Notes under the pieces: model-generated
Told to the model about the DNA's origin: nothing
Databases searched by the model: none
Seen by the model: the letters and a program-made list of their open reading frames with translations, nothing else
In this document: positions 1 to 64,000 of the stretch, piece after piece
How positions within the stretch are numbered: position 1 is the first letter of the stretch
Layout of the letters: every line of letters begins with the position of its first letter
Assembly: GCA_963754315.1 (NCBI GenBank)
Contig: CAVWFS010000019.1
Coordinates: 849,640-913,639 of the forward strand
DNA: 64,000 nucleotides
Direction: 5' to 3'
Origin: an uncultured Candidatus Rokubacteria bacterium
GTDB lineage: Bacteria; Methylomirabilota; Methylomirabilia; Rokubacteriales; CSP1-6
Program-made: the position numbers and the translations under genes

Positions 1-9
1 CGCAACTGC

Positions 10-597
10 GTGACCGAGATCTTTCGGGAGATCGACCTCGCCTTCGCTCAGGCGCCGGGCGTCACTACTCGTTCTGGGCTTGCCGCCATCACTCGTGCTG
101 AGCCAGGCACCGATGCGGCGGTTCGCGACGAGTCCATTCGACGGCTGGGCGGACACGTCGAGATGACGGGATTGCGCTTCATCCCGGCTGTCTCCGCGGA
201 CGCGGTGGCGTCGACCTACACCGTGTCCGAGCGGATCGCGATCCCGTCCTACCGCCAGGCCCGCCTGGCCCGCCTCTATCGCGACGAGCCGTCCCTCCGA
301 GTCTTCCTTCGGGAGTCGAATACCCTGACCTCGACGCTCTATAATCGGAACACAGAGGATTCGTACTTTTTGTTCTTCACCGACGACACGATCGTGGCTC
401 GTCCGCTGTTCGGGATGCTCAACGTGGCCACAGGCCTAGGCGCCACTCTGGCCGGCGTGGCCACGCTGCCCTTCGACCGGGGCAAGACACTGTGGGCCGG
501 GCTCAAGGGCATGGTGTTCAGCCTGCCCGAGCTGGTCTTCTTCAACATTCGCAAGGGATCGTTCGACTACATCGAGGACGATCGGAGGCTAAGATAG
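10..597 (+). CDS. hypothetical protein (no recognisable domain; may extend upstream of window)
   Basis: 195-aa ORF from track with codon usage like neighbours; no motif recognised. Confidence 0.3.
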   Translation: MTEIFREIDLAFAQAPGVTTRSGLAAITRAEPGTDAAVRDESIRRLGGHVEMTGLRFIPAVSADAVASTYTVSERIAIPSYRQARLARLYRDEPSLRVFLRESNTLTSTLYNRNTEDSYFLFFTDDTIVARPLFGMLNVATGLGATLAGVATLPFDRGKTLWAGLKGMVFSLPELVFFNIRKGSFDYIEDDRRLR

Positions 598-602
598 CGG
601 CT

Positions 603-2114
603 ATGCGTGTACTTCTCGTTCACCCAAGTCCGCTGATGTACTCCGAGATCTACCTCCGGCTCGAGCCCCTCGGCCTCGAGCGGGTGGCGGCTGCCGTACG
701 GGCGGCCGGGCACGACGTGCGGTTGCTCGATCTCCAGATCTTCCGCCACGATGACTACTTCCGCGAGCTCACGAGCTGGGAGCCGGAGGCGGTTGGGTTC
801 TCGCTGAACTACCTGGCTAACGTGCCGGAGGTCATCGACCTCGCCCTCGAAACCCAGCGCCGCCGGCCGACGTGCTTCGTGTTCGCCGGCGGTCACAGCG
901 CCTCCTTCATCGCCCCCGAGATCCTCGCGCACGCGCGGGGCGCTATCCGCGCCCTCGTTCGAGGGGAAGGCGAGGTGGTGACCCCACTGCTCGTCGACGC
1001 CTGCCGAGACGGTGGCCTCGAGAAGCTGCCAGGTGTGGTTACGCCGCACGGGGCCGGCCCCAACCCGACCCTGCTCGACGACCTCGACCGGTTCCTGCCC
1101 GCCCGCGACCTCACCCGCCGCCGGCGCAAGTACTTCATCGGTGTCCTCGATCCGTGCGCTTCGGTGGAGTTCACCCGCGGCTGCCCGTGGGACTGCTCCT
1201 TCTGCAGCGCGTGGACGTTCTACGGGCGCAGCTACCGCAAGTCATCGCCGGAGGCGGCGGCCGAGGACGTGGCGCGGATTCGCGAGCCCAACGTCTTCCT
1301 GGTGGACGACGTGGCCTTCATCCAGTCCGAGCACGGCTACGCCATCGGCCGTGAGCTGGAGCGCCGGGGAGTCAAGAAGGAGTACTACCTCGAGACCCGC
1401 TGCGACGTGCTCGTCAAGAACCGCGAGGTCTTCGCCTACTGGAAGCGGCTGGGCCTGCACTACATGTTCCTCGGCCTGGAGGCCATCGACGAAGAGGGCC
1501 TCAAGCTCCACCGAAAGCGTGTGGTTCCCGGGGACAACTTCAAGGCGCTGGAGGTGGCTCGCGAGCTGGGCATCACGGTGGCGCTCAACATCATCGCCGA
1601 CCCCGACTGGGACGAAGCGCGCTTCACCACCATTCGTGAATGGGCCCTGAGCATCCCGGAGATCGTGCACCTGACCGTGAACACGCCTTATCCGGGGACG
1701 GAGACCTGGCTCACCGAGTCGCGCAAGCTCGACACCCTGGACTATCGGCTCTTCGACGTGCAGCACGCCGTGCTGCCCACCCGGCTCCCCCTCGAGCGCT
1801 TCTACGGGGAGCTGGTGAAGACGCAGGCCGTGCTTCGCCAGAAGCATCTGGGCTTCTCGGCCATCCGGGCGGCGACGGGCATCATTGCCGGCCAGCTCCT
1901 ACGCGGGCAGACCAACTTTGTCAAGGCGATCTGGAAGTTCAACCGGGTGTACAGCGTGAAGCGGCAGCTGGCCGATCACGCGCGGCCGGTGACGTACACC
2001 ATGACGCCGCCCAAGCCGCCGTTGACGACGAAGCCGCGGCCGGATCAGCTGTACGTGCACATGCCGGTGCGGCGGGAGGCGGCGGGGGCGGCGACGACCT
2101 TACCGGCGCTGTAA
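603..2114 (+). CDS. B12-binding domain radical SAM protein
   Basis: N-terminal Rossmann-like cobalamin-binding region (MRVLLVHPSPLMYSEIY...GHDVRLLDL). Radical-SAM Cys cluster 'TRGCPWDCSFCSAW'. Start moved to in-frame ATG (M38 of track ORF 492..2114). C-terminal Pro-rich tail. Confidence 0.75.
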   Translation: MRVLLVHPSPLMYSEIYLRLEPLGLERVAAAVRAAGHDVRLLDLQIFRHDDYFRELTSWEPEAVGFSLNYLANVPEVIDLALETQRRRPTCFVFAGGHSASFIAPEILAHARGAIRALVRGEGEVVTPLLVDACRDGGLEKLPGVVTPHGAGPNPTLLDDLDRFLPARDLTRRRRKYFIGVLDPCASVEFTRGCPWDCSFCSAWTFYGRSYRKSSPEAAAEDVARIREPNVFLVDDVAFIQSEHGYAIGRELERRGVKKEYYLETRCDVLVKNREVFAYWKRLGLHYMFLGLEAIDEEGLKLHRKRVVPGDNFKALEVARELGITVALNIIADPDWDEARFTTIREWALSIPEIVHLTVNTPYPGTETWLTESRKLDTLDYRLFDVQHAVLPTRLPLERFYGELVKTQAVLRQKHLGFSAIRAATGIIAGQLLRGQTNFVKAIWKFNRVYSVKRQLADHARPVTYTMTPPKPPLTTKPRPDQLYVHMPVRREAAGAATTLPAL

Positions 2115-2189
2115 GAAATCACGGGCAGGCCAGCGATCGAGAAGGAGCCTTGACACTAGGAACGCGTGAACTCTCGAGCGGCCTCGCGT

Positions 2190-2813
2190 TCAGTTCATCC
2201 AGGCTCCGCAGCCGCATTGCGGCCCCGGTGAAGTCGTGATCGACCGTGAGTCCGCTGGCACGACGATCACGCGCATGCCGGCGGCGAGGCCCGAGCGAAG
2301 ACCACGTTGCGTGTCCTCGACGACCGCGCACTCGTCCGGCGCTATTCCCAGTCGCGCCGCTGCCACACGGTACGCACCAGGGGCAGGTTTGGGCTGGTCG
2401 TAATCCTCTCGGGCAATGGTCTCGTGGAGTAGGCCTTCAAACCGGAGTTTGCCGAGGATGACATTGAGCTCGTGGCGCACGGTGTTGGTGGCGATTGCCA
2501 GGCGGTGGGTCGGTCGTAGTCGAACAAGCGCCTGGCGGGCCCCATGGCACGGCGGGAGTTGGCCATCGATGAGCTCGCGGTACAGCTGAGCTTTGCGAGT
2601 CCGCAGCACGCTCGGCGGCACCGGAAGTCGAAACGCCCGACATGCGTACTCCGCACCACCGTCGCCGGCAATCCAGTGGGCGCGGTACTCGTCGATGTCG
2701 ACATCGACACCGTACTCGAGCAAGGTGTGTCGGTACGCCTGCCATTGCAGTCGTTCGGTGTCAGCGAGGGTCCCGTCGAGGTCAAAGAGAACGGCGCGTA
2801 CCATCAGCCCCAT
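2190..2813 (-). CDS. HAD-superfamily hydrolase (subfamily IA, phosphatase/beta-phosphoglucomutase-like)
   Basis: Motif I 'VLFDLDGTLADT' at N-terminus; overall HAD-like layout in track ORF. Confidence 0.7.
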   Translation of the reverse strand: MGLMVRAVLFDLDGTLADTERLQWQAYRHTLLEYGVDVDIDEYRAHWIAGDGGAEYACRAFRLPVPPSVLRTRKAQLYRELIDGQLPPCHGARQALVRLRPTHRLAIATNTVRHELNVILGKLRFEGLLHETIAREDYDQPKPAPGAYRVAAARLGIAPDECAVVEDTQRGLRSGLAAGMRVIVVPADSRSITTSPGPQCGCGAWMN

Positions 2814-2867
2814 GGCTCGCCAAGGACGCGGAGGGCGTCCAACCTCTGCGAACGGTCGCGTCGCCCC

Positions 2868-5800
2868 TCAGCCGCCCGCCGTGGCCAGAACCTGACGGGC
2901 CTGCTTGGCTTCGGCGAAGTTCGAATCGATCGTCAGCGCGCGACGGAGTTCATCCACTGCCTCCTCCTTCCGGCCCTGCTTCAGGTAGACCAGACCGAGA
3001 TGAAAGCGAATGGTCGGCTGACGCGGCAACAGCGTGGCCGCTTCCCGGAGCGCCTCGCCCGCCGCGTCGTACTTGGCTGTCTGGAAGTAGACCCAGCCGA
3101 GGGTGTCGAGAATCTCGCCCCGGTGGGGAGTCAGTTCATTCGCTCGCTTGGCAAACTTGACGGCATCATCGAGGTCGCTCTTCCGGTCAGCCAGGATCAG
3201 GGCGAGATTGTTGTAGGGTCGCGCATCCCTCGGAGCGAGGGCGATTGCCTTACGGTACCAGGGGATCGCCTGCTCGAGTAACCCTTTCTGCTGGTAGGCG
3301 AGACCAAGCCCCGTGTAGGCTAGCGCGTTCTTGGGCTCCAGGCCCACTGCCTTTTGGAACTCCGCGATGGCCCGCTCCTCCTGTCGCTTCTCAAGGTAGG
3401 CGCCACCTAGCACCATATGGACTTTGGTCAACCGGGGATTCAGGGTGAGGGCATCGTTGGCGCGGGCGATCGCATCGTCCGGCCGCTGCTGGGCTAGATA
3501 CAATTCGGCTAGAGCAAGGTTCGCTGCGGGCAGCTTCGGATTCACCCGGACCACCGTCTCAAGGTGCCCCAGCGCTTTGTCTCGACGTCCTTGCCGAAGA
3601 TGCAGATTGGCCAGGGCTAGATTCGTTCCGATGTGACTGGAATTGACCTTCAACGCTGCGGTCAAGTCCTGGACGGCCTGTTCGGTACGCCCATCTTGCA
3701 GGGCAAGCGTCGCGAGCGCGGCCCAGGCGGGAATCAGGCCGGGATTCAGCTCGACCGCCTTGCGAAGCGAGGCCTCGGCCTCAGCATGCCGACGACTAGC
3801 AAGGTAGGCTTGGCCCAACGCATACTGGGCCGTGGCGCTTCCGGGCGACTTCATCACATCCCCTCGAAGCTGATCGATGGCCAGCCTGTCTTTGGTGGCC
3901 GCGCCCAGGAGCGCGGTCAGCTCCTGCGCTTGCTCGGCCATCTTGGGCTCGAGCTCGAGGGCCCGTTGGTACTCCGCCCGCGCCTCCTTGACTCGCCCCA
4001 GGAGTACGTACGTACGGGCCAGCTGATAGTGAGGTGCCGCCGCCTTAGGCGCCTCCGCGGCAGCGCGCCTGAACTCGTCCACGGCGAGATCGAGCTGCCA
4101 GGTCTCACGATACACGACCCCGAGCAGCACGCGCGCTTCCGGCGATTTCGGCGTGACCTTCAGGATCGCCTTAGCGGCCCGGATCGCCTCGTCGTACTGG
4201 CCGGTCTTGACGGCGAGATCCCCGATCGGCAGGTGCAGACCGGTCAGCTCGGGGTGTGTCTGGATGAGCGCCTTGAGATGCGTGGACGCCTGGAGGTACT
4301 GCCCCTGTTTGGCATGGATACCGGCAGCTCCCAGCCCGGCGCTCAGATTCGAGGGGTCGATCTTCAGGACACTCTTGAAGTGCTCGAGAGCATCGTCACG
4401 CTTGTCGTCGAGCAGGGCTAACAAGGCGAGGTTGAGATGGGCGGGCACTGATGTGGGGTCGGTAGCCAAGATCCTCTTGAACTCGGACGATGCCCGGGCG
4501 CGCTGCCCCTTTCCGGCCAGGGCCGCACCAAGGAAGGCACGGGCCCGGATGTCCTTCGGGTTGGTTTTGAGGAGATCTTCCGCCCGGTGGATCACTTCGT
4601 CGTATGCCTTCTGGTTCAGATGGGCGGACAACAGCGCAGTCTGCGCCCGAGGGTTCTGCGGTTCGGCGCGAAGAACCTCAGAAAAGATGCCGAGCGCCGC
4701 CGGAGCGTCGCCCTGCACGTCGCGGAGCACACCGAGGCTGAGCTTGGCCGATGTGAAAGAGGGGTCTTGCTGGAGTGCCTTCTGGAACGCCGACTGAGCG
4801 CGCCCATAATCCTTGAGGCCCATGAGCGCCATTCCCAGGATCTCGTGACCAGCAGGGTCATCGGGGCGCTCGAGAAGATAGAGATCGGCATGCTTGATCG
4901 CCTCTTCATACCGGGCCAGCTGAAGGTTCGCCGCGGCCAACTGACGTTGCACGCCCGGGACGCTGGGTTGGAGGCGCCGGGCACTCTCGAAGGCCGTCAA
5001 GGCCTGTAGGGGGCGGGCATCGAGCGCATAGGCCAAGCCCAGACGAAACTGGGCTACTGCGCTCTTGGGCTGGGCCTTGACGACGATCTCGAACTCGCCA
5101 ACGGCCTCCGCCCCGCGGCGTGTGCCGAGATACGCCGTCCCGAGCAGAAAGTGCGGGGCGGGGAGCTGCGGATAGCGGCGCACGAGTGGCGCCACGACGG
5201 CCTCGGCCTTGGCATACTCGCCCTTACTCAGGTAGAGCTCTCCGCGAAGCAGCTCCATAGGATAGTCTTGCACGCTCTTGGCGACAGCCTCGATCGTCTC
5301 GAGGGCGAGGTCTGGCTTGCCCTGCTGGCGGTAGGTCAAAGCGAGGTTGAGTCGCCCCTCTCGGTGAAAGCGATCGATGGTCAGCACCTTCTGAAACGCC
5401 TGTTCGGCCTCGCCGAGACGGTTGTTCCTCGCGTGAAGGACGCCGATGCGCAGATGGGCTCCGGCATGGGTCGCGTCGAGGGCGAGGGCTCGATTCAGGT
5501 CGCGAAGAGCATCGTGTGTCTTTCCTTGGGCGAGATAGATGCTGCTTCGCCCGACATACGCGTCGGCGAAGGCAGGGTCGATGCTCAACACCGTGTCGAA
5601 GGCCCTGAGGGCCTCGTCGACTTTTCCGAGCCCGATCAGGGCGTTTGCCAACAGCGTCTGCCCACGTGTCGACCGCGGATCCTGCTTCAAAAGGTCGCGG
5701 GCGACCCGTTCTGCTTCTCCCGAGCCTCCGATCTCGAGGAGCACGTCTCCGAGTTCGAGCGCGGCTTGACTGAGACTTGGATTGAGTTCTAATGCTCTCT

Positions 5801-6056
5801 CGAGTTCGCGGCGGGCATCCAGGACCATCCCCTTTCGCCGGTAGGTCCGACCCAGGTGCCATCGTCCCTCCGCGTCGTCGGGAACGAGTTGCAGGCCATT
5901 GCGAAAGGCGATGACCGCTTCGTTGTACCTGCCCCCGTTGAGGTCCCTCACGCCTTGGTCGTAATACTTCTGCCGCTGGACCGAAGGATCGCCGCCGCAG
6001 CCGCTACTGACAATCCCCGCCAACAGAAACGTGAAAAGCAGCCGGCGGGTCATCAT
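2868..6056 (-). CDS. prsT: TPR-repeat lipoprotein, PEP-CTERM system PrsT-like
   Basis: ~1060 aa made almost entirely of tetratricopeptide repeats. N-terminal lipoprotein signal 'MMTRRLLFTFLLAGIVSSGCGG' (start taken at M12 of track ORF). Sits beside an exosortase-type EPS locus as PrsT does. Confidence 0.7.
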   Translation of the reverse strand: MMTRRLLFTFLLAGIVSSGCGGDPSVQRQKYYDQGVRDLNGGRYNEAVIAFRNGLQLVPDDAEGRWHLGRTYRRKGMVLDARRELERALELNPSLSQAALELGDVLLEIGGSGEAERVARDLLKQDPRSTRGQTLLANALIGLGKVDEALRAFDTVLSIDPAFADAYVGRSSIYLAQGKTHDALRDLNRALALDATHAGAHLRIGVLHARNNRLGEAEQAFQKVLTIDRFHREGRLNLALTYRQQGKPDLALETIEAVAKSVQDYPMELLRGELYLSKGEYAKAEAVVAPLVRRYPQLPAPHFLLGTAYLGTRRGAEAVGEFEIVVKAQPKSAVAQFRLGLAYALDARPLQALTAFESARRLQPSVPGVQRQLAAANLQLARYEEAIKHADLYLLERPDDPAGHEILGMALMGLKDYGRAQSAFQKALQQDPSFTSAKLSLGVLRDVQGDAPAALGIFSEVLRAEPQNPRAQTALLSAHLNQKAYDEVIHRAEDLLKTNPKDIRARAFLGAALAGKGQRARASSEFKRILATDPTSVPAHLNLALLALLDDKRDDALEHFKSVLKIDPSNLSAGLGAAGIHAKQGQYLQASTHLKALIQTHPELTGLHLPIGDLAVKTGQYDEAIRAAKAILKVTPKSPEARVLLGVVYRETWQLDLAVDEFRRAAAEAPKAAAPHYQLARTYVLLGRVKEARAEYQRALELEPKMAEQAQELTALLGAATKDRLAIDQLRGDVMKSPGSATAQYALGQAYLASRRHAEAEASLRKAVELNPGLIPAWAALATLALQDGRTEQAVQDLTAALKVNSSHIGTNLALANLHLRQGRRDKALGHLETVVRVNPKLPAANLALAELYLAQQRPDDAIARANDALTLNPRLTKVHMVLGGAYLEKRQEERAIAEFQKAVGLEPKNALAYTGLGLAYQQKGLLEQAIPWYRKAIALAPRDARPYNNLALILADRKSDLDDAVKFAKRANELTPHRGEILDTLGWVYFQTAKYDAAGEALREAATLLPRQPTIRFHLGLVYLKQGRKEEAVDELRRALTIDSNFAEAKQARQVLATAGG

Positions 6057-6227
6057 AAGGGTCGTCTCCCTGGTGTCTCGACATACCATTGGATCGTGGC
6101 CTCGAAGAAGAAGCCAAACTTCACTGGAACCTTGGGGAATAGCAAACTCCGGGCCAGAGATGCCAGGGACAAGAGCTCATGCAGAAGCACCGGACCGTGC
6201 GGGGTTGCCGAGCGGGGCCCAGGCGGT

Positions 6228-6290
6228 CAGCTTTGGCGGCGGCGATGCCCTTTGGCGGCGGCGGTGCCCTTTGGCGGCGCGATGCCCTAA
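6228..6290. repeat. imperfect ~20-bp tandem direct repeat x3 (GCCCTTTGGCGGCGGCGRTG) in the region upstream of the prsT-like gene
   Basis: Read directly: 'ctttggcggcggcgatgccc tttggcggcggcggtgccc tttggcggcgcgatgccc', 140-230 bp upstream of the minus-strand TPR gene start. Confidence 0.6.
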
Positions 6291-6501
6291 CGTGACCTCC
6301 GCGACTCAGAACTGGTCACCCACGGGAGCTATCGTCAAGAGTTGTGGATTGAGTGAGTTCGGGGCCGGCTGGCCCGGGCTCCTCAACACGCTGACACCGC
6401 ATCGCGAGCAGCTCGCCGCGTGGCTTGGCGAAGGCCTGCGGCTGACGAAGATCCACCGACCCCGCCCTCGTTCGCCACGCGACGGGCAAGGGCTAGTTGC
6501 A

Positions 6502-6906
6502 TCACGCCGAACGCTCCTCGATCTGCTGCACCAGGGTCGTGATCGATCGTGGCTCGCCGGCCCGCGCCTCCGTGACGTACGCCATCACGGCCGGAGTCAG
6601 CTTGTGCGCGCTCCGCCGTCCCCGCTTGCGCGGGACCAGTCCGCCCAGCCCGGCTTGCACGAAGGCCGCGTGCGCTTGGTAGAAGGTGGGCCGCGACACG
6701 CCGAAGGCCTCGGCCGCGCGCGTCACCGGCGCGCGCTCGACCCGGACGCGGCGCAGCATCTCGTACTTGACCTGTACCAGGTCGCGGGCACCGAAGAAGG
6801 CGCTCGCCCGAAAGGTCTCGTCGGCGACGCTTGCCGGCCGTGGGTTGAGCGTGCCGTTCCCGCGGAGGGCACCCAGCTTGGGATCGGGCTGCGGGCGCCG
6901 AGGCAT
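6502..6906 (-). CDS. helix-turn-helix protein resembling the N-terminal HTH region of IS481/IS630-type transposases (DDE domain absent; likely IS remnant)
   Basis: 'KYEMLRRV...AEAFGVSRPTFYQAHAAFVQAGLGGLVPRKRGRRSAHKLTPAVMAYV' matches the transposase N-terminal HTH pattern (G-x-SR-x-TFY...GL..L.D..R.P...LTP). Only 134 aa. Confidence 0.45.
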   Translation of the reverse strand: MPRRPQPDPKLGALRGNGTLNPRPASVADETFRASAFFGARDLVQVKYEMLRRVRVERAPVTRAAEAFGVSRPTFYQAHAAFVQAGLGGLVPRKRGRRSAHKLTPAVMAYVTEARAGEPRSITTLVQQIEERSA

Positions 6907-7101
6907 CTGTAAGTATATTTCCGCCTTTTACCCGAAGACACGCACCCAGTTCGCCAGCATTCACGTCGGTATAGTCGCTAGAATGCCCGCCACCGGGCTC
7001 GCGGCCCCCTCTATACATTCGGCGTCTATTTCTTAACATAAACGGCGCAATTTCCTTTACACCGGATCGCCCGTTCCAGCACCACGTCCGGCGCGCCACC
7101 C

Positions 7102-7602
7102 TCACGGCGTCAGCCTTTCCAGCAGGTCGGCCACGCGAAACAGGCATCGGCCCGCCGCCAGCGTCAGCAATGGATCGGGCTCGACGACGCTCGTCCACGT
7201 GGCGGGGACCGCCCGCAGCCGTCCGTGCTCGTCGTAAAAGCACACCCGATCCTCGCCCCAGGCCTGGTGCCACGCGACCAGTTCGATCTCCCGGCCGCGC
7301 TGCGGGTGGAACGGGTGCGTTATGCGAACAACTCGCGGCGCTTCGTGCCTATCCCGTGCAGTTGACGACCCTGACCAAGCCGAAAGTGGAGCGCGGAATT
7401 CCCTACTGTCGCGAGGATTTCTCCGCGGCGAGACCTTCCGTGATCTGGCCGAGATGCAGGCGCCCGCCGTGCGGTGGTGTCGGGATATCGCTGGCCCGCG
7501 TGTGCACGGCACCGCGCGCCAGGTGCCCCGCGTCGTGTCTGAGACGGCGGAGCAAACCGACGCTCTTGCCGCTTCACGGGGGCACGACGGCCCGGAACTC
7601 AC
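7102..7602 (-). CDS. hypothetical protein; only C-terminal ~75 aa look protein-like, start uncertain
   Basis: C-terminus '...RITHPFHPQRGREIELVAWHQAWGEDRVCFYDEHGRLRAVPATWTSVVEPDPLL' looks like a folded domain. Upstream part is Arg/Ser-rich low complexity typical of high-GC ORF artefacts. Confidence 0.2.
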   Translation of the reverse strand: MSSGPSCPREAARASVCSAVSDTTRGTWRAVPCTRGPAISRHHRTAGACISARSRKVSPRRNPRDSREFRAPLSAWSGSSTARDRHEAPRVVRITHPFHPQRGREIELVAWHQAWGEDRVCFYDEHGRLRAVPATWTSVVEPDPLLTLAAGRCLFRVADLLERLTP

Positions 7603-8477
7603 CTTCTGCGGATGCCGGCTGCAGGTGCGGCGGCCCCGCGTGCGCGGGAGAGCGATCAGGAGGCGACCCTGTCACCGCCGAGTTGGACAATCCCTGAAAG
7701 CGGGGTCGGCGATGAGGCCGTTGTCCCGCTCAGATGGAGGATCCGGACGCTTGTCAGATCCTCCCCGCGAGCCAGATTCCGGTGAGCGTTGCCGAGAGGG
7801 CAGGCCGGCCGATGACGTAAGCCCAGACCCTTCCTCGAGTTCGGCCACCGGGGCACACCAACATCATGGCAATCTCGCGTTTGGCATCTTCTTGTGATCC
7901 AAATGTCCCTATTTCGGAAGATAATGACAGTTTTGCTGTGCATCGTGTCCGCCGAGAGACTTCGAGGGCGTCGATGCGAATAACTCTCCAGAGGCTGCCA
8001 GGCTTCAAGGGACCTCCGGAGAAGACGGGATCTGAATAGTCATTCCTCGACCCAGGACAGCACCCCACGTCAGAAACCTGTTCCACCAGCCACTTACGAT
8101 ACCGGTCCTTCCGAACTCTGACCGCTCTCCCCATGAAGGGCGCTTCCATACCTCCCTCACCCGATGTGTCGGGTGCAAGCGGTCTCCGCCGTGGCCGATG
8201 GTGGACGAAAATCTTGAACTTGGCCAGATAATTGCGGGGCGCTTCATGCGGTGAGGGCACGCGTGGCCGTCGATCTGAGGCAGTGTCAGGGCCAGCCAGC
8301 TGACGCAACGTCAAGCGGACCTAGGCGGACCACCATGTCACTCACTTGACCTAAGGAAGAGACGCTGAGAGGCGGCGCCGCTGCGGCGAAGTATGACCCT
8401 TTGGTGACAAGCCTTGCACAAGGGCCCTCGCCTGCGTCATAGTCGTCCGCGGGTCGGGTAAGGGCGCCGTCGGAGAG

Positions 8478-9893
8478 GTGACACCGTTGCGGGTGATCGT
8501 TCTGGATGAACATCGCGAGGTGAGTGAGCGCGCGAAGCGCGTCCTGGGACGTTTGGGCGTACGCGTCTCCTTCGCCGGCTCTGTTGCCGAGCTCGATCTG
8601 CTGTTGGCCAAGAGCGTGCCCACGGATGTCCTCATCGCCAACCTTGCCGGGGAGGCCACGGCCTGGGAGCTCGCCGCCCAGCTTCGCTCTGTGCGTTTCC
8701 TCGGCAAGACGCTGATCCTCGTCGAACGGCCCGCCGAGGCTGACATGGTACGCTCGATGCGGGTTCCTCGGAGTGAATGCGTCATCCGCCCCGCTTCCGT
8801 AGGTCTTATCGATGATCTTCTTCAGCAGGTCGCAACGGACTCGCTCGAGCCGGTGTCAGAACGCTCCTTCGAGCCTCATCGCGCCCACGACCATGAAGCC
8901 TTCAACCACATCGAAGCCTTCAACCACATCGTTGGTCGATCGAAACCCATGCGCGAAATCTTCTGGCGCATCGAGAAGGTCGCCAACAGCGACGCCAACG
9001 TGTGCATCTACGGCGAGAGCGGTACGGGGAAGGAGCTCATCGCACGCGCTCTTCACCATGCGAGTGGGCGGCGCGATCGCCCCTTCATCGCTCTCGACTG
9101 CACGACGATCCCGGAGGGGCTGATGGAGAGCCACCTTTTCGGACACGTCAAGGGGGCGTTCACGGGGGCGGTCGACCACCGAGAGGGTGTTTTCTCCCTA
9201 GCCCACAGCGGCACGCTCTTCATGGACGAGCTTTGTGAACTGAGCCTGCCCCTCCAGGCAAAGCTTCTCCGCGTGGTTCAAAGCCGCGAGTTTGTAAAAG
9301 TGGGGGGGACCAAGCCCGTTCAGACCGACATCCGCCTAATCACCGCCACCAACAAGGAGCCGAAACAGGAAGTCGATCACGGCAACTTCAGGGAGGACCT
9401 CTACTATCGGTTGGCGGTAGTCATGATCAAGGTGCCTCCACTGCGGGAACGGAGCCATGATATTCCTCTCCTCGTGGAGCACTTCGTGAGGAAATTTGCC
9501 GCCGCCTACAATCGGCCCATTCGTGCGATCTCGCCAGCGGCCATGCGGCGCCTGGTCGCCTCACCGTGGCCGGGAAACGTCAGGCAGCTCGAGAATCTTC
9601 TCGAGCAGGCGGTGGTGCTGGCCGACGGGGAGACGCTCAATGAGTGCGATCTCTTCACCGAGGACCCGATCGAGGAGACATTAGCCCAGACGTCCTTTGT
9701 CAGTTTGGAGCGGGGGCTTCCTCTTCGCGAAGTCGAGCGACGGTATATCCTCCGAACGCTTCAAACCTGTCAGGACAACCGGACGGAGACAGCTCGTCGT
9801 CTCGGCATTAGCGTCAGGTGCCTTCAGTATAAATTGAAGTCCTACTCACTCGCGGACGGGGCGCCGCTCGTCGACGGTCGACAAGCGCGGTAG
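8478..9893 (+). CDS. sigma-54-dependent transcriptional regulator (bacterial enhancer-binding protein) with degenerate, probably non-phosphorylatable receiver domain
   Basis: AAA+ sigma-54 activation core (IVGRSKPMREIF...GESGTGKELIARALH...ESHLFGHVKGAFTGA...GNFREDLYYRL) and C-terminal Fis-type HTH (TETARRLGISVRCLQYKL). In the N-terminal receiver-like region the phospho-acceptor position reads 'DVLIANLAGE' (Asn where Asp is expected); T/K positions are also non-canonical. GTG start. Internal 6-aa tandem duplication 'HEAFNHIEAFNHI'. Confidence 0.85.
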   Translation: MTPLRVIVLDEHREVSERAKRVLGRLGVRVSFAGSVAELDLLLAKSVPTDVLIANLAGEATAWELAAQLRSVRFLGKTLILVERPAEADMVRSMRVPRSECVIRPASVGLIDDLLQQVATDSLEPVSERSFEPHRAHDHEAFNHIEAFNHIVGRSKPMREIFWRIEKVANSDANVCIYGESGTGKELIARALHHASGRRDRPFIALDCTTIPEGLMESHLFGHVKGAFTGAVDHREGVFSLAHSGTLFMDELCELSLPLQAKLLRVVQSREFVKVGGTKPVQTDIRLITATNKEPKQEVDHGNFREDLYYRLAVVMIKVPPLRERSHDIPLLVEHFVRKFAAAYNRPIRAISPAAMRRLVASPWPGNVRQLENLLEQAVVLADGETLNECDLFTEDPIEETLAQTSFVSLERGLPLREVERRYILRTLQTCQDNRTETARRLGISVRCLQYKLKSYSLADGAPLVDGRQAR

Positions 9894-9921
9894 CAGCGGC
9901 TTTTATGGCGGAGAATGGCCG

Positions 9922-10791
9922 ATGAGGGTAGGAAGACTGATGCGGCTTTGGGCGGCAGTGGTGATGGCACTCGTCCTCTCGCCTTCGCCAGGGCCGGTGT
10001 CAGGCCAGGATGAAGTGCCGTATCGCATCGGACCGGACGATGTGCTTGTGGTTTCCGTCTGGGACAATAAGGATCTCGACCAGGAGGTATTCGTCCGGCC
10101 CGACGGCAAGGTCTCACTGCCCCTCGCGGGAGAAATCCAGGCCGGAGGCCTGACGGTCGCCGAACTCACCAGCAAACTTGCCGAGATCTACGGCAATTAC
10201 GTCCAAGGAGCGCGGGTGACGGTCGGAGTCCGGGAGATCCGGAGCCGTCCCATCTTCTTCGTGGGAGGCGTCGGGCGGGCAGGAGTCGGACCGGGCGGTC
10301 CCGCCACCGCCGCCGGCGCGGGGACTATGCAGCTCACTCAAGGGTTGCGGTTGCTTCAGGCAATCTCCCTGGCCGGTGGGCTGGTGCCTGGCGCGGATTT
10401 GGAGTCGTCGTTCGTGCTCCGCGGCGACAAACGCATCCCTGTCGATTTCGTCAAGCTCATCCAGAGGGGTGATCTGTCGCAGAACATTCGGCTCGAGCCC
10501 GGAGATACCATCGTGGTCCCGGTGGCGGACGGGGTGTTCGTGCAAGGTGAGGTGAGGACTCCGGGAATCGTCAGGTTTTCTAGGGATCTCACTATTGTGA
10601 GGGCCATCGCGCAGGCAGGGGGGTTCACACCGTTGGCGGCACCATCGAGGGTGACCGTGCTGAGAAATGAGGGTGGGAAGCGGGAAAATATCAAAGTCGA
10701 TGTCGCCGACCTCATCGACCGACCGCACGTCAAGGAAGACGTGCCGCTGAGGCCGAACGATATCGTCATTGTTCCTCAGAGGCTCTTCTAG
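9922..10791 (+). CDS. polysaccharide export protein (Wza/Poly_export + SLBB domains; PEP-CTERM-locus export protein-like)
   Basis: N-terminal signal peptide. 'YRIGPDDVLVVSVWDNKDLDQEVFVRPDGKVSLPLAGEIQAGGLTVAELTSKLAEIY' is the classic Poly_export motif; SLBB-like C-terminal half follows. Confidence 0.85.
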   Translation: MRVGRLMRLWAAVVMALVLSPSPGPVSGQDEVPYRIGPDDVLVVSVWDNKDLDQEVFVRPDGKVSLPLAGEIQAGGLTVAELTSKLAEIYGNYVQGARVTVGVREIRSRPIFFVGGVGRAGVGPGGPATAAGAGTMQLTQGLRLLQAISLAGGLVPGADLESSFVLRGDKRIPVDFVKLIQRGDLSQNIRLEPGDTIVVPVADGVFVQGEVRTPGIVRFSRDLTIVRAIAQAGGFTPLAAPSRVTVLRNEGGKRENIKVDVADLIDRPHVKEDVPLRPNDIVIVPQRLF

Positions 10792-12586
10792 ACATTGTCG
10801 CCCCGCCGCGGGGGGACGAGTCCTTCCGGCCTTGATCCTGACGGTATTGCTTGCTCCGGCAAGCGGGTTTTCGCAGCAGCCACCGATCATGTCCCAGACG
10901 CAGGTCGCGCCTCCGGCTCCCGGTCTGCCCGAATCACCAAGGTTTCTCCCCGAGCCTGGAGTGTTCCAGCCCTCGAGTCCGCCGTCCAGCGCGCCACAAA
11001 GGCCACCCGGGTTCCTCGAATCACCTAATTTCCTGCCCGCGCCAGGGCATCCACAACCGCCAGCGCCAGTGCCGGATCCGGCCGTACCTCAAACACCGAC
11101 ACAACTCGCCCCAGGCGTTCCCCAGATTGCTCCGGGACTGCCACTGCCGTCTTCGGGCGGGGTTCCCGGCTTCCCCGCCGCCCCGGGTTTTCAAGCGCCC
11201 GGACTGCCCGGATCGACGCTCAGCCCGGCGACTCCGACCTCCCCTACCCTGACGTTGCCGAACACACCCACCGCACCTCTAATTCCCTACGGACCGATCG
11301 GCCCGCGCCTCGGACCGGCAGATTCGCTGGCGACCCCTCCGCTGCCGCCGCTGCCCACGGTTCCCTCGGTCGCCCCTCTTTCGTTGCCGTACGGGGCTCT
11401 CGACGTGCCAGCGCGGGCCCGATTCACCCTGCTGCCAACACTAAGCCTCTTCGAGGAGTACTCGGACAACTTCAACCAGACCACGACGAACAAGCAGTCG
11501 AACTTTCGATCGGGAATCGCCCCCGGCCTAGCGGTCTTGTTCAGCGAGGGGCCGACGCAGGGCCTCGCCGGTATCACGTTGGCGGGTACCTACGACACCT
11601 CCGACGATGAATTCAGCCTGTTCCCCGCACTCTCAGCTCAGGTGAGTTGGCGGGCAACACCGCGTCTCATACTGACAGTGGCCAACAGCTTCACCGTGAG
11701 CGATCAGGCGACTCAAGCCGATACGTTGGGCCTGCGGACAGGGCGCGACCAGTATACGAGCAATCTCTTAGCAGTCACCGCCGATTACTTCTTCCCCACT
11801 GTCGCCATGCGCGGGTACTACCGGCTGGGAACCTTCTCGGGAATCGGCGGCAGTACCACCAACGCGGTTGGGCTAGGCGCAACCACGGCCTACGCGACAA
11901 ACGTCTTGAGCGTCGGCTACGAATACCTCAACAGCCGGAGCAGCGACGACCCCTCCCAGGACATCGATTCACAACTGGTCGTCGCTTCAGTGGGTCGACC
12001 GCTGAGTGCCCTGCTCTTTGCCGGCGTGGCTGCCTCCTACATCTACACCACCGAGAGCGAAAGCCAGGGGGGGAACTTCCAGATCGCGACCGTCGAGGTG
12101 TTCGGCCGTTACGTGATCCAGGGAAGGTGGCTGCTGAACGGCAGCATCGGGGTGAGCCAACTCTTCGCTGAGTCTGAGCCGAATAGAACCGTCCCGGCCG
12201 GATCTGGCAATCTCTCGTACTTCTTCCCGGATGGGGTGGCGACTATCGGCTTCAGCACGGGCTTCGCGAATACCTTCGCCTACGGCCAGAACTTCGGAGT
12301 CATCTACACGTCGGGCGTCACCGGCGCCGTGTCCTACCGTTTCACGCCGCTGATCTCCGGGTTCGCGGGTGCCTACTACCGAATCAATATTCCCGCCGAC
12401 GTCGGCGGCGGTCTCGATAGCATCAACAGAGACGTCCGCGGAGCGTCGATAGGCTTAGGAGTTCAGCTCCGTCCCTGGCTCAATCTTAATCTTGGTTACT
12501 CCTATATCGATCAGAGCAACCCGACCGGCGGGGCCCAACCCTTTACGGAGAATCGCGGTTTCATCTCCTTCAATGCAGCGTTCTAA
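10769..12586 (+). CDS. secreted protein with Pro-rich N-terminal linker and putative outer-membrane beta-barrel C-terminal domain (EPS-locus OM protein)
   Basis: TTG start in track. Signal-like 'VLPALILTVLLAPASGFSQ'. ~170-aa P/A/G-rich low-complexity segment. C-terminal ~400 aa has alternating hydrophobic pattern and ends in '...FNAAF' (aromatic terminal residue typical of OMPs). Overlaps 3' end of export gene. Confidence 0.55.
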   Translation: MFLRGSSRHCRPAAGGRVLPALILTVLLAPASGFSQQPPIMSQTQVAPPAPGLPESPRFLPEPGVFQPSSPPSSAPQRPPGFLESPNFLPAPGHPQPPAPVPDPAVPQTPTQLAPGVPQIAPGLPLPSSGGVPGFPAAPGFQAPGLPGSTLSPATPTSPTLTLPNTPTAPLIPYGPIGPRLGPADSLATPPLPPLPTVPSVAPLSLPYGALDVPARARFTLLPTLSLFEEYSDNFNQTTTNKQSNFRSGIAPGLAVLFSEGPTQGLAGITLAGTYDTSDDEFSLFPALSAQVSWRATPRLILTVANSFTVSDQATQADTLGLRTGRDQYTSNLLAVTADYFFPTVAMRGYYRLGTFSGIGGSTTNAVGLGATTAYATNVLSVGYEYLNSRSSDDPSQDIDSQLVVASVGRPLSALLFAGVAASYIYTTESESQGGNFQIATVEVFGRYVIQGRWLLNGSIGVSQLFAESEPNRTVPAGSGNLSYFFPDGVATIGFSTGFANTFAYGQNFGVIYTSGVTGAVSYRFTPLISGFAGAYYRINIPADVGGGLDSINRDVRGASIGLGVQLRPWLNLNLGYSYIDQSNPTGGAQPFTENRGFISFNAAF

Positions 12587-12623
12587 GCAGCATCGCTCCG
12601 ATGCCGGCGGTCTCTATGCGCAC

Positions 12624-14111
12624 TCAAGGCGAGAAAGTCAGCTCAGCGACGCTCAGGGCAACGATGTCGCCGAGATCGACGGCATTGTCGTTCAGGCTCC
12701 CCGGGCGGATCAGCGCCGAGAACACGCGGTAGACACCGCTGGCGATGACCCCAGCCGGGGGGAAAATGTACTGAAAAAAGCTCGAGGCATCGAGCTGGAA
12801 GCCAGGGGGGACGACCTGCATCGGCGACAGAGAGGTTGGCGCCGACAGCGATCCCGTCCGCTCGAGGACGCCGTGGCCAGAGAACAGGACCAGCGTCTTT
12901 CGGTCAGGGAGCAGGGCACCGACGTAGAGGTCCAGGGCCGAGCTGGCGTCCGGATTGTGTACCGACAATCCGAGGCTTAGCGTCTGCCCTGAGCCGAACC
13001 GAGTTCCATTGAGCCAGACTCGCGTGTTGGCAAGTAGGGCGGCGCTCGGTCGCAACACATAGGCGTCCTCGTCGACGTCCGTCACCGTCACCAACAGACC
13101 AAAACCGGGCACATGGCCCAATCGACCGAACATACCATTCGGCGACGCGGCCCCGGGGCCGCCGGAAACCGTTGCCGACGACCACGAACGAGTCTCTGTG
13201 TCGAGGAAGTAAACGATGTCCCCGCCGCTCCAGACTATCATCCGATCGGTATCCGGGTCGTAGGCGAGGCCTGGCGACGTGTTGTTCGCGAGCAGAGGCG
13301 TGCCCGGCCACTTCTCGCGAATGAACGAGCTCCCTGGCCCGATGTCGTAGACTGACACGCCTCCGTTGTTGTCGTCTGGTCCTCCGATGATGACGAGCTT
13401 GCTCCTCACCGGATCCACGGCACTCGTCATGTGGTAGTCAATGAAATTGTCACTGGCCAGCCGATCGTAACTGTTGGTTTCGAAGGTGTACGCGTAGAGA
13501 TCCCGAGAGTCATGCAGATATACTTTCTTCGAGTTCGGGTCGTATGCGGCCACCACTCCGGCGTCGGGACCTGGTTGTGGACCCGACGGATCCATCCGCT
13601 GCCAGATAAGGGACGGGAAGTGGAACGTCCACGTGACACGACTGAAGTGCCCCGGGCCACAGGCGAGGCTTCCACCGTACACGAAGAGCCGGTCGGCATG
13701 GGCAATGTAGGCCATGCCACCGTAGCTGTGCCGGGAATTGGGCCGCCCGTCCGCCAGCGTCTCCTGGCAGTCGCGAGTACCAATCGGTAAATTAGGCGGG
13801 CTCGGGTCGGTCAAGCGCTGGATCGTCCGCGTGGCCAGATCCAGTGCGTACAGCTCGTTTCCTGCGTAGTCGTTATGGCCGCCGCCCCACATGATAAGGC
13901 GGTCTCGAGTCGAGTCCACCACCCCACCGTTCCAAGCTAGGATCACGTTCTTGCAGCGCCCAGCAAAGTCGTAGTCCGGTGTGGACGGCGGGCACACCGC
14001 TCGCATCTTCGTGTTGGGAATGGCTGTCCAGCCGGAAGGAAAATCCTGCGCGTTGGCCCGCGATGCTTGCGGGGGAAGCAACCAGGGCACCAGGAGCATC
14101 ACGGTGGCCAT
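12624..14111 (-). CDS. secreted Kelch-like beta-propeller protein (family A) with C-terminal ~120-aa 'D' domain; galactose-oxidase-like architecture
   Basis: Signal peptide (start taken at M27 'MATVMLLVPWLL'). Repeated blade-like motifs (ILAWNGG, WGGGHNDY, FVYGGSL, LVIIGG, MIVWSGG). Paralog of 41582..42724 and of the N-terminus of 44606..49180. C-terminal domain shared with 15249..16891. Confidence 0.7.
   Translation of the reverse strand: MATVMLLVPWLLPPQASRANAQDFPSGWTAIPNTKMRAVCPPSTPDYDFAGRCKNVILAWNGGVVDSTRDRLIMWGGGHNDYAGNELYALDLATRTIQRLTDPSPPNLPIGTRDCQETLADGRPNSRHSYGGMAYIAHADRLFVYGGSLACGPGHFSRVTWTFHFPSLIWQRMDPSGPQPGPDAGVVAAYDPNSKKVYLHDSRDLYAYTFETNSYDRLASDNFIDYHMTSAVDPVRSKLVIIGGPDDNNGGVSVYDIGPGSSFIREKWPGTPLLANNTSPGLAYDPDTDRMIVWSGGDIVYFLDTETRSWSSATVSGGPGAASPNGMFGRLGHVPGFGLLVTVTDVDEDAYVLRPSAALLANTRVWLNGTRFGSGQTLSLGLSVHNPDASSALDLYVGALLPDRKTLVLFSGHGVLERTGSLSAPTSLSPMQVVPPGFQLDASSFFQYIFPPAGVIASGVYRVFSALIRPGSLNDNAVDLGDIVALSVAELTFSP
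12627..12989. repeat. IR-D copy 1: ~360-bp segment encoding C-terminal 'D' domain, inverted repeat partner at 16526..16888 (~85-90% identity)
   Basis: Encoded peptides 'GQTLSLGLSVHNP...VVPPGFQLDASSFFQYIFPPAGV...ALSVAELTFSP' vs 'GQTLNLGLSVHNP...VVPPGFQLDAPSFFQYTFPPAGV...ALSVVELSFAP'. Antisense track ORFs 12492..12980(+) and 16574..16906(-) are also similar, which shows nucleotide-level similarity. Confidence 0.7.
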
Positions 14112-14220
14112 CAGCAGATACCGAATCAAGTGAGCGTCCCTCCACTTGTGTCGTGGACACCAGGGATCGTGTCCCCAGCAGTGGTGCACGAGCGGTGATT
14201 CGCGGAGGGCAGGTGCCCCT

Positions 14221-15109
14221 TCAGTTCAGCACGGCCGACAGCCACACGGACTGATTGTCGCTGAGCGCGTGCAGCCCTTCAAGCTGCATATATTGCCGCT
14301 GCAGCTGCCACTCGTCGTTCGGCTCGAGCAGCGGCCCCCACCAGCCGGATGATCGCCGCCTCGTTGGGGAAAATTCCCACCACGTCCGTCCGCTAGCTTG
14401 CAGCGCTCCAGCGGATTGGTGCGATCGAGCCATGCCTGGGACCAGCGTCAGCCCCCCTTAGGGGGAACTTCTCCCGCAGCTGGCCGCTCACCGCGCCATT
14501 GAGCGATGGCCGCTCCCTGGCTCTCCTGGGCGAACACCGTGTTGATCAAGGCCAGGACCATCTACCGCTGCCCCTTGCCCGCGTGGGCCAGGGCCTTGCG
14601 GATGAAGTGCACCCGACACCGCTGCCAGCTCGCCTTGAGCACCTTGGCCACGGCTGCCCTCAACCCCTCGTGGGCATGGGAAATCACCAGCTTGACGCCA
14701 CGCAACCCCCGCCGGGTCAGGCTGCGCAGGACGCTGGTCCAAAACGGCTCCGCTTCGCTCGGCCCCACCACCAGCCCCAGCACCTCTCGCACCCCGTCGG
14801 TGTTCACCGCCACCGACACGATGCGCCCCGCCTCCCGCACCTTCACGTAGGTCGCATCGATCCACAGGTACGGCCAATCCCGTCCAGGGGTCGGTTCACG
14901 AATGTCCCGACCCGCTCGTCAATCTGACTGCACAGCCGCGAGACTTGACTCTTCGAGATGCCGCTCATCCCCAGCGCGCGGACCACCTCATCCACCGAGC
15001 GCGCGTCGACACCCCCTGGATGTACGCCTCTTGGATCACCAGGCAACTGGTGTCTACCTCGCCCGGGCGGCGGTTGGCTGGACCGACTCAAGCAAGGCGG
15101 GCACATCAC
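14221..15109 (-). mobile_element. degraded IS256-family transposase gene (frameshifts, in-frame stop, N-terminus missing)
   Basis: Track ORFs 14843..15109(-) '...VVRALGMSGISKSQVSRLCSQIDERVGTFVNRPLDG' and 14562..14846(-) 'KVREAGRIVSVAVNTDGVREVLGLVVGPSEAEPFWTSVLRSLTRRGLRGVKLVISHAHEGLRAAVAKVLKASWQRCRVHFIRKAL' match conserved IS256/mutator-type transposase blocks but are in different frames. Further downstream 'MVLALINTVFAQESQGAAIAQW' follows an in-frame TAG. 14221..14433(-) carries 'LLEPNDEWQLQRQYMQLEGLHALSD' (IS256 C-terminus) in yet another frame. Confidence 0.75.
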
Positions 15110-15407
15110 GCTTGTGTATCATGCTCGTCGGCTATCGAGCGGTGCCAACTCTACGGCGAAACGTGAGCCAGTGGCTGGACCAGGCGCCCCGGCTCGTCGC
15201 CGTGCATAGGGCAGTCGATGTTGCCAGTGATCCGCTCACCCCTGACCCTTGACGGCTGACCGCACAGGGTCGATCCTGATGGTCAGTGGGCATGGGGCGC
15301 CATTTCGAAAGAAGCACGCGGTGATTCGAGGCCGTCAGGCTGCGCTCGAGCTTCTCCTGTTCACCCTCGCCATATCTCTGCTGGTAGGAACCGCTCAGGG
15401 GCACACG

Positions 15408-16468
15408 ACTCCGATCGACATTCCGAGTGGGGTCTTCATTGCGCTGGAGCGGCCGGACTGGGGCCGGGGGCCGGCGCGGGAGACGAAGCACTCGACGTAC
15501 GCGCACAACCCGATCGACGGGCGGCTGTACCAGATGGGGGGGACTTTGGGGGGACGGTGGGGGGGTCGTCGTACCGGCAGGACATGTACTCGGTGTCGAT
15601 TGCGGAGCGGTGGGCGAGCCGGAACGACCGGAACGCGGGCTGGCGGCAGGAGTACCCGTACTGTGGGCCGGAGGGAGGGCGGCAGCCGAAGTCGCCGGAC
15701 TATGTCGGGTGGACGTGGGACACCAAGCGGCGGGTGTTCTGGAGCGTGCCGGGCACGTTTGTAATCCCGGCGGCGGTGTGTCCAGGCATCACGGCGAGCT
15801 GGGGGGACGACCCCCCGAAGTATTTGTTCAACCACCTGATGACCTTTGATCCCTTCGAGCCGGACCTGACCCAGCGCTGGCAGGACCGGGGGCGCGACAT
15901 TGGGCCGACGGCCGTGGACACGTGGATGAGCGTGTACGACGCGGGGACCGACAGTCTGATTCGCTTCGGGTGGGACGGGGCGCGCGGGGCGATGGTGAAC
16001 ATCTATGACATTACGGCCGGGCAGTGGACGGCGAAGTTGCTGGGGTTGAACGCGGTGGGGCAGGACATCCGGATCTTTAAGGAGATGCTGGCGGCGGACT
16101 GGGGGCAGCGGGTGATTTATGTGATCGACGGGATTGCGGGGCGGCTGCATCGCTACCGGGTAGATGGGCGGACGATCGAGGACCTGGGGGTGGTGCCGGG
16201 GGGCCCGATCGCCTATGCGGCCAACAATGATGCCTACGCGGTGTGGGACAGCCTGCACCGGGTGCTGTTCTTTTTCCGGATGGACACGAGCATCCTGCAC
16301 GTCTATCACCCGGACACGCAGGAGTGGGAGACGCCACCGCTGGTGACAGATCCGCCGGGGCTGACGCCGCACGTGCGGCACGCGGCGGTGTTCGACCCGT
16401 ACCAGAACGTGCTGGTCCTCCTGGGGACGACGGACACGGCGAACCCCTACATGTACCTGTACCGCTAT
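15408..16468. repeat. IR-B copy 1: ~1.06-kb segment ~97% identical (inverted) to 46406..47470 inside the giant gene
   Basis: Encoded proteins identical over long stretches (e.g. 'DIGPTAVDTWMSVYDAGTDSLIRFGWDGARGAMVNIYDITAGQWTAKLLGLNAVGQDIRIFKEMLAADWGQRVIYVIDGIAGRLHRYRVDGRTIEDLG'). Antisense/alternate-frame track ORFs are also near-identical (16243..16482+ vs 46293..46631-; 15395..16558- vs 45554..47050+), which proves DNA-level identity. Confidence 0.85.
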
Positions 16469-16525
16469 GCGGAAGAAGGTAGGCCGAGCACCCGGCTCTC
16501 CCTCAGTGGAATCCAGTTCCATGCG

Positions 16526-16888
16526 GGCCAGACGTTGAATCTCGGACTGTCCGTCCACAATCCCAACGAGAACTCACCTCTCGAGCTTTACGTCGGCGCC
16601 GTGCTTCCGGACGGGAAGACCCTGGTTCTGTTCTCTGGCCCCGGCGTCCTCGAGCGGACGGGATCGCTGTCCGCACTCGCCTCCCTGTCGCCGATGCAGG
16701 TCGTTCCCCCTGGCTTTCAGCTCGATGCACCGAGCTTTTTCCAGTACACGTTCCCCCCCGCCGGGGTCACTGCGAGCGGTGTCTACCGTGTGTTCTCGGC
16801 GTTGATCCGCCCGGCAAGCCTGGACGACAATGCCGTCGATCCCGACGATATCGTCGCCCTGAGCGTGGTCGAACTGAGTTTCGCGCCG
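16526..16888. repeat. IR-D copy 2 (partner of 12627..12989)
   Basis: See IR-D copy 1. Confidence 0.7.
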
Positions 16889-18168
16889 TGAGCATGCGCT
16901 GCACAATCACCTCAATGAGGTCTACTGCCATCGGGATACGGCCAGCCGTCCTCGTCATCCTCGCGATCGTCTTGCAACCCCTCTCGGTCAGCGCCAAGGA
17001 GATCGGACCCGAAGCGGACTGGTGCCGCGAGGCGAATACCCTGCCAGCCGGCGCTGAGCTCCTGCTACGTCCAGGCGACTACCACGGCCCTTGCACGATT
17101 CGGCGCGGGGAGGGAGGCGCGGGAGGGCCGATCTCCATTCGCGCCAAGGATCCCGACCGGCCCGCCCGCATCGTGTACTCCGGCGGCAGCCACAACGTGC
17201 TGAATATCCGTCGCGACGACGTGACCATCCGCGGTCTCGAATTCGGGCCGACACTACAGGATGTCGACGGCATCCGGATCTACGACGGCAACAGGATTAC
17301 CATCGAGGACTGCCACTTCTCGCAGATGGGTGGTATTGCCGTTGTGGCGAATTATGCCAACGTTCGCGACCTCACCATTCGGCGAAACGCCATCCGGCAT
17401 TCGAAGTCGACGGCGATGTACTTCGGGTGCCATGACGGGATCTCGTGCACCGCCTCCGATCTCGCTATCGAGCACAACTTTATCGACGGCGTTGATACCG
17501 AGCATGGGATCGGCTACGGCATCCAGATCAAACTCAACTCAACGGCAACCATCCGCGACAACGTGATCGTCAACACCAAGGGACCCGGCATCATGGTCTA
17601 CGGAGCGGCCGACCCCTCCCGCGTCAGCCTGGTAGAGAGGAACCTTGTGGCGGGCTCGCGCACCTCGTCGGGTATCGTGGTCGGCGGCGGTCCGGCGGTG
17701 GTTCGCAATAACGTCGCTCTCGCCAACGCCGAAGTCGGGGTCGGGCTTGAGGACTATCGCCGACGGGGACTCCTTCAGGGGATTCTAGTTGCTCACAACA
17801 CGCTGTACGGGAACAGCAAGGGCGCGATCGGCGTGCCCGCCTCCGGTCGCCTCGAAGCCAAAGTGATCAACAACGCGGCGCACGCCAAGGTCGGGACTCG
17901 GTCGTTGCCGGCCGACCGATCGGGTTTGCTCGCCAGGGGCAATGTCGACTGTTCCCTTGCCCCATGCTTCGGCAATCCGGAGGGGATGGACTTCTCGCCT
18001 CATGCCACCTCACCGCTCTTGGGTCGGGGGCGCCCCGAGGCTGACCAGAGGATGCCCGTAGACGACTACTTGGGGCGGCGGCGCGGAGGGTTGCCCACGC
18101 CCGGCGCATTCGACGGCGCGGCGGAGCCCCTTGTCATCGGCATCCAGCCGGGCGAGCGCCCTCGATGA
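16888..18168 (+). CDS. secreted right-handed parallel beta-helix (pectin-lyase-fold) protein, putative polysaccharide lyase/hydrolase (family C)
   Basis: Signal peptide. Repetitive beta-helix rungs ('NVLNIRRDDVTIRGLEF', 'IRIYDGNRITIEDCHF', 'IAVVANYANVRDLTIRRNAI', 'GIQIKLNSTATIRDNVI', 'GIVVGGGPAVVRNNVA'). ~45-50% identical to the C-terminal 380 aa of 44606..49180. Start overlaps stop of upstream gene (translational coupling). Confidence 0.7.
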   Translation: MSMRCTITSMRSTAIGIRPAVLVILAIVLQPLSVSAKEIGPEADWCREANTLPAGAELLLRPGDYHGPCTIRRGEGGAGGPISIRAKDPDRPARIVYSGGSHNVLNIRRDDVTIRGLEFGPTLQDVDGIRIYDGNRITIEDCHFSQMGGIAVVANYANVRDLTIRRNAIRHSKSTAMYFGCHDGISCTASDLAIEHNFIDGVDTEHGIGYGIQIKLNSTATIRDNVIVNTKGPGIMVYGAADPSRVSLVERNLVAGSRTSSGIVVGGGPAVVRNNVALANAEVGVGLEDYRRRGLLQGILVAHNTLYGNSKGAIGVPASGRLEAKVINNAAHAKVGTRSLPADRSGLLARGNVDCSLAPCFGNPEGMDFSPHATSPLLGRGRPEADQRMPVDDYLGRRRGGLPTPGAFDGAAEPLVIGIQPGERPR

Positions 18169-18375
18169 ACTCCCACGATCCACGCGCAAATGTGCTGCTC
18201 GTTTTGGGTCGTTGCTGCAATTTTTGCGGCTACCGACGGCAGAAATGTCTGATTCCCCGACGTTCGTTTCTCACTAATAGCCACTAACGCCTATCCCAAC
18301 CTGCCATCCGTGGAGCAACTCACGTGGCTGCGCCACATGGCTAACAAAATCAAACCCTTTCGTGACAGAACTCAA

Positions 18376-18390
18376 AGTGGCACCTGTCTT
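18376..18390 (+). promoter_or_regulatory. sigma-54 (RpoN) -24/-12 promoter element, TGGCAC-N5-TTGC, immediately upstream of EPS priming transferase gene
   Basis: Read directly: 'aaagTGGCACctgtcTTGCgacta', an exact match to GG-N10-GC spacing and consensus. ~18 bp upstream of GTG start at 18408. Two sigma-54 activators are encoded in the locus. Confidence 0.55.
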
Positions 18391-18407
18391 GCGACTAACC
18401 CACTCTC

Positions 18408-19781
18408 GTGCTCAGAGTATTCGGACACTACTTACCGGCGATCGCAGTCGTCTCAATCCTGGGGGACCTGGTCACCCTGACCGCATCTGTCCTCCTTGCT
18501 TCACAATCCGCGGGATGGATCGGCACGGGGCCGCTCTGGCCTAAGGCCCTTGCCGTGTGCGGTATCACGGTCTTCAGCATCTATGTCACTGATCTCTATC
18601 GAACCGATTCACGTCTGAACAGGCGCGAGCTGGTCGCGCGGCTGGTGGTCGCTCTGCTCGCAAGCGCGCTGGTTATGGCCGCGCTTGGTTTTGCTGTCCC
18701 CGCCCTGCGTTTCAGCCGCTCTGCCTTTGTCCAGATCTTCAGCGCCTTCGCGATCGGCCTTGTTCCCTGGCGAATTGTCTTGCACCGGATCTGTCTGAAT
18801 GGTCGCCTGCACGCGCGCGTCCTCGTGCTCGGGCTCAGCCGCGCGGCCGGGCGACTCGTCGAGCTGCGGACGACCGGCTCGCAACCCTTCGTGATCCTCG
18901 GCTTCCTGGATGACGCTCCCGATGCCCATGACAAGCTGCCCGCGGGGACGGAGCTCCTCGGTAAGCCGCGGGATCTCCTGAATCTCGTCGACGAGCTACG
19001 GCCAGACCTCATCGTCGTCGCTCTCTCCGACATGCGGGGAGCATTGCCGACGAGTGATCTACTCGAATGCCGCCTGCGTGGAATTCGGGTTGAGGAGTGG
19101 CCGACATTTTTTGAGAAGCAGACGGGGAGGGTGCTGGTCACCGATCTCCGACCGAGCTGGCTCATATTCTCCGATGGCTTCGTTTCGATCCAGATCACGC
19201 AGACGTTGAAGAAGGTTCTGGATCTTACCCTCGCCCTCTCCCTTCTCGTCCTCACACTGCCCCTCATGCTGCTGGTGGCAGTCTCCATCAGGCTCGATTC
19301 CAAGGGGCCGATCCTATTCCGCCAGCCCCGGGTCGGTCACAACAGCCGCATCTTCATGATCAACAAGTTCCGTTCGATGCGAGACAACGCCGAACGTGAA
19401 TCGGGGGCCGTGTGGGCTACCGCCGGCGATCCTCGGGTGACCCGAGTCGGTCGCATCATCCGGCGGACGCGGCTCGATGAGCTGCCGCAGCTCTTCAACG
19501 TGCTCCTGGGAGAAATGAGCTTCGTGGGACCCCGCCCAGAGCGGCCCGAATTCGTGCGCACGCTTCACCGACAGATCCCTTTCTACTCAGGCCGGCTTGC
19601 CGTCAAGCCAGGCATCACCGGATGGGCCCAGGTCCGTCATCACTATGCGGCCTCGGTCGAGGATGCGATGGAAAAGCTTCAGTACGACCTCTACTACATC
19701 AAGAACCTGTCCCCCTTCTTGGACATTCTCATCCTCCTCAGCACGATTCAGGTCGTGCTCTTCGCGCGAGGAGCACGCTAA
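18408..19781 (+). CDS. exopolysaccharide biosynthesis polyprenyl glycosylphosphotransferase (bacterial sugar transferase; EpsB/WbaP-like, PEP-CTERM-system associated)
   Basis: Multiple N-terminal TM helices. C-terminal Bac_transf domain '[31 protein letters not shown]...[10 protein letters not shown]'. N-terminus '[10 protein letters not shown]' typical of this family. Confidence 0.85.
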
Positions 19782-19785
19782 GCCG

Positions 19786-22059
19786 ATGGATCAGTGGCGT
19801 CTCGCTCATCGCATCGCCCTCGGGATCCTTCGCCGGCGCAAGACCCTCGCCGTGGTCACCTTCCTCTTGGCTGTGCTGGTGACCTTTCCCGCCGCCTATT
19901 ATCTGTCACATGAACCGCCTCGATACCAGGCGGTGGCCACGATTCTGCTCGAGGTCAAGCCCGATCGCGTCCCCCTCTTTCAGGAACTCTCGCCCATGCG
20001 GCCGCTGTCGGTCCAGATGGCCATCCTCCGCAGCCGGTCGCTCGCCGAGAGCGTCCTCAGCAGCCTGCCTCGAGCGTCGGTCCAAGATTTGACCGACAAC
20101 CTGTACTACGTCGATTACCTCCAGAAGCTCGTGAACCTCTATCATCGGCTGCTCGGAGTGCCACCGGTTACTTCGAGCTCACGCGGGGAGGCGGTGGCGG
20201 AGCTCCAGGGCGGGCGGATGAAGTTCGTTCCCCTCGGTGACGGCCTCGTGTCGGTCTCGGCCATCGCGTCCAAACCGGAGATCGCGGTGGACCTCGCTCA
20301 AACCTACATCGAGGTCCTTCTCGGCCGGACGCGAACGTTCAACATCGACGATGCGCGAGTGTCGCGAGAGTTCCTCGAGCAGCAGGTCGCCGACGTCAAG
20401 AAGAAGCTGCAGGCGAGCGAAGAATCGCTGCGCGTCTTCACCTCCTCCCACGGCGGCATCAAGGTTCCCGAGCAAAGCCAGGCGACGACTACCCAGCTCT
20501 CCCAGGCCGAGACGGCGCTGGCCGAGGTGCAAGCTAACCGGAAAATGATTGAATCCAGGCTAGCCGGGCTCCGCGAGAAGGTTGAGCAGCAGAAGCGGAC
20601 GCCATCCCCGGCCGTCTCGCTTGGCCCGGCCAGCACGCCGACGCCGTCCAGTGCGGCATCGCCTGAAGTGAGGCGATTGCGCGATCAGCTTGAACAGCTC
20701 GAGACGACGCTGCTCGATCTCCGCATGCGATTCACGGACGAGCATCCGCGGGTCAGACCCGTCAAGGACAAGCTCGCTGAGTTACGGAGCCAGCTCGGGA
20801 GTGCTGTCAAAGAGAGCACGATCGTCACGCCCATGGTAGGAGCGGTACCACCCTCGGAGAGGGTCAACTTTTCAGAGCAGCTCGTCGCTCTGGAAACCTC
20901 TCTGCTGGCCATGACCGCGCAGGAGGAGGCTTTACGCAAGCAAGCCGACACCCTGCGCGCCAGCCTCGCGGGATTGTCGCGAAGCGAGCTGGCCTACAGC
21001 CGTCTGGGACGTGAAGTCGACAGCAACCGTAACCTCTACTCTCTTCTCTCGGAAAAGCTCACCGCCGCCCGTATTCGGGAGCAGGGTGAGATGAAGGTCG
21101 TGAAAGTCATTGACCCGCCGGAGCTCGGGGTGAGCGCGAGCAACGACAAGCGCTTTAAGTTCCTGACCCTCGCGGCGGGCCTGGCCCTGCTCGTGGGGGG
21201 CGGGGTGCCCGTGGCCGCCGAGCTTCTCGGCAAGCACATCGAGTCGGAGGATGATGTTCATCAGGCGACCGATTTGCAGGTCATCGCCCTCGTCCCGCAT
21301 CGCCGCTCGGGCCGCCCCGTATTCACGGCAATCGCCGGCCTCGAAAGACCCCGCCAGTCCGAGAACGATATTATATTCAGCGAGGCGTTTCGATCCCTCC
21401 GGGTAGCCGTCCAGCTTGCTATGCGCTCGGACAACGTCCGCAGTCTTCTTATCGCCAGCGCGTCCCCCGGCGACGGCAAGACCACCGTGTTGATCAACCT
21501 CGGACTGGCCTTCAACGAGGGCGGAACGCACGTGGTGCTCGCCGATACCGATTTTCTTCGGCCAACGCTGCACAGCAGTATGCACGTGCCATCCACGGCC
21601 GGATTGGGTGAGGTCTTGCGGGCCGAGCGAACGCTCGATGACTCGCTTTTCCTGGTCGCCGACGGGCTGTGGGTGGCGGCCCCCGCCCACGGTATCGATG
21701 CCAGCGTCCGGGGGAGTCTTGCCACCAGCCGTCTGAAGGCCCTCGTCGGCGAGATGGCGACGAAGGCCGAGCTCGTGATCTGTGATTCGCCGCCGGTCCT
21801 CGCCGCCCCCGAGAGCCTCTTTCTGGGGTCTGCTGTCGACGCCGTCATCTTGGTCGTCAAGGCCGGTCGAACAAGCTTCCGGGACCTGGCCCGCACTAAG
21901 CGGAAGCTCGAAAGCGTCGGCGCCAGAATCCTGGGCGTGGTGATCAACGATTTGCCAGCCGCGACCCTGCGGCGGACGTATCGACGGTATGCCGCCAGCT
22001 ATCAGAAGGATAACGCCATGGTCAGGAAGATCGGCCCTTCGCAACCGCCGCATGAATGA
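19786..22059 (+). CDS. polysaccharide chain-length determinant fused to Wzc-type tyrosine autokinase (PEP-CTERM-locus ChnLen + TyrKin)
   Basis: Wzz-like N-terminal TM + long coiled-coil periplasmic region + second TM. C-terminal P-loop ATPase 'LLIASASPGDGKTTVLINLGLAF...VLADTDFLRPTLH...VICDSPPVLAAPE'. Start at ATG (M64 of track ORF) 4 bp after upstream stop. Confidence 0.85.
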   Translation: MDQWRLAHRIALGILRRRKTLAVVTFLLAVLVTFPAAYYLSHEPPRYQAVATILLEVKPDRVPLFQELSPMRPLSVQMAILRSRSLAESVLSSLPRASVQDLTDNLYYVDYLQKLVNLYHRLLGVPPVTSSSRGEAVAELQGGRMKFVPLGDGLVSVSAIASKPEIAVDLAQTYIEVLLGRTRTFNIDDARVSREFLEQQVADVKKKLQASEESLRVFTSSHGGIKVPEQSQATTTQLSQAETALAEVQANRKMIESRLAGLREKVEQQKRTPSPAVSLGPASTPTPSSAASPEVRRLRDQLEQLETTLLDLRMRFTDEHPRVRPVKDKLAELRSQLGSAVKESTIVTPMVGAVPPSERVNFSEQLVALETSLLAMTAQEEALRKQADTLRASLAGLSRSELAYSRLGREVDSNRNLYSLLSEKLTAARIREQGEMKVVKVIDPPELGVSASNDKRFKFLTLAAGLALLVGGGVPVAAELLGKHIESEDDVHQATDLQVIALVPHRRSGRPVFTAIAGLERPRQSENDIIFSEAFRSLRVAVQLAMRSDNVRSLLIASASPGDGKTTVLINLGLAFNEGGTHVVLADTDFLRPTLHSSMHVPSTAGLGEVLRAERTLDDSLFLVADGLWVAAPAHGIDASVRGSLATSRLKALVGEMATKAELVICDSPPVLAAPESLFLGSAVDAVILVVKAGRTSFRDLARTKRKLESVGARILGVVINDLPAATLRRTYRRYAASYQKDNAMVRKIGPSQPPHE

Positions 22060-22187
22060 CCACTGCCTGGCGACTGTTACCGGTCACCGTGCCATCGCCG
22101 TTAGCCTCAGCGGTCGCGGAGCAGCCGCATCGTCGACGTGCGGAGCATGCTGGGTGGCAACCGTCGTCGCATCGTGACCGTCTAAGC

Positions 22188-23042
22188 ATGCGCAACGCGC
22201 TCACCTTTGACGTCGAGGAGTACTTCCACGTGGAGGCATTCAAGGACATCATCGAGACCGACCGGTGGGCCAGCCTTGAGTCGCGGGTCGTGGCGAGCAC
22301 ACACCGGGTGCTCGATCTCCTCGAGGCGCGCCACGTGTCGGCGACGTTTTTTGTCCTCGGTTGGGTCGCCGACCGGCACCGGGCTCTCGTGCGCGAAATC
22401 CAGTCGCGAGGCCACGAGGTGGCTTGCCACAGCTACGCGCACCAGGTGATCTACACCATGGACCGTGAGGCTTTCCGGGCCGACGTACGCCGGGCGAAGC
22501 AAGCCCTCGAGGACGCGACGGGGGCCACGGTCCTAGGCTATCGGGCGCCCACGTTCTCTGTGGTGGAGCAGACGCTGTGGGCGCTCGAAGTCCTCGCCGA
22601 AGAGGGCTTTCGCTACGACTCGAGCATCTTCCCGATACGTCACGACCGTTATGGAATGTCCCAGGCGCCTCGCTTCCCGCACCGTGTGTCCTTGCCGAGC
22701 GGCGGAAGGATAGTGGAGTTCCCTGTGTCAACTATGAGGGTGGTAGGGCAGAACGTGCCCTTCTCGGGCGGGGGGTACTTTCGGGTAGCACCGTATCCTC
22801 TTGTCCGGGCTGCCTTACGCCATGTCAACCGGCGCGACCGGCTGGCAGCCATGGTCTATCTCCATCCTTGGGAGATGGACCCGGAGCAACCACGCTTTCC
22901 GGTCGGGGCGGTAGCACGCGTACGCCACTACGCCAACCTTGGCCAGACAGCCGCCAAGCTCGACCGCCTGCTTCAGGACTTCTCCTTCGCTCCGGCCTGT
23001 CAGGTGCTCGGCGAGCAGGGCTTCTGGGAGGTCACCGCGTGA
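22188..23042 (+). CDS. polysaccharide deacetylase family protein, PEP-CTERM-locus subfamily (XrtA-associated)
   Basis: N-terminus 'MRNALTFDVEEYFHVEAF...' and overall NodB-like core + C-terminal extension, characteristic of exosortase-locus deacetylases. Start at M45 of track ORF. Confidence 0.8.
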   Translation: MRNALTFDVEEYFHVEAFKDIIETDRWASLESRVVASTHRVLDLLEARHVSATFFVLGWVADRHRALVREIQSRGHEVACHSYAHQVIYTMDREAFRADVRRAKQALEDATGATVLGYRAPTFSVVEQTLWALEVLAEEGFRYDSSIFPIRHDRYGMSQAPRFPHRVSLPSGGRIVEFPVSTMRVVGQNVPFSGGGYFRVAPYPLVRAALRHVNRRDRLAAMVYLHPWEMDPEQPRFPVGAVARVRHYANLGQTAAKLDRLLQDFSFAPACQVLGEQGFWEVTA

Positions 23043-24134
23043 ACATCGTCACCGTGGTGGGCGCCCGCCCGAACTTCGTGAAGATCGCCCCGATCATGGT
23101 CGAGTTGGGCCGCTGTCCGGAGCTATCTTCGATGTCTGATTCACACCGGTCAGCACTACGACGGGCCTATGTCCGAGCAGTTCTTCGCCGATCTCGACTA
23201 TCCGGCCTCCCGACATCAACCTCGAGGTGGGCTCCGGCTCACACGCCGCTCAGATCGCCGAGGTCATGCGGGGCTCGAACCCGTGCTGGAGCGTCTGCGC
23301 CCTGATATGGTGCTGGTGGTCGGAGACGTGAACTCGACATTCGCCGCGGCCATCATCGCGGTCAAGATGAGCATTCCCGTTGCCCACGTCGAAGCCGGTC
23401 TCCGAAGCTTCGATCGCACGCATGCCGGAGGAGATCAACAGGATCCTGACCGATGCTGTCGCGGACTGCTCTTCGCCACCGAGGAGACCGCGCAGACGCA
23501 ACCTGGCCGCGGAGGGCGTCGCCCCAGAGCAGCATCCATTTCGTCGGCAACGTCATGATCGATACGCTCTTGCCGCTTCAAGACCAAGGCGTCGGCCTCA
23601 CGAATTCTCGAGGAGCTCGGCCTCGCCCACCGCGGATTCGTGGTGTTGACTCTACATCGTCCGAGCAACGTGGACAGTTCGGAGGCGCTGCAGCGCCTGC
23701 TCGGTGCCCTCGCCTGCATCGGCTCCGATGTGCCCATTGTCTTTCCGGTTCATCCAAGGACGTGGCCGCGGCTGAAACGAGCACAGTCGACGACGGCCAT
23801 CGCCCGTGGCCTCAGGTTGATCGATCCACTGTCCTATCTCGACTTCATCAAGCTCATGAGCAGCGCTGTCTGCGTGCTGACCGACTCCGGCGGCATCCAG
23901 GAGGAAACCACGGCTCTCGGCATCCCCTGCCTGACCCTTCGCACCACCACGGAGCGACCGGTGACGACCACGTGCGGTACCAATCGAGTCGTGGGGCTCG
24001 ACCCCGAGAGGATCGCGCGGGCATGGGATGAGGTCCGCGACGGACAATGGCCGCGCGGAAACATCCCGGAACTGTGGGACGGACGGACTGCCGAGCGAAT
24101 TGTGCGCATTCTACGCGGGCGAGAGAGGAACTGA
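23039..24134 (+). pseudogene. wecB: UDP-N-acetylglucosamine 2-epimerase (non-hydrolysing) gene, heavily frameshifted (>=5 frame changes in 1.1 kb)
   Basis: Conserved WecB blocks appear in order but across track ORFs in different frames (23039 frame, 23169..23558, 23380..23649, 23453..24031, 23640..24134). The blocks are 'VNIVTVVGARPNFVKIAPIMVEL', 'LIHTGQHYDGPMSEQFFADL', 'PDINLEVGSGSHAAQIAEVM', 'LEPVLERLRPDMVLVVGDVNSTFAAAIIAVKMSIPVAHVEAGLRSFDRT', 'MPEEINRILTDAVAD', 'IHFVGNVMIDTLL', 'VLTLHRPSNVDS...VFPVHPRTWPRL...VLTDSGGIQEETTALGIPCLTLRTTTERP'. Confidence 0.7.
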
Positions 24135-24143
24135 GAGCATCCG

Positions 24144-25166
24144 ATGGAAATCGTCGAACTTCGGGGGGAGACGCTGGAGTGGGATACTTTCGTGAGAACC
24201 TCCCCCGCTGGCAGTCCGTTTCACCTGGTGCGATGGCGACGCGCGGTCGAGGACGCCTTCGGGCATCGCGCGCATTACCTGATGGCCCGCGACGGTGGCC
24301 GTCTTGAGGGCATTCTTCCCCTCTTCGAGGTCACCGGGCTGCTGGGCGGTCGGGCCTTAATCTCTATCCCGTACGCTGTCTACGGCGGGCTATGCGCCAA
24401 CTCGCCGGCCGCGGGCCGAGAGCTTCTGGAGGCCGCCACCGCCCTCGCCAGGGAGCGCAAAGCCGCCTACATCGAACTGCGCCAGCGGCAGGACCTCGGT
24501 CTCGACCTTCCCACCAAAGCTCTCTACGTCACCTTCGTTCGTCAGATTTCGGACAGCGAGGAGGCCAACTTCCAGATCATTCCTCGCAAGCAGCGGCGAA
24601 TGGTTCGTCAAGGGGCCAAGCACGGGCTGCGCGTGGAAATCAGCCCGGATCACTTTGACGCCTTCTATGACATCTACGCGCGTAGCCTGCACAACCTTGG
24701 CTCACCCGTGTTCCCCCGCGCGCTGCTGCGCGGTGTTCTCGCCCACTTCGATAAGGACTGCGACCTCCTTACCGTCTGGCATGGAAATCGCATGGTTGCG
24801 GGTGTCATGAGCCTCTACTACGAGGACGCAGTGATGCCCTACTACGGGGGCGCGAGGCAGGAGGCGTTCACATACGCCGTCAACGACTTCATGTATTGGG
24901 AGCTGATGTGCCATGCCGCCAGGCGGGGCTGCCGTCTCTTCGACTTCGGCCGAAGCCGCGAGGGGACGGGCCCCTACCACTTCAAGCGACACTGGGGCTT
25001 CGAGCCAGCTCCTCTTCCCTACCAATACGTCATGCTGCGCGAGGGTGCCTTGCCCAACCTCAGCCCGTCTAATCCCAGGTTCCAGCTCGCCACTCGTGTG
25101 TGGAAACGGTTACCCCTCTCGGTCACCAAGGCCGTGGGCCCCCTCCTCGCCCGCCACCTACCATAA
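24144..25166 (+). CDS. FemAB-family protein, PEP-CTERM system-associated (GNAT-fold aminoacyl/peptidyl transferase-like)
   Basis: 340 aa. N-terminus 'MEIVELRGETLEWDTFV...SPFHLVRWRRAVEDAFGHRAHYL' and overall FemAB-like length/organisation as found in exosortase loci. Confidence 0.7.
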   Translation: MEIVELRGETLEWDTFVRTSPAGSPFHLVRWRRAVEDAFGHRAHYLMARDGGRLEGILPLFEVTGLLGGRALISIPYAVYGGLCANSPAAGRELLEAATALARERKAAYIELRQRQDLGLDLPTKALYVTFVRQISDSEEANFQIIPRKQRRMVRQGAKHGLRVEISPDHFDAFYDIYARSLHNLGSPVFPRALLRGVLAHFDKDCDLLTVWHGNRMVAGVMSLYYEDAVMPYYGGARQEAFTYAVNDFMYWELMCHAARRGCRLFDFGRSREGTGPYHFKRHWGFEPAPLPYQYVMLREGALPNLSPSNPRFQLATRVWKRLPLSVTKAVGPLLARHLP

Positions 25167-25252
25167 GCCGTGCGGATCCGCGCGCTCGCCAATCGTTCGC
25201 TGTTCGCTGTCGGGGTCGTAGCCGCCTTGCCTGTAGCCATCGAGCTGCCATC

Positions 25253-26359
25253 ATGAAGGTTCGATTCATCACCTCGCTACGCGAGTTCGACGCCCTGGCG
25301 CCGATCTGGCAAGAGATCACGCGGGCCAGCGGGCAGACATCGCCCTTCGTGAGCCACGACTGGTTTGCGTGCTGCTGGAGGGCGGCCGGACCCAACCGCC
25401 ACCGAGAAGTCTGGCTTCTCGAGGATGCTGCGGGCCCCGTCGCGCTAATTCCGCTGGTCAAGCTGAGGAGTCGTACACGCGGTTTAAGCGTGCGAACGAT
25501 CCGTCTCCTCGATTCTCCCGATACGCCCTTCGTGGACTTCCCGGTCGCCCGAGGGATCGACGAGGTTATGTCGGTGTTTCTCGACTCGCTTCGACAGCGG
25601 CGGGACTGGGACGTCTTTTCGATCAGTAAGCTGCCCATCCATTCCATGCTTTATAAGGTTCTGGAGGCGACCCTACCCGGGCAATTTCCATGGCGGATTG
25701 CCGGCAGAGAGCAGTCCCCCCACCTGGCGATCTCCGGCACGTGGGACGATTTCTTACGGCAGAAGAGTCCGCGTTTCCGAAAGACGTTCCGCAACGTCGA
25801 GAACCGGATGGATCGCAGCGGCAAGGTCGCGATCGAAGAGCATCGCGAGGTCGATCCTGATGGGCCGGCCTTCGCCGATGCGCTGGAGGTCTCGCATCAG
25901 AGCTGGAAAGGGCCGAGCGGGGTGGCCATGGCGACGATGGAGGGTATGCCGCGCTTCTTCCGCGAACTCACTCGGCGGGCCAGCGCCAACGGTTGGCTCC
26001 ATCTCTGGATGCTTCGGCTCGACGGGCGTCCCATCGCCACCGAGTATCAGATCGGCGCTGGAGGCAGCCTCCACGCCCTCCGGGCCGATTTCGACGCCGC
26101 CTTCGCCGACTTATCGCCGGGGGCATTCCTCAATGGCTGCATCGTGAAGACACTCTTTCAGCGACGGACCGTCCACGAATACGATATGGGCCCGGGCACC
26201 AACGAGTACAAACTGCGGTGGGCAAGCGGGACCCACGAAGCGGTTGGCATGGAGATCAACGCACCAACTCCGTATGGGCGCCTATTGCACAAGGTTGAAA
26301 CGTGCCTGGTTCCCGCTGCTCGACGGTGGCGCGATCGCCTGGGTCAGGCATGCGGCTGA
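25253..26359 (+). CDS. GNAT-family (Acetyltransf_6/CelD/BioF2-like) acyltransferase
   Basis: 368 aa starting 'MKVRFITSLREFDALAPIWQEI...SPFVSHDWFACCW' (CelD/BioF2-like N-terminus). Start at M52 of track ORF. Confidence 0.6.
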   Translation: MKVRFITSLREFDALAPIWQEITRASGQTSPFVSHDWFACCWRAAGPNRHREVWLLEDAAGPVALIPLVKLRSRTRGLSVRTIRLLDSPDTPFVDFPVARGIDEVMSVFLDSLRQRRDWDVFSISKLPIHSMLYKVLEATLPGQFPWRIAGREQSPHLAISGTWDDFLRQKSPRFRKTFRNVENRMDRSGKVAIEEHREVDPDGPAFADALEVSHQSWKGPSGVAMATMEGMPRFFRELTRRASANGWLHLWMLRLDGRPIATEYQIGAGGSLHALRADFDAAFADLSPGAFLNGCIVKTLFQRRTVHEYDMGPGTNEYKLRWASGTHEAVGMEINAPTPYGRLLHKVETCLVPAARRWRDRLGQACG

Positions 26360-28209
26360 TTGGTGGACTCGTCAACTGGGACAACCAGCGGCCGGTAGGC
26401 CAGTCGAGGCTACGGGCGATGGCGACGGCTGGCGCGCCCGGGGCAGAATCAACTGCCCGGGTCGGCCTCAACGGATCCATGGGACTCTTCAGTGTCCTTG
26501 GCCACTCGAGTCTGGATGACGCGTCCGATATACAGTGGGTCGCTGATCTCGACCTGACCAACCTCGACGAGCTGAGAGCCCTGGCCCAGCCGCCGACCGG
26601 GAACGGCGGCTGGCTAGCCGCCCTTTGGCAGCGCGAAGGGCCGCGCTTCGTCCGCCGCCTCCGTGGAGCCTTCGCACTCGCCCTATGGGATGAGCGTCGG
26701 CGGACCTTGCTTTTGGCCGTCGACCATCTCGGCATACGGCGGCTTCACTACGCGACCGACCATCGCCGGACGGCCTTTGCATCCCGTCCAACCGCTGTAC
26801 TGCGAGAGGCGGATATCGACCGCAGCGTGGATCTGACGGCTATCTACAACTACTTAAACTTCGGGTATATCCCCGCCCCCGGCAGCGCCTTCCGGCACGC
26901 GCATCGTCTCCCGCCGGGCCATCTCCTCCTCGTCCACGACAGCCACGTCACCCTCGAACAGTACTGGGATGTGGCCTTCGAGAAGCGTTCTCTCCACGAG
27001 GGTGAGACGGCCGGGCAGCTGTACCACTTGACAGAGCACGCGGTTCGCACGGCGGTCGGCGGGACCGACTCGCAGGAGCTCGGCGCCTTTCTGAGCGGCG
27101 GAACCGACAGCAGCACGGTGGTGGGTCTCATGACCGCCATCTCCGGTGCCAAGGTCAAGACCTTTTCGATTGGTTTCGGAGAGGAACGTTATAATGAATT
27201 GTCCTATGCCGAGCTGACGGCGAATCATTTCGGGACCGCCCACCATACCCATATCGTCACTCCGCAGGAGGCGTTCAAGCTCCTGCCGGTGCTGGTCGAA
27301 GCGTATGATGAACCGTTCGGGAACAGCTCGGCCATCGGCACCCTCGTGTGTGCCGAACTTGCGCGCGACTTCGGGATACGGATGTTGCTCGCGGGCGACG
27401 GTGGCGACGAGATCTTCGGTGGGAACGAGCGCTACCGCACAGATCGGATCTTCGCGCGCTATGCTCATATGCCGTCGATCTTCCGGCGCCAGATATTCGA
27501 GCCGATTCTCTTCCGCCTACCGGCCGGCGACCACGGGCTGGTGAGGCGTGCTCAACGTTACGTTCGGCGGGCCAGCATGCCGAACCCGCGGCGCTTCTAC
27601 TCGTATGAATTCTTCTTCGCGCAACAGGTCAACGATCTGCTCGATCCGGCCTTCTGCGCTGCTCTCGATGTCGAGGCACCCTGGAATATCCTCGAGGGAC
27701 ACTACGCGCGCACGGGCACCAGCGAGGAGCTGAATCGGCTGCTCTACCTGGACCTCAAGCTCACCATCGGTGACAACGACCTCCTGAAGGTCACGCGCAC
27801 ATGCGAGTTGGCCTCGGTAGGTGTCCGCTTCCCCCTCCTCGACCTTGCCCTCGTCGATTTCACCGGAACGTGGCCGGCACGCTTCAAGGTTCGCGGCCTG
27901 GAGAAGCGTTACCTCTTCAAAAAGACCTTCGCCAAGCTGCTCCCCGCGGCCACCCTGGCTAAGAAAAAGCACGGCTTCGGTGTGCCGACGAGCGCGTGGC
28001 TCAAGGGCGAGCCTGAGTTCATCGCGCTCGCCCGTGACACCCTCCTCAGCTCCCGATGCCGACAACGCGGCTATTTTCGTCAGGGGGCCCTTGAGCATCT
28101 CTTCCAATGTCAGCAGGCTGACGTCACGCCGTACTACGGAAGCATCCTGTGGACGGTATTGATGCTCGAACTCTGGCATCAGCGGCACGTCGACCCGGTG
28201 GCGGCATGA
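26350..28209 (+). CDS. asparagine synthetase-family amidotransferase #1 (exosortase-system associated type); N-terminal Cys nucleophile absent
   Basis: AsnB-like synthetase domain 'LSGGTDSSTVVGLM' (PP-loop SGGxDS). N-terminus reads 'MRLIGG...' rather than 'MCGI...', so the class-II glutaminase Cys2 is missing. Start at M17 of track ORF, overlapping upstream stop. Confidence 0.8.
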   Translation: MRLIGGLVNWDNQRPVGQSRLRAMATAGAPGAESTARVGLNGSMGLFSVLGHSSLDDASDIQWVADLDLTNLDELRALAQPPTGNGGWLAALWQREGPRFVRRLRGAFALALWDERRRTLLLAVDHLGIRRLHYATDHRRTAFASRPTAVLREADIDRSVDLTAIYNYLNFGYIPAPGSAFRHAHRLPPGHLLLVHDSHVTLEQYWDVAFEKRSLHEGETAGQLYHLTEHAVRTAVGGTDSQELGAFLSGGTDSSTVVGLMTAISGAKVKTFSIGFGEERYNELSYAELTANHFGTAHHTHIVTPQEAFKLLPVLVEAYDEPFGNSSAIGTLVCAELARDFGIRMLLAGDGGDEIFGGNERYRTDRIFARYAHMPSIFRRQIFEPILFRLPAGDHGLVRRAQRYVRRASMPNPRRFYSYEFFFAQQVNDLLDPAFCAALDVEAPWNILEGHYARTGTSEELNRLLYLDLKLTIGDNDLLKVTRTCELASVGVRFPLLDLALVDFTGTWPARFKVRGLEKRYLFKKTFAKLLPAATLAKKKHGFGVPTSAWLKGEPEFIALARDTLLSSRCRQRGYFRQGALEHLFQCQQADVTPYYGSILWTVLMLELWHQRHVDPVAA

Positions 28210-29231
28210 GCTCGGCCCAGCCCTCGCCGCTCACACGCTGGGTGGCGGCCGGTCTGTACCATAGCCGATTGATGTCTCCCCTGTCCCGGGCGGTCGGATT
28301 GGCTGCCCGTCCCCCCGCCTTCCAGATTCTCACCTTTCACCGGGTTAACGATGAGCATGATCCCTTTTTCGAGTCGGTCCCCACCCGGGTGTTCGAGCAA
28401 CGCATGGCCTATCTGGCCGAGACGTGCCACGTGCTGACCGTCGAACAACTGGTCAAGCGCGCACGGGCCGGGAACCTTCCCTCCAATGCGGTCGCGATCA
28501 CGTTCGACGATGGCTATCGGGACAATCTGACGCACGGGGCGCCGATTCTCGTACGGCTGGGCCTCCCTGCCACCATTTTCCTGGCCACAGGGTTCATTGG
28601 GACCACCGCCGTCGCCTGGTCCGACCGGGTGGCGATGGCCTTCAAGCTGACCACCCGCGAGTCGCTGATGACGCCCTGGCGAAAGATCGTCAGCCTTACC
28701 AGTCAGACCGACCGGCTGCGCGCCCTCGCGCAGACGATCGCGTTCCTCAAGCAACAGCCCGATGACGAGCTTCGCGTCACCGTCGATCGTTTGCTCGAGA
28801 CCCTGGGGGTGACCGATCAGAAGCCGCTCAAGGATCTCATGCTCACCTGGGACGACGTGAACGCGCTGGTGGGATTGGGCTTCTCAATCGGGGCCCACAC
28901 CGTCAATCACCCGATTCTCTCGCGTGTCAGCGCTCAGCGGGCCCGCACCGAAATCATGGGCTCCCGTCAGATCATCGAATCAGCGTGCGGCCAAGCCCCC
29001 ACGTCATTTGCCTACCCCAACGGCACCGCCGACGATTATACGCAGACGGTCACGCATCTGGTACGCGAGGCCGGATTCACGTCAGCCGTCACCACCCGAT
29101 TCGGACTCAACACGGCCAGCACCTCGCCATTCGAGCTCAGGCGAGGCGGGCCGTGGGAGGAAGACCTCCCGACCTTTGCCCTGAAGCTCGCAGGATATCG
29201 GCTGCTCGGGGCTCGCGCGAACGTCTCATGA
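28206..29231 (+). CDS. polysaccharide deacetylase (NodB-homology domain; PgaB/IcaB-like)
   Basis: 'ILTFHRVNDE...AVAITFDDGYRDNLTHGAPILVRLGLPATIFLATGFIG' NodB motif (TFDDG). Start at M20 of track ORF, ATGA overlap with upstream stop. Confidence 0.8.
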   Translation: MSSAQPSPLTRWVAAGLYHSRLMSPLSRAVGLAARPPAFQILTFHRVNDEHDPFFESVPTRVFEQRMAYLAETCHVLTVEQLVKRARAGNLPSNAVAITFDDGYRDNLTHGAPILVRLGLPATIFLATGFIGTTAVAWSDRVAMAFKLTTRESLMTPWRKIVSLTSQTDRLRALAQTIAFLKQQPDDELRVTVDRLLETLGVTDQKPLKDLMLTWDDVNALVGLGFSIGAHTVNHPILSRVSAQRARTEIMGSRQIIESACGQAPTSFAYPNGTADDYTQTVTHLVREAGFTSAVTTRFGLNTASTSPFELRRGGPWEEDLPTFALKLAGYRLLGARANVS

Positions 29232-30526
29232 AGCGCGTCCTCATGGTCGCCTATCACTTTCCGCCTGAAGCGAGTAGTAGCGGAGTGCTCAGGACCCTCA
29301 AGTTCGGAAAGTATCTGCCCAGCTTCGGGTGGACACCTCATATTCTCACTCTCTGCGAATCTGCCTATCGAGTGCGTGACGAGCAACTCCTCGCCCAGAT
29401 CCCACCGACGGCGGTGATCCATCGCGTGCGCGGCTTCGACGCTACCCGCCACCTCGCCATCCAAGGTCGCTACCCGGCCGCCCTCACCGTGCCCGATCGA
29501 TTCGTGAGCTGGCTGCCCTTCGGCGCCGCCAAGGGACTCGGCGTGATTCGGTCGATGGGCATCCACGCCCTCTATTCGACGAGCCCCTTGCCCACCGCGC
29601 ACCTCATCGCGGCCGTGCTTAGAACGCGGACGGGGATCCCCTGGATTGCCGACTTCAGGGATCCTTGGATCGAGGAAGGGCTCTATCCCCGACCCGGCTC
29701 TCTGCGCAACTGGGTCGAAAGGCGGCTGGAACGCATCGTGATAAGCCAGGCCGACCGGATTACCGTGACGACCCCGCTCTTTCGGGAGGAACTCGCGCGG
29801 CGCTATCCTCAGCTGCCGCCTGAGAAGATCCGGGTCGTCTTCAATGGGTACGACGAGGAAGACTTCGAGGGGATCAAAGCCACCCCTCGCACGGATCGTT
29901 TCGAGATCCTGCACGCGGGGCTGGTCACGCCGGACTATCGGGACCCGCGACCGCTCCTGGACGCGGTGGCGAGCCTAATCGGCGGCGGCCATCTGCCGGC
30001 GGACGACGTGAGGGTCGCCTTTCTCGGAGGCGGCCCCTACCTCGACGCGCCTGCCTTCCGCCAAGTCCTCCAGCAGCGGGGACTAGACCGGGTCGTTGAC
30101 GTGACTGGTCGCGTGTCCTATGAGGAGTCTCTCGTGCGCATGGGCCAGGCTTCGGTCCTCCTTCTGCTGCAGGCCTCCGATGACACTCGATCGTTGATCC
30201 CCGCCAAAGCGTTCGAGTATCTCCGGGCTGGGAGGCCACTGCTGGCCCTCACCTCCGACGGAATGACGGCCGAATTACTGCGCACCACCGGGCGGGGCAT
30301 CGTTGTCCCGCCCGGGAACAGCGAGTCGATCGCGCGCGTCCTACTCGATTTGTACGCGCAGCACCGTGATACCGACCGGCACGACACGGTCGCCGACCCG
30401 GGCAAGGTCGACATCTCGCGCTACGAACGGCGATTTCTGACTGGCGAGCTCGCCCACTTGCTCGATGAAGTCATCGGCGCCGAAGATGTGGCCGCCACGC
30501 CATCCGGCCGCGTCCAGATGGCCTGA
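29228..30526 (+). CDS. glycosyltransferase family 4 (GT-B, exosortase-locus associated)
   Basis: 'MKRVLMVAYHFPPEASSSGV...' N-terminus, C-terminal GT4 donor-binding region ('EGLYPRPG... FEYLRAGRPLLALTSDGMTAEL'). Start at M82 of track ORF overlapping upstream stop. Confidence 0.75.
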   Translation: MKRVLMVAYHFPPEASSSGVLRTLKFGKYLPSFGWTPHILTLCESAYRVRDEQLLAQIPPTAVIHRVRGFDATRHLAIQGRYPAALTVPDRFVSWLPFGAAKGLGVIRSMGIHALYSTSPLPTAHLIAAVLRTRTGIPWIADFRDPWIEEGLYPRPGSLRNWVERRLERIVISQADRITVTTPLFREELARRYPQLPPEKIRVVFNGYDEEDFEGIKATPRTDRFEILHAGLVTPDYRDPRPLLDAVASLIGGGHLPADDVRVAFLGGGPYLDAPAFRQVLQQRGLDRVVDVTGRVSYEESLVRMGQASVLLLLQASDDTRSLIPAKAFEYLRAGRPLLALTSDGMTAELLRTTGRGIVVPPGNSESIARVLLDLYAQHRDTDRHDTVADPGKVDISRYERRFLTGELAHLLDEVIGAEDVAATPSGRVQMA

Positions 30527-31851
30527 TGCGCGACATCGTCCTGACTGCCTTCGTGTTCGCCATGCTGCCGGTCTGCCTGGTCCGTCCTTGGATCGGCATC
30601 TTGATGTGGTCGTGGCTCGGCTACATGAACCCTCACCGGTTGACGTGGGGGTTTGCCTTCACCATGCCGTTTGCCCAGCTGATTGCTGTCACCACGCTGA
30701 TTGGCTTCGTATTCACGAAGGCGCGCGCACCGCTCCCTCGTGTACGTGAGATCTATCTCCTTCTTGGTCTGTGGGCGGTGTTCACGGTATCGACCCAGTT
30801 CGCCCTTTATCCTGAGAGCGCCTGGGATCAGCTGACCAAGGTGTCGAAGATCTTCTTCATGACTCTGATCACCATATCCCTCTGCCAGGAATCCCGCAAA
30901 GTCCACGCCCTCGTCTGGGTCATCGCGATGTCTCTGGGCTTCTTCGGCCTCAAGGGAGGCATCTGGGCGGTGCTCACCGGCGCCGAGAACCAGGTCCTGG
31001 GTCCCGCCGGCTCCTTCATCGAAGGCAATACCGAGATCGGCCTGGCGTTGGTCATGAATTTGCCCCTCCTCCTCTACGTTCGGCGCGAGGAGAAGCGCGG
31101 CTGGCTGCGCCTCCTGCTCATAATCATGTTCGGTTTCTCCACGATCGCTATTGTCGGCACCTATTCACGGGGCGCGCTGCTGGGACTGCTGGTTGTCCTG
31201 GCGGTGCTCGTTCTGAAGAGCCGGGCGAGGGTCCTGGCGGTCGTCTTGCTCCTCGTCGGCATCCTCCTTGTGACCCCGATGATCCCCGAGAAGTGGTTCG
31301 CGAGGATGGACACCATCAACACGTATGAGCAGGACGGATCGGCCATGGCCCGGCTGACGGTCTGGTACGCCGCCTGGCAACTCGGTCTCGAGCACCCAAT
31401 GCTAGGAGGGGGCTTCAAGACGTTTGACAAGGCCGTCATCAACAAGTACGTGCCGGAGTGGAACCTGGACACCGACGCGCACAACATCTTCTTCCAGATT
31501 CTCGGCGAACATGGGTTTACTGGTCTCGCACTCTATCTAGCCCTCACGATCTCAACGCTGCTCAGCCTGCGTCGTCTGGAACGCCGTACCCGTCATGAAC
31601 CAACTCTGAGCCGGATTCACAACCTCAGCCAGCTCGTACAGGTCAGTCTGGTCGGTTACATGGTGAGCGGGTTTTTCCTCGGTCTCTGCTATTTCGACCT
31701 CTTCTATCACCTTGTCGCCATCACCATCATCCTTAAGCAGCTGGCGTTGGCCGGTGAACGGGTGCCGACGGCGCTAGCCACCGAGGCACCTCCCACGTCG
31801 CTCGTGCGGCGCCCTAGCCCTTGGGGCCGGCCCGCGCTGGGGAGCGGTTGA
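30526..31851 (+). CDS. O-antigen ligase/polymerase-like membrane protein (Wzy_C domain; putative O-glycosylation ligase, exosortase-system associated)
   Basis: ~10 TM helices. Wzy_C signature 'YSRGALLGLLVVLAVL...DAHNIFFQILGEHGFTGLALYLAL'. Confidence 0.8.
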   Translation: MRDIVLTAFVFAMLPVCLVRPWIGILMWSWLGYMNPHRLTWGFAFTMPFAQLIAVTTLIGFVFTKARAPLPRVREIYLLLGLWAVFTVSTQFALYPESAWDQLTKVSKIFFMTLITISLCQESRKVHALVWVIAMSLGFFGLKGGIWAVLTGAENQVLGPAGSFIEGNTEIGLALVMNLPLLLYVRREEKRGWLRLLLIIMFGFSTIAIVGTYSRGALLGLLVVLAVLVLKSRARVLAVVLLLVGILLVTPMIPEKWFARMDTINTYEQDGSAMARLTVWYAAWQLGLEHPMLGGGFKTFDKAVINKYVPEWNLDTDAHNIFFQILGEHGFTGLALYLALTISTLLSLRRLERRTRHEPTLSRIHNLSQLVQVSLVGYMVSGFFLGLCYFDLFYHLVAITIILKQLALAGERVPTALATEAPPTSLVRRPSPWGRPALGSG

Positions 31852-31854
31852 TAT

Positions 31855-33723
31855 ATGTGCGGGATCGCTGGCGTTCTTAACCTAAACGGTCGGCCCGCGG
31901 ACGCTCGGCTGCTTCGGGCGATGACGGACTCGCTCACCCATCGAGGCCCCGACGGGGCCGGAGCCTGGGTCAGCGGTCCGGTGGCCCTGGGCCATCGGCG
32001 GCTCGCCATCATCGACCTCGCCACCGGCTCCCAGCCAATGGGGAACGAAGAGGGGACGGTCTGGCTCACCTACAATGGCGAGCTCTACAACTTTCGCGAA
32101 CTGCGAGTCGAGCTCGAAGCACGCGGGTTTACTTTTCGGACGAACTCGGACACCGAGGTGCTTCTGAGGGCGTACGAAGCGTTCGGCGTCGAATGTCTAC
32201 TGCGCCTGCGCGGGATGTTCGCCTTTGCTATCTGGGATGACCGCCGCCGCCGGCTCTTTCTGGCGCGCGACCGAGTAGGCATCAAGCCTCTCGTGTACGC
32301 CGCCGACGGTCAGCGCGTGCTCTTCGCCTCCGAAATTAAGGGAATCCTTCAGGACCCGACGGTCTCGCGTGAGTTGGACTGGGTAGCGGTGCGCGACTAC
32401 CTTGCTCATTCCTATATCCCAAGCCCGCGCACAATTTTTCGTGGCATCCGCAAGCTTCCCCCCGGCTCCTATCTCGTCCTCGACGCGGGCATGGCCGAGC
32501 CTGAGGTTCGCCGCTACTGGGACCTTCAGTTCAGGCCAGATGAGACGCGGTCAGACGCGGAGTGGTTGGAAGACTTGCGCTGGCATCTTGGCGACGCAGT
32601 CCGCAGTCACCTGGTCAGCGACGTCCCGGTCGGCGCCTTCCTGAGCGGCGGCCTCGACTCGAGCACGGTGGTGGCCTTTATGGCGGGGGCGGCGGAAGCG
32701 CCGCGTACCTTTTCTATCGGCTTCGACGAGACCGAGTTCGACGAGCTTCCGTTTGCCCGCACGGTGGCCCGGAGGTACCGGACCGACCATTGCGAATTTG
32801 TCGTCAAACCAGACGCACTCGATGTGCTGCCACGCCTAAGCAGGCAGTTCGACGAGCCGTTCGGTGACGCTTCTGCCGTCCCCACCTACTACGTCTCGAA
32901 GATCGCGCGCGAGCACGTCACCGTGGTCCTCTCGGGTGACGGAGGAGACGAGAACTTTGCCGGCTACTCGCGCTACCAGCGGGCCCAAACCCTCCACAGG
33001 CGGCTCGATCATCTGCCCGGTAGCGTTGTACGAGCGCTCCTCCGTCTGGCCGCCCGCTGGTGGCGGCCCGGCGCCCGCGGGCAAGGCTATCTCGAGCTGC
33101 TCGGCGCGGATCCGGTGGAGCGCTACTTCCGGATGGTCACCTTCCACACGAGCGCGAGCCTGGCTCGCCTCCTCACCGCCGAGGCGCGCGCGCAGGTCGC
33201 GCCAAAAGTCGATCCTGCTCTTTTTCGGCGCCTGATCGATGTGGACAACGTATCCGATTACCTTTCAACCCTCCAGTACCTGGACATCCGAACTTATCTC
33301 CCCGAGGACATTCTGACCAAGGTCGACCGCACTAGCATGCTCGTCTCCCTCGAGTCGCGCGTTCCCCTGCTCGATCACATCCTCATGGAGTTTTTGGCAA
33401 CGATGCCGACGCGGCTGAAATACGAAGCCGGCCACGGCAAAGTCATCCTGAAGCGGGCCATGGCCAATGACCTGCCCGACGAGGTGCTCCGGCGTCGGAA
33501 GATGGGGTTCGGCGTCCCTCTGGGCACCTGGTTCCGCGGCACACTGGCTGACTACTCCCGCGACCTTCTGACAGGATCCCGGGCGAGCCAACGCGGCATC
33601 TTCGACCCGGTCGCGGTAGCCGCCCTGCTCGACGCGCATGCCACGGGGCATGACCGGTCGAGTCAGATTTGGTCCCTTCTGTGCTTCGAAGAATGGGCAC
33701 GGCAATGGCTCGACCGATCCTGA
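31855..33723 (+). CDS. asparagine synthetase-family amidotransferase #2 (glutamine-hydrolysing, exosortase-system associated)
   Basis: 'MCGIAGVLNL' Ntn-glutaminase start; 'LSGGLDSSTVVAFM' PP-loop; full-length AsnB organisation. Confidence 0.85.
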   Translation: MCGIAGVLNLNGRPADARLLRAMTDSLTHRGPDGAGAWVSGPVALGHRRLAIIDLATGSQPMGNEEGTVWLTYNGELYNFRELRVELEARGFTFRTNSDTEVLLRAYEAFGVECLLRLRGMFAFAIWDDRRRRLFLARDRVGIKPLVYAADGQRVLFASEIKGILQDPTVSRELDWVAVRDYLAHSYIPSPRTIFRGIRKLPPGSYLVLDAGMAEPEVRRYWDLQFRPDETRSDAEWLEDLRWHLGDAVRSHLVSDVPVGAFLSGGLDSSTVVAFMAGAAEAPRTFSIGFDETEFDELPFARTVARRYRTDHCEFVVKPDALDVLPRLSRQFDEPFGDASAVPTYYVSKIAREHVTVVLSGDGGDENFAGYSRYQRAQTLHRRLDHLPGSVVRALLRLAARWWRPGARGQGYLELLGADPVERYFRMVTFHTSASLARLLTAEARAQVAPKVDPALFRRLIDVDNVSDYLSTLQYLDIRTYLPEDILTKVDRTSMLVSLESRVPLLDHILMEFLATMPTRLKYEAGHGKVILKRAMANDLPDEVLRRRKMGFGVPLGTWFRGTLADYSRDLLTGSRASQRGIFDPVAVAALLDAHATGHDRSSQIWSLLCFEEWARQWLDRS

Positions 33724-33742
33724 TTCTTTGCGAGCGAAGATA

Positions 33743-34861
33743 ATGGTCCACATCGTTCATGTCGTGCACTCGCTGGAAGTGGGAGGCACCGAGATGGGCG
33801 TCGTCAATCTCATCTCTGCCCTCCGGGACGACTTTCGCCATACCGTGGTGGCCATGACTGGAGCAGGCCCCCTCGCCGCGCGACTCCCGCTCGAGGTCGC
33901 CCTGTACCAGCTCGGCAAGCAGCCGGGAAAGGACGTCAAGACGTTCACACGGCTGATCATGCTACTCCGAAAGCTAGCGCCCGAGGTCGTACACACGCGG
34001 AGCTGGGCGGCGATGGATGCCGTGGTGGCGGCCCGGCTGAGCCGGGTGCCGGTTGTCGTGCACGGAGAGCACGGTCGGGAGGCGATGGACCCTCACGGGT
34101 TGAACCGGCGCCGGAACCGTGTGCGCCGATTGTTGACCCCATTCATCGACCGCTTCGTAACTGTCTCCTGCGATCTCGGGCGCTGGCTCGACATGACCGT
34201 CGGCGTCCCGCCCCGGAAGATCCTGACGATTCACAATGGGGTCGACACCTGCCGATTTTCCGGTGACCACCGGGAGGCCGGCCGCCGCGCTCTGAAACTC
34301 GCGCCGGAGACGGTCGCCGTCGGCACCGTTGGCCGGCTCGATCCCGTCAAGGGTCAACATGGGCTGCTGGAAGGCTTTGCCGGGGTCGATGCGGAGCTGG
34401 CGCCGACTGCCCTGGTCGTGGTCGGAGACGGCCCCTGCCGAAGCGCCCTCGCGGGTCGCGCACGTCAACGGGATCTTTTGGGACGCGTCCATCTGCTCGG
34501 CGAGCGGGCCGACATCCCAATACTCCTCGGGGGACTCGACGTCTACGTGCTGCCCTCCATCGCGGAGGGAATTTCCAACACCATCCTGGAAGCTATGGCC
34601 ACCGGCCTACCGGTGATTGCCACACGCACTGGCGGCAACCCCGAATTGGTCGAGGACGGCGCGACCGGGATGCTGGTTCCGGTGGGAGACTCCGCGATGC
34701 TTACTGCCGCACTGACGACATATCTGAGGCGTCCTGACCTTCGCGCCGCCCACGGTACGGCCGGCCGCCAGCGGGCGGTGGAGAGCTTTGCGCTCGAACG
34801 GATGACTCGGCGATATCGCGACCTCTATTGCGAGCTGATCCGGGAGAAAGTTGCCGCCTAG
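33743..34861 (+). CDS. glycosyltransferase family 4 (sugar transferase, PEP-CTERM/EpsH1-system associated type)
   Basis: 'MVHIVHVVHSLEVGGTEMGVVNLISAL' N-terminus; C-terminal 'EGISNTILEAMATGLPVIATRTGGNPELVEDGATGMLVP' GT4 motif. Start at M36 of track ORF. Confidence 0.8.
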   Translation: MVHIVHVVHSLEVGGTEMGVVNLISALRDDFRHTVVAMTGAGPLAARLPLEVALYQLGKQPGKDVKTFTRLIMLLRKLAPEVVHTRSWAAMDAVVAARLSRVPVVVHGEHGREAMDPHGLNRRRNRVRRLLTPFIDRFVTVSCDLGRWLDMTVGVPPRKILTIHNGVDTCRFSGDHREAGRRALKLAPETVAVGTVGRLDPVKGQHGLLEGFAGVDAELAPTALVVVGDGPCRSALAGRARQRDLLGRVHLLGERADIPILLGGLDVYVLPSIAEGISNTILEAMATGLPVIATRTGGNPELVEDGATGMLVPVGDSAMLTAALTTYLRRPDLRAAHGTAGRQRAVESFALERMTRRYRDLYCELIREKVAA

Positions 34862-34863
34862 CC

Positions 34864-36767
34864 ATGTGTGGAATTGCCGGTATCGTCCACGCCGACCCCA
34901 AGTATCCGATCGATCTCGACTTGCTCCGTCGCATGACCATGACTCTTGAACATCGGGGCCCTGATGCCCAGAGTGTTCGGGGGTGGCGCGGCGCCGCCTT
35001 CGGCCACCGCCGCCTCAGCATCATCGATCTGGCCACGGGGGATCAGCCCGTTTTCAACGAAGACCGGACGAAGGCGGTGGTGTTAAACGGCGAGATCTAT
35101 AACTATCACGACCTGCGCGCTGAGCTCGAAGCGCGGGGCCACCGCTTCGCGACGCAGAGCGATACGGAGTCTATCGTCCACGCCTACGAGGAATACGGGG
35201 ATCGCTGCGTGGAACACCTCCGCGGGATGTTCGCATTCGCGGTCTGGGATGACCGCGAGCGGCGCCTGCTGTTAGCTCGGGACCGGGTCGGCAAGAAACC
35301 CCTCTACTATACCCACGACGGAGAGCGCCTCGCCTTCGCCTCCGAACTGAAGGCGCTGCTTGCAGACCCTGCTTGCAAGCGGGAGATAGACCTCCAAACC
35401 CTGAACGACTACTTTTCGCTGGGAGCGGTGCAGGCGCCGGCGACGATCTTTCGGGGTGTGCGCCAGCTTCCTCCCGCGCACCTGCTCGTGTGGAAACAGG
35501 GGGTCATACGGATCCACGAGTACTGGGATGTTCCCCGCGACCCGATCGAGCCGAAAACGGAAGCCCAGGCTCTCGAGCAGTTTGCCGAGATATTCGAAGA
35601 GGCGGTGCGACTACGACTCATGAGCGACGTGCCGCTCGGCGCATTCTTGAGCGGAGGGGTCGACTCGAGCGCAGTGGTCGCCATGATGGCGCGACTTTCG
35701 CGGCGGGCGGTGGTGACGACGAGTGTCGGCTTCGCCGAGCGGGCCTTTAACGAGATCGAGCACGCTCGTGCGGTCGCTCGTACGATCAGGAGCGATCACT
35801 CCGAAGTGCTCGTGCGCTCGCAGGCCGCTGACATCCTACCGAGGCTGGTCTGGCATCTCGACGAGCCGTTCGCGGACTCCTCTGCCCTGCCCACGTACTA
35901 CGTCGCCAAGGCCGCCCGGGAACGGGTGACGGTCGCGCTCTCCGGCGACGGCGGTGACGAGGGGTTTGCCGGTTATCAGCGCCGCTATGGCCTTAACGCC
36001 TGGGAGACTCGCTGCCGACGTTGGCTCCCGGGTTGGGTCCGCACCGGCATTCTAGCTCCGGCCGGCACGATATATCCAAAAGCCGACTGGCTTCCCCGGC
36101 CGCTGCGAGCCCGATACTTCCTCCAGAACCTCGGGACGACGTTCGAGCGGGCCTACTTCGCCGATCTCTCCCTGTTCCGACGAGAAGAGAAGGCTGCCCT
36201 CCTCTCCGCGGAGCTCAGAAGGGAACTCAACGGGCACGACTCCTTCACGGCCTTCGCGCGCCACTTCGCGCGCGTGGCCGGCCTGGATCCCCTACGCCAG
36301 CTGCTCTATGTCGATCTCAAGACCTGGCTCGCCAACGACATCCTGGTCAAAGTTGATCGGATGAGCATGGCGAACTCGCTCGAGGTTCGCTCCCCGTTCC
36401 TGGACCACAAGGTGATCGAGTTTGCCGCCACCTTGCCGTCCAACCTCAAGTATCGCGGGCGCACTTCTAAGTACCTTCTGAAACGCCACCTGGAGGGGCA
36501 GCTCCCGCGTTCCGTGATTCATCGTGCGAAACATGGATTCGAGATGCCAGTGGCCGCCTGGCTCCGCGGCGAGCTGCGGGAGATGGGTCAGGAGCTGTTA
36601 CTGTCGCCGCGCGCACTCAATCGTGGCTACGTGGTGGCGTCTGGCGTACGCCGTCTCTGGGACCCCACCAGCGAGGTCTCCAGGATCACTCGGCACGGCT
36701 CTGGGCCCTGCTTGTCCTCGAGCTGTGGCACCGGACGTTCGTGGATCGGGTGCCACCGGGCATATGA
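34864..36767 (+). CDS. asparagine synthetase-family amidotransferase #3; C-terminal 30 aa reached only after a -1 frameshift in a C-run (~36672)
   Basis: 'MCGIAGIVHA' start (M13 of track ORF 34828..37110); 'LSGGVDSSAVVAMM' PP-loop. Expected C-terminus '...DHSARLWALLVLELWHRTFVDRVPPGI*' (compare paralogs ending '...ILWTVLMLELWHQRHV' / '...IWSLLCFEEWARQW') lies in the -1 frame after 'gaccccacc'. Its TGA forms an ATGA overlap with the next gene's start. The track's 760-aa read-through is an artefact of the shift. Confidence 0.7.
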
Positions 36768-37501
36768 AGACGTTCGACGCGCAGTGGCAGGCTCGCTTCG
36801 AGCGCTTCGCGGCTGGCTCCTCCGAGGACCATGCGGTCTCGGGCTGGTCGCGCGAAGGACTTCAGCGGCGTGTCCGGCTGTTCCAGGGGCTGCTGGGGGA
36901 GCTGGCGCTGCCACATCCGGCCAGTGTTCTCGACCTTGGCTGTGGAGCGGGAACGTACGTTCGCACTCTGAGCGGACTCGGTCACATGGCGGTCGGGATG
37001 GACTACGCGTTCCAGAGCCTGCGGCGCGGGGTCGCCGCGGACCCAGGAGGCGAGGGACGCTATCTTGCCGCCGACGGGGTGGCCCTGCCATTTCGGTCAA
37101 ACTCCTTTGATCTGATCACTTGCATTGGCGTGCTTCAGGCGGTGAGTCGTCCCGAGATGCTTGTCGCGCAAATTGCGCGCGTGCTGCGCCCGGGGGGCAT
37201 TCTGATCATCGAGGTCTTGAATCCGCTGGAGCTGCCGGCACTCGGTCAACGAGTACTGGACGCCCTCAACTCGCGGCCGCCTCGACTCCGCCGGCACCGT
37301 TCTTCACAGATGCGACAATGGTTAGCCGGCTGGGGCATCCCGGTTGTGCGCCAGGTAGGTGTCTACCTTCCGCCGCGCAGTCACCCAGGGCTAGGCCGCG
37401 TCTTTGATTATCCACGTCTCACACGCCTTCTTGAGCTCGTTCCGTTTGGGTCTTCGATGGTCGCGCACGCCTTTTGGCTGTTAGGAAGAAAGGTGACATG
37501 A
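36764..37501 (+). CDS. class I SAM-dependent methyltransferase (Methyltransf_11-like)
   Basis: Motif I 'VLDLGCGAGTY'; post-I 'GMDYA'; motif II/III 'LRPGGILIIEV'. Start at M81 of track ORF 36524..37501. Confidence 0.7.
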   Translation: MKTFDAQWQARFERFAAGSSEDHAVSGWSREGLQRRVRLFQGLLGELALPHPASVLDLGCGAGTYVRTLSGLGHMAVGMDYAFQSLRRGVAADPGGEGRYLAADGVALPFRSNSFDLITCIGVLQAVSRPEMLVAQIARVLRPGGILIIEVLNPLELPALGQRVLDALNSRPPRLRRHRSSQMRQWLAGWGIPVVRQVGVYLPPRSHPGLGRVFDYPRLTRLLELVPFGSSMVAHAFWLLGRKVT

Positions 37502-37523
37502 GCGTGCGGCTTGGAGCGCGGAC

Positions 37524-38930
37524 TTGAAGGGGCCGATCTCTTTTGAAGGCTTGACCGTCCTGCTGGCGGCCGTGAGCGGCCTCGCCGTGGGGGGGGTAGC
37601 TCTAAGGCGACATCGATACGGGGGGCTTCCCCGGAGTTTCGGCGCGGGCATGGTTGCTTTTGTCAGCGTCGTCGTTACCAATATTGCCCTGCTTTCCAAG
37701 AACCTTCGCGGGCACATCAGACGCTCTACCGGAAGGTACTTCTCCCGGAGCAAATACGATTATCGGCAACAGTGGACCAACTTCTCGACCCGCCTGCGCT
37801 CGCTGGTAACCATGGAGGAACTCGCTCCGGCGCTTCTATCGGTGGTGACCGATGCGGTGGGAACGGCACAGGGAGCCCTATACCTCGCCGGCGAGCACGA
37901 CGATGTGTATCATCTGGCTGCCTCTCGCGAATTCGACCGACTGCCAGCAGACCTAGGAAAGGGCTCGTTCCTGTTCTCGCGACCGGCCGGGCCGCGGACT
38001 CCATTCCCCATCGAGGCGAATGGCCCAGACTCATGGCTCGACACGGCACCGTTGCCCAGCTCTGAAGTCATCGCCGTCCCCTTGTACTGGAGGAATACGC
38101 TGGTGGGCTGTCTAGTGCTGGGTCCGCCGCGGACCGGTGTCGGGTACGACAAAGAGGATTTTGACTTCTTGGCTACCGTGGGCGAATCGGCCGCTGGAAT
38201 TGTCGTCACCGTGCTCATGGCGGAGCGCTCAGCCCGAGCGCGGGAATTCGAAGCGCTCCATCAGCTGACCTCATGCGTGATTCACGACTTCAAGAACGCA
38301 GTGACCGCGCTCTCCATGCTCAGCGCAAATGCCCGCGATCATTTCGATGATCCCGAATTTCAGCGCGATGCGCTCAGGACCCTGGCGCGGACCGTGGACC
38401 AGATGAGGGGATTGCTCGCCAAACTGTCGCCCTCCCCCGAAGTCAGCCGCATCCGTTTCGAGGCTGTCGATCTCGCCAAGCTCCTGCTGGAAACGGCCAG
38501 TACCGTTCTCGATGGCAAGCCGGTAACGGTGGAGGAGCGCATTCGGCCGATCCCTCTAATTCTCGCCGACCGGGTGGCACTCGGCCGCGTACTCCAGAAC
38601 TTCCTCCTCAATGCTCTCGAGGCGATCGACCACGCCGGGCGGATCACCCTCAGCACCGAGCCTCAGCAGGGTTTGGTCTCCTGCGCGGTGGCGGACGACG
38701 GGTGCGGAATGTCGGCTGAGTTCATCCGCCGGTCCCTCTTCGTGCCTTTCCGTTCTACGAAGAAGGGGGGCTGGGGCATTGGTTTGTACCATGCAAGAGA
38801 GATCGTGGCCGCTCACGGTGGCCGCATCGAGGTGGACAGCCACGAAGGGAGGGGCACAACCTTTCGGCTGCTCTTCCAACCGGCTGCCCCTTCTCGCACC
38901 GCCGATCGCAACAGGACCACCCACCCATGA
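37524..38930 (+). CDS. prsK: sensor histidine kinase, PrsK-like but with a short (2-TM) N-terminal region
   Basis: Two N-terminal TM helices, GAF-like middle region, H-box 'VIHDFKNAVTALSML', HATPase_c 'GGWGIGLYHAREIVAAHGGRIEV...GTTFRL'. Sits immediately upstream of the exosortase and a sigma-54 response regulator. Confidence 0.75.
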   Translation: MKGPISFEGLTVLLAAVSGLAVGGVALRRHRYGGLPRSFGAGMVAFVSVVVTNIALLSKNLRGHIRRSTGRYFSRSKYDYRQQWTNFSTRLRSLVTMEELAPALLSVVTDAVGTAQGALYLAGEHDDVYHLAASREFDRLPADLGKGSFLFSRPAGPRTPFPIEANGPDSWLDTAPLPSSEVIAVPLYWRNTLVGCLVLGPPRTGVGYDKEDFDFLATVGESAAGIVVTVLMAERSARAREFEALHQLTSCVIHDFKNAVTALSMLSANARDHFDDPEFQRDALRTLARTVDQMRGLLAKLSPSPEVSRIRFEAVDLAKLLLETASTVLDGKPVTVEERIRPIPLILADRVALGRVLQNFLLNALEAIDHAGRITLSTEPQQGLVSCAVADDGCGMSAEFIRRSLFVPFRSTKKGGWGIGLYHAREIVAAHGGRIEVDSHEGRGTTFRLLFQPAAPSRTADRNRTTHP

Positions 38931-39859
38931 GGCCCTTGATGGCCCGGCTCGCAGCGGGGCCTTCGGCGTGGGACATCACCGGACGGCTCTCGCTCCTGCT
39001 GGCGGGGGGGAACCGGCGGTCAATCGCGGCTGACATCTCGTCGCGGTGGTGGCGCCTCGGCATGGCGGGGCTGGCCATCGTGGTCGTGTACGCACCTACA
39101 CTAATGTCGATGGCTCGAGAGTGGGCGACATTCCCCACACTCTCCCATGGCTTTGCCGTTCCCCCGATCGCCATGTACCTGATATGGCGTCGCCGTGGCG
39201 ATCTCGAGCAATTCAACCCCGACCTGTCCTGGGGAGGGCTACTGGTCGTGATCAGTGGGCTCGGATTGTACGCGGCCGGGACACTGGCGGCGGAGCCCTT
39301 CATCGCTCGCGTCTCCTTCCCGGTGACGCTGTTCGGAGCGGCGCTCCTGCTCGGGGGAGCTGCCGTCGCCCGGGAGCTATTCCCGGGGCTGGGATACCTC
39401 TTCTTCATGATCCCCTTGCCGTGGTCTGTGCTGAGGGAACTGACCGGTCCGGCCAAGCTGATCGATGCAACAGTGACGGCGGCGGTGTCGACGTGGTTTG
39501 GTGTGCCCGTCCTCCGAGAGGGAACCGTGCTCTACCTGCCGAACATCACCCTGGAAGTGGCCGATGCTTGTAGCAGCATCCCTTCCATCGCAAGCTTGCT
39601 GGCCTTGGGCGCCGCGTACGGTCTCGCCCGGCGCCGCTCGGGGCCGGTGTGTCTCGTTCTGCTCCTAACTGCGTTCCCGCTGGGCGCCCTCTCGAACCTT
39701 GTCCGGATCATTTTGACCGTGCTGGGTACATACCATCTCGGCCCTGTGGTTCTTGGCAGTGCCCTCCACATGTGGAACGGGACGGTCGTGTTCCTCATGA
39801 CGTTCGGGGCGCTGGTGCTGCTGGATTGCGGCCTGGATCGGGCCCGGCCCGGCCGCTGA
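38927..39859 (+). CDS. exosortase (EpsH/Xrt family transmembrane transpeptidase)
   Basis: 8 predicted TM helices; conserved exosortase active-site region 'TLEVADACSSIPSIASLLAL' (Cys) and downstream 'NLVRIILTVLG' (Asn/Arg) blocks. 4-bp overlap with kinase stop. Confidence 0.8.
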   Translation: MRPLMARLAAGPSAWDITGRLSLLLAGGNRRSIAADISSRWWRLGMAGLAIVVVYAPTLMSMAREWATFPTLSHGFAVPPIAMYLIWRRRGDLEQFNPDLSWGGLLVVISGLGLYAAGTLAAEPFIARVSFPVTLFGAALLLGGAAVARELFPGLGYLFFMIPLPWSVLRELTGPAKLIDATVTAAVSTWFGVPVLREGTVLYLPNITLEVADACSSIPSIASLLALGAAYGLARRRSGPVCLVLLLTAFPLGALSNLVRIILTVLGTYHLGPVVLGSALHMWNGTVVFLMTFGALVLLDCGLDRARPGR

Positions 39860-40205
39860 GGCCAGTCATGGATCCCCGGCTCCCGGGATTATTGGCCTTA
39901 TTGGAGCGGAAGCAGCTTCAGGAGGCTGCGGCGGGGCCCTCCGTTCCCGTCAACGCGGTCATACTCGGGCGATTCCCCCCGCTACTCACAGTTGTTTGCC
40001 GGTATCAACTACCTTTGCGGATCATTGCCCAAGAGTACCGGTATCGCCTCAATCGCCTTCTCCATATCCTCTCCCCGCGATCGCGAGAGGTGTTGCGCAC
40101 CCCGCCCGCGGCGCCTTGTGCTGAAGACCCCGCGTCATTCGCGCGCGCGCTTCACCTCCCGATTCCCTTTCAGCAGACTGCGTCGGCCCCCGGGGGAGAC
40201 CTCTT

Positions 40206-41552
40206 GTGAGTTTGCCCAATGCCTTGATCGTGGAAGACGACGAGGCGATTCGTATTCAGTTGAAGTACGCGCTGCAGGGCGAGTTTCGGCTCACTTTCGC
40301 GGAATCCCGGCCGCAGGCACTCGCAGCCGCAGCCGCAGACCGGCCGGCGGTGGTTCTGCTCGATCTCGGGCTCCCGCCGAATTCCGACACCACCAGTGAA
40401 GGGCTCAAGACGCTCGAAGAGCTGTGTCAGTCGCCGGTCAAGGTCATTGTGCTCACGGGTCACAGCGAGCGCAAGAATGCCCTCGCCGCCGTTCACCTCG
40501 GCGCCTTTGACTACCAGCTGAAGCCCATCGATCTCGATACCCTGCGCGTGATGATGCGTCGCGCCGTCTACCTCTTGGAGCTAGACCACGAAGGCGTACC
40601 CTCCCTCGCCGGCCCGGACACTACCACCGCCCTCGAAGAGCTCCTCGGCACGACTCCCGCGATGCGGGAGATCTTCAGGATCATCCAGCGAGTGGCCAAG
40701 ACGGACGCCACCGTCCTCATTGAGGGTGAAAGCGGGACCGGCAAGGAGCTCATAGCGGCGGCGATCCACCAACGAAGCCCGCGCTGCTCCGCCCCCTTCA
40801 TCGCCGTCAACTGCGGCGCCATTCCCGAGACGCTGGTCGAGTCAGAACTGTTTGGCCACCAGGATGACGGCTTCACTCGCGCTAACGGCCCAAGCAAACT
40901 GGAGCTGGCCGATCACGCCACGCTCTTTTTGGGCGAGATCGGCGAGCTAAGCCTTCTCCTTCAGGTAAAGCTACTGCGCTTTCTCCAGCAGCGCACTATC
41001 GAGCGCAGCAGCCAGGAGGCGATGAAGCTCGATGTGAGGGTCATCGCCGCCACCGACCAGGACCTCAAGACACTCCTGAAGCTGAAGCGGTTTCGTCAAG
41101 ATCTCTACTACCGCCTGTCGATCGTGACCATCCGCGTTCCGCCTCTCCGCGAGCGCGGCGAGGACATCGCCTTTCTCGCCAACGCCTTCCTCCGGCGGAT
41201 CTGTCACCAGCATCGCAGAACGTCGACGTTCAGCCCGGAGGCCGTGAAGGCCATGATGGCCTACTCGTGGCCCGGAAACATCAGAGAGCTCGAGAACAAG
41301 GTCACCCGGTCTCTGATCATGGCGCAGGGGCGGACGATTGGTCCGGTGGAACTGGAACTCACGTCCCAACATGAAGGTCGCCCGGCTCTCCTCCGGCAAG
41401 CACGCCGGCACGCAGAGCGCCAGGCGTTGGTGACCGCTCTCGGTCGCAACCATGGGAACATCAGTCGGGCTGCGCGCGAGCTCGAGGTAAGCCGGCCGAC
41501 CCTCCACAGCCTACTCGACAAACACGCCATCGACGCCAAGACCTTCCGCTAA
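40206..41552 (+). CDS. prsR: sigma-54-dependent response regulator (PEP-CTERM-box response regulator PrsR-like) with canonical receiver
   Basis: REC domain with 'LIVEDDE' and phospho-acceptor 'VVLLDLGLPP', T ('VIVLTGHS') and K ('LKPID'). AAA+ 'GESGTGKELIAAAIH', 'ESELFGH', 'FRQDLYYRL'. C-terminal Fis HTH 'GNISRAARELEVSRPTLHSLL'. GTG start. Confidence 0.85.
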   Translation: MSLPNALIVEDDEAIRIQLKYALQGEFRLTFAESRPQALAAAAADRPAVVLLDLGLPPNSDTTSEGLKTLEELCQSPVKVIVLTGHSERKNALAAVHLGAFDYQLKPIDLDTLRVMMRRAVYLLELDHEGVPSLAGPDTTTALEELLGTTPAMREIFRIIQRVAKTDATVLIEGESGTGKELIAAAIHQRSPRCSAPFIAVNCGAIPETLVESELFGHQDDGFTRANGPSKLELADHATLFLGEIGELSLLLQVKLLRFLQQRTIERSSQEAMKLDVRVIAATDQDLKTLLKLKRFRQDLYYRLSIVTIRVPPLRERGEDIAFLANAFLRRICHQHRRTSTFSPEAVKAMMAYSWPGNIRELENKVTRSLIMAQGRTIGPVELELTSQHEGRPALLRQARRHAERQALVTALGRNHGNISRAARELEVSRPTLHSLLDKHAIDAKTFR

Positions 41553-41581
41553 GTCAACATGGCACCCCAGAGAATTAGTCA

Positions 41582-42724
41582 ATGAACGCTACGAAGCGGT
41601 ACGGGCTGGCGGGCGCCCTTCTTTTTTCCCTCTTTCTTTCCCAAGTCCTTGCCCGAGGCGAGGAAGCTTCCTTCGGTGCCGGCTGGTCCCCGCTGCCCAA
41701 CACGTCGCTGCGGACGGTGTGTCCCCCGAACACAGCCCAGTATGGGTTCGCCGACCGGTGCCAGAACGTGATTCTGGCCTGGAATGGCGGCGTGATTGAC
41801 ACACGGCGCGGTCGCCTGATCGTGTGGGGAGGGGGGCACAACGATTACCGGGGCAACGAGATCTACGCGATCACCGTCAAGCCACCGAAAGTTGAGCGAC
41901 TGACAAACCCATCGCCCCCGAATGTGCCCCTCAACACCACCAACTGCACGACCACGCTGGCGGACGGGACGCCCAACTCGCGGCATACGTACGGCGGTCT
42001 GGCCTACATCGAACACGTCGACCGCATGTTCGTCTACGGGGGAAGCCTGGGCTGCAGCCCTGGCCACTTCGGCGGTGATACCTGGACGTTCAGCTTTGCC
42101 ACCAACACGTGGCAGGCCATGAGGCCGTCGGGCCCACAGCCGCGCTACGACGCCGGCATTGTCGCCGCCTACGATCCCAACACCCGGAAGGTCTTCCTGC
42201 ACGACGCCTGGGATCTCTTCGCCTACACGTTCGAGACCAACAGCTACCAGCGGCTGGCCACCGGCAATCACATCGACTACCACATGACGGCGGCGGTGGA
42301 TCCTATACGCAAAAAACTCATCATCGTAGGGGGAACGGCCGGCAGCGGCGGCGGGGTCACCGTCTACGATATCGGAGCGCGAAGTGGATTCGGGCGGCAA
42401 CAGTGGACAACAACCGGCGGAGATCGAATCGTGCACACCGCATCGCCGGGGCTCGCGTACGATCCTGACTCCGACCGGATGGTGGCGTGGGCCGGCGGGG
42501 ATACGTTGCACAGCCTGAATATGGATACCCGAATGTGGACTGCGCACAGATTTTCGGGGGGACCGGATACTGCGCCAGAGAACGGAATGTTCGGGCGGTG
42601 GGGTTATTTGGCGCAGTACGGAGTGTTTGTCACGGTCACGAGCGTGGACCGTAATGCCTATGTTTTGCGCTTAACCAACGCACCACGCACGGACGACCCA
42701 GCGCCGGCTGGCGGTTCACGTTGA
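41582..42724 (+). CDS. secreted Kelch-like beta-propeller protein (family A paralog, no D domain)
   Basis: Signal peptide 'MNATKRYGLAGALLFSLFLSQVLA'. Residues 62-265 are 100% identical to residues 96-299 of the giant protein 44606..49180; flanks diverge. Confidence 0.75.
   Translation: MNATKRYGLAGALLFSLFLSQVLARGEEASFGAGWSPLPNTSLRTVCPPNTAQYGFADRCQNVILAWNGGVIDTRRGRLIVWGGGHNDYRGNEIYAITVKPPKVERLTNPSPPNVPLNTTNCTTTLADGTPNSRHTYGGLAYIEHVDRMFVYGGSLGCSPGHFGGDTWTFSFATNTWQAMRPSGPQPRYDAGIVAAYDPNTRKVFLHDAWDLFAYTFETNSYQRLATGNHIDYHMTAAVDPIRKKLIIVGGTAGSGGGVTVYDIGARSGFGRQQWTTTGGDRIVHTASPGLAYDPDSDRMVAWAGGDTLHSLNMDTRMWTAHRFSGGPDTAPENGMFGRWGYLAQYGVFVTVTSVDRNAYVLRLTNAPRTDDPAPAGGSR
41765..42376. repeat. IR-A copy 1: ~610-bp segment essentially identical (inverted) to 48389..49000
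   Basis: Main-frame proteins are identical. Alternate-frame track ORFs are identical too (41922..42122+ = 48643..48843-, 66 aa each; 42109..42468+ vs 48309..48656- identical for ~89 aa then diverge), which demonstrates nucleotide identity. Confidence 0.85.
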
Positions 42725-42763
42725 GCCGATCTTGCCGGAGACGAGCGAAAAGGAGTTAGGGTC

Positions 42764-43255
42764 ATGTATATGTATCCCCTTCGCGCCGCGAGCGCAATTG
42801 TGGTCCTTGCCGCTACTGTACTCGCACTGCCCTTCCACGCGGTAGCGGCCCCGCCTCAATCCGCGCTCAGCAGCACGATCAGCACGAACCCAATCATCAT
42901 CGGCAGTCAGCTACGCGAGGCCCTTCGCCTGGCCGGGATCGCTCTCCAACAGCTGGACCGACTCGCTCCCGAAGACTCGCTCGACCAGGCTGCTGCCACC
43001 TGTCGCGAGGTGTATGTCCTCATCCGGGCAGCCCGGAGCGGGATGATCAACGCCAAGGCAAAGGCCCGGTTCCCCGACCCGCTTCTCGACTGGGAAATCG
43101 AGCGCACGACGATCGCCTGGAATGAGTCCCGACGCCCGGTGGAAGATGCGAACGGCACCCTCAGCTACAATAAACCTGAGTACGTCCGTGCGGCCACGGA
43201 ACACCTGAATATTGCGGTGGCCAACATCGAACTCGTGCTTCAGGTCCTGCCCTGA
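42764..43255 (+). CDS. small secreted hypothetical protein (signal peptide + ~135-aa alpha-helical-looking domain), lower GC than surroundings
   Basis: 'MYMYPLRAASAIVVLAATVLALPFHAVAAPP' signal. No recognisable motif. Occupies the position between family A and B genes that the IS256 remnant occupies in the other block. Confidence 0.45.
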   Translation: MYMYPLRAASAIVVLAATVLALPFHAVAAPPQSALSSTISTNPIIIGSQLREALRLAGIALQQLDRLAPEDSLDQAAATCREVYVLIRAARSGMINAKAKARFPDPLLDWEIERTTIAWNESRRPVEDANGTLSYNKPEYVRAATEHLNIAVANIELVLQVLP

Positions 43256-43321
43256 CCCCGCCGGGGATGTGACCGTGCCCGCCCATGCCTCGGTTGTGAC
43301 AAAACCCGACAGAGTTGGCGC

Positions 43322-44509
43322 ATGAGGAGGCACGCTCGTTCCCTGCTGTTCGGGGGTCTGTTGCTCGGCAGCCTTATGATAGCGGTCGCGCGGATCGAAG
43401 GTGAGAGTGCTTCGCCGCCCGCATCATTCGTTCTCCCGAAGCCGATCGACATTCCGAACGGGCTGTTCGTGGCACTGGAGCGGCCAGACATCGGTCGGGG
43501 GGTGGCGGGTGAAACAAAGCACGTCACCTGGGCCCACAACCCTGTGGACGGGCGGCTGTACCAGATGGGGGGGGATTTCAGCGGGCCGGTGGGGGGGTCC
43601 TCGTACCGGCAAGACATGTACTCGGTGTCGATTGCGGAGCGGTGGGCGAGCCGGAACGACCGGAACGCGGGCTGGCGGCAGGAGTACCCGTACTGTGGGC
43701 CGGAGGGGGGGCGGCAGCCGAAGTCGCCCGACTATGTGGGGTGGACGTGGGACACGAAGCGGCGAGTGTTCTGGAACGTGCCGGGCACGTTTGTGATCCC
43801 GGCAGCGGTGGTGTGCCCGGGCGTCACGTCCAGTTGGGCGGACGATCCGCCGAAGTATCTCTTCAACCACCTGATGACCTTCGATCCGTTCGAGCCGGAT
43901 CTGACGAAGCGCTGGAAGGACGTGGGGACCAACATTGGGCCGACCCCGGTGGACACGTGGATGAGCGTGTACGACGCAGGGACCGATAGTCTCGTTCGTT
44001 TCGGGTGGGATGGCGGCCGCGGGGCGATGGTGAACGTCTACGACATCGCGAAGGGCCGGTGGGCGGAGAAGCCCCTCGGACGGAATGCTCTCGGGCAGGA
44101 CATCCGGATCTGGAAGGAGATGCTGGCGCCGGACTGGGGGCAGCGAGTGATCTACGCGATCGATGGGCTCGCGGGGCGGCTGCATCGCTACCAGGTGGAC
44201 GGGCGGACGATCGAGGACTTGGGGGCGGTGCCGGGGGGCCCGATCGCCTATGCGGCCAACAATGATGCCTACGCGGTGTGGGATAGTCTGCACCGAGTGC
44301 TGTTCTTTTTCCGGATGGACACGAGCATGCTGCACGTCTATCACCCGACTCGAAAGACCTGGGAGACCCCGCCGATGGCCACCGATCCCCCAGCGCTCAA
44401 ACCCCACGTCCGCCACGGGTTGGTGTTCGACTCATATCAGAACGTGCTAGTATTTCTCGGAACCACTGATACGTCGAATCTATATCTATACTTGTATCGC
44501 TACCGCTGA
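43322..44509 (+). CDS. secreted propeller-like protein (family B paralog, intact, no D domain)
   Basis: Signal peptide 'MRRHARSLLFGGLLLGSLMIAVA'. Shares 'PIDIPNGLFVALERPD...SSYRQDMYSVSIAERWASRNDRNAGWRQEYPYCGPEGGRQPKSPDYVGWTWD...' with 15249..16891 and the giant protein. Strand-like motifs (RLYQMGG, RVFWNVPG, VIYAIDG, VLFFFRMD, VLVFLGT) suggest a propeller. Confidence 0.7.
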   Translation: MRRHARSLLFGGLLLGSLMIAVARIEGESASPPASFVLPKPIDIPNGLFVALERPDIGRGVAGETKHVTWAHNPVDGRLYQMGGDFSGPVGGSSYRQDMYSVSIAERWASRNDRNAGWRQEYPYCGPEGGRQPKSPDYVGWTWDTKRRVFWNVPGTFVIPAAVVCPGVTSSWADDPPKYLFNHLMTFDPFEPDLTKRWKDVGTNIGPTPVDTWMSVYDAGTDSLVRFGWDGGRGAMVNVYDIAKGRWAEKPLGRNALGQDIRIWKEMLAPDWGQRVIYAIDGLAGRLHRYQVDGRTIEDLGAVPGGPIAYAANNDAYAVWDSLHRVLFFFRMDTSMLHVYHPTRKTWETPPMATDPPALKPHVRHGLVFDSYQNVLVFLGTTDTSNLYLYLYRYR

Positions 44510-44605
44510 CTGCCTCGGTCAGCCCCCCGCGGGCGAGCGTCGCCTCAGCCTGGAGTCGCGTCTCGGATCAGGATGTCAGCCAGTGTACCTGCTCGAGGCT
44601 GAAGA

Positions 44606-47600
44606 TCACTCGTGCAGTTCGAAGGCACCAACATCGGCGGCTCCGCTGCGCGGAACGTCCACGAAGTCATCGGCAGGTCGCCAGGGCTCAGGCCCGCTCC
44701 CCGCCGCGTCGATCAACGGACTGTTCGGAGCTGGCCAGAGGACGTAGGGCGGCGGCGGCATGGCTTGAACAAAGCACCCCGTCGTCGGTCCGCATGTGAT
44801 GTTCCCCAGGATGGTGCCGGCCGGCGAGCTCGGCCAGAGATCCGGAGTCCCCACCAGGGGCCGAATGGCGTTGAAGGCGATGACGTTGCCGCTCTGGTTG
44901 CCCCACCCCGCTACATTGATGCCGGAGTCGCTGTTGTCGAGTACCGTGTTGTGCACAATCCACACGTTCTTCTGCAAATTTCGACGCCCATAGTTCTGGG
45001 CGCTGATCCCCCCGAAGGCATTTCCGACTAAAACATTGTTCCACACGATGGCGGGGCCGCCCCCTACCACGATCCCGCCTTCCTCCAGCGACCCCTCCAC
45101 GTAATTCTTCTCGATAACACTGGGCGGATCGCCTCGGTTGGAGCCGTACACCATGATACCTGGTCCCTTCGTTCGGGAAATTGTGTTGCCCCGCACCGTG
45201 CCGTAGGAGTTCAGCTTGATCTGTAGGCCGTACCCGATGCCGTTCGAGGTGACCCCGTTGATCACGTTGTTCTCGACGAGCAGCTCCGTCACGTGACAAC
45301 TCGTGCCGTCGTGGCACCCGAAGTACAGCCCAGTCTGATTCAAGTCCTTGAAGAGGTTCTCGCGCACCGTGAGTCGGTGGCTATCCTGCGTGTTGGCACT
45401 GATGGCAATGCCCCCGATACCCTCGAATGTGTTCCGTTCGATCACGATATCGTGGGCGCTCCAGATCCTGATGGCATCCACGTCCTCCTGAGTCGGTGCA
45501 AACGCAAAACCCCGAATGTACAGATACCCCGCGCCCCGGAGCTCTAGGACGTTATGATTCGATCCCGCGTAGGCGAAGGTCGCCCGCGAGGAGTTTCCCT
45601 CGTCCTGAGATCGCATCACGATTGGCGCCGCCGCCGTGCCCACCGCCGTGATCCAACACGGACTGGTGTAGGAGCCGGCCACGAAGACGATCTCGGTACC
45701 GGGCTGCGCCTTGTTGAGGATGTTGCACCATGGATCCGCCGCGCCAACCTTGATTGTCGTGCCCGACTGAGCGATCGTGGCACTCGCCGTGTTGGAGTAC
45801 GGACCGAGATTGGCGGCCGCATCGGTGGCCCGCACCCGGTAGCTGTAGCTGGTGCCCGCCGTACGCCCCGTGTCACTGTAGACGGTCCCGCTCGGCGTGG
45901 CCACCTGAGCGAAACTGCTGCAGCCCGCGCCCTGGCACCGCTCCACCAGGTAACCCGTCACCTCAACGTTGTCCGTGGCCGCCGTCCAGCTGAGGTTGAT
46001 CTCGCTGGCGCTGGCCACCGTGGCGCCCAGGTTCGTGGGCGCCGTAGGCGTCATCGTGTCAGCGATCGTGGGCGCCGTGGGCGTCGTCGTGTCAGCGATC
46101 GTGGCACTCGCCGTGTTGGAGTACGGACCGAGATTGGCGGCCGCATCGATGGCCCGCACCCGGTAGCTGTAGCTGGTGCCCGCCGTACGCCCCGTGTCAC
46201 TGTAGATGGTCCCGCTCGGCGTGGCCACCTGAGCGAAACTGCTGCAGCCCGTGCCCTCGCACCGCTCCACCCGGTAACCCGTCACCCCAACGTTATCCGT
46301 GGCCGCCGTCCAGCTGAGGTTGATCTCGCTGGCGCTGGCCACCGTGGCGCCCAGGTTCGTGGGCGCCGTGGGCGTCGTGGTATCTCCCGTTCCGAAAGAC
46401 GGCCTGTAGCGGTAGAAGTACATGTAGGGGTTCGCCGTGTCCGTCGTCCCCAGGAGGACCAGCACGTTCTGGTCCGGGTCGAACACCGCCGCGTGCCGCA
46501 CGTGCGGCGTCAGCCCCGGCGGATCCGTCACCAGCGGTGGTGTCTCCCACTCCTGCGTGTCCGGGTGATAGACGTGCAGGATGCTCGTGTCCATCCGGAA
46601 AAAGAACAGCACCCGGTGCAGGCTGTCCCACACCGCGTAGGCATCATTGTTGGCCGTATAGGCGATCGGGCCCCCCGGCACCGCCCCCAGGTCCTCGATC
46701 GTCCGCCCGTCCACCCGGTAGCGATGCAGCCGCCCCGCAATCCCGTCGATCACATAAATCACCCGCTGCCCCCAGTCCGCCGCCAGCATCTCCTTAAAGA
46801 TCCGGATGTCCTGCCCCACCGCGTTCAACCCCAGCAACTTCGCCGTCCACTGCCCGGCCGTAATGTCATAGATGTTCACCATCGCCCCGCGCGCCCCGTC
46901 CCACCCGAAGCGAATCAGACTGTCGGTCCCCGCGTCGTACACGCTCATCCACGTGTCCACGGCCGTCGGCCCAATGTCGCGCCCCCGGTCCTGCCAGCGC
47001 TGGGTCAGGTCCGGCTCGAAGGGATCAAAGGTCATCAGGTGATTAAATAGGTACTTCGGCGGATCGTCCGCCCAACTGGACGTGATGCCCGGGCAGACCA
47101 CCGCTGCCGGGATCACAAACGTGCCCGGCACGCTCCAGAACACCCGCCGCTTGCTGTCCCACGTCCACCCCACATAGTCCGGCGATTTCGGCTGCCGGCC
47201 CCCCTCCGGCCCACAGTACGGGTACTCCTGCCGCCAGCCCGCGTTCCGGTCGTTCCGGCTCGCCCACCGCTCCGCAATCGACACCGAGTACATGTCCTGC
47301 CGGTACGACGACCCCCCCACCGTCCCCCCAAAGTCGCCCCCCATCTGGTACAGCCGCCCGTCGATCGGGTTGTGCGCGTACGTCGAGTGCTTCGTCTCCC
47401 GCGCCGGCCCCCGGCCCCAGTCCGGCCGCTCCAGCGCTATGAAGACCCCACTTGGAATGTCGATCGGGGTCCCCGGGCGCAGTGGCGGCGGAGCGCTGTT
47501 CGACACGGTCACCAGGCGGGCGGCCGCCGTGGCGCTGTTTCCGGCCGCGTCGCGGGCTACCGCCGTGAGCGTGTGCATCCCATCGCCCTCTGCCGTCGTG

Positions 47601-49180
47601 TCCCACACCACCGCGTAAGGTCCGATCGTCGTCTCTGCCCCCAGATTGGCGCCGTCAAGCTTGAACTGCACTCCCACCACGTTATCGGACGCGGACGCCG
47701 TCACTGTCACCGTCCCCGCGACGGTTGCCCCCGCTGCCGGCGCGCTCAACGTCACCGTCGGGTTGGTGGCATCGGTCGGTGACGCCCCGTTTCCGACGGT
47801 GACTGTGCGGGCGGCCGCCGTGGCGCTGTTTCCAGTGGCATCGCGGGCCACCGCTGTGAGGGTGTGCGCGCCATTGGCCGCTGTCGTCGTATCCCATGCG
47901 ACCGAGTACGGGTGGGTCGTTGCCTCTGTCCCCAGATTGACGCCATCGAGTTTGAACTGGACTCCCACCACGGAGACGTCATCCGACGCGGACGCCGCCA
48001 CCGTCACCGTCCCCGCGACGATCTCGCCTGCGGCCGGCGCGCTGAGCGTCACCGTCAGGTTTGTGGGGTCGGTCGGTGGCCGGTCTGGCGAAGGTTGAAG
48101 CGAAAGGGCGTACGCATCGAGGTCTACGCTCGTCACTGCAACGAACACGCCCGGCCCAGGCACGTAGCCCCACCGGCCGAAAGTCCCGTTCTCCGGCGCC
48201 GCGCCCGGCCCGCCGGTCAACGTCTGCGTCGTCCACGTCTGCGTGTCGGTATTCAAGCTGTAGACGGTGTCCTCCCCAGCCCATACCACCATCCGATCCG
48301 ATCCGGGATCATAACTGATGCCGGGAGACAAGGCGTTGACCACTCCTGGGCCCCCGGTCCACCTCTGCGCCATGTACGCGCTCCCTGGCCCGATGTCGTA
48401 GACGGTGACTCCGCCGCCGCTGCCGGCCGTTCCCCCTACGATGATGAGTTTTTTGCGTATAGGATCCACCGCCGCCGTCATGTGGTAGTCGATGTGATTG
48501 CCGGTGGCCAGCCGCTGGTAGCTGTTGGTCTCGAACGTGTAGGCGAAGAGATCCCAGGCGTCGTGCAGGAAGACCTTCCGGGTGTTGGGATCGTAGGCGG
48601 CGACAATGCCGGCGTCGTAGCGCGGCTGTGGGCCCGACGGCCTCATGGCCTGCCACGTGTTGGTGGCAAAGCTGAACGTCCAGGTATCACCGCCGAAGTG
48701 GCCAGGGCTGCAGCCCAGGCTTCCCCCGTAGACGAACATGCGGTCGACGTGTTCGATGTAGGCCAGACCGCCGTACGTATGCCGCGAGTTGGGCGTCCCG
48801 TCCGCCAGCGTGGTCGTGCAGTTGGTGGTGTTGAGGGGCACATTCGGGGGCGATGGGTTTGTCAGTCGCTCAACTTTCGGTGGCTTGACGGTGATCGCGT
48901 AGATCTCGTTGCCCCGGTAATCGTTGTGCCCCCCTCCCCACACGATCAGGCGACCGCGCCGTGTGTCAATCACGCCGCCATTCCAGGCCAGAATCACGTT
49001 CTTGCAGTAATCCGCGAAAGCGTACTCCGGTGTGTTCGGAGGGCACACCGTCCTCAGTCTCGTATTGGTCATCTCAGTCCAGCCGGCCGGAAAGCTCTGC
49101 GCGTCTGCTTGTCCGACCAGCAGCGCCACCGCCCATGAGATTTGGCAGAGTACAAACAGCAGACGAACAACTTTCGGCAT
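44606..49180 (-). CDS. giant secreted multidomain protein: family A propeller - 2x Ig-like - family B domain - 2x fibronectin type III - right-handed beta-helix (putative surface polysaccharide-active enzyme)
   Basis: Start at M36 (MPKVVRLLFVLCQ...) with GGAGG 7 nt upstream. Two ~90-aa repeats 'TVTLSAPAAG..VAGTVTV.ASASD...VQFKLDG.NLG....PY.V.WDTT....HTLTAVARDA.GNSATAAAR.VTV'. Two FN3-like repeats 'PTAPTNLGATVASASEINLSWTAATDNV.VTGY.VERC.G.GCSSFAQVATPSGT.YSDTGRTAGTSYSYRVRA.DAAANLGPYSNTASATI'. C-terminal beta-helix rungs paralogous to 16888..18168. Confidence 0.8.
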   Translation of the reverse strand: MPKVVRLLFVLCQISWAVALLVGQADAQSFPAGWTEMTNTRLRTVCPPNTPEYAFADYCKNVILAWNGGVIDTRRGRLIVWGGGHNDYRGNEIYAITVKPPKVERLTNPSPPNVPLNTTNCTTTLADGTPNSRHTYGGLAYIEHVDRMFVYGGSLGCSPGHFGGDTWTFSFATNTWQAMRPSGPQPRYDAGIVAAYDPNTRKVFLHDAWDLFAYTFETNSYQRLATGNHIDYHMTAAVDPIRKKLIIVGGTAGSGGGVTVYDIGPGSAYMAQRWTGGPGVVNALSPGISYDPGSDRMVVWAGEDTVYSLNTDTQTWTTQTLTGGPGAAPENGTFGRWGYVPGPGVFVAVTSVDLDAYALSLQPSPDRPPTDPTNLTVTLSAPAAGEIVAGTVTVAASASDDVSVVGVQFKLDGVNLGTEATTHPYSVAWDTTTAANGAHTLTAVARDATGNSATAAARTVTVGNGASPTDATNPTVTLSAPAAGATVAGTVTVTASASDNVVGVQFKLDGANLGAETTIGPYAVVWDTTAEGDGMHTLTAVARDAAGNSATAAARLVTVSNSAPPPLRPGTPIDIPSGVFIALERPDWGRGPARETKHSTYAHNPIDGRLYQMGGDFGGTVGGSSYRQDMYSVSIAERWASRNDRNAGWRQEYPYCGPEGGRQPKSPDYVGWTWDSKRRVFWSVPGTFVIPAAVVCPGITSSWADDPPKYLFNHLMTFDPFEPDLTQRWQDRGRDIGPTAVDTWMSVYDAGTDSLIRFGWDGARGAMVNIYDITAGQWTAKLLGLNAVGQDIRIFKEMLAADWGQRVIYVIDGIAGRLHRYRVDGRTIEDLGAVPGGPIAYTANNDAYAVWDSLHRVLFFFRMDTSILHVYHPDTQEWETPPLVTDPPGLTPHVRHAAVFDPDQNVLVLLGTTDTANPYMYFYRYRPSFGTGDTTTPTAPTNLGATVASASEINLSWTAATDNVGVTGYRVERCEGTGCSSFAQVATPSGTIYSDTGRTAGTSYSYRVRAIDAAANLGPYSNTASATIADTTTPTAPTIADTMTPTAPTNLGATVASASEINLSWTAATDNVEVTGYLVERCQGAGCSSFAQVATPSGTVYSDTGRTAGTSYSYRVRATDAAANLGPYSNTASATIAQSGTTIKVGAADPWCNILNKAQPGTEIVFVAGSYTSPCWITAVGTAAAPIVMRSQDEGNSSRATFAYAGSNHNVLELRGAGYLYIRGFAFAPTQEDVDAIRIWSAHDIVIERNTFEGIGGIAISANTQDSHRLTVRENLFKDLNQTGLYFGCHDGTSCHVTELLVENNVINGVTSNGIGYGLQIKLNSYGTVRGNTISRTKGPGIMVYGSNRGDPPSVIEKNYVEGSLEEGGIVVGGGPAIVWNNVLVGNAFGGISAQNYGRRNLQKNVWIVHNTVLDNSDSGINVAGWGNQSGNVIAFNAIRPLVGTPDLWPSSPAGTILGNITCGPTTGCFVQAMPPPPYVLWPAPNSPLIDAAGSGPEPWRPADDFVDVPRSGAADVGAFELHE
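46406..47470. repeat. IR-B copy 2 (inverted partner of 15408..16468)
   Basis: See IR-B copy 1. Confidence 0.85.
48389..49000. repeat. IR-A copy 2 (inverted partner of 41765..42376)
   Basis: See IR-A copy 1. Confidence 0.85.
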
Positions 49181-49740
49181 TCGTGAACCTCCGTTCAGGA
49201 CGGGCGTCCGACCATGCCGCTCAGCATGTGCAAATCCCGTCGATGCTCGTGGTCGAGACTCTCTGGCAATTCGCATACCGATCAAGGCCCCGAGCAGAAT
49301 GCATGGGTTCGCGTGACACTTCGGCGTGATTCAGTGACAGACTGGCGCGGCAACGATCGGACTTCGACAAAACAGTCGGCGAGAGTTCTTCTCGGGAGAC
49401 CCGCGAGTGGTTTGCTGCTCTGACTGCGAGCGGTCTGTGGAGCCCGACATGCCCAGAAAGCAGTCGGCCTGCTAGGAAATAGGGCAATCCGAGAGTCTGG
49501 CCGGGAGACTACCCTGCTCGCGATCCGTGTCTTGGGACCGCTGGCGAAACAGGTTGATGCCGCCGCGACCACGAACCTCTCGGCCGCCCGGCTACGTACG
49601 CTTCACGTGATCGGCGGTGATCCTATCGGTTGTGGTGGTCTACTCCCTCCTTGTGTCGGTCACCCTCGCGGCGGCCGCAGCGCGCAGCAGTCAGGGCCGG
49701 CGCCTCGTGTCGCGCACTCGCCCCGCCTTGCCGGGTGGGC

Positions 49741-50556
49741 TCACGGTCCAGTCGAGTAGATCGGATCCCCGCCTGGCGGCAGCATCCTGATCAGCGTGAC
49801 GCTATTTTGGCGCCACTTGTGAGGCTCGAGAAGGCTTAGGAGCTCGAACTTTTGAAAGGAGTCGGTGGCTTGCCTCAGCTTGAGGTCCAGCACGATCGGG
49901 CGAAGCTGGACATTGGTCAGGGTGGAGTGCAACAGCAGGAGCCCGTGCTGGGGGTTGATGAGGGGCCAGTATTCGGCAAGGAAAGCGGAGTAGTGGGGGA
50001 AGGAGCCACAATCAAACCACACAAAGTCGAACGGGAGGATCTCGCGCGGCAGGGACGAGGACATGCCTCGGAAATCCCCCTTCTGGAATCTCAGGATGTG
50101 CTCAAGTCCCAGGGCGGCTGCTGCCTTCTCTACTCGGTGAGCGCTGGTGGCTGGATGCGAGACGTCATCGATGATGGTGAGCACCGACGCGTAGTCCGCC
50201 TCGTAGTACTCTGGGCGGGCCAGAGGTAGTGGATGGCGGCCGCGGAGCACACGTCGCATGCCGGAGTGCTGGTCCGAGCGCACGTGGCCGCGCAGGACTT
50301 CCCGATACTTGTGATCTTCGTCCTGATTGTCGGCCAGAGCCTGCAGGATGAAGAGCGAGGAATACCCGGCCCCCACCTCCAGCGCGCTGTGGGGCTTGGT
50401 GCAGCGAATGAGGCTGTAGATTAGGGGGCTGAGCATCTCGACGCCCATACTCCAGTTCTGGTCAACAGCACTGACCGCGTCGTAAAAGCCCGAGGTCAGC
50501 GGCATGGCCGGCTTCGGGCTGTGAGCGTGGCTGTCACCGGACCGTCGGTCCACCAC
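49741..50556 (-). CDS. class I SAM-dependent methyltransferase (O-methyltransferase-like); start uncertain (M1 or M18)
   Basis: Motif I 'ALEVGAGYSSLFILQAL'; acidic loop 'DNQDED'; 'FDFVWFDCG' motif. Confidence 0.6.
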   Translation of the reverse strand: MVDRRSGDSHAHSPKPAMPLTSGFYDAVSAVDQNWSMGVEMLSPLIYSLIRCTKPHSALEVGAGYSSLFILQALADNQDEDHKYREVLRGHVRSDQHSGMRRVLRGRHPLPLARPEYYEADYASVLTIIDDVSHPATSAHRVEKAAAALGLEHILRFQKGDFRGMSSSLPREILPFDFVWFDCGSFPHYSAFLAEYWPLINPQHGLLLLHSTLTNVQLRPIVLDLKLRQATDSFQKFELLSLLEPHKWRQNSVTLIRMLPPGGDPIYSTGP

Positions 50557-50716
50557 CAGAGGCTCTCCATCTCGGGGAGCGCACTGGCAAGAAGGTTGCT
50601 GGCAACATCCGACGAATTCATCGTGTGACCTCCTAGACTTGGATGCGAGATCGCCGCCCGAGAGACCTCACCGGCCGCAATACCTGCCGGGTCGGAGATC
50701 ACTGGCGACGACCTGC

Positions 50717-53700
50717 TCACTCGAGTGCCGCCTCTGCCCGCTCCCGCCAGAAGCTCATGTCCATCTCGCGGTACATGGTCGCTGCGCTCACGAGCTGCTC
50801 TGCGGCCATCGCCTGATTCCCGACCGCGCTGCCGAGCTGGCCAAGGCTCAGGTGGCAGTGGGCCTCAAGCGGGCGCATGCCCAGCTCTTTGGCCTGGGTA
50901 AGAGCCTCCCGGTAGTGGGCTTCGGCGCGCTCGCGCTCCGGGGGATGCTGATGGGCGGCGATATCACCGACCAGGCGCAGGGCACACGCGTGATTGCCAC
51001 GTTCCCCGTGCTCGCTGGTGAGGGCCAGCACATGCCCGACCGAGGCCTGAGCCTCTTCCAAACAGCCGGCCAGCATCTGAGCCTCCCCCAGCGAAAGGCC
51101 GCAGATGGTTCGGAACACGACAGTCTCCATGACAGTGGTGTGTTCTAAGGCTCGCGTGAGTAGCGCCACCGCGTCAGCGGTGCGACCGTGCAAAGCATAT
51201 GCTGCCCCCAACGCCGGCGCCACCATGGGGAACCAGAGTGGGAGGTCCGCCTCGTAACAAATAGCGAGGGCCCGTTCGAGCAAGCGGAGCGCCCTAGGCA
51301 CGTCGCCTTGGCCGAGGGACAGCCGACCGCTCCCCCACAAGGCAACCATGAGGCTCGAGGGATGCGCCACTGCCTCGGCAATCTGGAGCCCCTCTTGCGC
51401 AAGGGGGATGCCGGACGCGAACGTGCCCAGCTCGGCATGGCCCCAGGCACTCCAGGCGCGAGCGGTCACGGCAGGTAGATTGACCTGGCCAAAACGTTCG
51501 TGGCGCTGACCCCAGTCGATCGACGATGCTGTTCGCCCGAAGCAATTGATTGCCTGACAATAGTTGCCCTTGGCATGGTAAGCGAAGCCCAGATTGAGAT
51601 TCGCGAGTGCGTCCTGAATAGTTTCGCCGCTGGCCGTGGCCAGCGCGAGAGCGCGGTGCCCGGTGGCGATCGCTTGATCATGCGCACCCATGAACCAAAA
51701 ATGGAGTGACAGCAGGCGCGAGATCTGTCCCAGCCGACGCTGATCGTCGAGGGCACTGGCCAGGGACTCGGCCTCGCGCAGACACGCCAGCATGCGTCCA
51801 AAGTTGCCAGAGGGAAGGAGTGCCGCCCGAAGGGCGAACCGTAGGTCGATAGCCTGCTCGCGCGTGTCGCGCCGCTCGGGCAGGTGCTCGAGAGCGCCGA
51901 GTGCTTCATCGAAGTACCCCACGGCTTGTCTATGCGCTGACCGCGTCGCCGCCTTGGTTCCGGCCTGATGACAGTATTGCAGCGCCTTCTCCCACACCTC
52001 GCCCCGAATGGCGTGGTATGCGAGCTGTTCCACCTGGGCGCCGAGATAGTCGGGAGTGGTCTGTTCGACTGTCTCCACGATTCGCGCGTGCAATACCCGA
52101 CGACGATCGTGAAGGAGACTGCCATAGGCCACGTCGTGGGTGAGCGCGTGCTTGAACGTGTAAGCGATTTCCGGGAAGAGGCTAACTTCGTAGAGGAACT
52201 CGGAGGTCTGGAGATGGGCGAGCGCCCCCCGCAGGATTCCCTCCGAAAGCTCGGTAATAGCCTGCAGAAGCACCAAGGTGACGTCACGACCGATGACGGC
52301 CGCCGTTTGCAAGAGGGTCTTCTCTTCCGCCGGAAGGCGGTCCATCCTGGCGGCGAGGACTGCCTGGACAGTTGCCGGCACTGGCAGGGTCGGGAGCGCT
52401 TGCACGAGGCGATAGGCCCCTGGCTCTCCCAGCACAATCTGACTCTCGACCAGGGTCCGGACACTCTCCTCGAGGAAGAACGGGTTCCCTTCAGTACGCT
52501 CGATTAGCGCTCGCGTGAGCGGCTCGAGGGTCGCATCATCTCCCAGGAGGGATCGGAGGAGCCCCTCGGCACGAGCGGGCGGTAATGGGTCGATCCGCAT
52601 CTGAGTATAGTGGGGTTTCCCCCCCCCCCATTGGTGCTGATACTCAGGGCGGTAGTTGACGAGGAGGAGGATACGCGCAGTTCGGAGGCTGGCTACGAAA
52701 CCATCTAGGAACGCTTGCGTCTCCGTATCGATCCAGTGGAGGTTTTCACAGACCAGCAGCACGGGCTGAACCTGACTCTCACACAGTAAAAGGCGCTTGA
52801 GGGCGTCCAGCGTTCGCTGCCGGCGTTGGGGGGGATCAAGCGCCAGCCACGCGCGGTCGCTCACGGGCACATCCAATAGCGCCAGCACGGCCGGCAAGGT
52901 CGATTCGAGGGCTGGATCGAGCCTACGCAGCCTGGCGGTGACCTCCTCGCGAATCCACGCTTCGTCGCTTCGTGGCTCAAGGTCAAAGTAGGCTCTCAGA
53001 AGATCCCGAAGGGGATAATAGGGCGTCGCCGTTCCGTAGGAAACCGCCTCGCCTTCCAGCAGCAGCCAGCCCCGCGCTGATGGGGAACTGAGAAACTCAG
53101 AAAAGAGGCGCGTCTTCCCTACCCCAGGTTCACCGATGACCGCGACCACTTGGCCGGCGCCCCCCGCCGCAAGCCCGAGGGCTCGGCCGAGAAGCTCGAG
53201 CTCTGGCTGACGCCCCACAAAACGGGTGAGTCCGCGGGCGGCGAACACCTGGAGACGGGCGCGGGGCTGTCCAGCGCCCACTAACTCAAAGATCTCTAGG
53301 GGACGCGCCAGCCCCTTGACAGAGGTTCGCCCGAGCGGTTTGACCTGGATAACCCCTTCGGCCAGCCGGAGCGTGTCCGCCGTCAACAGAATGCTCCCCG
53401 CCGGTGCGAGCTGTTCCATGCGCGCCGCTAGATGCGTGGTCTGTCCGATGGCCGAGTAGTCCATATGAAGATCGCTGCGGATGGCCCGGACGACGACTTC
53501 ACCCGAATTGAGACCCACCCGGATCTGGATCTCGACACCGTGCTTGCGGCGGACCTGGTCCGCGTAATTCTTGATCACCTCTTGCATAGCCAGGGCGGCA
53601 TAGCAAGCGCGCACGGCATGATCCTCGTGCGCCAGCGGGGCGCCGAAGAGAGCCATGACCCCGTCGCCCATTACTTGGTTGACGGTGCCTTCGTACCGGT

Positions 53701-54076
53701 GGACGGCCGCCATCATCCGTTCCACCACCGGATCGAGCAGTTTCCGTGCCTCCTCGGGATCGCGGTCGGAGAGGAGCTCCAGGGAGTTCTTGAGGTCAGC
53801 GAAGAGAACAGTAACCTGTTTGCGCTCGCCTTCCAGGGCCGCCTTCGAAAAGATGATCCTCTCGGCAAGGTACTTGGGAGTGTAAGACTCTGGAGAAACG
53901 CTTGGAGATCCGTCTGGATGAGCAGGGATCAAGGGCTGCCCACATCCACCGCAGAACCTCTCGCCCGGCTCATTCGAGAATCCACAACCCTGACACGGCA
54001 GAGTCAACATCGCGCCGCATTCGGAGCAGAAGCGACGGCCTATACGATTCGGATGCTGACACCGAGGGCACTGCAT
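50717..54076 (-). CDS. signal-transduction protein: double zinc-ribbon + class III adenylyl/guanylyl cyclase domain + AAA (STAND-like) NTPase + TPR repeats
   Basis: Start at M32 'MQCPRCQHPNRIGRRFCSECGAML..CQGCGF..FCGGCG' (GGAGG upstream). CHD block 'KQVTVLFADLKNS...VNQVMGDGVMALFGAPLAHEDHAVRA...IQIRVGLNSGEVVV'. P-loop 'VIGEPGVGKTRL'. C-terminal ~450 aa TPR-like. Contains an 11-nt G homopolymer (coding WGGG) at 52619-52629. Confidence 0.8.
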   Translation of the reverse strand: MQCPRCQHPNRIGRRFCSECGAMLTLPCQGCGFSNEPGERFCGGCGQPLIPAHPDGSPSVSPESYTPKYLAERIIFSKAALEGERKQVTVLFADLKNSLELLSDRDPEEARKLLDPVVERMMAAVHRYEGTVNQVMGDGVMALFGAPLAHEDHAVRACYAALAMQEVIKNYADQVRRKHGVEIQIRVGLNSGEVVVRAIRSDLHMDYSAIGQTTHLAARMEQLAPAGSILLTADTLRLAEGVIQVKPLGRTSVKGLARPLEIFELVGAGQPRARLQVFAARGLTRFVGRQPELELLGRALGLAAGGAGQVVAVIGEPGVGKTRLFSEFLSSPSARGWLLLEGEAVSYGTATPYYPLRDLLRAYFDLEPRSDEAWIREEVTARLRRLDPALESTLPAVLALLDVPVSDRAWLALDPPQRRQRTLDALKRLLLCESQVQPVLLVCENLHWIDTETQAFLDGFVASLRTARILLLVNYRPEYQHQWGGGKPHYTQMRIDPLPPARAEGLLRSLLGDDATLEPLTRALIERTEGNPFFLEESVRTLVESQIVLGEPGAYRLVQALPTLPVPATVQAVLAARMDRLPAEEKTLLQTAAVIGRDVTLVLLQAITELSEGILRGALAHLQTSEFLYEVSLFPEIAYTFKHALTHDVAYGSLLHDRRRVLHARIVETVEQTTPDYLGAQVEQLAYHAIRGEVWEKALQYCHQAGTKAATRSAHRQAVGYFDEALGALEHLPERRDTREQAIDLRFALRAALLPSGNFGRMLACLREAESLASALDDQRRLGQISRLLSLHFWFMGAHDQAIATGHRALALATASGETIQDALANLNLGFAYHAKGNYCQAINCFGRTASSIDWGQRHERFGQVNLPAVTARAWSAWGHAELGTFASGIPLAQEGLQIAEAVAHPSSLMVALWGSGRLSLGQGDVPRALRLLERALAICYEADLPLWFPMVAPALGAAYALHGRTADAVALLTRALEHTTVMETVVFRTICGLSLGEAQMLAGCLEEAQASVGHVLALTSEHGERGNHACALRLVGDIAAHQHPPERERAEAHYREALTQAKELGMRPLEAHCHLSLGQLGSAVGNQAMAAEQLVSAATMYREMDMSFWRERAEAALE

Positions 54077-54387
54077 CTGGGAGGCATCCTCCGTGCGGGG
54101 CGGCGTCTCCGCTCTGCCGGTTACCCTACTCCGGCGGCCGCGGATGGGAAACGGCCCGCATCGACTCAAAATTTTGGTTACCTAGGGCGACCGCCTAGAT
54201 CAGAAGTCGCGGGTACCAAGCTATCAGAGGAGGGTACGGTGACGCGAGCGAGTGTGCGCGAGTATGCCGCCAGACAGCGGGAGGGGTCTTGCCGCCGGCC
54301 TGAACGGCTCGCAGCCAGCACACGCACTGGGCTCATGGTACCGGCGGCCAATCAACCGCGCCGTCCGACCCACCCCCTGTTGACCGA

Positions 54388-55299
54388 TCAGCGGATGTAC
54401 GCCTGCTTCTTCTCGCTCCGCGCGCTGGCCTTGGCGGTCGCGTGATCGACGGCCGCCATCAGATGCTCGCCCCAGCGGCCCGGATGTATCGTGCGTGGTA
54501 GTTCGCGCGCAAAAAATTCCCTGGGCAGGATGCGCAAGGCGTAGAGCTTCTCTTTGGACTTACTGGGAACGAGCATGAGTCCACGAAAATTCTTCCACCA
54601 CCAGCTCGTTCCCTCCACCCCGGGGTAGATCGGGATGGCGAATCCCCGATGCTTCATGTTGAACGCGATCGTGATCCGTTGCCGCTCTCCCCGATACGGC
54701 TCCACATAATGATAGAGCGTGCTCGGGAATAGTACCATCAGCCCCGACTGCGGCGTGATCGTAACCTCCCGCTCGAAAGGATCGGGATTGTGCAAAACCT
54801 CCTTCGGCGCCCCGCTGCGATCCTGGAACTTCGTGTACCCGGACACCGCGCCGCCCCCGCCTTCTGCGCCTCCCGGATCAACATAATAGAACGACGACCA
54901 GATGGTCCCATACCCATAGTGATCGTGCGCGGTGTTGAAAGCACCCCTTCGATTCACGTTCGCCCACGCGATCATTTCCCAGTCGTCAAGATGCGCGTCG
55001 GTCGGATCCATCACCGTTCGCCGCACGACTTCGCGGACGAGGGCATGGGACCGCGCAACGAAGGTCTGCACACACGCCTCCGGCCACGTGTGCAGGTCGG
55101 GCTTTGACTGCCAGCCACCTCGGTTAGTCTTCACCACCCCTGGTGACTCTTCCATCTTCCGCAGGATGACCTGCCTCAGTTCGCGATTGAGCACCTCTCC
55201 GTCCGGCCATAGGAACTTGCATACCGGACTGGAGAAGAGCTGCACCACTTCGGCTTTGGCCACCTGGCACTCGAGACTGGCGCTTGCCATCTTACTCAT
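54388..55299 (-). CDS. putative 2OG-Fe(II) oxygenase-superfamily protein (TIGR02466-like conserved hypothetical)
   Basis: Start 'MSKMASAS' with GGAGG 6 nt upstream. 'NVNRRGAFNTAHDHYGYGTIWSSFYYVD' resembles the HxD...H/YYV block of that family. Family assignment from memory, unverified. Confidence 0.45.
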   Translation of the reverse strand: MSKMASASLECQVAKAEVVQLFSSPVCKFLWPDGEVLNRELRQVILRKMEESPGVVKTNRGGWQSKPDLHTWPEACVQTFVARSHALVREVVRRTVMDPTDAHLDDWEMIAWANVNRRGAFNTAHDHYGYGTIWSSFYYVDPGGAEGGGGAVSGYTKFQDRSGAPKEVLHNPDPFEREVTITPQSGLMVLFPSTLYHYVEPYRGERQRITIAFNMKHRGFAIPIYPGVEGTSWWWKNFRGLMLVPSKSKEKLYALRILPREFFARELPRTIHPGRWGEHLMAAVDHATAKASARSEKKQAYIR

Positions 55300-55368
55300 G
55301 CTCCACCTCCGACGAAGACGACGCCCTACCAACCATGGTCCTCCACGGCCCACGCTCGGCGCTCACCA

Positions 55369-56637
55369 CTAGCGCCGACCACCCCGCTCCGCGGGTTTCG
55401 CGGGCCCCGACCGCACCACCTGTCGACACACGTCGGCGAACACGGCCGCCGCCCCTTCCCAGCCGCAGTCCCGTTCCACAAACTCACGGCTCGCTGCCTG
55501 CAGACGCCTTCGGGCCTTCTCATCGCCCAGCAGTCCGACCACGGCCTCCGCAAATCCTTCCGCCCCATCGGCCAGAACCACGTTCTCGCCATGAGTCACC
55601 GGTAGTCCTTCCGCCCCGATCCGGGTGGAAACCACCGGCTTCCCCATGGCCATCGCCTCGTAGAACTTGATCCGCGTCCCGCCGCCGATCCGCAGAGGAA
55701 TAATGTAGACCGCGTGTCGCGCGATGTACGGCCTGACATCATCCACCCGCCCGACCACTCTTATCTCCGGATAACTCGCCAAAAGATCGAGCAGCCTGCG
55801 AGATGGCTTCCGGCCCACGATGCTGACGCTCACGTTGGGGATCTTCACCTTGATCTTCCCGAGGATCTCCTGGGCAAAGAAGATCAGTGCGTCCTCGTTA
55901 GGCAGCCAATCCATCGATCCCGTGAAGACAAGGCTGTTCGGGATCTCGGGCCCGGGCCAAGGCCGAAAGTACTCAGTATCAACTCCCGTGGGAATCGAAT
56001 GTACGTGACGGAGCCCGAACTCGCGTTCCATCAGCCTTTTGTCAACGTCTGACACGGCAATGACAGCATCGAACCGGCGACATGCCAGGCGCTCGTACCT
56101 ATACATCTTCCTCCATTGACTCCTCCAAAACAGCTTCATGACCGGGCTTCGGGCCGTCCCCAGGTGACGCTCCAAGATCACCGATTCCACATTGTGCTGA
56201 AACAGAATCGTGGGGTATCCCTTCACTCGCCTGAAGTTCAGGCTGGGCTGTAAGAAATCGCAGACGAGTACGTCATAGTGCTTCTGCGCCAGCTCCGCCA
56301 ACAGCGCGCTCTCCAGCGCCGGCGAATAGTCGTTGAGGACCGCGATCGGGTAGCGAGACCACAGTCGGCGGGCGATCCGCCCATAGAAGGCGACCGAGTT
56401 CTTTACCACTTCCCTCCACGGAACGGGAATGAACTTCGCGCAGATCCTTCCTGCGTGCTCCAGGTACGGATCGTCGGTCGGATGCTCCACGTTTGCGATG
56501 AATGTCACGGCAAACACCTTCCCCAACTCCTCGAGCAACTTACCCGTCCGGATCTTGCCTCCGGCATCCATTGGGTAGGGAAATCGCTGGGCAAAAAAGA
56601 GCATCCGAAGCCGCTGATCACGAGCTGGCGCCATCAT
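55369..56637 (-). CDS. glycosyltransferase family 4
   Basis: N-terminal 'MMAPARDQRLRMLFFAQRFPYPMDAGGKIRTGKL'. C-terminal 'GGTRIKFYEAMAMGKPVVSTRIGAEGLPVTHGENVVLADGAEGF' GT4 motif. Confidence 0.75.
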   Translation of the reverse strand: MMAPARDQRLRMLFFAQRFPYPMDAGGKIRTGKLLEELGKVFAVTFIANVEHPTDDPYLEHAGRICAKFIPVPWREVVKNSVAFYGRIARRLWSRYPIAVLNDYSPALESALLAELAQKHYDVLVCDFLQPSLNFRRVKGYPTILFQHNVESVILERHLGTARSPVMKLFWRSQWRKMYRYERLACRRFDAVIAVSDVDKRLMEREFGLRHVHSIPTGVDTEYFRPWPGPEIPNSLVFTGSMDWLPNEDALIFFAQEILGKIKVKIPNVSVSIVGRKPSRRLLDLLASYPEIRVVGRVDDVRPYIARHAVYIIPLRIGGGTRIKFYEAMAMGKPVVSTRIGAEGLPVTHGENVVLADGAEGFAEAVVGLLGDEKARRRLQAASREFVERDCGWEGAAAVFADVCRQVVRSGPAKPAERGGRR

Positions 56638-56669
56638 CGCGACCGTTCCACGTCCCTTGTCTTGCTCGC

Positions 56670-58038
56670 TCACCGCGACTCTACCGCACCGTCGCCGACG
56701 CGTCTCACTACGTATCGATACTTGCCGCTTCGCTCAGGTGCAATGGCCCGCACCCGGTCCACTACCATCGCCACGCTCGAGCCTAGATGATGACGAAACA
56801 CCCGCATGATCCTATCCACTTCGCGCGTTTCGTCAAATTCGGGGCCTACAACCAGCTGGAGGCGCACGAATGTCCTGGATTCTTGGATAATCTTGAACTG
56901 CTCAACACCCGGTGTATCGCGCAAGTGCACGGCAAACGCGACGTCGTGCACCTTGCCACCGTGTTCGCTCAGCAGGAAGTCGTTCGTCCGTCCCATCACT
57001 GCCTCCAGCAGAGGCAGCCCACGCCCGCACGAGCATTCGCGGTTCGACAGCACCGCCACGTCGCCGTTCGCATAACGCACGAATGGAAACTCGTGTGAAA
57101 ACAAGTTTGTTACTACGACTTCACCCGGCACGCCATAGCCCGCCGGCCCGCCATCGGGGGCGACCGTTTCAACGATCACGTCTTCGGCGGTAATATGCAT
57201 ACCACCGCTTGGACACTCGTGAGCCAAAAACCCTGCGTCGCGCCCGCCGTACCCATCGGCGACAGCACAGCCGAACGCGCGCGCGATCGCGGCCCGCTGG
57301 TGCGGATACACCTTCTCCGCGGTCACGAAGGCGACCCGGTACCGAGATGGTTCATCCTGATACCACGCTCTATGGCGCGCTGCGCGATCAGGCTCAGCGA
57401 CGAAGGATACCCGAACAGCATCACCGGTCGAAAGGCCCGAATCTCGTGGAGGATGTCGTCGAGTCGCTGAGCCGACAACGACACGGCCGGACCAGTCGTG
57501 TCCGCAACACCAAGTCTCGTAGCCGCCGCATCCGATCCTGCGCGCTCAGCTCGATCGGTGAACTCCATGCCACGACCTCGCGATCACCGATGTCAACGCT
57601 CCACCAACGCGTCGCGCGCCACTTCGCCGCCACCTCTCGCGTCAGCCGCCGCTTGCCAATGAGGAAGCGCAATGGATCGCCGCTGGAGCCAGTCGTCGAA
57701 AACATCTTCATGTCAGCTGCCTCGTCCGCGCGCAACCTCCCCATGTTGGCCCTCATCGTTGCCTTATCCAGCACCGGCAACCGAGCCAGATCCCTCAGGG
57801 ATCCCAACGTTGTCGGTTCGAAATCCAACCGCTTAAAAAGGTCGCGGTAGTAGGGCACGTGGGCCCCCGCGTACCGCAACAGGGCGCCCAACCGGTCGAT
57901 CTGCAGCCGCTCGAGTTCCTCACGGCCAAGCCACTGGCTCCGTTCCAGTTCATGTCGAGCCGCCACCGTCCCATGGCCTTTCAGCCATTCATGGGCCGGA
58001 AAAAAGAGATTGGTACAGGCCTTGGCATACACGTTCAC
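56670..58038 (-). pseudogene. adenylate-forming enzyme of the CapK / coenzyme-F390-synthetase / phenylacetate-CoA-ligase family, split by two frameshifts
   Basis: Three consecutive track ORFs in different frames: 57421..58095 ('...YYRDLFKRLDFEP...FSTTGSSGDPLRFLIGK'), 57323..57568 ('...RLDDILHEIRAFRPVMLFGYPSSLSLIAQRAIERGIRMNHLGT') and 56670..57326 ('VTAEKVYPHQRAAIARAFGCAVADGYGGRDAGFLAHECPSGGMHITAEDVIVE...'). The second junction is a 1-nt deletion in 'ggtaccgggtcgcc' (expected '...LGTRVAFVTAEK'). Confidence 0.65.
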
Positions 58039-59165
58039 AGGACCGACTCCATCGTCTGTTTCGCTTTGGCAATCGCCAGATACTCGGCCAACCATTGTTG
58101 CCGCAGCCTGGGCCAGCCGTATCGCCCGGCCTCTTCTTGACCGGCCACCGCCAGACGGTCCGCGAGCTCCTGATCGCTCAAAAGACGAAGCACGGCCTCC
58201 GCCATCGCGGTGGAATCACCAGGTGCTACCAGGAGGGCCGTGCGTCCGTTCTCGGCAATGTGCGGCACTCCTCCCACGTCAGTGGAGACGACCGGAACCC
58301 CACTGGCGAACGCCTCGAGAATCGAGATCGGCATGTTGTCGACACGGCTCGGATTCAGGGCGACCGTCGCCTTTTCATACAACTCCGGCATCGCGGCATT
58401 GTCGACACGTCCAGCAAAGCTGACCGCTTCGGCAACGCCGAGCGCCTCCGCGAGTCTTCGTAGACGTGCCAGTTCCGGTCCGGACCCAGCCACGGTTAGG
58501 GTCGCTTTCGGGAATTGCGTCTGGACATCCTTAAACGCGCGCACCGCGGTGGCGATATCATAGATCGCCTCCAGATTCCGGGCGACCAGGATATTAGGGG
58601 TCTGGGCCCCTCGCCGGGAGGCAGTCGCGCGGAAGCGTTCTACGTCGACAATGTTGGGGATAACTCGAGGTTCAAAACCCAGGTCGCTAAAGACCTTCTG
58701 TAAGAACCTCGAAGGCGTGATCAATGCATCGGCGGCGGCCAGCGTGCGATGCACCAAGCGTGGCGCTCGACTGAAAAAGCTCTCGGCGCCACCGCCCCGA
58801 TAGTTGACAATCACCGGGACGCTGCGCAGCTTGGCGACCCAGATAGCCGGCGCGGCGAACATGTGCCAGGACCAACCCGAGTTTGCCATGACATGGAGCA
58901 CGTCGGCCTTGCCCGTCGCACGCCACGCGGTAACAAGGTAGGGCACGAGGCGAAAGACCGCGCGCAAGCCGCGCAACCATCCGACCCAGGCCGGTCGGTA
59001 CGGTCGGTTGGTCTGTACGAGCATCACGGTGGCGCCTTCCACGCGCAAGAGTTCAGCGAGATCGCGGGTCTGATTTGCCATGCCGCCCCATGGAGGAGGC
59101 AGGGGTCCCACCAGTCCAATATGGAGGCCCCGCCAACTCATGGCTTCTCGAGTCTGGCCAGGCAT
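58035..59165 (-). CDS. glycosyltransferase family 4
   Basis: 'LHIGLVGPLPPPWGGMANQT' N-terminus; 'PISILEAFASGVPVVSTDVGGVPHIAENGRTALLVAPGD' GT4 motif. Confidence 0.75.
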   Translation of the reverse strand: MPGQTREAMSWRGLHIGLVGPLPPPWGGMANQTRDLAELLRVEGATVMLVQTNRPYRPAWVGWLRGLRAVFRLVPYLVTAWRATGKADVLHVMANSGWSWHMFAAPAIWVAKLRSVPVIVNYRGGGAESFFSRAPRLVHRTLAAADALITPSRFLQKVFSDLGFEPRVIPNIVDVERFRATASRRGAQTPNILVARNLEAIYDIATAVRAFKDVQTQFPKATLTVAGSGPELARLRRLAEALGVAEAVSFAGRVDNAAMPELYEKATVALNPSRVDNMPISILEAFASGVPVVSTDVGGVPHIAENGRTALLVAPGDSTAMAEAVLRLLSDQELADRLAVAGQEEAGRYGWPRLRQQWLAEYLAIAKAKQTMESVL

Positions 59166-59951
59166 TTACCGGCGCTCATAGACGCCGAGCAGACACTTCT
59201 CGGGATAGGTCAGCCCGATCCAATTCAGGGTGCGACGGCCGAGGAGTTCAATCCTCAGCGTCGTTGCGAACCGACCGAAGGCGCGGCAGTCCTCGAGCGC
59301 GCTGAAGTATCGTTCCCGGAATCCAGCCTGTTCAAAAAGGCCGGCCAGTCGCCTCCGCGTGTTCATTTTATAGGCCACCGGAAAAGTGTCACGTTCGTGT
59401 GTTTCCCATAACCAGCGCTTGGCGAGGTGATGGAGGGCGAAGGGCATGAGCTTGGTGATGACAGGCACCGGCGACCATCGGTTCACGGTATAGATGACGA
59501 TCTGCGCTCCGGGGCGGGTCATCCGGGCGATGGTCGACACGCTCTGCTCTGGACAAGCTATGTGTTCGGCAACCATCCGGAGGGTGACGATGTCAAAGGT
59601 CCGATCCAGCGGCACGTCCTCGATCGAACACTGGAATCGCTCGTGAAGAAATGGATTCTCTTTGATGGTTTCGGCCGGATCCACTCCGACGAGGAGTCCA
59701 CAGCGAGCTACCAGCGTCTCCGTCAAACGCGGATTCGCGATGAAGACATTCCGGCCACAACCGACGTCAAGCCACCTACAGCCCGGAGTAACGAGCTTCG
59801 CCACCACGGTCTCGTAGTATTCATCGGGGGTGAAGTAATCGAAGCGGCGCCGGAGCCGCGGTGACCATCCTGGGGGCGCGAGATCTCCGTAACGCATACG
59901 GAAGGTCTCCAGGAGTTCAGCCTGACTGGGATGGAGATCGCCATGGTTCAC
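59166..59951 (-). CDS. class I SAM-dependent methyltransferase (start uncertain; Arg-rich upstream extension in track ORF judged non-coding)
   Basis: Motif I 'RWLDVGCGRNVF', 'LLVGVDPAE', 'FDIVTLRMVAEHIACPEQ', 'TRPGAQIVIYTVN'. Start placed at GTG just downstream of the upstream gene's stop (60005). Confidence 0.6.
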   Translation of the reverse strand: MNHGDLHPSQAELLETFRMRYGDLAPPGWSPRLRRRFDYFTPDEYYETVVAKLVTPGCRWLDVGCGRNVFIANPRLTETLVARCGLLVGVDPAETIKENPFLHERFQCSIEDVPLDRTFDIVTLRMVAEHIACPEQSVSTIARMTRPGAQIVIYTVNRWSPVPVITKLMPFALHHLAKRWLWETHERDTFPVAYKMNTRRRLAGLFEQAGFRERYFSALEDCRAFGRFATTLRIELLGRRTLNWIGLTYPEKCLLGVYERR

Positions 59952-60004
59952 GACACGTACTCCGCTGCCCAATCTCAATGGCACCGAGCGGAAGACATCA
60001 TCGT

Positions 60005-60979
60005 CTATCTCCTCACCACCCAGGGCCACAACCCTGCCAGCTGGATGGCGAGAGCCAGTAGGAGACCGAAAAGCAACAGCGCCGCGACACGAAGCCGCGA
60101 TCGACTGTCGATCAGAGCGGTGACCGCGGGGCCGCTCTCGGGCGTTGGTAGAATCCGAATGCGCGCTCGAGCATCGAGCAGGGTGCTCACCGCTTCTCCG
60201 ACCCCGCCACCTAGCCGACCTGCCCAGTGGACCACTGGATGAGCGTCGCCCGAGAGGACGGCGTTTCCCCAATACAGATACCACTGGCTGAGCCCGCGGC
60301 GATAGTACTCCAACGCCTTGTCTCGATGGACGAACCCGGGTCGGCCTGGCCCGTTCGCGCCCATCAGCATCGGTACGCGACGACCTTGCAGCGAATCACG
60401 CACTTCGAAGGCGCTGAGCGGCTCTCCGCTCTGCGGGTCCACGCCATGAAAGTTGTTGTAGACGTCGAGAAACAGCCACTTGTCCCGTCCTCGATCAAAC
60501 ACCTCAACAAACGTATGCCCGTGGCCGCCAAAGCCATCGAAAGAGAATGCCCATTGCCGCGCCACAATCCCCGCCGCGTGAGCAAGGGCCAGAAACACCT
60601 TTACGAAATCCCCGCAATAACCACGCCCTTGACGGATCCCGATGTAGGTGGTGCGCAGATCTGCCCGGATCGGGGTGCTGTCCCGGGCATGCTCGGCAAG
60701 GTGGGCGGCGAGGGTCTTCGCCTTGTCCCAGTCGCTGCTGATAGCTACTGGGATTAGCAGCTTAACCACTTCCGACAGCTCGGCCGGTGCCGGGCGACGC
60801 TCGAGTCTAAAGTCGGTGGGCACGTCAGCCGGCGTCCACGCAAAGTCACCGGGGCGGCTCGGCATCATGAGCAACGCGTTGCGCATCCGCACCGCCTTCG
60901 TCGATGGGTGGGCCTGGGACAGAACCCATGCCGTGATGGCGACGAGGGCCAGCAGATTGAGGGCCACCCCGGTCGTCAC
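60005..60979 (-). CDS. membrane-anchored transglutaminase-like (papain-fold) domain protein
   Basis: N- and C-terminal TM helices. 'RGYCGDFVKVFLALAHAAGIVARQWAFSFDG...HGHTFVEVFD' fits the transglutaminase-like Cys...His...Asp core. Confidence 0.5.
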   Translation of the reverse strand: MTTGVALNLLALVAITAWVLSQAHPSTKAVRMRNALLMMPSRPGDFAWTPADVPTDFRLERRPAPAELSEVVKLLIPVAISSDWDKAKTLAAHLAEHARDSTPIRADLRTTYIGIRQGRGYCGDFVKVFLALAHAAGIVARQWAFSFDGFGGHGHTFVEVFDRGRDKWLFLDVYNNFHGVDPQSGEPLSAFEVRDSLQGRRVPMLMGANGPGRPGFVHRDKALEYYRRGLSQWYLYWGNAVLSGDAHPVVHWAGRLGGGVGEAVSTLLDARARIRILPTPESGPAVTALIDSRSRLRVAALLLFGLLLALAIQLAGLWPWVVRR

Positions 60980-60983
60980 GCTC

Positions 60984-62300
60984 TCACCAACTGAGCCCTA
61001 CGTACTGTGCCCGAAGATTCGCGCGCTCTCTGATGTTTACGAGGTCAAGCACGATCTGGTCCGGGCGAGCGTGTCTAGCCAGGCCCGTGATGGTCTCGGG
61101 GTCATTGAGCCCGACCACGAGGATGTCGGAATCGACGATCACCTTCTCGATGTCGCGGCGTAGGAGGCAGCCGATGTGCGGTACGTGCTGTTCGATAAAC
61201 CTCCGGTTAGCCCCGAGCAGGCTCGACAGGTGCACGTCGGGGTCGTACACGAGCAGCCCCAGCCCCTTACCAATGAAGTGTTCGGCGAGCAAAACCAATG
61301 GGCTCTCACGCAGGTCGTCGGTCCCGGCCTTGAACGATAGCCCAATCATCCCAACCCGTCGCCTTCCTGACGACATCACCTTCGCGATAGCATGGTCGAG
61401 GTGGAGGCGATTCGATGGCAATATAGCCGCCAGCATCGGGAGTTCCACGTCGCGCATCTTGGCCAGATATGTGGTGGCCCGGAGATCCTTCGGTAGGCAA
61501 GACCCACCGAACGCGAACCCCGGCTTCAAGTACGCCGGCGATATGTTGAGCTGTGTGTCACGGCAGACCAAGTCCATGACTTCGAAGGCGTCGACGCCTA
61601 GTGCCTCGCACAACCGTGCCGTCTCATTGGCGAACGTGATCTTAAGTGCGTGAAAATTGTTACAGCAATACTTGACCATCTCCGCGGCCCGAATCGACGT
61701 CGCGTAGAACTGGCCGGGCAAATGACCGAAGAGGGCCCGTAGTGTCTCCGTGGCCACTGCTGAGCGGGCCCCGACAATGGTAAACGGGGGCCGGTCATAG
61801 TCTCGGATCGAGGTCCCCTCCCGCAGAAACTCTGGCTGGAAGCACACGTGGAATCCCTCTCCCTCCTTCTTACCCGACTCCTTCTCGAGAATTGGCAGCA
61901 GGATTTCTTCCACCGTGCCAGGGACGAGCGTCGAACGGAACACGACGACGTGGGGAAACGCCGTTGCTTGCATGGCCAGACCGATGTCGTGCGCGACGCG
62001 TAGCAGCGCCGACTGGTCCTGGCTGCCATTGGCGGCGGCAGGCGTCCCCACACAGACCAACGACATCTGACTGGCCTTAAGCGCGACCTCGGCGTGCTGG
62101 GTAACGGCCACACGACCGCTGGCCACGGCTTGAGCCATGAGGTCGACCATTCCCTCTTCGACCACCGGCGTGCGACCGTCCGCGATGAGGTCAAGCTTGG
62201 CCTGATCGACATCGACGCCAATTACCTCGTGCCCGTCACGACTCAAGCATGCGAGTGACACCGCCCCGACATAACCGAGACCGAACACACTGATCTTCAC
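60984..62300 (-). CDS. nucleotide-sugar dehydrogenase (UDP-glucose/GDP-mannose dehydrogenase family; e.g. UDP-ManNAc or UDP-Glc 6-dehydrogenase)
   Basis: GTG start 'VKISVFGLGYVGAVSLACL' (NAD-binding GxGxxG) preceded by AAGGAGAA. Catalytic Cys region 'GFAFGGSCLPKD'; C-terminal UDP-binding domain. Confidence 0.8.
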   Translation of the reverse strand: MKISVFGLGYVGAVSLACLSRDGHEVIGVDVDQAKLDLIADGRTPVVEEGMVDLMAQAVASGRVAVTQHAEVALKASQMSLVCVGTPAAANGSQDQSALLRVAHDIGLAMQATAFPHVVVFRSTLVPGTVEEILLPILEKESGKKEGEGFHVCFQPEFLREGTSIRDYDRPPFTIVGARSAVATETLRALFGHLPGQFYATSIRAAEMVKYCCNNFHALKITFANETARLCEALGVDAFEVMDLVCRDTQLNISPAYLKPGFAFGGSCLPKDLRATTYLAKMRDVELPMLAAILPSNRLHLDHAIAKVMSSGRRRVGMIGLSFKAGTDDLRESPLVLLAEHFIGKGLGLLVYDPDVHLSSLLGANRRFIEQHVPHIGCLLRRDIEKVIVDSDILVVGLNDPETITGLARHARPDQIVLDLVNIRERANLRAQYVGLSW

Positions 62301-63529
62301 GACGCGCGTTCTCCTTGCAGTTCCTTCGCCTGACTCCAGCCCTGGTGCCTCGACAAACACCGCTCGATCATTGCATCCAGGCGGCGCATCGAGTGATCCC
62401 ACGCGTGATGTGTCAGCATCCGCCGGCGGCCGGCCACTGATAGACGGTGACGCTCAGTGGCATCATCGAGGATGCGCACGATGGCGCGTACATAATCATC
62501 GGGCGTCTGCGCCACCAAAAAGTGATCATTATCGAGTGCATCGACGCCGGCCGCCGCCATCCGGCTCGTGACCACCGGTACTCCCAGCGCCATCGATTCG
62601 AGGATCTTGTTTTGCGTACCGCGGGCGATGTTGAGCGGCGCCACCATGAGAGCAGAACGGTGAAGATAGGGGCGCACGTCGCTCACGGAGCCGGTCACGG
62701 TGACGCCAGGGATCTCGGCCAGCCGGCGGACCGCGGACGACGGATCGGCCCCGACGATCACCAGCTTGACACGTGGGCGTCGGGCGCGCAGAAGTGGGAG
62801 CGTGCGCGCGCAAAAATCAAGCATACATTCCTGATTTGGGAAGTAGTCCATGCGGCCGACGAACGAGATCATGTCGGTGTCGTACGGCTCTTCGCGAGGC
62901 GCAAAGTAGGTGCCGTCGACACCGTTCGGGAACCAATCCGTCGCCACGCCGACTGAGTACCCCTCCAGGGTCTCCCATTCGGCCCGCGTGGTGGCTGTGC
63001 AGAGGTCAAAGTGCCGAGCCAGGCGCTTCTCCAAACGTTCGAGCTTGCGCCCCTCCAGCCAATAACCGGCTGCCAGTGGGAACGGCTTAAAGCGAGCATA
63101 ATCGAGCCACTTCTGCGAGTCCATGTCACCGAAGTCGAGGATCTTTGGCATGCCGCGCAGCCCCGCCACGTACGGCGCCACCGAGGAGCAGTGGACGAAA
63201 ACCAGGTCGAACCTCTCCTGCTTACCAAGCACGCGGATCCGGCGGGCGAGATGGCCAGAGTGAAAATAGCCCACCGACGACGGCACCGGCGTTGGCAGGC
63301 GCGTCAGCATCCGGCCCCACTGCACCGCTTCGCGTACCACGGCCATCTCGAAGCGTGCGCAGTGGGGGGCGATACCGCGTCCCTCCTCGGCTTCGGCCGT
63401 GGAGCGGGCCAACGAGCATACGGTGACCTCGTGTTTCTGAGCCAGGTGGCGGATCGTGTTAAACGGTCTGATCTTGCCCCCGCGTTTGGGTGGAAAAGGG
63501 AAGCGGTGGCAGACGTAGAGAATTTTCAC
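62297..63529 (-). CDS. glycosyltransferase (GT4-like 'sugar transferase, PEP-CTERM/EpsH1 system associated' type)
   Basis: N-terminus 'MKILYVCHRFPFPPKRGGKIRPFNTIRHLA' is the hallmark of that family. C-terminal 'NKILESMALGVPVVTSRMAAAGVDALDNDHFLVAQTPDD'. Confidence 0.75.
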   Translation of the reverse strand: MKILYVCHRFPFPPKRGGKIRPFNTIRHLAQKHEVTVCSLARSTAEAEEGRGIAPHCARFEMAVVREAVQWGRMLTRLPTPVPSSVGYFHSGHLARRIRVLGKQERFDLVFVHCSSVAPYVAGLRGMPKILDFGDMDSQKWLDYARFKPFPLAAGYWLEGRKLERLEKRLARHFDLCTATTRAEWETLEGYSVGVATDWFPNGVDGTYFAPREEPYDTDMISFVGRMDYFPNQECMLDFCARTLPLLRARRPRVKLVIVGADPSSAVRRLAEIPGVTVTGSVSDVRPYLHRSALMVAPLNIARGTQNKILESMALGVPVVTSRMAAAGVDALDNDHFLVAQTPDDYVRAIVRILDDATERHRLSVAGRRRMLTHHAWDHSMRRLDAMIERCLSRHQGWSQAKELQGERAS

Positions 63530-64000
63530 GTGGCCTCCTTGAGCTCCGCAGTGACGTCCTCGACATCCCGGCGGTCGAGGAAGATTCGCGCCCAGATCTC
63601 GAGGGCAAGCATCGCCACCAGACGGTCGGTACCGTCGATCCGCCGCGTTTCATGGGCCGCAATCAGCGTGCGCACTGCGTCGTAGCGGAACAGGCCACGA
63701 GCGGCCACGGCCGATTCCGACAACAGGAGACGTACCACGGGCACCAAGTCGCTCTTAAGCCATGCCCCCATCGGCGTGCCGAAACCGCGCTTCTCACGCT
63801 CGAGGATGTCGTTCGGCAGGAGGCCTGTCACCGCCTGCTTCATCGCATGCTTGAGACGCCCTCCCCGGATCTTGATTCCTTGCGGCATACGGGCGGCGAG
63901 TTCCACGAGCTCATGGTCGAGAAGCGGAACCCGGCACTCGAGTGAAGTGGCCATCGACATTTTGTCGGTCAAGTGCAGCAGGTCGTCGGGGAGTTGGGTG
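63526..64000 (-). CDS. asparagine synthetase-family amidotransferase #4, C-terminal part only (gene continues beyond window end)
   Basis: 'LECRVPLLDHELVELAARMP...KHAMKQAVTGLLPNDILEREKRGFGTPMGAWL...LALEIWARIF' matches the AsnB C-terminal region. Confidence 0.7.
   Translation of the reverse strand, partial: TQLPDDLLHLTDKMSMATSLECRVPLLDHELVELAARMPQGIKIRGGRLKHAMKQAVTGLLPNDILEREKRGFGTPMGAWLKSDLVPVVRLLLSESAVAARGLFRYDAVRTLIAAHETRRIDGTDRLVAMLALEIWARIFLDRRDVEDVTAELKEAT

Follow-up and report, generated by a model that had tools for sequence, protein, structure and literature searches.

Eight clustered frameshifts in a wecB-family epimerase gene of an XrtA/PEP-CTERM exopolysaccharide locus, probably errors of the deposited consensus

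Related epimerases and comparable disruptions

Among the solved members of the WecB/MnaA family (TIGR00236, PF02350) are 1f6d and 1vgv, structures of E. coli WecB, a non-hydrolysing UDP-GlcNAc 2-epimerase. The gene described here lies in a 64,000-nucleotide stretch of a metagenome contig, the whole of which is called the window below. Its product, once the reading frame is restored, matches the family end to end, and 357 of its residues align to 1f6d (E = 4e-55). It differs in that eight indels break the gene into pieces in three frames, and in that the gene is located between a deacetylase gene and a FemAB-like gene in an XrtA/PEP-CTERM operon, not in an ECA or teichoic-acid cluster. The best-scoring solved relatives are epimerases of the WbpI/WlbD type (PDB 8sxv, 8sxy and 8sy9, E = 7e-89 over residues 2–305), UDP-2,3-diacetamido-2,3-dideoxy-glucuronic acid 2-epimerases with UDP-GlcNAc3NAcA as substrate, while UDP-GlcNAc 2-epimerases such as 4neq score lower (9e-80). 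These similarities do not fix the substrate specificity, which might be either UDP-GlcNAc, giving UDP-ManNAc, or UDP-GlcNAc3NAcA. No partner genes of the WbpA/B/E/D type were found among the annotated ORFs of the window, where a pathway for a di-N-acetylated uronic acid is not evident.

The frameshifts seen in long-read assemblies are likewise single-base indels that break well-conserved genes and can be corrected with a protein as guide, but these are scattered and linked to homopolymers, whereas the gene studied here has eight in 438 nt, mostly outside homopolymers, and elsewhere in the window frame-breaking indels amount to roughly one per 10 kb or fewer. Mosaic genes that arise by homologous recombination with diverged alleles are known for polysaccharide-locus genes and pbp genes. 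Like them, the window gene has an internal tract with sharp boundaries in which dS is about three times higher, a preserved coding function and flanks of about 90% identity; true mosaic genes stay in frame, however, whereas this tract has eight frameshifts and no donor was found among the sequences compared.

Organization of the locus

The genes on both sides of the epimerase gene and two regulators in the window are as follows.

22188–23042, + strand: intact XrtA-system polysaccharide deacetylase gene (TIGR03006, 377.8 bits against a cut-off of 276), encoding the 284-aa product P0247, which the public protein collection contains
23039–24134, + strand: wecB-family (Epimerase_2/TIGR00236) non-hydrolysing 2-epimerase gene, frame-disrupted in its deposited form
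24144–25166, + strand: intact gene for a FemAB-family XrtA/PEP-CTERM-associated protein (TIGR03019, 401 bits against a cut-off of 260)
8478–9893, upstream: second sigma-54 activator
40206–41552: sigma-54 response regulator, as judged from its homologue in locus L081

The GTG start codon of the wecB-family gene at 23039 overlaps the stop codon of the upstream gene (GTGA, 23039–23042), and its own stop codon (24132–24134) is separated by 9 nt from the gene that begins at 24144, so the operon architecture is untouched. Neither promoter nor terminator signals were detected in the wecB region, and scans of it against Rfam and for antisense or wrong-frame ORFs gave nothing. A TIGR03013 glycosyltransferase, the TIGR03006 deacetylase and the TIGR03019 FemAB protein all score above their cut-offs and mark the region as an XrtA/PEP-CTERM exopolysaccharide locus, which also contains an exosortase (PF09721, profile positions 2–252 of 254), a Wzy_C/DUF5935 protein, three AsnB-like genes and a histidine kinase. 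A crude motif scan of the window ORFs gave no convincing PEP-CTERM substrate protein; these may be encoded elsewhere in the genome. No second wecB copy was found in the window.

Locus L165, from a close relative in forest soil (87% nucleotide identity), has an intact wecB at the same position. The order deacetylase, wecB, FemAB with an intact wecB is found in L001, L005 and L165, and in L003 and L004 an intact wecB is followed by FemAB; in all syntenic loci of more distant relatives wecB is intact as well. L165 was reached through a cluster mate of the neighbouring protein P0367, and L081 through P0125. A scan of the genome collection with the restored protein gave 80 loci with a best identity of 63%, and L165 was not among them. 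The protein search and the metagenome scan made with the C-terminal half of the protein gave no match above 65% identity; the L165 gene escaped both, since a contig end truncates its product.

An earlier sequence-only reading of this DNA had placed a wecB gene at 23039–24134, colinear with its family, repeatedly frameshifted and damaged locally in an exopolysaccharide operon, and our analysis agrees on each of these points. It had also held the neighbouring genes to be intact, which is largely right; the two exceptions, both further downstream, are the deletion of 1 nt at 36664 and a changed exosortase tail (39835–40066). Along 10.6 kb of alignment with another contig from the relative, the deletion is the sole isolated case; its surroundings show the normal identity of about 90%, and downstream 85% conservation persists in the old frame. 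By this alignment the contig holds at least one further isolated 1-nt deletion like those in wecB.

The restored epimerase

The deposited gene has no single ORF of about 360–380 codons, the longest in-frame piece being 164 aa, and its pieces in three frames match PF02350 at successive profile positions. The frame was restored by a frameshift-aware alignment to a profile of 60 homologues. The restored frame has 363 codons that are colinear with the 363-column consensus, with eight frame changes, no gaps at the codon level and no stop codons. With six bases removed and two added in silico, the 363-aa translation scores 340.5 bits on TIGR00236 (cut-off 210.15) and covers profile positions 1–363 of 366. 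The sequence-only reading had named a corrected ORF of about 370 aa as the finding that would speak against its inference of decay; such an ORF is obtained here in silico, and the intact wecB of L165 points the same way.

Among 120 homologues, 151 columns reach a conservation of at least 95%; the restored protein retains 148 of these, and one of the three lost residues is a guessed residue at an indel site. The retention is 78 of 80 in the half that bears the indels and 70 of 71 in the clean half. The difference in identity between the N- and C-terminal parts is 0.069 for the restored protein, to be compared with 0.056 ± 0.018 for the family, and the GC3 of the restored frame (0.82) is like that of the neighbouring genes. 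A codon-usage Viterbi segmentation of the window was too coarse for short compensating shifts and did not resolve the eight in wecB; it was used solely for the gross gene map.

Distribution of the eight indels

Six insertions and two deletions, each of one base, disrupt the gene; all lie within 23135–23572 (438 nt), and the same eight events appear in an independent nucleotide alignment to the intact gene of L165.

23135, + strand: indel 1, extra T in a stretch otherwise identical to L165
23206, + strand: indel 2, one extra base, placement uncertain within 23196–23208
23267–23273, + strand: indel 3, one base missing in or adjoining ATG-CGGGG
23420–23421, + strand: indel 4, one extra base that separates the Thr codon from the Met codon in the motif FDRTMPEE
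23467–23471, + strand: indel 5, one base missing at about 23470, with GAC-CTG-CTC to GAC-TG-CTC as the simplest origin
23492–23496, + strand: indel 6, one extra base in both the profile and the L165 alignment
23533, + strand: indel 7, extra C preceding the IHFVGNVMID motif
23572–23573, + strand: indel 8, one extra base, CTCTT[G]CCGC
23573–24134, + strand: clean C-terminal part of wecB, 562 nt (TIGR00236, 2.6e-35), containing the mechanical ORF 23640–24134 (164 aa)

The gene had previously been credited with at least five frameshifts; that it is frameshifted stands, and the number becomes eight in both the profile and the L165 alignments. Two compensating shifts noted earlier within about 70 nt around PDINLEVGSGSHAAQIAEVM correspond to the insertion at 23206 and the deletion at 23267.

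There are no indels in the remaining 562 nt, which align to L165 with 88.6% nucleotide identity and no gaps, and apart from a gene boundary no other frame-breaking indel is found in the 3.3 kb aligned to this relative. The cluster is far beyond chance. A calculation by hand puts the probability that, within the aligned part of the gene, the tract receives all eight by chance at (438/976)^8, about 1.6e-3; at the rate of the tract, the rest of the gene should have about 10 indels, and the probability of finding none is about 3e-5.

Most of the eight sites are outside homopolymers, and neither slippery heptamers nor long homopolymers are present at any of them. This bears on programmed recoding, in which ribosomal frameshifting, transcriptional slippage or RNA editing would express wecB despite the shifts. 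The coding signal is fully kept in every segment between the indels, as recoding would have it, but eight shifts of both signs would be required at sites without the usual sequence context, and close as well as distant relatives encode the protein in one frame. We know of no bacterial system that recodes eight shifts of both signs, and the probability of this explanation is close to nil.

A divergent tract coincides with the indels

Decay and artefact can be told apart without reads by restoring the frame against a profile and then examining dN, dS and where the indels lie in an alignment to a close relative. In the alignment to L165 there is only one tract where the divergence jumps.

23135–23572, + strand: divergent tract of 438 nt holding all eight indels, with 63–78% nucleotide identity to L165 compared with about 90% in the flanks

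Over codons 33–178 the comparison with L165 gives a dS of 0.87, a dN of 0.19, an omega of 0.22 and 71% amino acid identity, whereas dS in the flanks is 0.29–0.35; downstream of the tract omega is 0.16, and dN in the C-terminal part is 0.057. The segments between the indels alternate between about 0.9 and 0.55–0.79 identity to L165, a pattern that haplotype switching at the indels or motif conservation might give, the segments with high identity being also the most conserved motifs. Polarised with 120 homologues, the differences from L165 are symmetric, the consensus being matched by the window in 16 cases, by L165 in 12 and by neither in 12; the identity to the family is 0.694 in the window, and L165 has 0.704. 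By these values and by their omega, the tract's substitutions have the character of selected changes and not of noise, and the tract reads as a divergent, functional-looking allele plus indels.

Within the tract L165 is no closer to the window than are homologues from MAGs of other named phyla: its nucleotide identity to the window is 75.0%, that of the distant homologue L015 is 74.9%, and several distant proteins are nearer to the window than L165 is. All signal of close kinship is thus lost, indicating a second template or allele exactly where the indels sit. A donor was found neither among the 165 fetched loci (best nucleotide identity 75%) nor among the 120 homologues (best protein identity 75%). 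The coincidence of the frameshifts with the anomalous divergence is invisible from the window sequence alone.

The carrier of the non-native tract could be either the window or L165, which is a short-read scaffold and itself possibly chimeric. If the substitutions of the window were native and correct and L165 were recombinant or chimeric, the eight indels would be unrelated errors or mutations. Short-read metagenome assemblies such as the L165 scaffold can switch between populations inside conserved genes, and the identity of the L165 tract to distant homologues reaches 80%, a little above that of the window. This reading does not explain why the indels and the divergent tract coincide so exactly, and we consider it improbable; the coincidence indicates one cause that acted on the window sequence or on its source population.

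Conservation argues against gradual decay

Many frameshifts in one gene are the classic appearance of a pseudogene, and the sequence-only reading had called the gene decayed. An ordinary pseudogene, with wecB function lost long ago and frameshifts accumulating since, is nevertheless difficult to reconcile with an omega of 0.16–0.22 against a relative at a dS of about 0.3, with the 562 nt downstream that have neither indel nor stop codon, with the retained conserved residues and the family-like identity, and with the preserved coupling of start and stop codons to the adjacent genes. Bacterial pseudogenes have a deletional bias, and the 6:2 ratio of insertions to deletions runs against it; in a dead gene deletions should predominate and the indels be spread along its length. 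By a hand estimate, eight indels at about one per ten substitutions need about 0.18 neutral substitutions per site, which is the whole branch to L165, and dN in the C-terminal part would then be about threefold above the observed 0.057. The description as decayed is therefore not upheld, and an old pseudogene is highly improbable. Taken together, these comparisons effectively exclude gradual pseudogene decay as well as programmed recoding of wecB.

A consensus error is the favoured origin

The best explanation, with a probability that we put at about 0.65, is that the consensus of the metagenome contig is locally wrong, through mixed templates or lack of polishing, with the true wecB probably intact. 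A low-quality assembly region had been offered as the fallback in the sequence-only reading, and it is this possibility that the evidence favours. The organism would then most likely have an intact, functional wecB-family 2-epimerase at this position, and the eight indels would be errors of the deposited consensus. Over about 440 nt the population would carry, or be mixed with, a strongly divergent functional-looking allele, which could be a recombinant or mosaic tract, a paralogue or a template from another strain. Reads of different templates might pile up over this tract, or the reads used for polishing or gap closing might fail to map to it, and the consensus would keep residual indels, here mostly insertions. 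The merging of colinear alleles does not by itself give frameshifts, and the passage from mixed templates to +/-1 errors would be a further, plausible step.

To judge from its length of 925,744 bp, the contig may be long-read-derived, and the indels were probably introduced by the assembly process. Six insertions and two deletions resemble the insertion-rich error spectra of long reads, as reported in the proovframe preprint, in which localised heterogeneity within a population is also described as a cause of unpolishable data (doi 10.1101/2021.08.23.457338). Indel errors are reported to persist at low coverage or where the population is locally heterogeneous (doi 10.1101/2021.08.23.457338; PMC9262707). 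A classic homopolymer error profile of the nanopore or 454 type does not fit the indels in wecB, as judged from their sites, and long homopolymers elsewhere in the window are in frame inside long ORFs.

52619: C11 run within the ORF 50717–54169(-), one coding frame being kept across the run
37589: G8 run within the upstream extension of 37524–38930
43567: G8 run within 43322–44509

These runs indicate that the contig is not generally noisy.

An accurate contig is also what would be expected if wecB had been genuinely inactivated, very recently and locally, by one event that swapped about 440 nt for divergent DNA with frameshifts. A frameshifted donor copy could have contributed the DNA by homeologous recombination or gene conversion, or the event could have been an error-prone template-switching repair; the exopolysaccharide of the strain would no longer need the enzyme, or a paralogue would supply its product. 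The indels coincide with the divergent tract as a single event predicts, the frameshifted form is the one deposited and used by gene callers (P0369), and the changes at gene ends relative to the relative, at 36664 and 39835–40066, might hint at a degrading locus. A donor with eight indels in 440 nt should, however, carry many unselected substitutions, whereas in the tract 78 of 80 near-invariant residues are retained, omega is 0.22 and the old frame has no stop codon. Real bacterial indels do not usually show insertions in a 6:2 excess over deletions, and the 165 loci and 120 homologues searched contained no donor. To our knowledge no recombination or repair process has been described that gives eight +/-1 shifts in an otherwise perfect coding allele, nor any bacterial mutational process that rewrites about 440 nt and shifts the frame eight times. 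A genuine recent inactivation is accordingly rated as unlikely. We regard it as very doubtful that one complex, error-prone template-switching or homeologous gene-conversion event produced the tract and eight real frameshifts together; if it did, it would silence one step of an otherwise intact XrtA exopolysaccharide pathway. Should the frameshifts be confirmed, they would constitute a modestly interesting case of clustered single-event gene inactivation inside a mosaic tract.

With a consensus error as the preferred reading, the main value of the case is one of caution. Annotation of the sequence as deposited would yield a wecB pseudogene, and a metabolic reconstruction could wrongly deny the PEP-CTERM polysaccharide a ManNAc-type sugar.

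Frameshifts in other deposited loci

Three large ENA contigs of the same synteny, with Flye-style names (contig_NNNN; L082–L084), have single wecB frameshifts and broken neighbouring genes. One of them, L083, has lost the identical base in GAC[C]TGCT at the homologous wecB codon. A fully systematic, context-specific error at this site was considered and rejected, the motif GACCTGC being intact elsewhere in both sequences; the loss shared with the window may partly reflect how the loci L082–L084 were selected. A wrong-frame 'protein' of 192 aa from the wecB tract of the window (P0369) is already present in a public protein collection, the gene callers having used the deposited sequence.

Genetic setting of wecB

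The wecB-family 2-epimerase gene (wecB) lies within a long co-directional operon at roughly 15.5-41.5 kb of the window, which on the evidence of NCBIfam and Pfam models is an XrtA/PEP-CTERM exopolysaccharide locus with the following genes.

Genes of the operon
22188-23042, TIGR03006 deacetylase, above the model cut-off, upstream neighbour of wecB
23039-24134 (+), wecB, frame-disrupted
24144-25166, TIGR03019 FemAB-like protein, above the model cut-off, downstream neighbour of wecB
TIGR03013 glycosyltransferase, above the model cut-off
Chain-length determinant/tyrosine kinase
GNAT
AsnB-like amidotransferases, three
Glycosyltransferases
Wzy_C/DUF5935 ligase-like protein
Histidine kinase
Exosortase (PF09721)
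Sigma-54 response regulator

Located between the deacetylase and FemAB genes, wecB has a GTG start sharing a GTGA overlap with the upstream stop, its end is 9 nt from the next start, and a signal scan of the region detected no promoter-like or terminator-like signals around it. The same placement is kept by an intact wecB in four syntenic loci (L001, L003, L004 and L005) labelled Rokubacteria, Methylomirabilota, Binatia and 'Acidimicrobiaceae', indicating that the intact state is the norm for such operons.

Frame changes in wecB

The pieces of the wecB protein are colinear across all three forward frames, and the in-frame pieces match PF02350 at successive profile positions; no family match was found for opposite-strand or wrong-frame ORFs of the wecB region. 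When the DNA was aligned by a frameshift-aware dynamic programme to a profile built from the 60 top-ranking homologues, 363 codons paired with 363 columns, without codon insertions or deletions and without a stop in the restored frame. Eight frame changes were needed, of which six are single extra bases and two are single missing bases. Pairwise alignment to L165, a contig from a close relative, recovers the same eight single-base indels, with no others in the remainder of wecB or in the deacetylase and chain-length genes. The sequence-only reading had counted at least five frameshifts, which both alignments raise to eight; its two compensating shifts are confirmed as real.

Single-base indels in wecB (profile and L165 alignments)
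1: 23135, +1 base
2: about 23206-23208, +1 base
3: about 23267-23272, -1 base
4: about 23420-23421, +1 base
5: about 23467-23470, -1 base
6: about 23492-23496, +1 base
7: 23533, +1 base
8: about 23572-23573, +1 base

All eight fall within the first half of the gene and the final 562 nt are uninterrupted. A wrong-frame ORF inside the broken gene, 23453-24031 (+), is found as a 192-aa protein (P0369) without family match in a public protein collection.

The restored protein

With 340.5 bits, the restored protein exceeds the TIGR00236 cut-off of 210.15, and the match covers the whole model. Compared with 120 homologues, each 62-67% identical to it, columns at least 95% conserved are kept at 78 of 80 positions in the broken half and 70 of 71 in the clean half, and the identity gap between the halves, 0.069, falls inside the range of the family itself, 0.056 +/- 0.018. 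GC3 of the broken part is 0.82 in the restored frame, similar to neighbouring genes. By model score and conserved residues the gene belongs, once its frame is restored, to the WecB/MnaA family. Among solved structures the best match is 8sxv, a WbpI-type UDP-GlcNAc3NAcA 2-epimerase (E 7e-89), ahead of the UDP-GlcNAc 2-epimerases 4neq (9e-80) and E. coli WecB 1f6d (4e-55), so that the exact substrate is not fixed by sequence.

The divergent tract

Proteins that cluster with the products of two neighbouring genes pointed to two forest-soil contigs of the relative, about 87-90% identical to the window in DNA, L081 spanning 34.5-45.2 kb of the window and L165 spanning 20717-24014. In L165 the deacetylase and wecB have the same arrangement, and wecB is open over all 324 codons to the contig end. 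Identity to the window is about 0.9 over the whole 3.3 kb with two exceptions, a gene-boundary zone at about 22017-22166 that dips to 0.70 and also contains indels, and about 23150-23570, the tract of the eight wecB indels, where it drops to 0.63-0.78.

Nei-Gojobori values, window against L165, frame-restored codons
Codons 1-32: dS 0.29, dN 0.029, omega 0.10, aa identity 94%
Codons 33-178 (tract): dS 0.87, dN 0.19, omega 0.22, aa identity 71%
Codons 179-325: dS 0.35, dN 0.057, omega 0.16, aa identity 89%

In the tract L165 is no nearer to the window (75.0% nucleotide identity) than L015 (74.9%) and L019 (73.8%), homologues taken from MAGs of other named phyla, and several distant homologues are nearer than L165 in protein sequence; in the C-terminal part L165 has 88.6% and the others at most about 74%. 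When the differences between window and L165 were polarised with the 120 homologues, the consensus was matched by the window in 16 cases, by L165 in 12 and by neither in 12, a symmetric outcome, and identity to the family is 0.694 and 0.704 respectively. On these counts the excess substitutions belong to an older allele that selection has shaped, and are neither random noise nor neutral decay. Random low-quality sequence is thereby excluded: it would have added substitutions with an omega near 1, but the excess has a dN/dS of about 0.26. No donor was found among the homologous loci and the 120 homologues compared, and either the window or L165 may be the one with the non-native tract.

Origin of the indels

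The gene had been described as decayed, which the data do not support: conserved residues are kept, the restored frame has no stops, omega is 0.16-0.22 and the last 562 nt are clean. Gradual pseudogene decay is effectively excluded: it predicts indels throughout the gene, mostly deletions, with stops and unselected substitutions, and nothing of the kind is present. If the remaining 562 nt had the indel density of the tract, they should contain about ten indels (probability of zero about 3e-5, hand calculation); omega in this part is 0.16. Programmed recoding is effectively excluded too, as it would have to shift the frame eight times, in both directions, at sites without a slippery motif, in a gene that the relatives have in one frame.

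The coincidence of the indels with the divergent tract has by hand calculation a probability of (438/976)^8, about 1.6e-3, within the aligned gene and about 1e-7 against all aligned coding sequence, which calls for one local cause. Most likely, with a probability of roughly 0.65, the eight indels are a local consensus problem where two templates meet, the second being possibly another population allele, another strain or a paralogue, and the remainder of the assembly would be accurate. The low-quality region that had been offered as an alternative to decay is the likeliest account, with the addition that the region is, by its divergence from L165, a mosaic, heterogeneous tract. In favour of a consensus problem are the bias of the indels towards insertions, the fully kept coding signal between them, a comparable, isolated 1-nt deletion at 36664 on the same contig, and other large contigs of this operon, with Flye-style names (contig_NNNN), that have single wecB frameshifts and broken neighbours. 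Frameshifts are also reported to persist in long-read metagenome assemblies, notably where local population heterogeneity blocks polishing (doi 10.1101/2021.08.23.457338; PMC9262707). However, the indel sites mostly lie outside homopolymers, the long homopolymers at other places in the window are in frame, and merging colinear alleles does not automatically give +/-1 errors. The main rival, a real, very recent and single localised event such as complex repair or gene conversion by a frameshifted copy, is rather unlikely; it must account for a tract of eight indels without unselected substitutions. Unless the indels prove real at read level, there is no new biology here.

Other frameshifts and features of the window

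L083 (at 3915) and L084 (at 4081), large unrelated contigs that carry this operon too, have one wecB frameshift each, at profile positions 143 and 164, which correspond to the events at about 23467 and 23533. The loss in L083 is identical to that in the window, GAC[C]TGCT, and the motif is intact elsewhere; as the loci were chosen as C-terminal fragments, the coincidence may partly be selection bias.

Relative to L081, the deletion at 36664 hits the third AsnB-like amidotransferase gene, 34864-36764 (+), at residue 600 of 633. Read in the old frame, the final 33 residues retain 85% conservation, and the stop of that frame keeps an ATGA overlap with the methyltransferase start; the deposited ORF extends to 37110. 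The first AsnB-like gene (26302-28209) aligns with the XrtA-system amidotransferase model from residue 108 onwards only, scoring below the cut-off, and its N-terminus appears to be without the Met-Cys start usual in glutamine amidotransferases. The exosortase gene (38927-39859) has, relative to L081, a 5-nt insertion at 39835 and, after it, an additional stretch of about 162 nt with lower GC (tail 39835-40066), making the ORF 63 residues shorter than the relative's, with a complete Pfam exosortase domain. Upstream of the histidine kinase, 37512-37707 has about 185 nt more than L081.

A C11 tract at 52619-52629 (G11 on the coding strand), which could be slippage-prone, lies within an intact 1150-aa cyclase/AAA/TPR ORF, 50717-54169 (-), which shows this assembly to keep long homopolymers in frame. 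The coding signal is weak in 6067-8421 and 14137-15536; neither has Rfam matches, and the 186-296-aa ORFs of the former have no Pfam matches. The window has paralogous segments of about 1 kb in two families with three copies each, as listed below; one is a 395-aa protein of unknown function and the other a Kelch-like beta-propeller.

Paralogous segment families
Family 1: 43322-44509, 15411-16467, 46406-47467 (-)
Family 2: 41594-42721, 48122-49050 (-), 13051-14034 (-)

Each family has one copy inside a 1559-aa surface-type protein, 44606-49285 (-).

Follow-up and report, generated by a model that had tools for sequence, protein, structure and literature searches.

A cysteine-less asparagine-synthetase-family protein in an exosortase-type polysaccharide locus, and its relatives in several phyla

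AsnB-family enzymes of the WbpS and PGN_1234 type (P. aeruginosa O6, H. pullorum, P. gingivalis) are encoded in glycan loci, where they turn uronic acids into uronamides (PMC6025236, PMC3684757), and several such genes can share one cluster: three genes listed as 'asparagine synthase (wbpS)' in the polysaccharide clusters of Rubrivivax/Thauera (PMC3684757), three AsnB genes in the Bordetella wbm locus (PMC2615507) and two in clusters of Zoogloea/Aquincola (PMC9012009). In P. gingivalis the AsnB homolog PGN_1234, the FemAB-like VimA and the deacetylase VimE have been proposed to assemble a linking sugar, 2-N-seryl-3-N-acetylglucuronamide, and a trio of this composition has already been noted in exosortase loci (PMC7468200). 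Other members of the superfamily work without a Cys nucleophile: in beta-lactam synthetase and carbapenam synthetase (CarA), AsnB-fold enzymes whose N-terminal domain is vestigial, an adenylated carboxylate reacts with an amine carried by the substrate itself, and the lasso-peptide isopeptide cyclase (NF033535), also Cys-less, couples a carboxylate to a substrate amine, forming an amide. Here we describe an exosortase-type locus with four AsnB paralogs, in which the number of such genes repeats what is already known, and a Cys-less family, found in loci of this kind, to which one of them belongs.

Four AsnB-family genes in an exosortase-type locus

The window, by which we mean the whole 64,000-nt stretch analysed, contains four AsnB-family genes, all of them real by their matches to PF00733 (E-values of 3e-75, 6e-103 and 2e-98 for paralogs 1–3; Table 1), in agreement with the original prediction of three in one locus and a fourth at the 3' edge of the window. 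Their best curated model is in every case TIGR03108, the XrtA/PEP-CTERM system amidotransferase, with which they share an exosortase-type EPS context, but none of the four reaches its 816.9-bit cutoff: paralog 2 scores 703.9 bits, paralog 1 scores 337.7 bits and matches only from profile position 107, and the fragment of paralog 4 scores 107.6 bits across positions 490–623. Paralogs 2 and 3 nevertheless have the full architecture of TIGR03108 including Cys1, and paralog 1 lacks every glutaminase residue. On TIGR01536 (cutoff 267.1 bits), paralog 2 scores well above the cutoff (498.6 bits) and paralog 1 below it (243.3 bits).

The predicted span of 26350–37110 stands at its start but not at its end. 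The ORF end of paralog 3 at 37110 is an artefact: the C4 run at 36663–36666 carries a 1-nt frameshift, ~35 codons ahead of the true stop; one C added to the run restores the C-terminus and places the stop at 36765–36767, overlapping the ATG of the methyltransferase gene that follows (ATGA), and the repaired protein aligns with orthologs across residues 1–631. Paralog 4 is most similar to paralog 2 (43% identity over its visible C-terminal part). This frameshift, the minus-strand orientation of paralog 4 and the membership of paralog 1 in an old multi-phylum clade had been overlooked. Nor is the number of paralogs unusual, as had been thought, because such multiplicity is documented in the Rubrivivax/Thauera and Bordetella clusters, with two such genes in those of Zoogloea/Aquincola; the same gene order (Asn1...Asn2-stp2-Asn3) is found again in four other Rokubacteria loci.

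Table 1. Features of the locus, with positions in the window
Feature	Position	Strand	Basis
Deac1, XrtA-system polysaccharide deacetylase	22056..23042	+	TIGR03006, 377.8 bits (cutoff 276.2)
orf192, conserved ORF between Deac1 and FemAB	23453..24031	+	tblastn: same place in several Rokubacteria loci
FemAB-family XrtA/PEP-CTERM-associated protein	24144..25166	+	TIGR03019, 401.2 bits (cutoff 260.35)
GNAT2, second FemAB-like/GNAT acyltransferase	25253..26359	+	PF13480, 3.1e-25
AsnB paralog 1, Cys-less, glutaminase-dead, PP-loop intact	26350..28209	+	619 aa, uninterrupted ORF
Deac2, second polysaccharide deacetylase, PgaB/IcaB-like	28149..29231	+	PF01522, 3.5e-24; weak PgaB/IcaB matches
GT4 glycosyltransferase	29228..30526	+	PF13579, PF13439, PF13692
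Exosortase-A-system-associated O-antigen-ligase-like protein	30526..31851	+	TIGR03097, 464.6 bits (cutoff 188.1)
AsnB paralog 2, full glutaminase and synthetase sites	31855..33723	+	622 aa, start MCGIAG
stp2-like GT4 glycosyltransferase	33638..34861	+	TIGR03088, 394.2 bits, slightly below cutoff (409.05)
AsnB paralog 3, 1-nt frameshift	34864..36767	+	ATG 34864, start MCGIAG
SAM-dependent methyltransferase	36764..37501	+	PF08241, 8.4e-20
PrsK-like histidine kinase without N-terminal membrane domain	37524..38930	+	TIGR02916, 285.9 bits (cutoff 300)
Exosortase, EpsH family	38927..39859	+	PF09721, 7.9e-56; TIGR02602, 133.4 bits (cutoff 105.55)
PrsR-like sigma-54 response regulator	40206..41552	+	TIGR02915, 491.1 bits (cutoff 502.6)
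CapK-like ligase, frameshifted	56670-58095		
Nucleotide-sugar 6-dehydrogenase, candidate uronic acid source	60984..62402	-	TIGR03026, 354.4 bits (cutoff 189.8)
stp1 PEP-CTERM/XrtA-system glycosyltransferase	62297..63529	-	TIGR03087, 472.4 bits (cutoff 316.65)
AsnB paralog 4, C-terminal ~157 codons, remainder beyond the window edge	63526..64000	-	PF00733, 7.5e-36

Pfam and NCBIfam profiles also bear out the rest of the predicted gene content, namely an exosortase/PEP-CTERM-type EPS locus with FemAB, a GNAT acyltransferase and two deacetylases. The exosortase falls below the cutoffs of both subtype models (XrtA 154.6 bits against 208; XrtW 171 against 425), the PrsK-like kinase matches only profile positions 235–677 of TIGR02916, orf192 has no match in Pfam or NCBIfam, and no PEP-CTERM tail was detected within the window. 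Two starts were assigned inside longer open frames: GNAT2 likely begins with MKVRF at 25253 (frame open from 25100; orthologs align from query residue ~46–52) and the first GT4 glycosyltransferase with MKRVLMVAY at 29228 (open from 28985). The GTG start of stp1 overlaps the stop of paralog 4 (GTGA). The nucleotide-sugar dehydrogenase, in which the N-terminal, central and C-terminal UDPG_MGDP_dh domains of Pfam are all matched, makes the predicted amidation of uronates plausible; such dehydrogenases occur in 16 related loci as well.

Paralog 1 sits in a tight overlapping arrangement with GNAT2, whose TGA (26357–26359) overlaps its start, and Deac2, whose 5' part overlaps its 3' end. This arrangement is kept in Rokubacteria, the overlap of Deac2 with Asn1 orthologs recurring in at least three other loci, and near members of the Cys-less clade described below, Deac2-like genes are present in 24 and FemAB-like genes in 25 of 51 loci that are 15 kb or longer. 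No signal or transmembrane segments were found in Deac1, Deac2, FemAB, GNAT2 or paralog 1, and the proteins neighbouring paralog 1 are apparently cytoplasmic.

A lost glutaminase site and a retained synthetase site

As predicted, paralogs 2 and 3 begin with MCGIAG and paralog 1, from ATG 26350, with MRLIGG. Neither of the errors that might mimic such a difference was found. The frame upstream of paralog 1 is shut by a TGA at 26296–26298, and GTG 26302, the sole start codon between the two, would prepend VPGSRCSTVARSPGSG, with no MCG-type motif. The protein is neither truncated nor mis-started, because its initiator Met adjoins the Cys1-equivalent column, which the initiator Met immediately precedes in homologs too, and because AlphaFold2 (AF2) places a confident first beta-strand at residues 4–9 (pLDDT 96). 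The identical protein is annotated publicly with 596 aa from M24, a start that leaves it 23 residues short at the N-terminus.

Alignment with E. coli AsnB shows that not only the nucleophile, whose absence had been predicted, but the entire glutamine site is gone: C1 is replaced by R, R49 is deleted, N74-G75-E76 reads D-L-D and D98 is N, whereas paralogs 2 and 3 retain R49, N74-G75-E76 and D98. Among 109 close homologs of paralog 1, the C1 column holds R (30), a gap (16), S, C or A (10 each), G or P (7 each) and T (6), and R49 is missing from all 109. Across the 77 aligned members of the wider multi-phylum clade the column holds mostly S (23), I (10), R (8), N or H (6 each) and T (5), and the single Cys does not adjoin the initiator Met. 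By contrast, 28 of 29 aligned Cys-containing (Cys+) paralogs, among them paralogs 2 and 3, have Cys at this position (one has a gap), and all 29 keep R49, N74, G75, E76 and D98.

The synthetase site has fared otherwise. SGGxDS, D350-G-G-D353-E354 and K540, the equivalent of K449 in E. coli AsnB, are present in 100% of the 109 homologs and 77 clade members. Mean pairwise identity is 0.28 over residues 1–65, which thus evolve fast, 0.55 over 66–200 and 0.65 in the synthetase domain. A DLDLTN motif at the former N74–E76 site is confined to Rokubacterial and Desulfobacterota subclades; clade-wide, the N-terminal domain conserves only G6, G106 and D125, all common to Cys+ paralogs, and beyond these we found no conserved pocket residues and no positive mark of a site that would accommodate a bulky amine. 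In paralog 1, then, the glutaminase site is lost and the synthetase site retained.

Nor is this a one-off loss: paralog 1 is a member of an old, selected and nameless multi-phylum family. A phylogeny, which the original prediction had called for, places it in a clade of 79 sequences (93 of 100 neighbour-joining bootstraps, in a sample of loci ascertained by similarity to paralog 1 plus just 29 Cys+ sequences). The clade spans Rokubacteria, Desulfobacterota, Beta/Gammaproteobacteria and Acidobacteria, and none of its sequences has Cys at the nucleophile position. Near the adenylate site it carries invariant residues of its own, N325 (for D), C334 (for V), N359 (for Y; Y357 in E. coli) and R520 (for K; K429 in E. 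coli), and the motif GDGGDEIFGGNERY. No NCBIfam model captures it; seven other members score 270–315 bits on TIGR03108.

AF2 models paralog 1 with confidence as a two-domain protein of the AsnB fold (pLDDT 92.7, pTM 0.92). Among solved structures its nearest relative, in sequence as well as in fold, is the hydroxyamidotransferase TsnB9 (PDB 7ylz; Foldseek TM 0.76; phmmer 9.9e-20, in alignments that start at TsnB9 residue 96–114, past its N-terminal nucleophile region), which has the same long AsnB architecture (~620 aa) but belongs to a secondary-metabolite pathway and is only ~17–18% identical. Other Foldseek matches covering both domains are AsnB, human ASNS and beta-lactam synthetase/CarA (query-normalised TM 0.55–0.59 for the last). 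E. coli AsnB (1ct9) shares the two-domain fold, the PP-loop, K449 and D351/E352, but is 26% identical and lacks a helical insertion of ~65 residues (alignment columns 405–500).

Proposed function of paralog 1 and alternatives

In the reading that we favour, paralogs 2 and 3 are conventional amidotransferases of the WbpS/TIGR03108 kind, glutamine-dependent and of the uronamide type, as is, probably, paralog 4. For paralog 1 we lean, with modest confidence, towards a catalytically competent, glutamine-independent, ATP-dependent amide synthetase that acts on a uronate-type EPS precursor, with a substrate amine as our preferred candidate for the nucleophile. By analogy with AsnB-family chemistry, its C-terminal PP-loop domain would bind ATP and adenylate a carboxylate, the N-terminal Ntn domain being retained purely as a structural module. 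Substrate, nucleophile and product we infer from context: the locus points to a uronic-acid sugar, linked to a nucleotide or a lipid and destined for the exopolysaccharide or an exosortase-acceptor glycan, whose C-6 carboxylate would be activated, and the nitrogen nucleophile that then attacks the acyl-AMP would not come from glutamine hydrolysis on the same chain. It may be an amine that Deac2, the deacetylase with the overlapping gene, uncovers on the sugar, or the amine of an amino acid handled by the FemAB-like transferase next door, with free ammonia a close second.

The described systems resemble such an enzyme in different respects. PGN_1234 stands alongside a FemAB-like protein and a deacetylase, a trio matched here (PMC7468200, PMC6025236, PMC3684757), but WbpS and PGN_1234, which we compare by description only, are described as glutamine-dependent, and paralog 1 is predicted to be unable to hydrolyse glutamine. 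Beta-lactam synthetase/CarA and the lasso cyclase offer the chemistry proposed for paralog 1, a carboxylate joined to a substrate-borne amine. The former, however, form intramolecular lactams in antibiotic biosynthesis clusters and have a Tyr/Glu catalytic dyad; similarity to CarA is low (E = 5e-4), and at the position of E. coli E348 paralog 1 has Asp, as in Cys+ paralogs.

E. coli AsnB Cys1 mutants keep ammonia-dependent activity, so NH3-dependent amidation fits paralog 1 with fewer assumptions. It is accordingly a possible, if rather doubtful, alternative that paralog 1 converts uronate to uronamide as paralogs 2 and 3 do, with NH3/NH4+ as donor and on another sugar or at another stage: the synthetase site is intact, the glutaminase site dead and the two-domain fold kept, and this simplest account requires no new binding site. 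It leaves unexplained, though not decisively, why a separate clade with invariant N359, N325, C334 and R520 persists beside Cys+ paralogs in several phyla, and why its genes are closely linked to those for deacetylases and FemAB-like proteins. A non-catalytic role, raised in the original prediction, is disfavoured. A role as scaffold or partner, for example in a heterodimer with paralog 2 or 3, would suit the persistence of the glutaminase domain as a fold and the co-occurrence of Cys-less and Cys+ paralogs in Rokubacteria and in Beta/Gammaproteobacterial loci (eleven example loci), but we think it unlikely: the tested ATP- and adenylate-site residues are invariant clade-wide, which is unexpected in a non-catalytic partner, and six Desulfobacterota loci have no close Cys+ paralog within ±10 kb.

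The shared absence of the nucleophile and a sub-threshold score on NF033535 (133.3 bits) might suggest a macrolactam or isopeptide cyclase like those of lasso peptides, whose substrate would be a peptide or PEP-CTERM proteins instead of a sugar. That cutoff is 525 bits, however, and paralogs 2 and 3 outscore paralog 1 (289 and 271 bits); no lasso-maturation family was matched among the ORFs scanned against Pfam and NCBIfam, there is no RiPP context around paralog 1, and the surroundings are throughout those of polysaccharide biosynthesis, again with no PEP-CTERM tail in the window, all of which makes a cyclase very improbable. Finally, two other genes of the window, paralog 3 and the CapK-like ligase, are frameshifted and the publicly annotated start of paralog 1 is wrong, as might be expected of a decaying pseudogene or an assembly or annotation artefact. 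Decay was rejected because SGGxDS, D-G-G-D-E and the equivalent of K449 are all retained, and either idea is essentially refuted by residue conservation, conserved synteny, the confident AF2 model, and an unbroken 619-codon ORF with more than 100 full-length homologs at 53–64% identity.

Active sites of the AsnB paralogs

All four AsnB-family paralogs of the window are genuine, each matching PF00733 (E-values 7.5e-36 to 6e-103), and their starts are as originally described, MCGIAG in paralogs 2 and 3 and MRLIGG in paralog 1. Alignment with E. coli AsnB (sequence from the MG1655 record), a check proposed with the original prediction, bears out its claim that paralog 1 has no glutaminase nucleophile and extends the loss to the rest of the site: Cys1 is replaced by Arg, R49 is deleted, N74-G75-E76 reads D-L-D and D98 is Asn (E. 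coli numbering throughout for these residues and for D351, E352 and K449). Paralogs 2 and 3 keep the full set that marks glutamine-hydrolysing class II Ntn amidotransferases, with Cys1 directly after the initiator Met; paralog 1 has none of it. Its synthetase half, by contrast, is intact, with the PP-loop SGGTDSS, the D-G-G-D-E motif and the K449 equivalent, and all three paralogs carry Asp at the E. coli E348 position. SGGxDS, D351, E352 and K449 are invariant across paralogs 1-3, 109 close homologs of paralog 1 and 77 members of the clade described below. Judged from these residues, paralog 1 is incapable of glutamine hydrolysis, and its adenylating site is under strong purifying selection. 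An AlphaFold model built from 66 sequences (mean pLDDT 92.7, pTM 0.92) predicts a folded two-domain protein that matches solved AsnB-fold structures across both domains, best TsnB9 (7ylz, TM 0.76), followed by beta-lactam synthetase, E. coli AsnB, human ASNS and CarA.

We looked for the two things that, according to the original prediction, would refute it, an upstream start restoring an MC terminus and truncation of the N terminus, and found neither. A stop in the same frame (TGA, 26296-26298) lies 17 codons before the ATG, and the sole possible extension holds no MCG motif, which rules out an alternative start that would restore MC. Nor is the protein truncated: the initiator Met of homologs directly precedes the Cys1-equivalent column, and in the model the first beta-strand begins at residue 4 with pLDDT 96. 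In the public copy of the protein (P0001, 596 aa) the annotation begins at Met24, but homologs and the structure model place the true start 23 codons upstream, at 26350 (window 26350-26418). That paralog 1 is a pseudogene or artefact is excluded.

The Cys-less clade

More than 100 full-length relatives of paralog 1, at 53-64% identity, turned up among 5.8 billion proteins; the closest of them come from metagenome-assembled genomes of Rokubacteria/Methylomirabilota, the phylum to which the window itself probably belongs. Among 109 close homologs the Cys1 column holds Arg in 30, a gap in 16, Ser, Cys and Ala in 10 each, Gly and Pro in 7 each and Thr in 6; R49 is absent from all 109, N74 has become Asp in 98 and E76 Asp in 100. 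A scan limited to one genome per species gave 80 loci with homologs. Close orthologs, mostly labelled Rokubacteria/Methylomirabilota, make up L002-L020, and sequences at 34-44% identity make up L021-L081, from Desulfobacterales, Geobacter, Syntrophobacteraceae, Beta- and Gammaproteobacteria, Acidobacteria and one alphaproteobacterium, including the isolates Desulfospira joergensenii DSM 10085, Marichromatium gracile DSM 203, Chromatium weissei DSM 5161 and Mizugakiibacter sediminis, among others. In this 80-locus scan no ORF that paralog 1 matches best has an MCG start, whereas those best matched by paralog 2 or 3 in the same loci have one in all but two cases: a frameshifted copy, and a protein in L053 in which MCG and PP-loop are 275 residues apart, slightly more than the search window covered.

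We used MAFFT to align 77 of these Cys-less sequences with 29 sequences of the type that has Cys1 (Cys+), paralogs 2 and 3 among them. The Cys+ set has Cys1 in 28 of 29 (one gap) and R49, N74, G75, E76 and D98 in every sequence; in the Cys-less set these last five positions are unconserved and the Cys1 column includes Ser (23), Ile (10), Arg (8), Asn and His (6 each) and Thr (5), with a Cys only once (L043), not beside the initiator Met. In a neighbour-joining tree of the synthetase region the Cys-less sequences come together as a single clade, with support from 93 of 100 bootstraps; paralog 1 lies inside it with all of its signature residues, and paralogs 2 and 3 fall into two Rokubacteria subclades of the Cys+ group (47% identity to each other, 33% to paralog 1). 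The clade-invariant residues lie around the adenylate site, namely N325 (Asp in Cys+), C334 (Val in Cys+), N359 (Tyr357 in Cys+ and E. coli) and R520 (Lys429 in Cys+ and E. coli), with the clade motif GDGGDEIFGGNERY. The N-domain keeps only G6, G106 and D125 clade-wide, and within Rokubacteria mean pairwise identity is 0.28 over residues 1-65, 0.55 over residues 66-200 and 0.65 in the synthetase domain; a phmmer search of 1.84 billion representatives with the divergent N-terminal 105 residues gave only 15 weak matches, mostly fragments. This is an old, unnamed, widely distributed and apparently functional lineage with a distinct active-site signature. The loss of Cys in one paralog is real, as predicted, and the original interpretation holds in part; the interest of the loss lies in membership of a widespread Cys-less lineage rather than in the loss from a single gene.

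Against the curated model TIGR01536 (glutamine-hydrolysing asparagine synthase, cutoff 267.1 bits) paralog 1 scores 243.3, below, and paralogs 2 and 3 score 498.6 and 513.1, above. Against TIGR03108 (XrtA/PEP-CTERM system amidotransferase, cutoff 816.9 bits) all fall short, at 337.7, 703.9 and 722.2 for paralogs 1 to 3 and 107.6 bits for the fragment of paralog 4, and the model aligns to paralog 1 only from profile position 107. Paralog 1 lies under every curated NCBIfam cutoff, as do seven clade members from other phyla (270-315 bits for TIGR03108), which leaves the Cys-less clade without a curated model. Its members are often named 'asparagine synthase (glutamine-hydrolysing)' in the source records, a label that is almost certainly wrong and that the annotation of this clade carries with it. 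Within the limited body of literature that we searched, we found no earlier account in which exosortase or EPS loci carry a Cys-less AsnB lineage.

In about 10 of the 109 homologs of Rokubacteria type the Cys1 column does contain a Cys, but this follows a leader of up to ~14 residues and may be a relic of the ancestral nucleophile; these homologs, among them P0021, P0023, P0025, P0027, P0028, P0034, P0039 and P0059, lack R49, N74 and E76. The Cys of the gammaproteobacterial 'M-x-G-I-C-G-W' start was considered as a nucleophile exposed by propeptide removal and rejected: Met directly precedes the Cys1 column, this Cys occupies the position of Ala in MCGIAG, and R49, N74, E76 and D98 are missing. 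D477 (E. coli D384 position), considered as a general base that only this clade would have for activating a substrate amine, was likewise dropped, because the Cys+ clade conserves an Asp one residue earlier (476), a shift rather than a gain.

Locus context and candidate chemistry

Curated models place this region at the core of an exosortase/PEP-CTERM-type exopolysaccharide locus, and the transferases and deacetylases of the original prediction are all present. The locus has the context typical of TIGR03108, holding an exosortase and PrsK/PrsR-like regulators together with the models listed below.

Features of the exopolysaccharide locus, in window coordinates
Feature	Position	Strand	Model or remark
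Export protein		+	best match TIGR03027, 175.3 bits, just below the cutoff of 180
Priming glycosyltransferase		+	TIGR03013
Chain-length determinant fused to tyrosine kinase		+	
XrtA-system deacetylase (Deac1)	22056-23042	+	TIGR03006
192-codon ORF (orf192)	23453-24031	+	between Deac1 and FemAB gene; no family match
FemAB-family protein	24144-25166	+	TIGR03019
Second FemAB-like/GNAT protein (GNAT2)	about 25253-26359	+	PF13480
AsnB paralog 1	26350-28209	+	
Second deacetylase (Deac2)	28149-29231	+	PF01522
GT4 glycosyltransferase		+	between Deac2 and O-antigen-ligase-like gene
O-antigen-ligase-like protein		+	TIGR03097
AsnB paralog 2	31855-33723	+	
stp2-like glycosyltransferase		+	between paralogs 2 and 3
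AsnB paralog 3	34864-36767	+	
Methyltransferase		+	after paralog 3
PrsK-like histidine kinase	37524-38930	+	TIGR02916, from profile position 235 only, just under cutoff
Exosortase	38927-39859	+	passes generic exosortase model, falls short of both subtype models: XrtA 154.6 (cutoff 208), XrtW 171 (cutoff 425)
PrsR-like regulator		+	after exosortase
Transglutaminase-core protein	60005-60979	-	membrane-anchored, hydrophobic segments at both ends
Nucleotide-sugar dehydrogenase	60984-62402	-	TIGR03026
stp1 glycosyltransferase		-	TIGR03087
AsnB paralog 4	63526-64000	-	cut by window edge

Gene ends overlap at GNAT2/paralog 1 (ATGCGGCTGA), paralog 1/Deac2, Deac2/GT4 and paralog 3/methyltransferase (ATGA). 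A simple hydropathy scan found no signal or transmembrane segments in Deac1, Deac2, FemAB, GNAT2 or paralog 1, which is compatible with consecutive cytoplasmic steps, and a regex scan of the window with a simple pattern found no PEP-CTERM tails. When the window proteins were compared with the 80 loci by tblastn, three arrangements recurred: ChnLen-Deac1-orf192-FemAB-...-GNAT2-Asn1-Deac2-...-Olig-Asn2-(stp2)-Asn3-MT in Rokubacteria (L002, L005, L007, L012 and others), Xrt-Deac1-FemAB-GT-Asn1-(Deac2) in Desulfobacterota and GT-GT-Asn1-GT-Asn3(Cys+)-Deac2 in Betaproteobacteria, where Asn1 to Asn3 are orthologs of paralogs 1 to 3. Of the loci, 51 span 15 kb or more; 34 of these have an XrtA-type marker within +/-10 kb, 25 have FemAB-like and 24 Deac2-like genes; nucleotide-sugar dehydrogenases occur in 16 loci.

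Several AsnB genes in one locus had been thought unusual, but such multiplicity is ordinary for this type of locus: clusters of Rubrivivax/Thauera/Rhodoferax hold three (PMC3684757), those of Zoogloea/Aquincola hold two (PMC9012009), and the Bordetella wbm locus again has three (PMC2615507); it is the Cys-less paralog, not the paralog number, that makes this locus interesting. The AsnB homolog WbpS of glycan loci is credited with turning uronic acids into uronamides (PMC6025236, PMC3684757), and the reported 37% identity to WbpS of RGS1_10407, the mutated Rubrivivax gene, suggests that the latter is of the Cys+ type. In P. gingivalis the FemAB-like VimA, the deacetylase VimE and the AsnB homolog PGN_1234 are proposed to make 2-N-seryl-3-N-acetylglucuronamide, the proposed T9SS cargo linker, and the same trio has been noted beside exosortase genes (PMC7468200). 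If exosortase loci resemble this system, it matters that they hold two biochemically different AsnB lineages, a glutamine-dependent one and a glutamine-independent one with its own active-site signature, a distinction that supplies concrete candidates and informs assay design for modification of the acceptor or EPS. Environmental and wastewater floc-forming bacteria commonly carry exosortase/PEP-CTERM systems, which depend on glycan chemistry.

Embedded among sugar-modifying genes with predicted cytoplasmic products, paralog 1 would adenylate the carboxylate of a sugar and then form an amide with nitrogen not drawn from glutamine in cis; in view of the dehydrogenase genes, that sugar is probably a uronate. 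The original prediction left ammonia, another amine or a non-catalytic role for the protein; glutamine independence holds up, there being no glutaminase residues, and the non-catalytic role is disfavoured. A non-catalytic partner of a Cys+ paralog is unlikely because the catalytic residues are invariant and because some Desulfobacterota loci have no Cys+ paralog nearby. For the nitrogen source our preference is a substrate amine, on the grounds that the clade has active-site residues of its own and is closely linked with deacetylase and FemAB-like genes, although free ammonia is the simpler reading and nearly as likely.

Beta-lactam synthetase, CarA and lasso cyclases are known AsnB homologs that have no Cys nucleophile and draw on a substrate amine. 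Like beta-lactam synthetase and CarA, paralog 1 combines the AsnB fold with a vestigial Cys-less N-domain and a predicted active adenylating C-domain, but it clearly lies outside any beta-lactam cluster, and the HMMER alignment to CarA ends at residue ~356, so that the Tyr-Glu dyad is not reliably alignable. It is also unlike a lasso-peptide cyclase (NF033535, 133.3 bits against a cutoff of 525), and the window ORFs scanned against Pfam/NCBIfam gave no match to lasso-maturation families. We offer as a tentative proposal, and a rather doubtful one, that the Cys-less proteins form a phylum-spanning family of exosortase-type EPS loci that, like beta-lactam synthetase and lasso cyclases, ligates a substrate amine to a sugar carboxylate rather than making a primary amide. 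Candidate donors of such an amine would be amino acids, aminoacylated sugars and de-N-acetylated sugars, and the reaction might yield a uronate that is amino-acid-amidated or lactam/cross-linked, possibly belonging to the acceptor to which exosortase attaches PEP-CTERM proteins.

Remaining gene models and side observations

Two gene models needed revision. Paralog 3 does not run to 37110, as first described: its frame is shifted by 1 nt in a C4 homopolymer (36663-36666), about 35 codons before the stop, producing a false 760-codon ORF that overlaps the methyltransferase gene. Adding one C restores the canonical C-terminus, orthologs aligning through residue 631; the shift stems either from the assembly or from a genuine truncating mutation. 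Paralog 4 is indeed an AsnB-family gene at the window edge, but its orientation on the minus strand had been overlooked. It belongs to a second module (minus strand, 54-64 kb) that also holds further transferases. A CapK/PaaK-like AMP-dependent ligase (56670-58095, minus strand) is split into an N-terminal part (57421-58095) and a C-terminal part (56670-57326) by a frame change near 57330-57420, its orthologs being unbroken in L067, L073 and L069; as the second frameshift in 64 kb, it hints at indel errors in the assembly.

The transglutaminase-core protein adjoins the nucleotide-sugar dehydrogenase, near paralog 4. Bordetella WbmE is a periplasmic transglutaminase-superfamily enzyme that deamidates O-antigen uronamides (PMC2615507), and by analogy the window protein could balance amide and acid forms. 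In other Rokubacteria (L002, L003, L007-L010, L012, L013, L019, L020) a nucleotide-sugar dehydrogenase lies between the chain-length determinant and Deac1, about 1-4 kb into the locus; the window has no gene there, and its dehydrogenase is in the minus-strand module. The position of orf192 is filled in several other Rokubacteria loci as well (L002, L003, L008). The partial TIGR02916 match implies that the PrsK-like kinase has no usual N-terminal membrane domain; the space upstream of it is taken up by the methyltransferase gene. Between the two modules lie two large minus-strand genes (44606-49285 and 50717-54169), one protein having 1559 aa with Kelch, Big_7, fn3 and beta-helix domains and the other being a 1150-aa adenylate/guanylate cyclase-AAA-TPR regulator. 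The window also encodes HpnR, a hopanoid C-3 methylase that has nothing to do with the EPS locus (492-2114; TIGR04367, 859 bits against a cutoff of 650).

Follow-up and report, generated by a model that had tools for sequence, protein, structure and literature searches.

Recent gene conversion as the probable origin of a perfect inverted repeat within two convergent propeller genes of an uncultured Rokubacteria bacterium

Two convergent genes of an uncultured Candidatus Rokubacteria bacterium, located in a stretch of 64,000 nucleotides (hereafter the window, meaning the whole stretch that was analysed), carry the same sequence in opposite orientations. The question raised by this locus is whether the repeat serves a switch, as the original prediction proposed, or is the trace of an exchange between paralogs. 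The 592-bp repeat probably results from a very recent, non-reciprocal gene conversion from gene A to gene G, likely through homology-directed break repair, and we put the probability of this reading at roughly 0.78.

Propeller genes of the exopolysaccharide locus

An XrtA/PEP-CTERM exopolysaccharide locus occupies the window, which lies on a contig of 925,744 nt for which a 1524-aa product of gene G is on record. The genome encodes at least four copies of an A-type and at least four copies of a C-type propeller, found inside or near this locus. The family members and associated genes in the window are:

12624..14189, minus strand: gene A3, third A-type copy, identical to P0003
15249..16891, plus strand: gene C2, third C-type copy, with an extra C-terminal domain of ~130 aa
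16888..18168, plus strand: gene H2, stand-alone beta-helix/NosD-like protein
41582..42724, plus strand: gene A, 380-aa secreted six-bladed Kelch-type propeller
42764..43255, plus strand: gene B, 163 aa, with a signal-peptide-like N-terminus
43322..44509, plus strand: gene C, 395-aa secreted propeller of the second type
44606..49180, minus strand: gene G, secreted fusion protein of 1524 aa
45770..46384, minus strand: two tandem fn3-encoding repeats within G, with 96-97% mutual identity
46406..47471, minus strand: G domain 2 (G2), a C2/C4-like mosaic with a C-like patch at ~47142-47050

Gene A starts 29 nt past the stop codon of prsR. The AlphaFold2 model of its product (pLDDT 88.2) has Kelch domains as top PDB matches, and the model of C (pLDDT 89.4) displays a six-bladed, Kelch-like fold. 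A Pfam search with C gave no significant match, and neither A nor C had a match in the NCBIfam scan; no solved structure was found for a close relative of A, C or the beta-helix domain of G. Gene B has no family match and is kept in the only syntenic relative, a contig from another sample (L001). Gene G starts at the ATG at position 49180, with a GGAGG Shine-Dalgarno sequence and a 560-nt upstream region, and encodes in order a signal peptide, an A-type propeller (G1), two Big_7 domains, a C-type propeller (G2), two fn3 domains and a right-handed beta-helix. Both convergent genes thus encode Kelch-type propellers, in agreement with the original prediction. Secreted Kelch-type propellers form a multi-copy family here, and A and G1 are two of its old paralogs. 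The modules A-B-C and G are paralogous, convergent and mirror-ordered, and this arrangement accounts for the inverted orientation of the repeat.

A3 shares ~57-60% amino-acid identity with A and G1, and its extra C-terminal domain is also that of C2. In C2, a 1-nt deletion in a G run near 15542 disrupts the reading frame. H2, with 41.5% amino-acid identity to the C-terminal domain of G, is the third member of a second A/C/beta-helix triad in the window. The triad of A-propeller, C-propeller and beta-helix recurs beside exosortase genes and is here fused into one 1524-aa protein. The domain order of G corresponds to three separate genes located by exosortase genes on distant contigs and in L002-L004, an operon-to-fusion ('Rosetta stone') relationship which bears on the identity of the proteins and not on the repeat.

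Origin of the identical tract

The two arms of the perfect repeat are:

41763..42354, plus strand: arm 1, in gene A, codons 62-257, roughly propeller blades 1-4
48411..49002, minus strand: arm 2, in G domain 1 (G1), the likely recipient copy

The plus strand at 41763-42354 equals the reverse complement of 48411-49002 over 592 nt with 0 mismatches, and the ends of the perfect tract are set by mismatches at 41762 and 42355. A near-identical repeat of 610 bp had been predicted here; it is real and correctly placed, but the perfect DNA tract measures 592 nt. The proteins are identical over residues 62-265 of A as claimed, whereas the identity of the DNA over ~610 bp does not hold, the last 8 codons having synonymous differences. 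The tract lies in a wider ungapped arm pair of 731 nt with 94% identity (41678-42408 and 48357-49087), outside which the identity is ~30% in the ungapped register. A blastn comparison of the arms gave 96-97.5% over 668-698 nt and upholds the high similarity that was expected.

The core of A and G1 comprises 196 codons with zero differences. In the flanks, amino-acid identity is 60%, dS is 1.2 on the 5' side and 4.1 (saturated) on the 3' side, and dN/dS is 0.07-0.28. Given a flank identity of ~0.6-0.7 per base, 592 matches running have P < 1e-90, which rules out chance; the longest chance inverted repeat expected in 64 kb is ~16 nt. A contiguous identity tract in paralogs with clearly more diverged flanks is the pattern of ectopic conversion. 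The identical core, the diverged flanks and the contrast in dS corroborate the view that recent recombination or gene conversion, not old duplication, produced the repeat.

Phylogenetic incongruence is evident from comparisons with the L001 ortholog of A and the paralog A4. The L001 ortholog is 87.8% identical to the tract in nucleotides and 92% in amino acids; it shows 82-88% nucleotide identity to the flanks of A, and only 42-55% to the flanks of G1. At the protein level, the C-terminal flank of G1 has A4 as its nearest paralog (76%, versus 61% to A), while in the tract G1 is 100% identical to A and A4 stands at 74%. The tract is of A type and the G1 flanks are not, and the tract was therefore written into G; the tract of A is as L001-like as the flanks of A, and the donor A was therefore left unchanged. 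Both copies are now of A type, which denotes a non-reciprocal transfer as judged from one outgroup. The basis for the direction is this one outgroup contig, which is without a G N-terminus of its own, and the paralog A4 at the protein level only; the direction could be misread if the A gene of L001 was itself converted from a G-type copy. The dS between A and its L001 ortholog is 0.42-0.52, versus 0 between A and G1 in the tract, and the conversion therefore took place after the L001 lineage had separated. The comparison with a related genome that had been advised along with the prediction thus yields a tract of A type, newer than the lineage split.

In the proposed mechanism, a break would have been repaired with a stretch of gene A as template, and A sequence would have replaced the matching part of G domain 1, with A as donor and G as recipient. 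Such a process would proceed through double-strand-break repair and RecA. The reading frame is open in both genes across this exchange of four of six blades between 60%-identical paralogs.

Abdulkarim and Hughes reportedly described in 1996 the concerted evolution of the inverted tufA and tufB genes of Salmonella enterica via RecA-dependent gene conversion. The tuf genes resemble A and G in being inverse paralogs on one chromosome whose tracts are contiguous, non-reciprocal and a few hundred nt long, in the bounding of homogenisation by divergence, and in repeats that are able to mediate inversion as well. By this analogy, a conversion tract of a few hundred nt would be typical. In the Salmonella pair, similarity is maintained by contiguous conversion tracts that depend on recA and have a processivity of ~0.998 per nucleotide (Paulsson et al. 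2017, PMC5485169). However, the tuf genes are near-identical over their full length and continuously kept so, with the partners 762 kb apart, whereas A and G1 are old paralogs (60% aa) with a spacing of 6 kb within an exopolysaccharide locus, and only one patch was overwritten to give a chimeric propeller.

Tracts of identity were also found among other members of the family, including a second arm pair nested within the first:

43442..44503, plus strand: nested inverted-repeat arm in C, paralogous to G2

C and G2 are 88% identical over 906 nt in the arm alignment and 85.4% over 1065 nt, with dS of 0.48, and the arm in C contains a 98-nt perfect tract at 43613-43710. The region 15407-16467 of C2 is 96.6% identical to G2, from which it lies 30 kb apart in inverted orientation, with dS of 0.11 and a 329-nt perfect tract. 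C4 (P0241), encoded elsewhere on the 925-kb contig, is ~99% identical to G2 at the protein level and carries a relic of the Big_7 domain of G. A three-way identical tract of ~98 nt is also present, and G2 has 101 perfect nt in common with C of L001. The permutation test gave P<2e-4 in every paralog pair, and P=0.86 in the ortholog control C/C_L001. Exchange of patches between members of the family is recurrent, and the copies are mosaics as a result. The tracts join C/G2, C2/G2 and C4/G2 regardless of orientation or distance, which points to generic homologous repair.

Inversion of the 6-kb segment and other readings of the repeat

A crossover between the arms would affect the following segment:

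42355..48410, no strand: segment invertible by crossover, 6056 nt, comprising the A tail, B, C and the G body

The expectation that a crossover inverts ~6 kb and trades the 5' ends of the two genes is confirmed in silico, where both ORFs stay intact with 1525 and 379 aa. The recombinant giant protein differs from G in 37 residues, all of them N-terminal and about half in the signal peptide; the upstream regions of A and G would be swapped, and cassette diversity is not created. As a by-product of conversion, the repeat now offers RecA-type crossing-over a good substrate, and such a crossover would flip 42355-48410. Inversion is thus physically possible. The shufflon-like or antigenic-variation-like switch of the original prediction is unsupported, because inversion alters only the 37 N-terminal residues and the upstream regions, and the absence of a recombinase from the scanned ORFs of the window, the family-wide tracts and the parental linkage in L001 likewise speak against it. 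Nothing indicates that flipping is programmed or selected, and a switching function is probably absent.

A different reading regards the segment as a RecA-dependent regulatory switch, with the gene bodies inside the invertible DNA and selection keeping the repeat perfect, and we consider it unlikely. After a flip, the giant fusion would be read from the end of the xrt-prsR operon, and the A tail, B and C from the 560-nt upstream region of G, or the reverse; such rewiring is doubtful. The geometry works, as both products are in frame, and the 5' contexts are unlike, A following closely on prsR and G having its own upstream region and Shine-Dalgarno sequence. A 592-nt perfect repeat with 6 kb spacing is an efficient recombination substrate. 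However, the proteins remain nearly unchanged by the flip, promoter asymmetry between A and G is not in evidence, and the upstream regions of both genes yielded no sigma-70-like or sigma-54-like site. Similar tracts join other paralog pairs, where inversion would lack such an effect or would reverse 30 kb of biosynthesis genes. Because the repeat arose after the separation from the nearest relative, it does not appear to be conserved; in more distant relatives the A, C and beta-helix genes are single-copy and free of repeats. L001 shows the same parental linkage (A head, A tail, B, C, G tail) in the same orientation as the window, and k-mer assemblies cannot tell the two orientations apart because the junctions sit inside the perfect repeat.

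The regulatory reading has a possible model in the sap locus of Campylobacter fetus, which according to Dworkin and Blaser and to Tu et al. in 2003 is said to contain a ~6-kb invertible element with ~600-bp conserved 5' regions and to depend on recA. Both loci possess several hundred bp of inverted homology in oppositely oriented paralogs of secreted or surface proteins with ~6 kb between them (592-nt arms and 6056 nt at the A/G locus), and in both a flip by general recombination would join gene heads to new bodies in frame. The exchange of S-layer gene homologs by recombination behind a single promoter in sap is an established precedent (PMC3887049). In sap, the genes are divergent and the invertible DNA that separates them carries the promoter; only one homolog is expressed, and the gene bodies differ antigenically. 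A and G, by contrast, are convergent, and in place of one promoter and silent homologs either gene has a start codon and upstream DNA of its own; the swap would change the N-terminus only, and no orientation variants are documented. It is improbable that the repeat is kept perfect and put to use, with 6-kb flips at an appreciable rate giving two subpopulations in a recombinase-free bistable switch. If this were true, the split set A-B-C and the fused G would trade places behind the exosortase/PrsR regulator operon and G's own promoter, and the flips would rewire the expression of the exopolysaccharide-associated propeller/beta-helix module, as a mirror image of the sap design.

Conversion in the opposite direction, from G to A, or overwriting of both copies by a common third donor is quite unlikely. 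The direction test has a single outgroup, and more copies of the family exist outside the window (A4, C4), known at the protein level. Against this, the identity of the tract to the L001 ortholog of A equals that of the unconverted flanks of A, and the other known A-type copies, A3 and A4, are only 67-74% identical to the tract.

There is very little chance that the repeat is an assembly or polishing artefact, such as a collapsed repeat, a hairpin chimera, or two similar copies homogenised in consensus calling. The source is a contig of an uncultured genome, and the 1-nt deletion in the G homopolymer of C2 may be a sequencing error. However, the arms do not make the whole contig a palindrome, their similarity drops sharply past the tract, and each gene has one long open frame. 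The locus is interior to the contig, the window contains zero N, the divergence of the flanks is far too high for homogenisation by read mis-mapping, and L001 is collinear from A-B-C into the G tail. A Logan contig with gene B, assembled from the short reads of run ERR11571139, aligns to 42325-43574 of the window. On its left side it reaches exactly 30 nt (k-1, k=31) into the perfect tract, the point at which a de Bruijn unitig must break if the repeat boundary is real. The boundary of the repeat is reproduced by this independent short-read k-mer assembly. Polishing with short reads may have homogenised already near-identical copies, in which case the identity would be slightly less than perfect.

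Site-specific cassette switching can practically be dismissed: the inverted repeat within two convergent genes and the exchange of protein ends by inversion recall shufflons and invertases (Rci, Hin/Gin, fim, Bacteroides invertons), whose repeats lie in or near genes of surface or secreted proteins, but those systems have a dedicated site-specific recombinase, short repeats (about 10-40 bp crossover sites) and often several cassettes, none of which the A/G locus has, its repeat being 592 nt of coding sequence in 731-nt arms with two 'cassettes' only and nearly alike exchanged parts. No recombinase, invertase or integrase family was detected by Pfam/NCBIfam in the scanned ORFs of the 64-kb window, which comprised the flanking genes and the large ORFs, where the sole trace of a mobile element is a frameshifted IS256/Mutator transposase remnant at 14565-15118, 27 kb off. 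A diversity-generating retroelement, which would combine a reverse transcriptase with template and variable repeats that differ at adenines, was also considered and rejected, as the repeat has no mismatches and the scanned ORFs contain no reverse transcriptase domain.

Implications for the propeller family

The A/G tract probably records an ordinary kind of event, and would be a natural ectopic gene conversion of textbook quality in an uncultured soil bacterium, with direction, relative age and boundaries all readable from the sequence. It suggests that a propeller domain, in four of its six blades, is swappable between 60%-identical paralogs. Near-identical inverted repeats in paralogs are not evidence for programmed switching, and repeats of this sort fragment short-read assemblies at predictable points. 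They also make local inversions likely, and the gene order at the A-G locus should therefore not be assumed to be fixed. The observation on the triad may turn out more useful than the repeat itself, as the fusion in G is a testable clue that the three triad proteins act together on the PEP-CTERM-associated exopolysaccharide.

The locus and its inverted repeat

The entire window is an XrtA/PEP-CTERM exopolysaccharide locus. It encodes a priming sugar transferase, a Wzz-like/ATPase protein, a polysaccharide export protein, a Wzy-like polymerase, deacetylases, GNAT/FemAB-like proteins, glycosyltransferases, three asparagine-synthase-type amidotransferases, PrsK, an exosortase and the PEP-CTERM-box regulator PrsR. 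Three genes on the forward strand, the first starting 29 nt past prsR, face one giant convergent gene.

Genes in the ORF map and the inverted arms found by the repeat finder
41582-42724, +, gene A, 380 aa
42764-43255, +, gene B, 163 aa
43322-44509, +, gene C, 395 aa
44606-49285, -, gene G, convergent ORF of 1559 codons
41678-42408 / 48357-49087, inverted arm pair, 731 nt, 94%

The true start of G is most likely the ATG at 49180, which is preceded by a GGAGG Shine-Dalgarno sequence and yields the 1524-aa form on record. The domain order of G is signal peptide, A-type propeller (G1), two Big_7 domains, C-type propeller (G2), two fn3 domains and a right-handed beta-helix/NosD-like domain. Gene A matches Kelch-repeat families and C has no significant Pfam match; the AlphaFold2 models of both (pLDDT 88.2 for A and a confident 89.4 for C) are six-bladed Kelch-like propellers. 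Fold searches with these models returned only generic Kelch domains as the closest PDB neighbours, and no informative hit came from PDB sequence searches with A, C or the beta-helix. Elsewhere in the locus, TGGCACCTGTCTTGCG at 18378-18393 (+) departs at a single position from the sigma-54 -24/-12 consensus and lies 15 nt ahead of the priming sugar-transferase gene (18408-19781). It would fit regulation of the biosynthesis operon through the sigma-54 activators of the window (8478-9893, PrsR), the window-wide number of consensus matches being no better than chance (29 versus 24 expected).

Base-by-base comparison of the arms revealed a core of 592 nt without mismatch, in which 41763-42354 is the reverse complement of 48411-49002, bounded by first mismatches at 41762 and 42355. 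The inverted repeat of the original prediction is thus present where it was placed, with slightly refined coordinates; its length of about 610 bp holds for the protein identity (residues 62-265 of A), which is 8 codons longer than the perfect DNA tract. The identity is far beyond chance, because the flanks of A and G1 have only 60% amino-acid identity and diverged synonymous sites (1.2 in the 5' flank and a saturated 4.1 in the 3' flank, dN/dS 0.07-0.28), whereas the 196 core codons carry zero changes, synonymous or otherwise. The absence of synonymous changes against saturated flanks rules out purifying selection as the cause. Two successive inversions would exchange sequence and not render the copies identical, and a DGR is ruled out by a repeat without mismatches and by the lack of an RT among the scanned ORFs.

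Neither a hairpin chimera nor a collapsed repeat explains the arms, since they diverge past the tract and each stays in one long open frame. The surrounding contig measures 925 kb, with the locus in its interior. In independent short-read data (run ERR11571139), a Logan contig of 1250 nt that carries B maps to 42325-43574. With k=31, the k-mer size of the Logan assemblies, a de Bruijn unitig entering from the unique 3' flank of A must stop 30 nt within the repeat, which ends at 42354; the resulting position, 42325, is exactly the left end of this contig. Its right end at 43574 lies about 68 nt short of the point predicted from in-window repeats (43642), for which the out-of-window copy C4 or strain variation may be the cause.

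Direction, age and probable mechanism of the conversion

A forest-soil contig of 10,288 nt (L001, ENA ERZ1761150) aligns collinearly with 34.5-45.2 kb of the window (about 88% identical) and carries PrsR-A-B-C together with the tail of G. Its A gene is 82%, 87.8% and 88.4% identical to A of the window in the 5' flank, tract and 3' flank, respectively, but only 42-55% identical to the G1 flanks; the tract is therefore A-type sequence. At the protein level, the C-terminal flank of G1 is closest to A4, a family copy outside the window (76%, versus 61% to A), and the G1 tract is 100% identical to A and 74% to A4. Taken together, the two comparisons indicate that G1 probably first held a G/A4-type core, which was later overwritten from A. 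The dS between A and its L001 ortholog is 0.42-0.52, and that between A and G1 within the tract is 0, which points to a conversion far more recent than the separation from the L001 lineage. These values, with 592 identical nucleotides between diverged flanks, bear out the recent recombination that was originally proposed.

Ectopic gene conversion during homology-directed break repair would account for the A/G1 tract, because the tract is contiguous, ends sharply where homology drops, leaves its donor unchanged and recurs in the family regardless of orientation or distance. The inverted tufA/tufB genes of Salmonella serve as the experimental model: their conversion tracts are contiguous in >96% of events, are recA-dependent and extend with a per-nucleotide processivity of ~0.998, typically over a few hundred nucleotides (PMC5485169). 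The A/G1 tract works like concerted evolution of the tufA/tufB type and shows the testable marks of interparalog gene conversion; for its origin we infer a RecA/double-strand-break mechanism. We conclude that the repeat is a real, very clean and mechanistically ordinary gene-conversion tract.

Inversion between the arms

The original prediction also held that recombination between the arms would act as a shufflon-like or antigenic-variation-like switch. Its geometry is right: in-silico inversion of 42355-48410 leaves two intact ORFs, one of 1525 aa joining the A head to the G body and the other of 379 aa joining the G head to the A tail, followed by B and C. However, the inverted giant product would differ from G in only 37 residues, all of them N-terminal. 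The sole real effect would be a swap of upstream DNA, between the read-through position of A behind prsR and the 560-nt upstream region of G's own. Promoter and terminator scans upstream of A, upstream of G and between C and G gave nothing usable, and thus no promoter asymmetry between A and G was demonstrable. Among the ORFs scanned across the 64-kb window, none matched an invertase or integrase family.

The repeat is also recent and, among the relatives compared, without conservation. The orientation in L001, the nearest relative, is the same as in the window, and distant relatives possess one gene each of the A-like, C-like and beta-helix kinds and lack repeats. A protein search with the whole of G was dominated by Big_7 repeat proteins and found no G ortholog; a scan of a genome collection with G gave only L002, a distant relative without repeats whose 64% match is confined to the beta-helix. 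No match to an exact 32-mer of the tract was found in a metagenome scan, and a protein-based metagenome scan gave only the distant loci L003-L008, all without inverted repeats. The searches thus yielded no close relative for a check of the other orientation.

In its dimensions the A/G repeat resembles the sap inversion system of C. fetus, where homology of ~600 bp bounds a segment of ~6 kb. That system relies on recombination-based exchange behind a single promoter (PMC3887049). Its hallmarks, one promoter and silent antigenically distinct cassettes, were not found for the A/G repeat, which differs from shufflon- and invertase-type switches on both points tested. Switching thus finds no support, and there is little to argue for a programmed switch. 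Occasional RecA-mediated inversion is physically likely, may exist as a population polymorphism and would be invisible to k-mer assemblies, because its junctions fall inside the perfect repeat.

Propeller mosaics and a conserved triad

Self-comparison of the window and protein comparison were used to survey the wider propeller family. A nested inverted repeat joins C and G2 (43442-44503 versus 47467-46406; 85-88%, dS 0.48), and a third set, with a transposase remnant, lies at 12.6-18.2 kb.

Family members of the third set
12624-14189, -, A3, A-type copy
15249-16891, +, C2, C-type copy, frameshifted by the loss of 1 nt from a run of G
16888-18168, H2, stand-alone beta-helix gene

C2 and G2, which lie 30 kb apart and inverted to each other, are 96.6% identical across 1065 nt. 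The fourth pair, A4 (P0002) and C4 (P0241), was compared as proteins and comes from another part of the 925,744-nt contig that contains the window; C4 is ~99% identical to G2 and keeps a relic of the second Big_7 domain of G. The C-type copies are mosaics. G2 equals C2 without mismatch for 329 nt and turns C-like around 47142-47050, and a ~98-nt tract is common to all three in-window copies. G2 and the C gene of L001 have 101 perfect nt in common (window 46710-46810), the rest being ~85% identical, which suggests that conversion among C-type copies occurred in the L001 lineage too. Longest-run permutation tests gave P<2e-4 for every paralog pair and P=0.86 for the orthologous control, C against its L001 counterpart.

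The deletion that C2 shows in comparison with G2 lies at ~15542, and the public gene call P0243 begins downstream of it; C2 may be a genuine pseudogene, or the lost base may be a sequencing error in the homopolymer. Frameshifted IS256/Mutator-family transposase fragments at 14565-15118 (-) (PF00872, E=2.7e-32 and 2.9e-08) are a decayed insertion sequence between the divergent A3 and C2. A3 and C2, though different propeller types, end in one common domain of ~130 aa without Pfam match, whose copies at 12623-12989 (-) and 16525-16892 (+) are inverted with 83% nucleotide identity. A4 and C4 likewise have a common tail, ...PPPAPESLRVF. Such C-terminal tags, specific to each pair, may reflect co-localisation of the two partners or additional exchange of 3' ends. 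Within G, the tandem Big_7 units (47486-47718 / 47777-48009) are 74-80% identical and the tandem fn3 units (45770-46060 / 46094-46384) 96-97%; the fn3 pair looks homogenised or duplicated as recently as the propeller tracts.

In distant contigs, exosortase/EpsI/PrsK genes have as neighbours three adjacent genes that encode, always in this order, an A-type Kelch propeller, a C-type propeller and a beta-helix protein. The window has the triad twice, as the separate genes A3, C2 and H2 and, with the order kept, fused into G.

Occurrences of the triad
Window, 12624-18168
Window, 44606-49180
L009, 6603-10679
JGI 3300056388 contig
L002-L004

This arrangement suggests that the three proteins work jointly, as an uncharacterised module of XrtA/PEP-CTERM exopolysaccharide loci. 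The conserved exosortase-adjacent triad and its fusion into G are a more original by-product of this analysis than the repeat itself.
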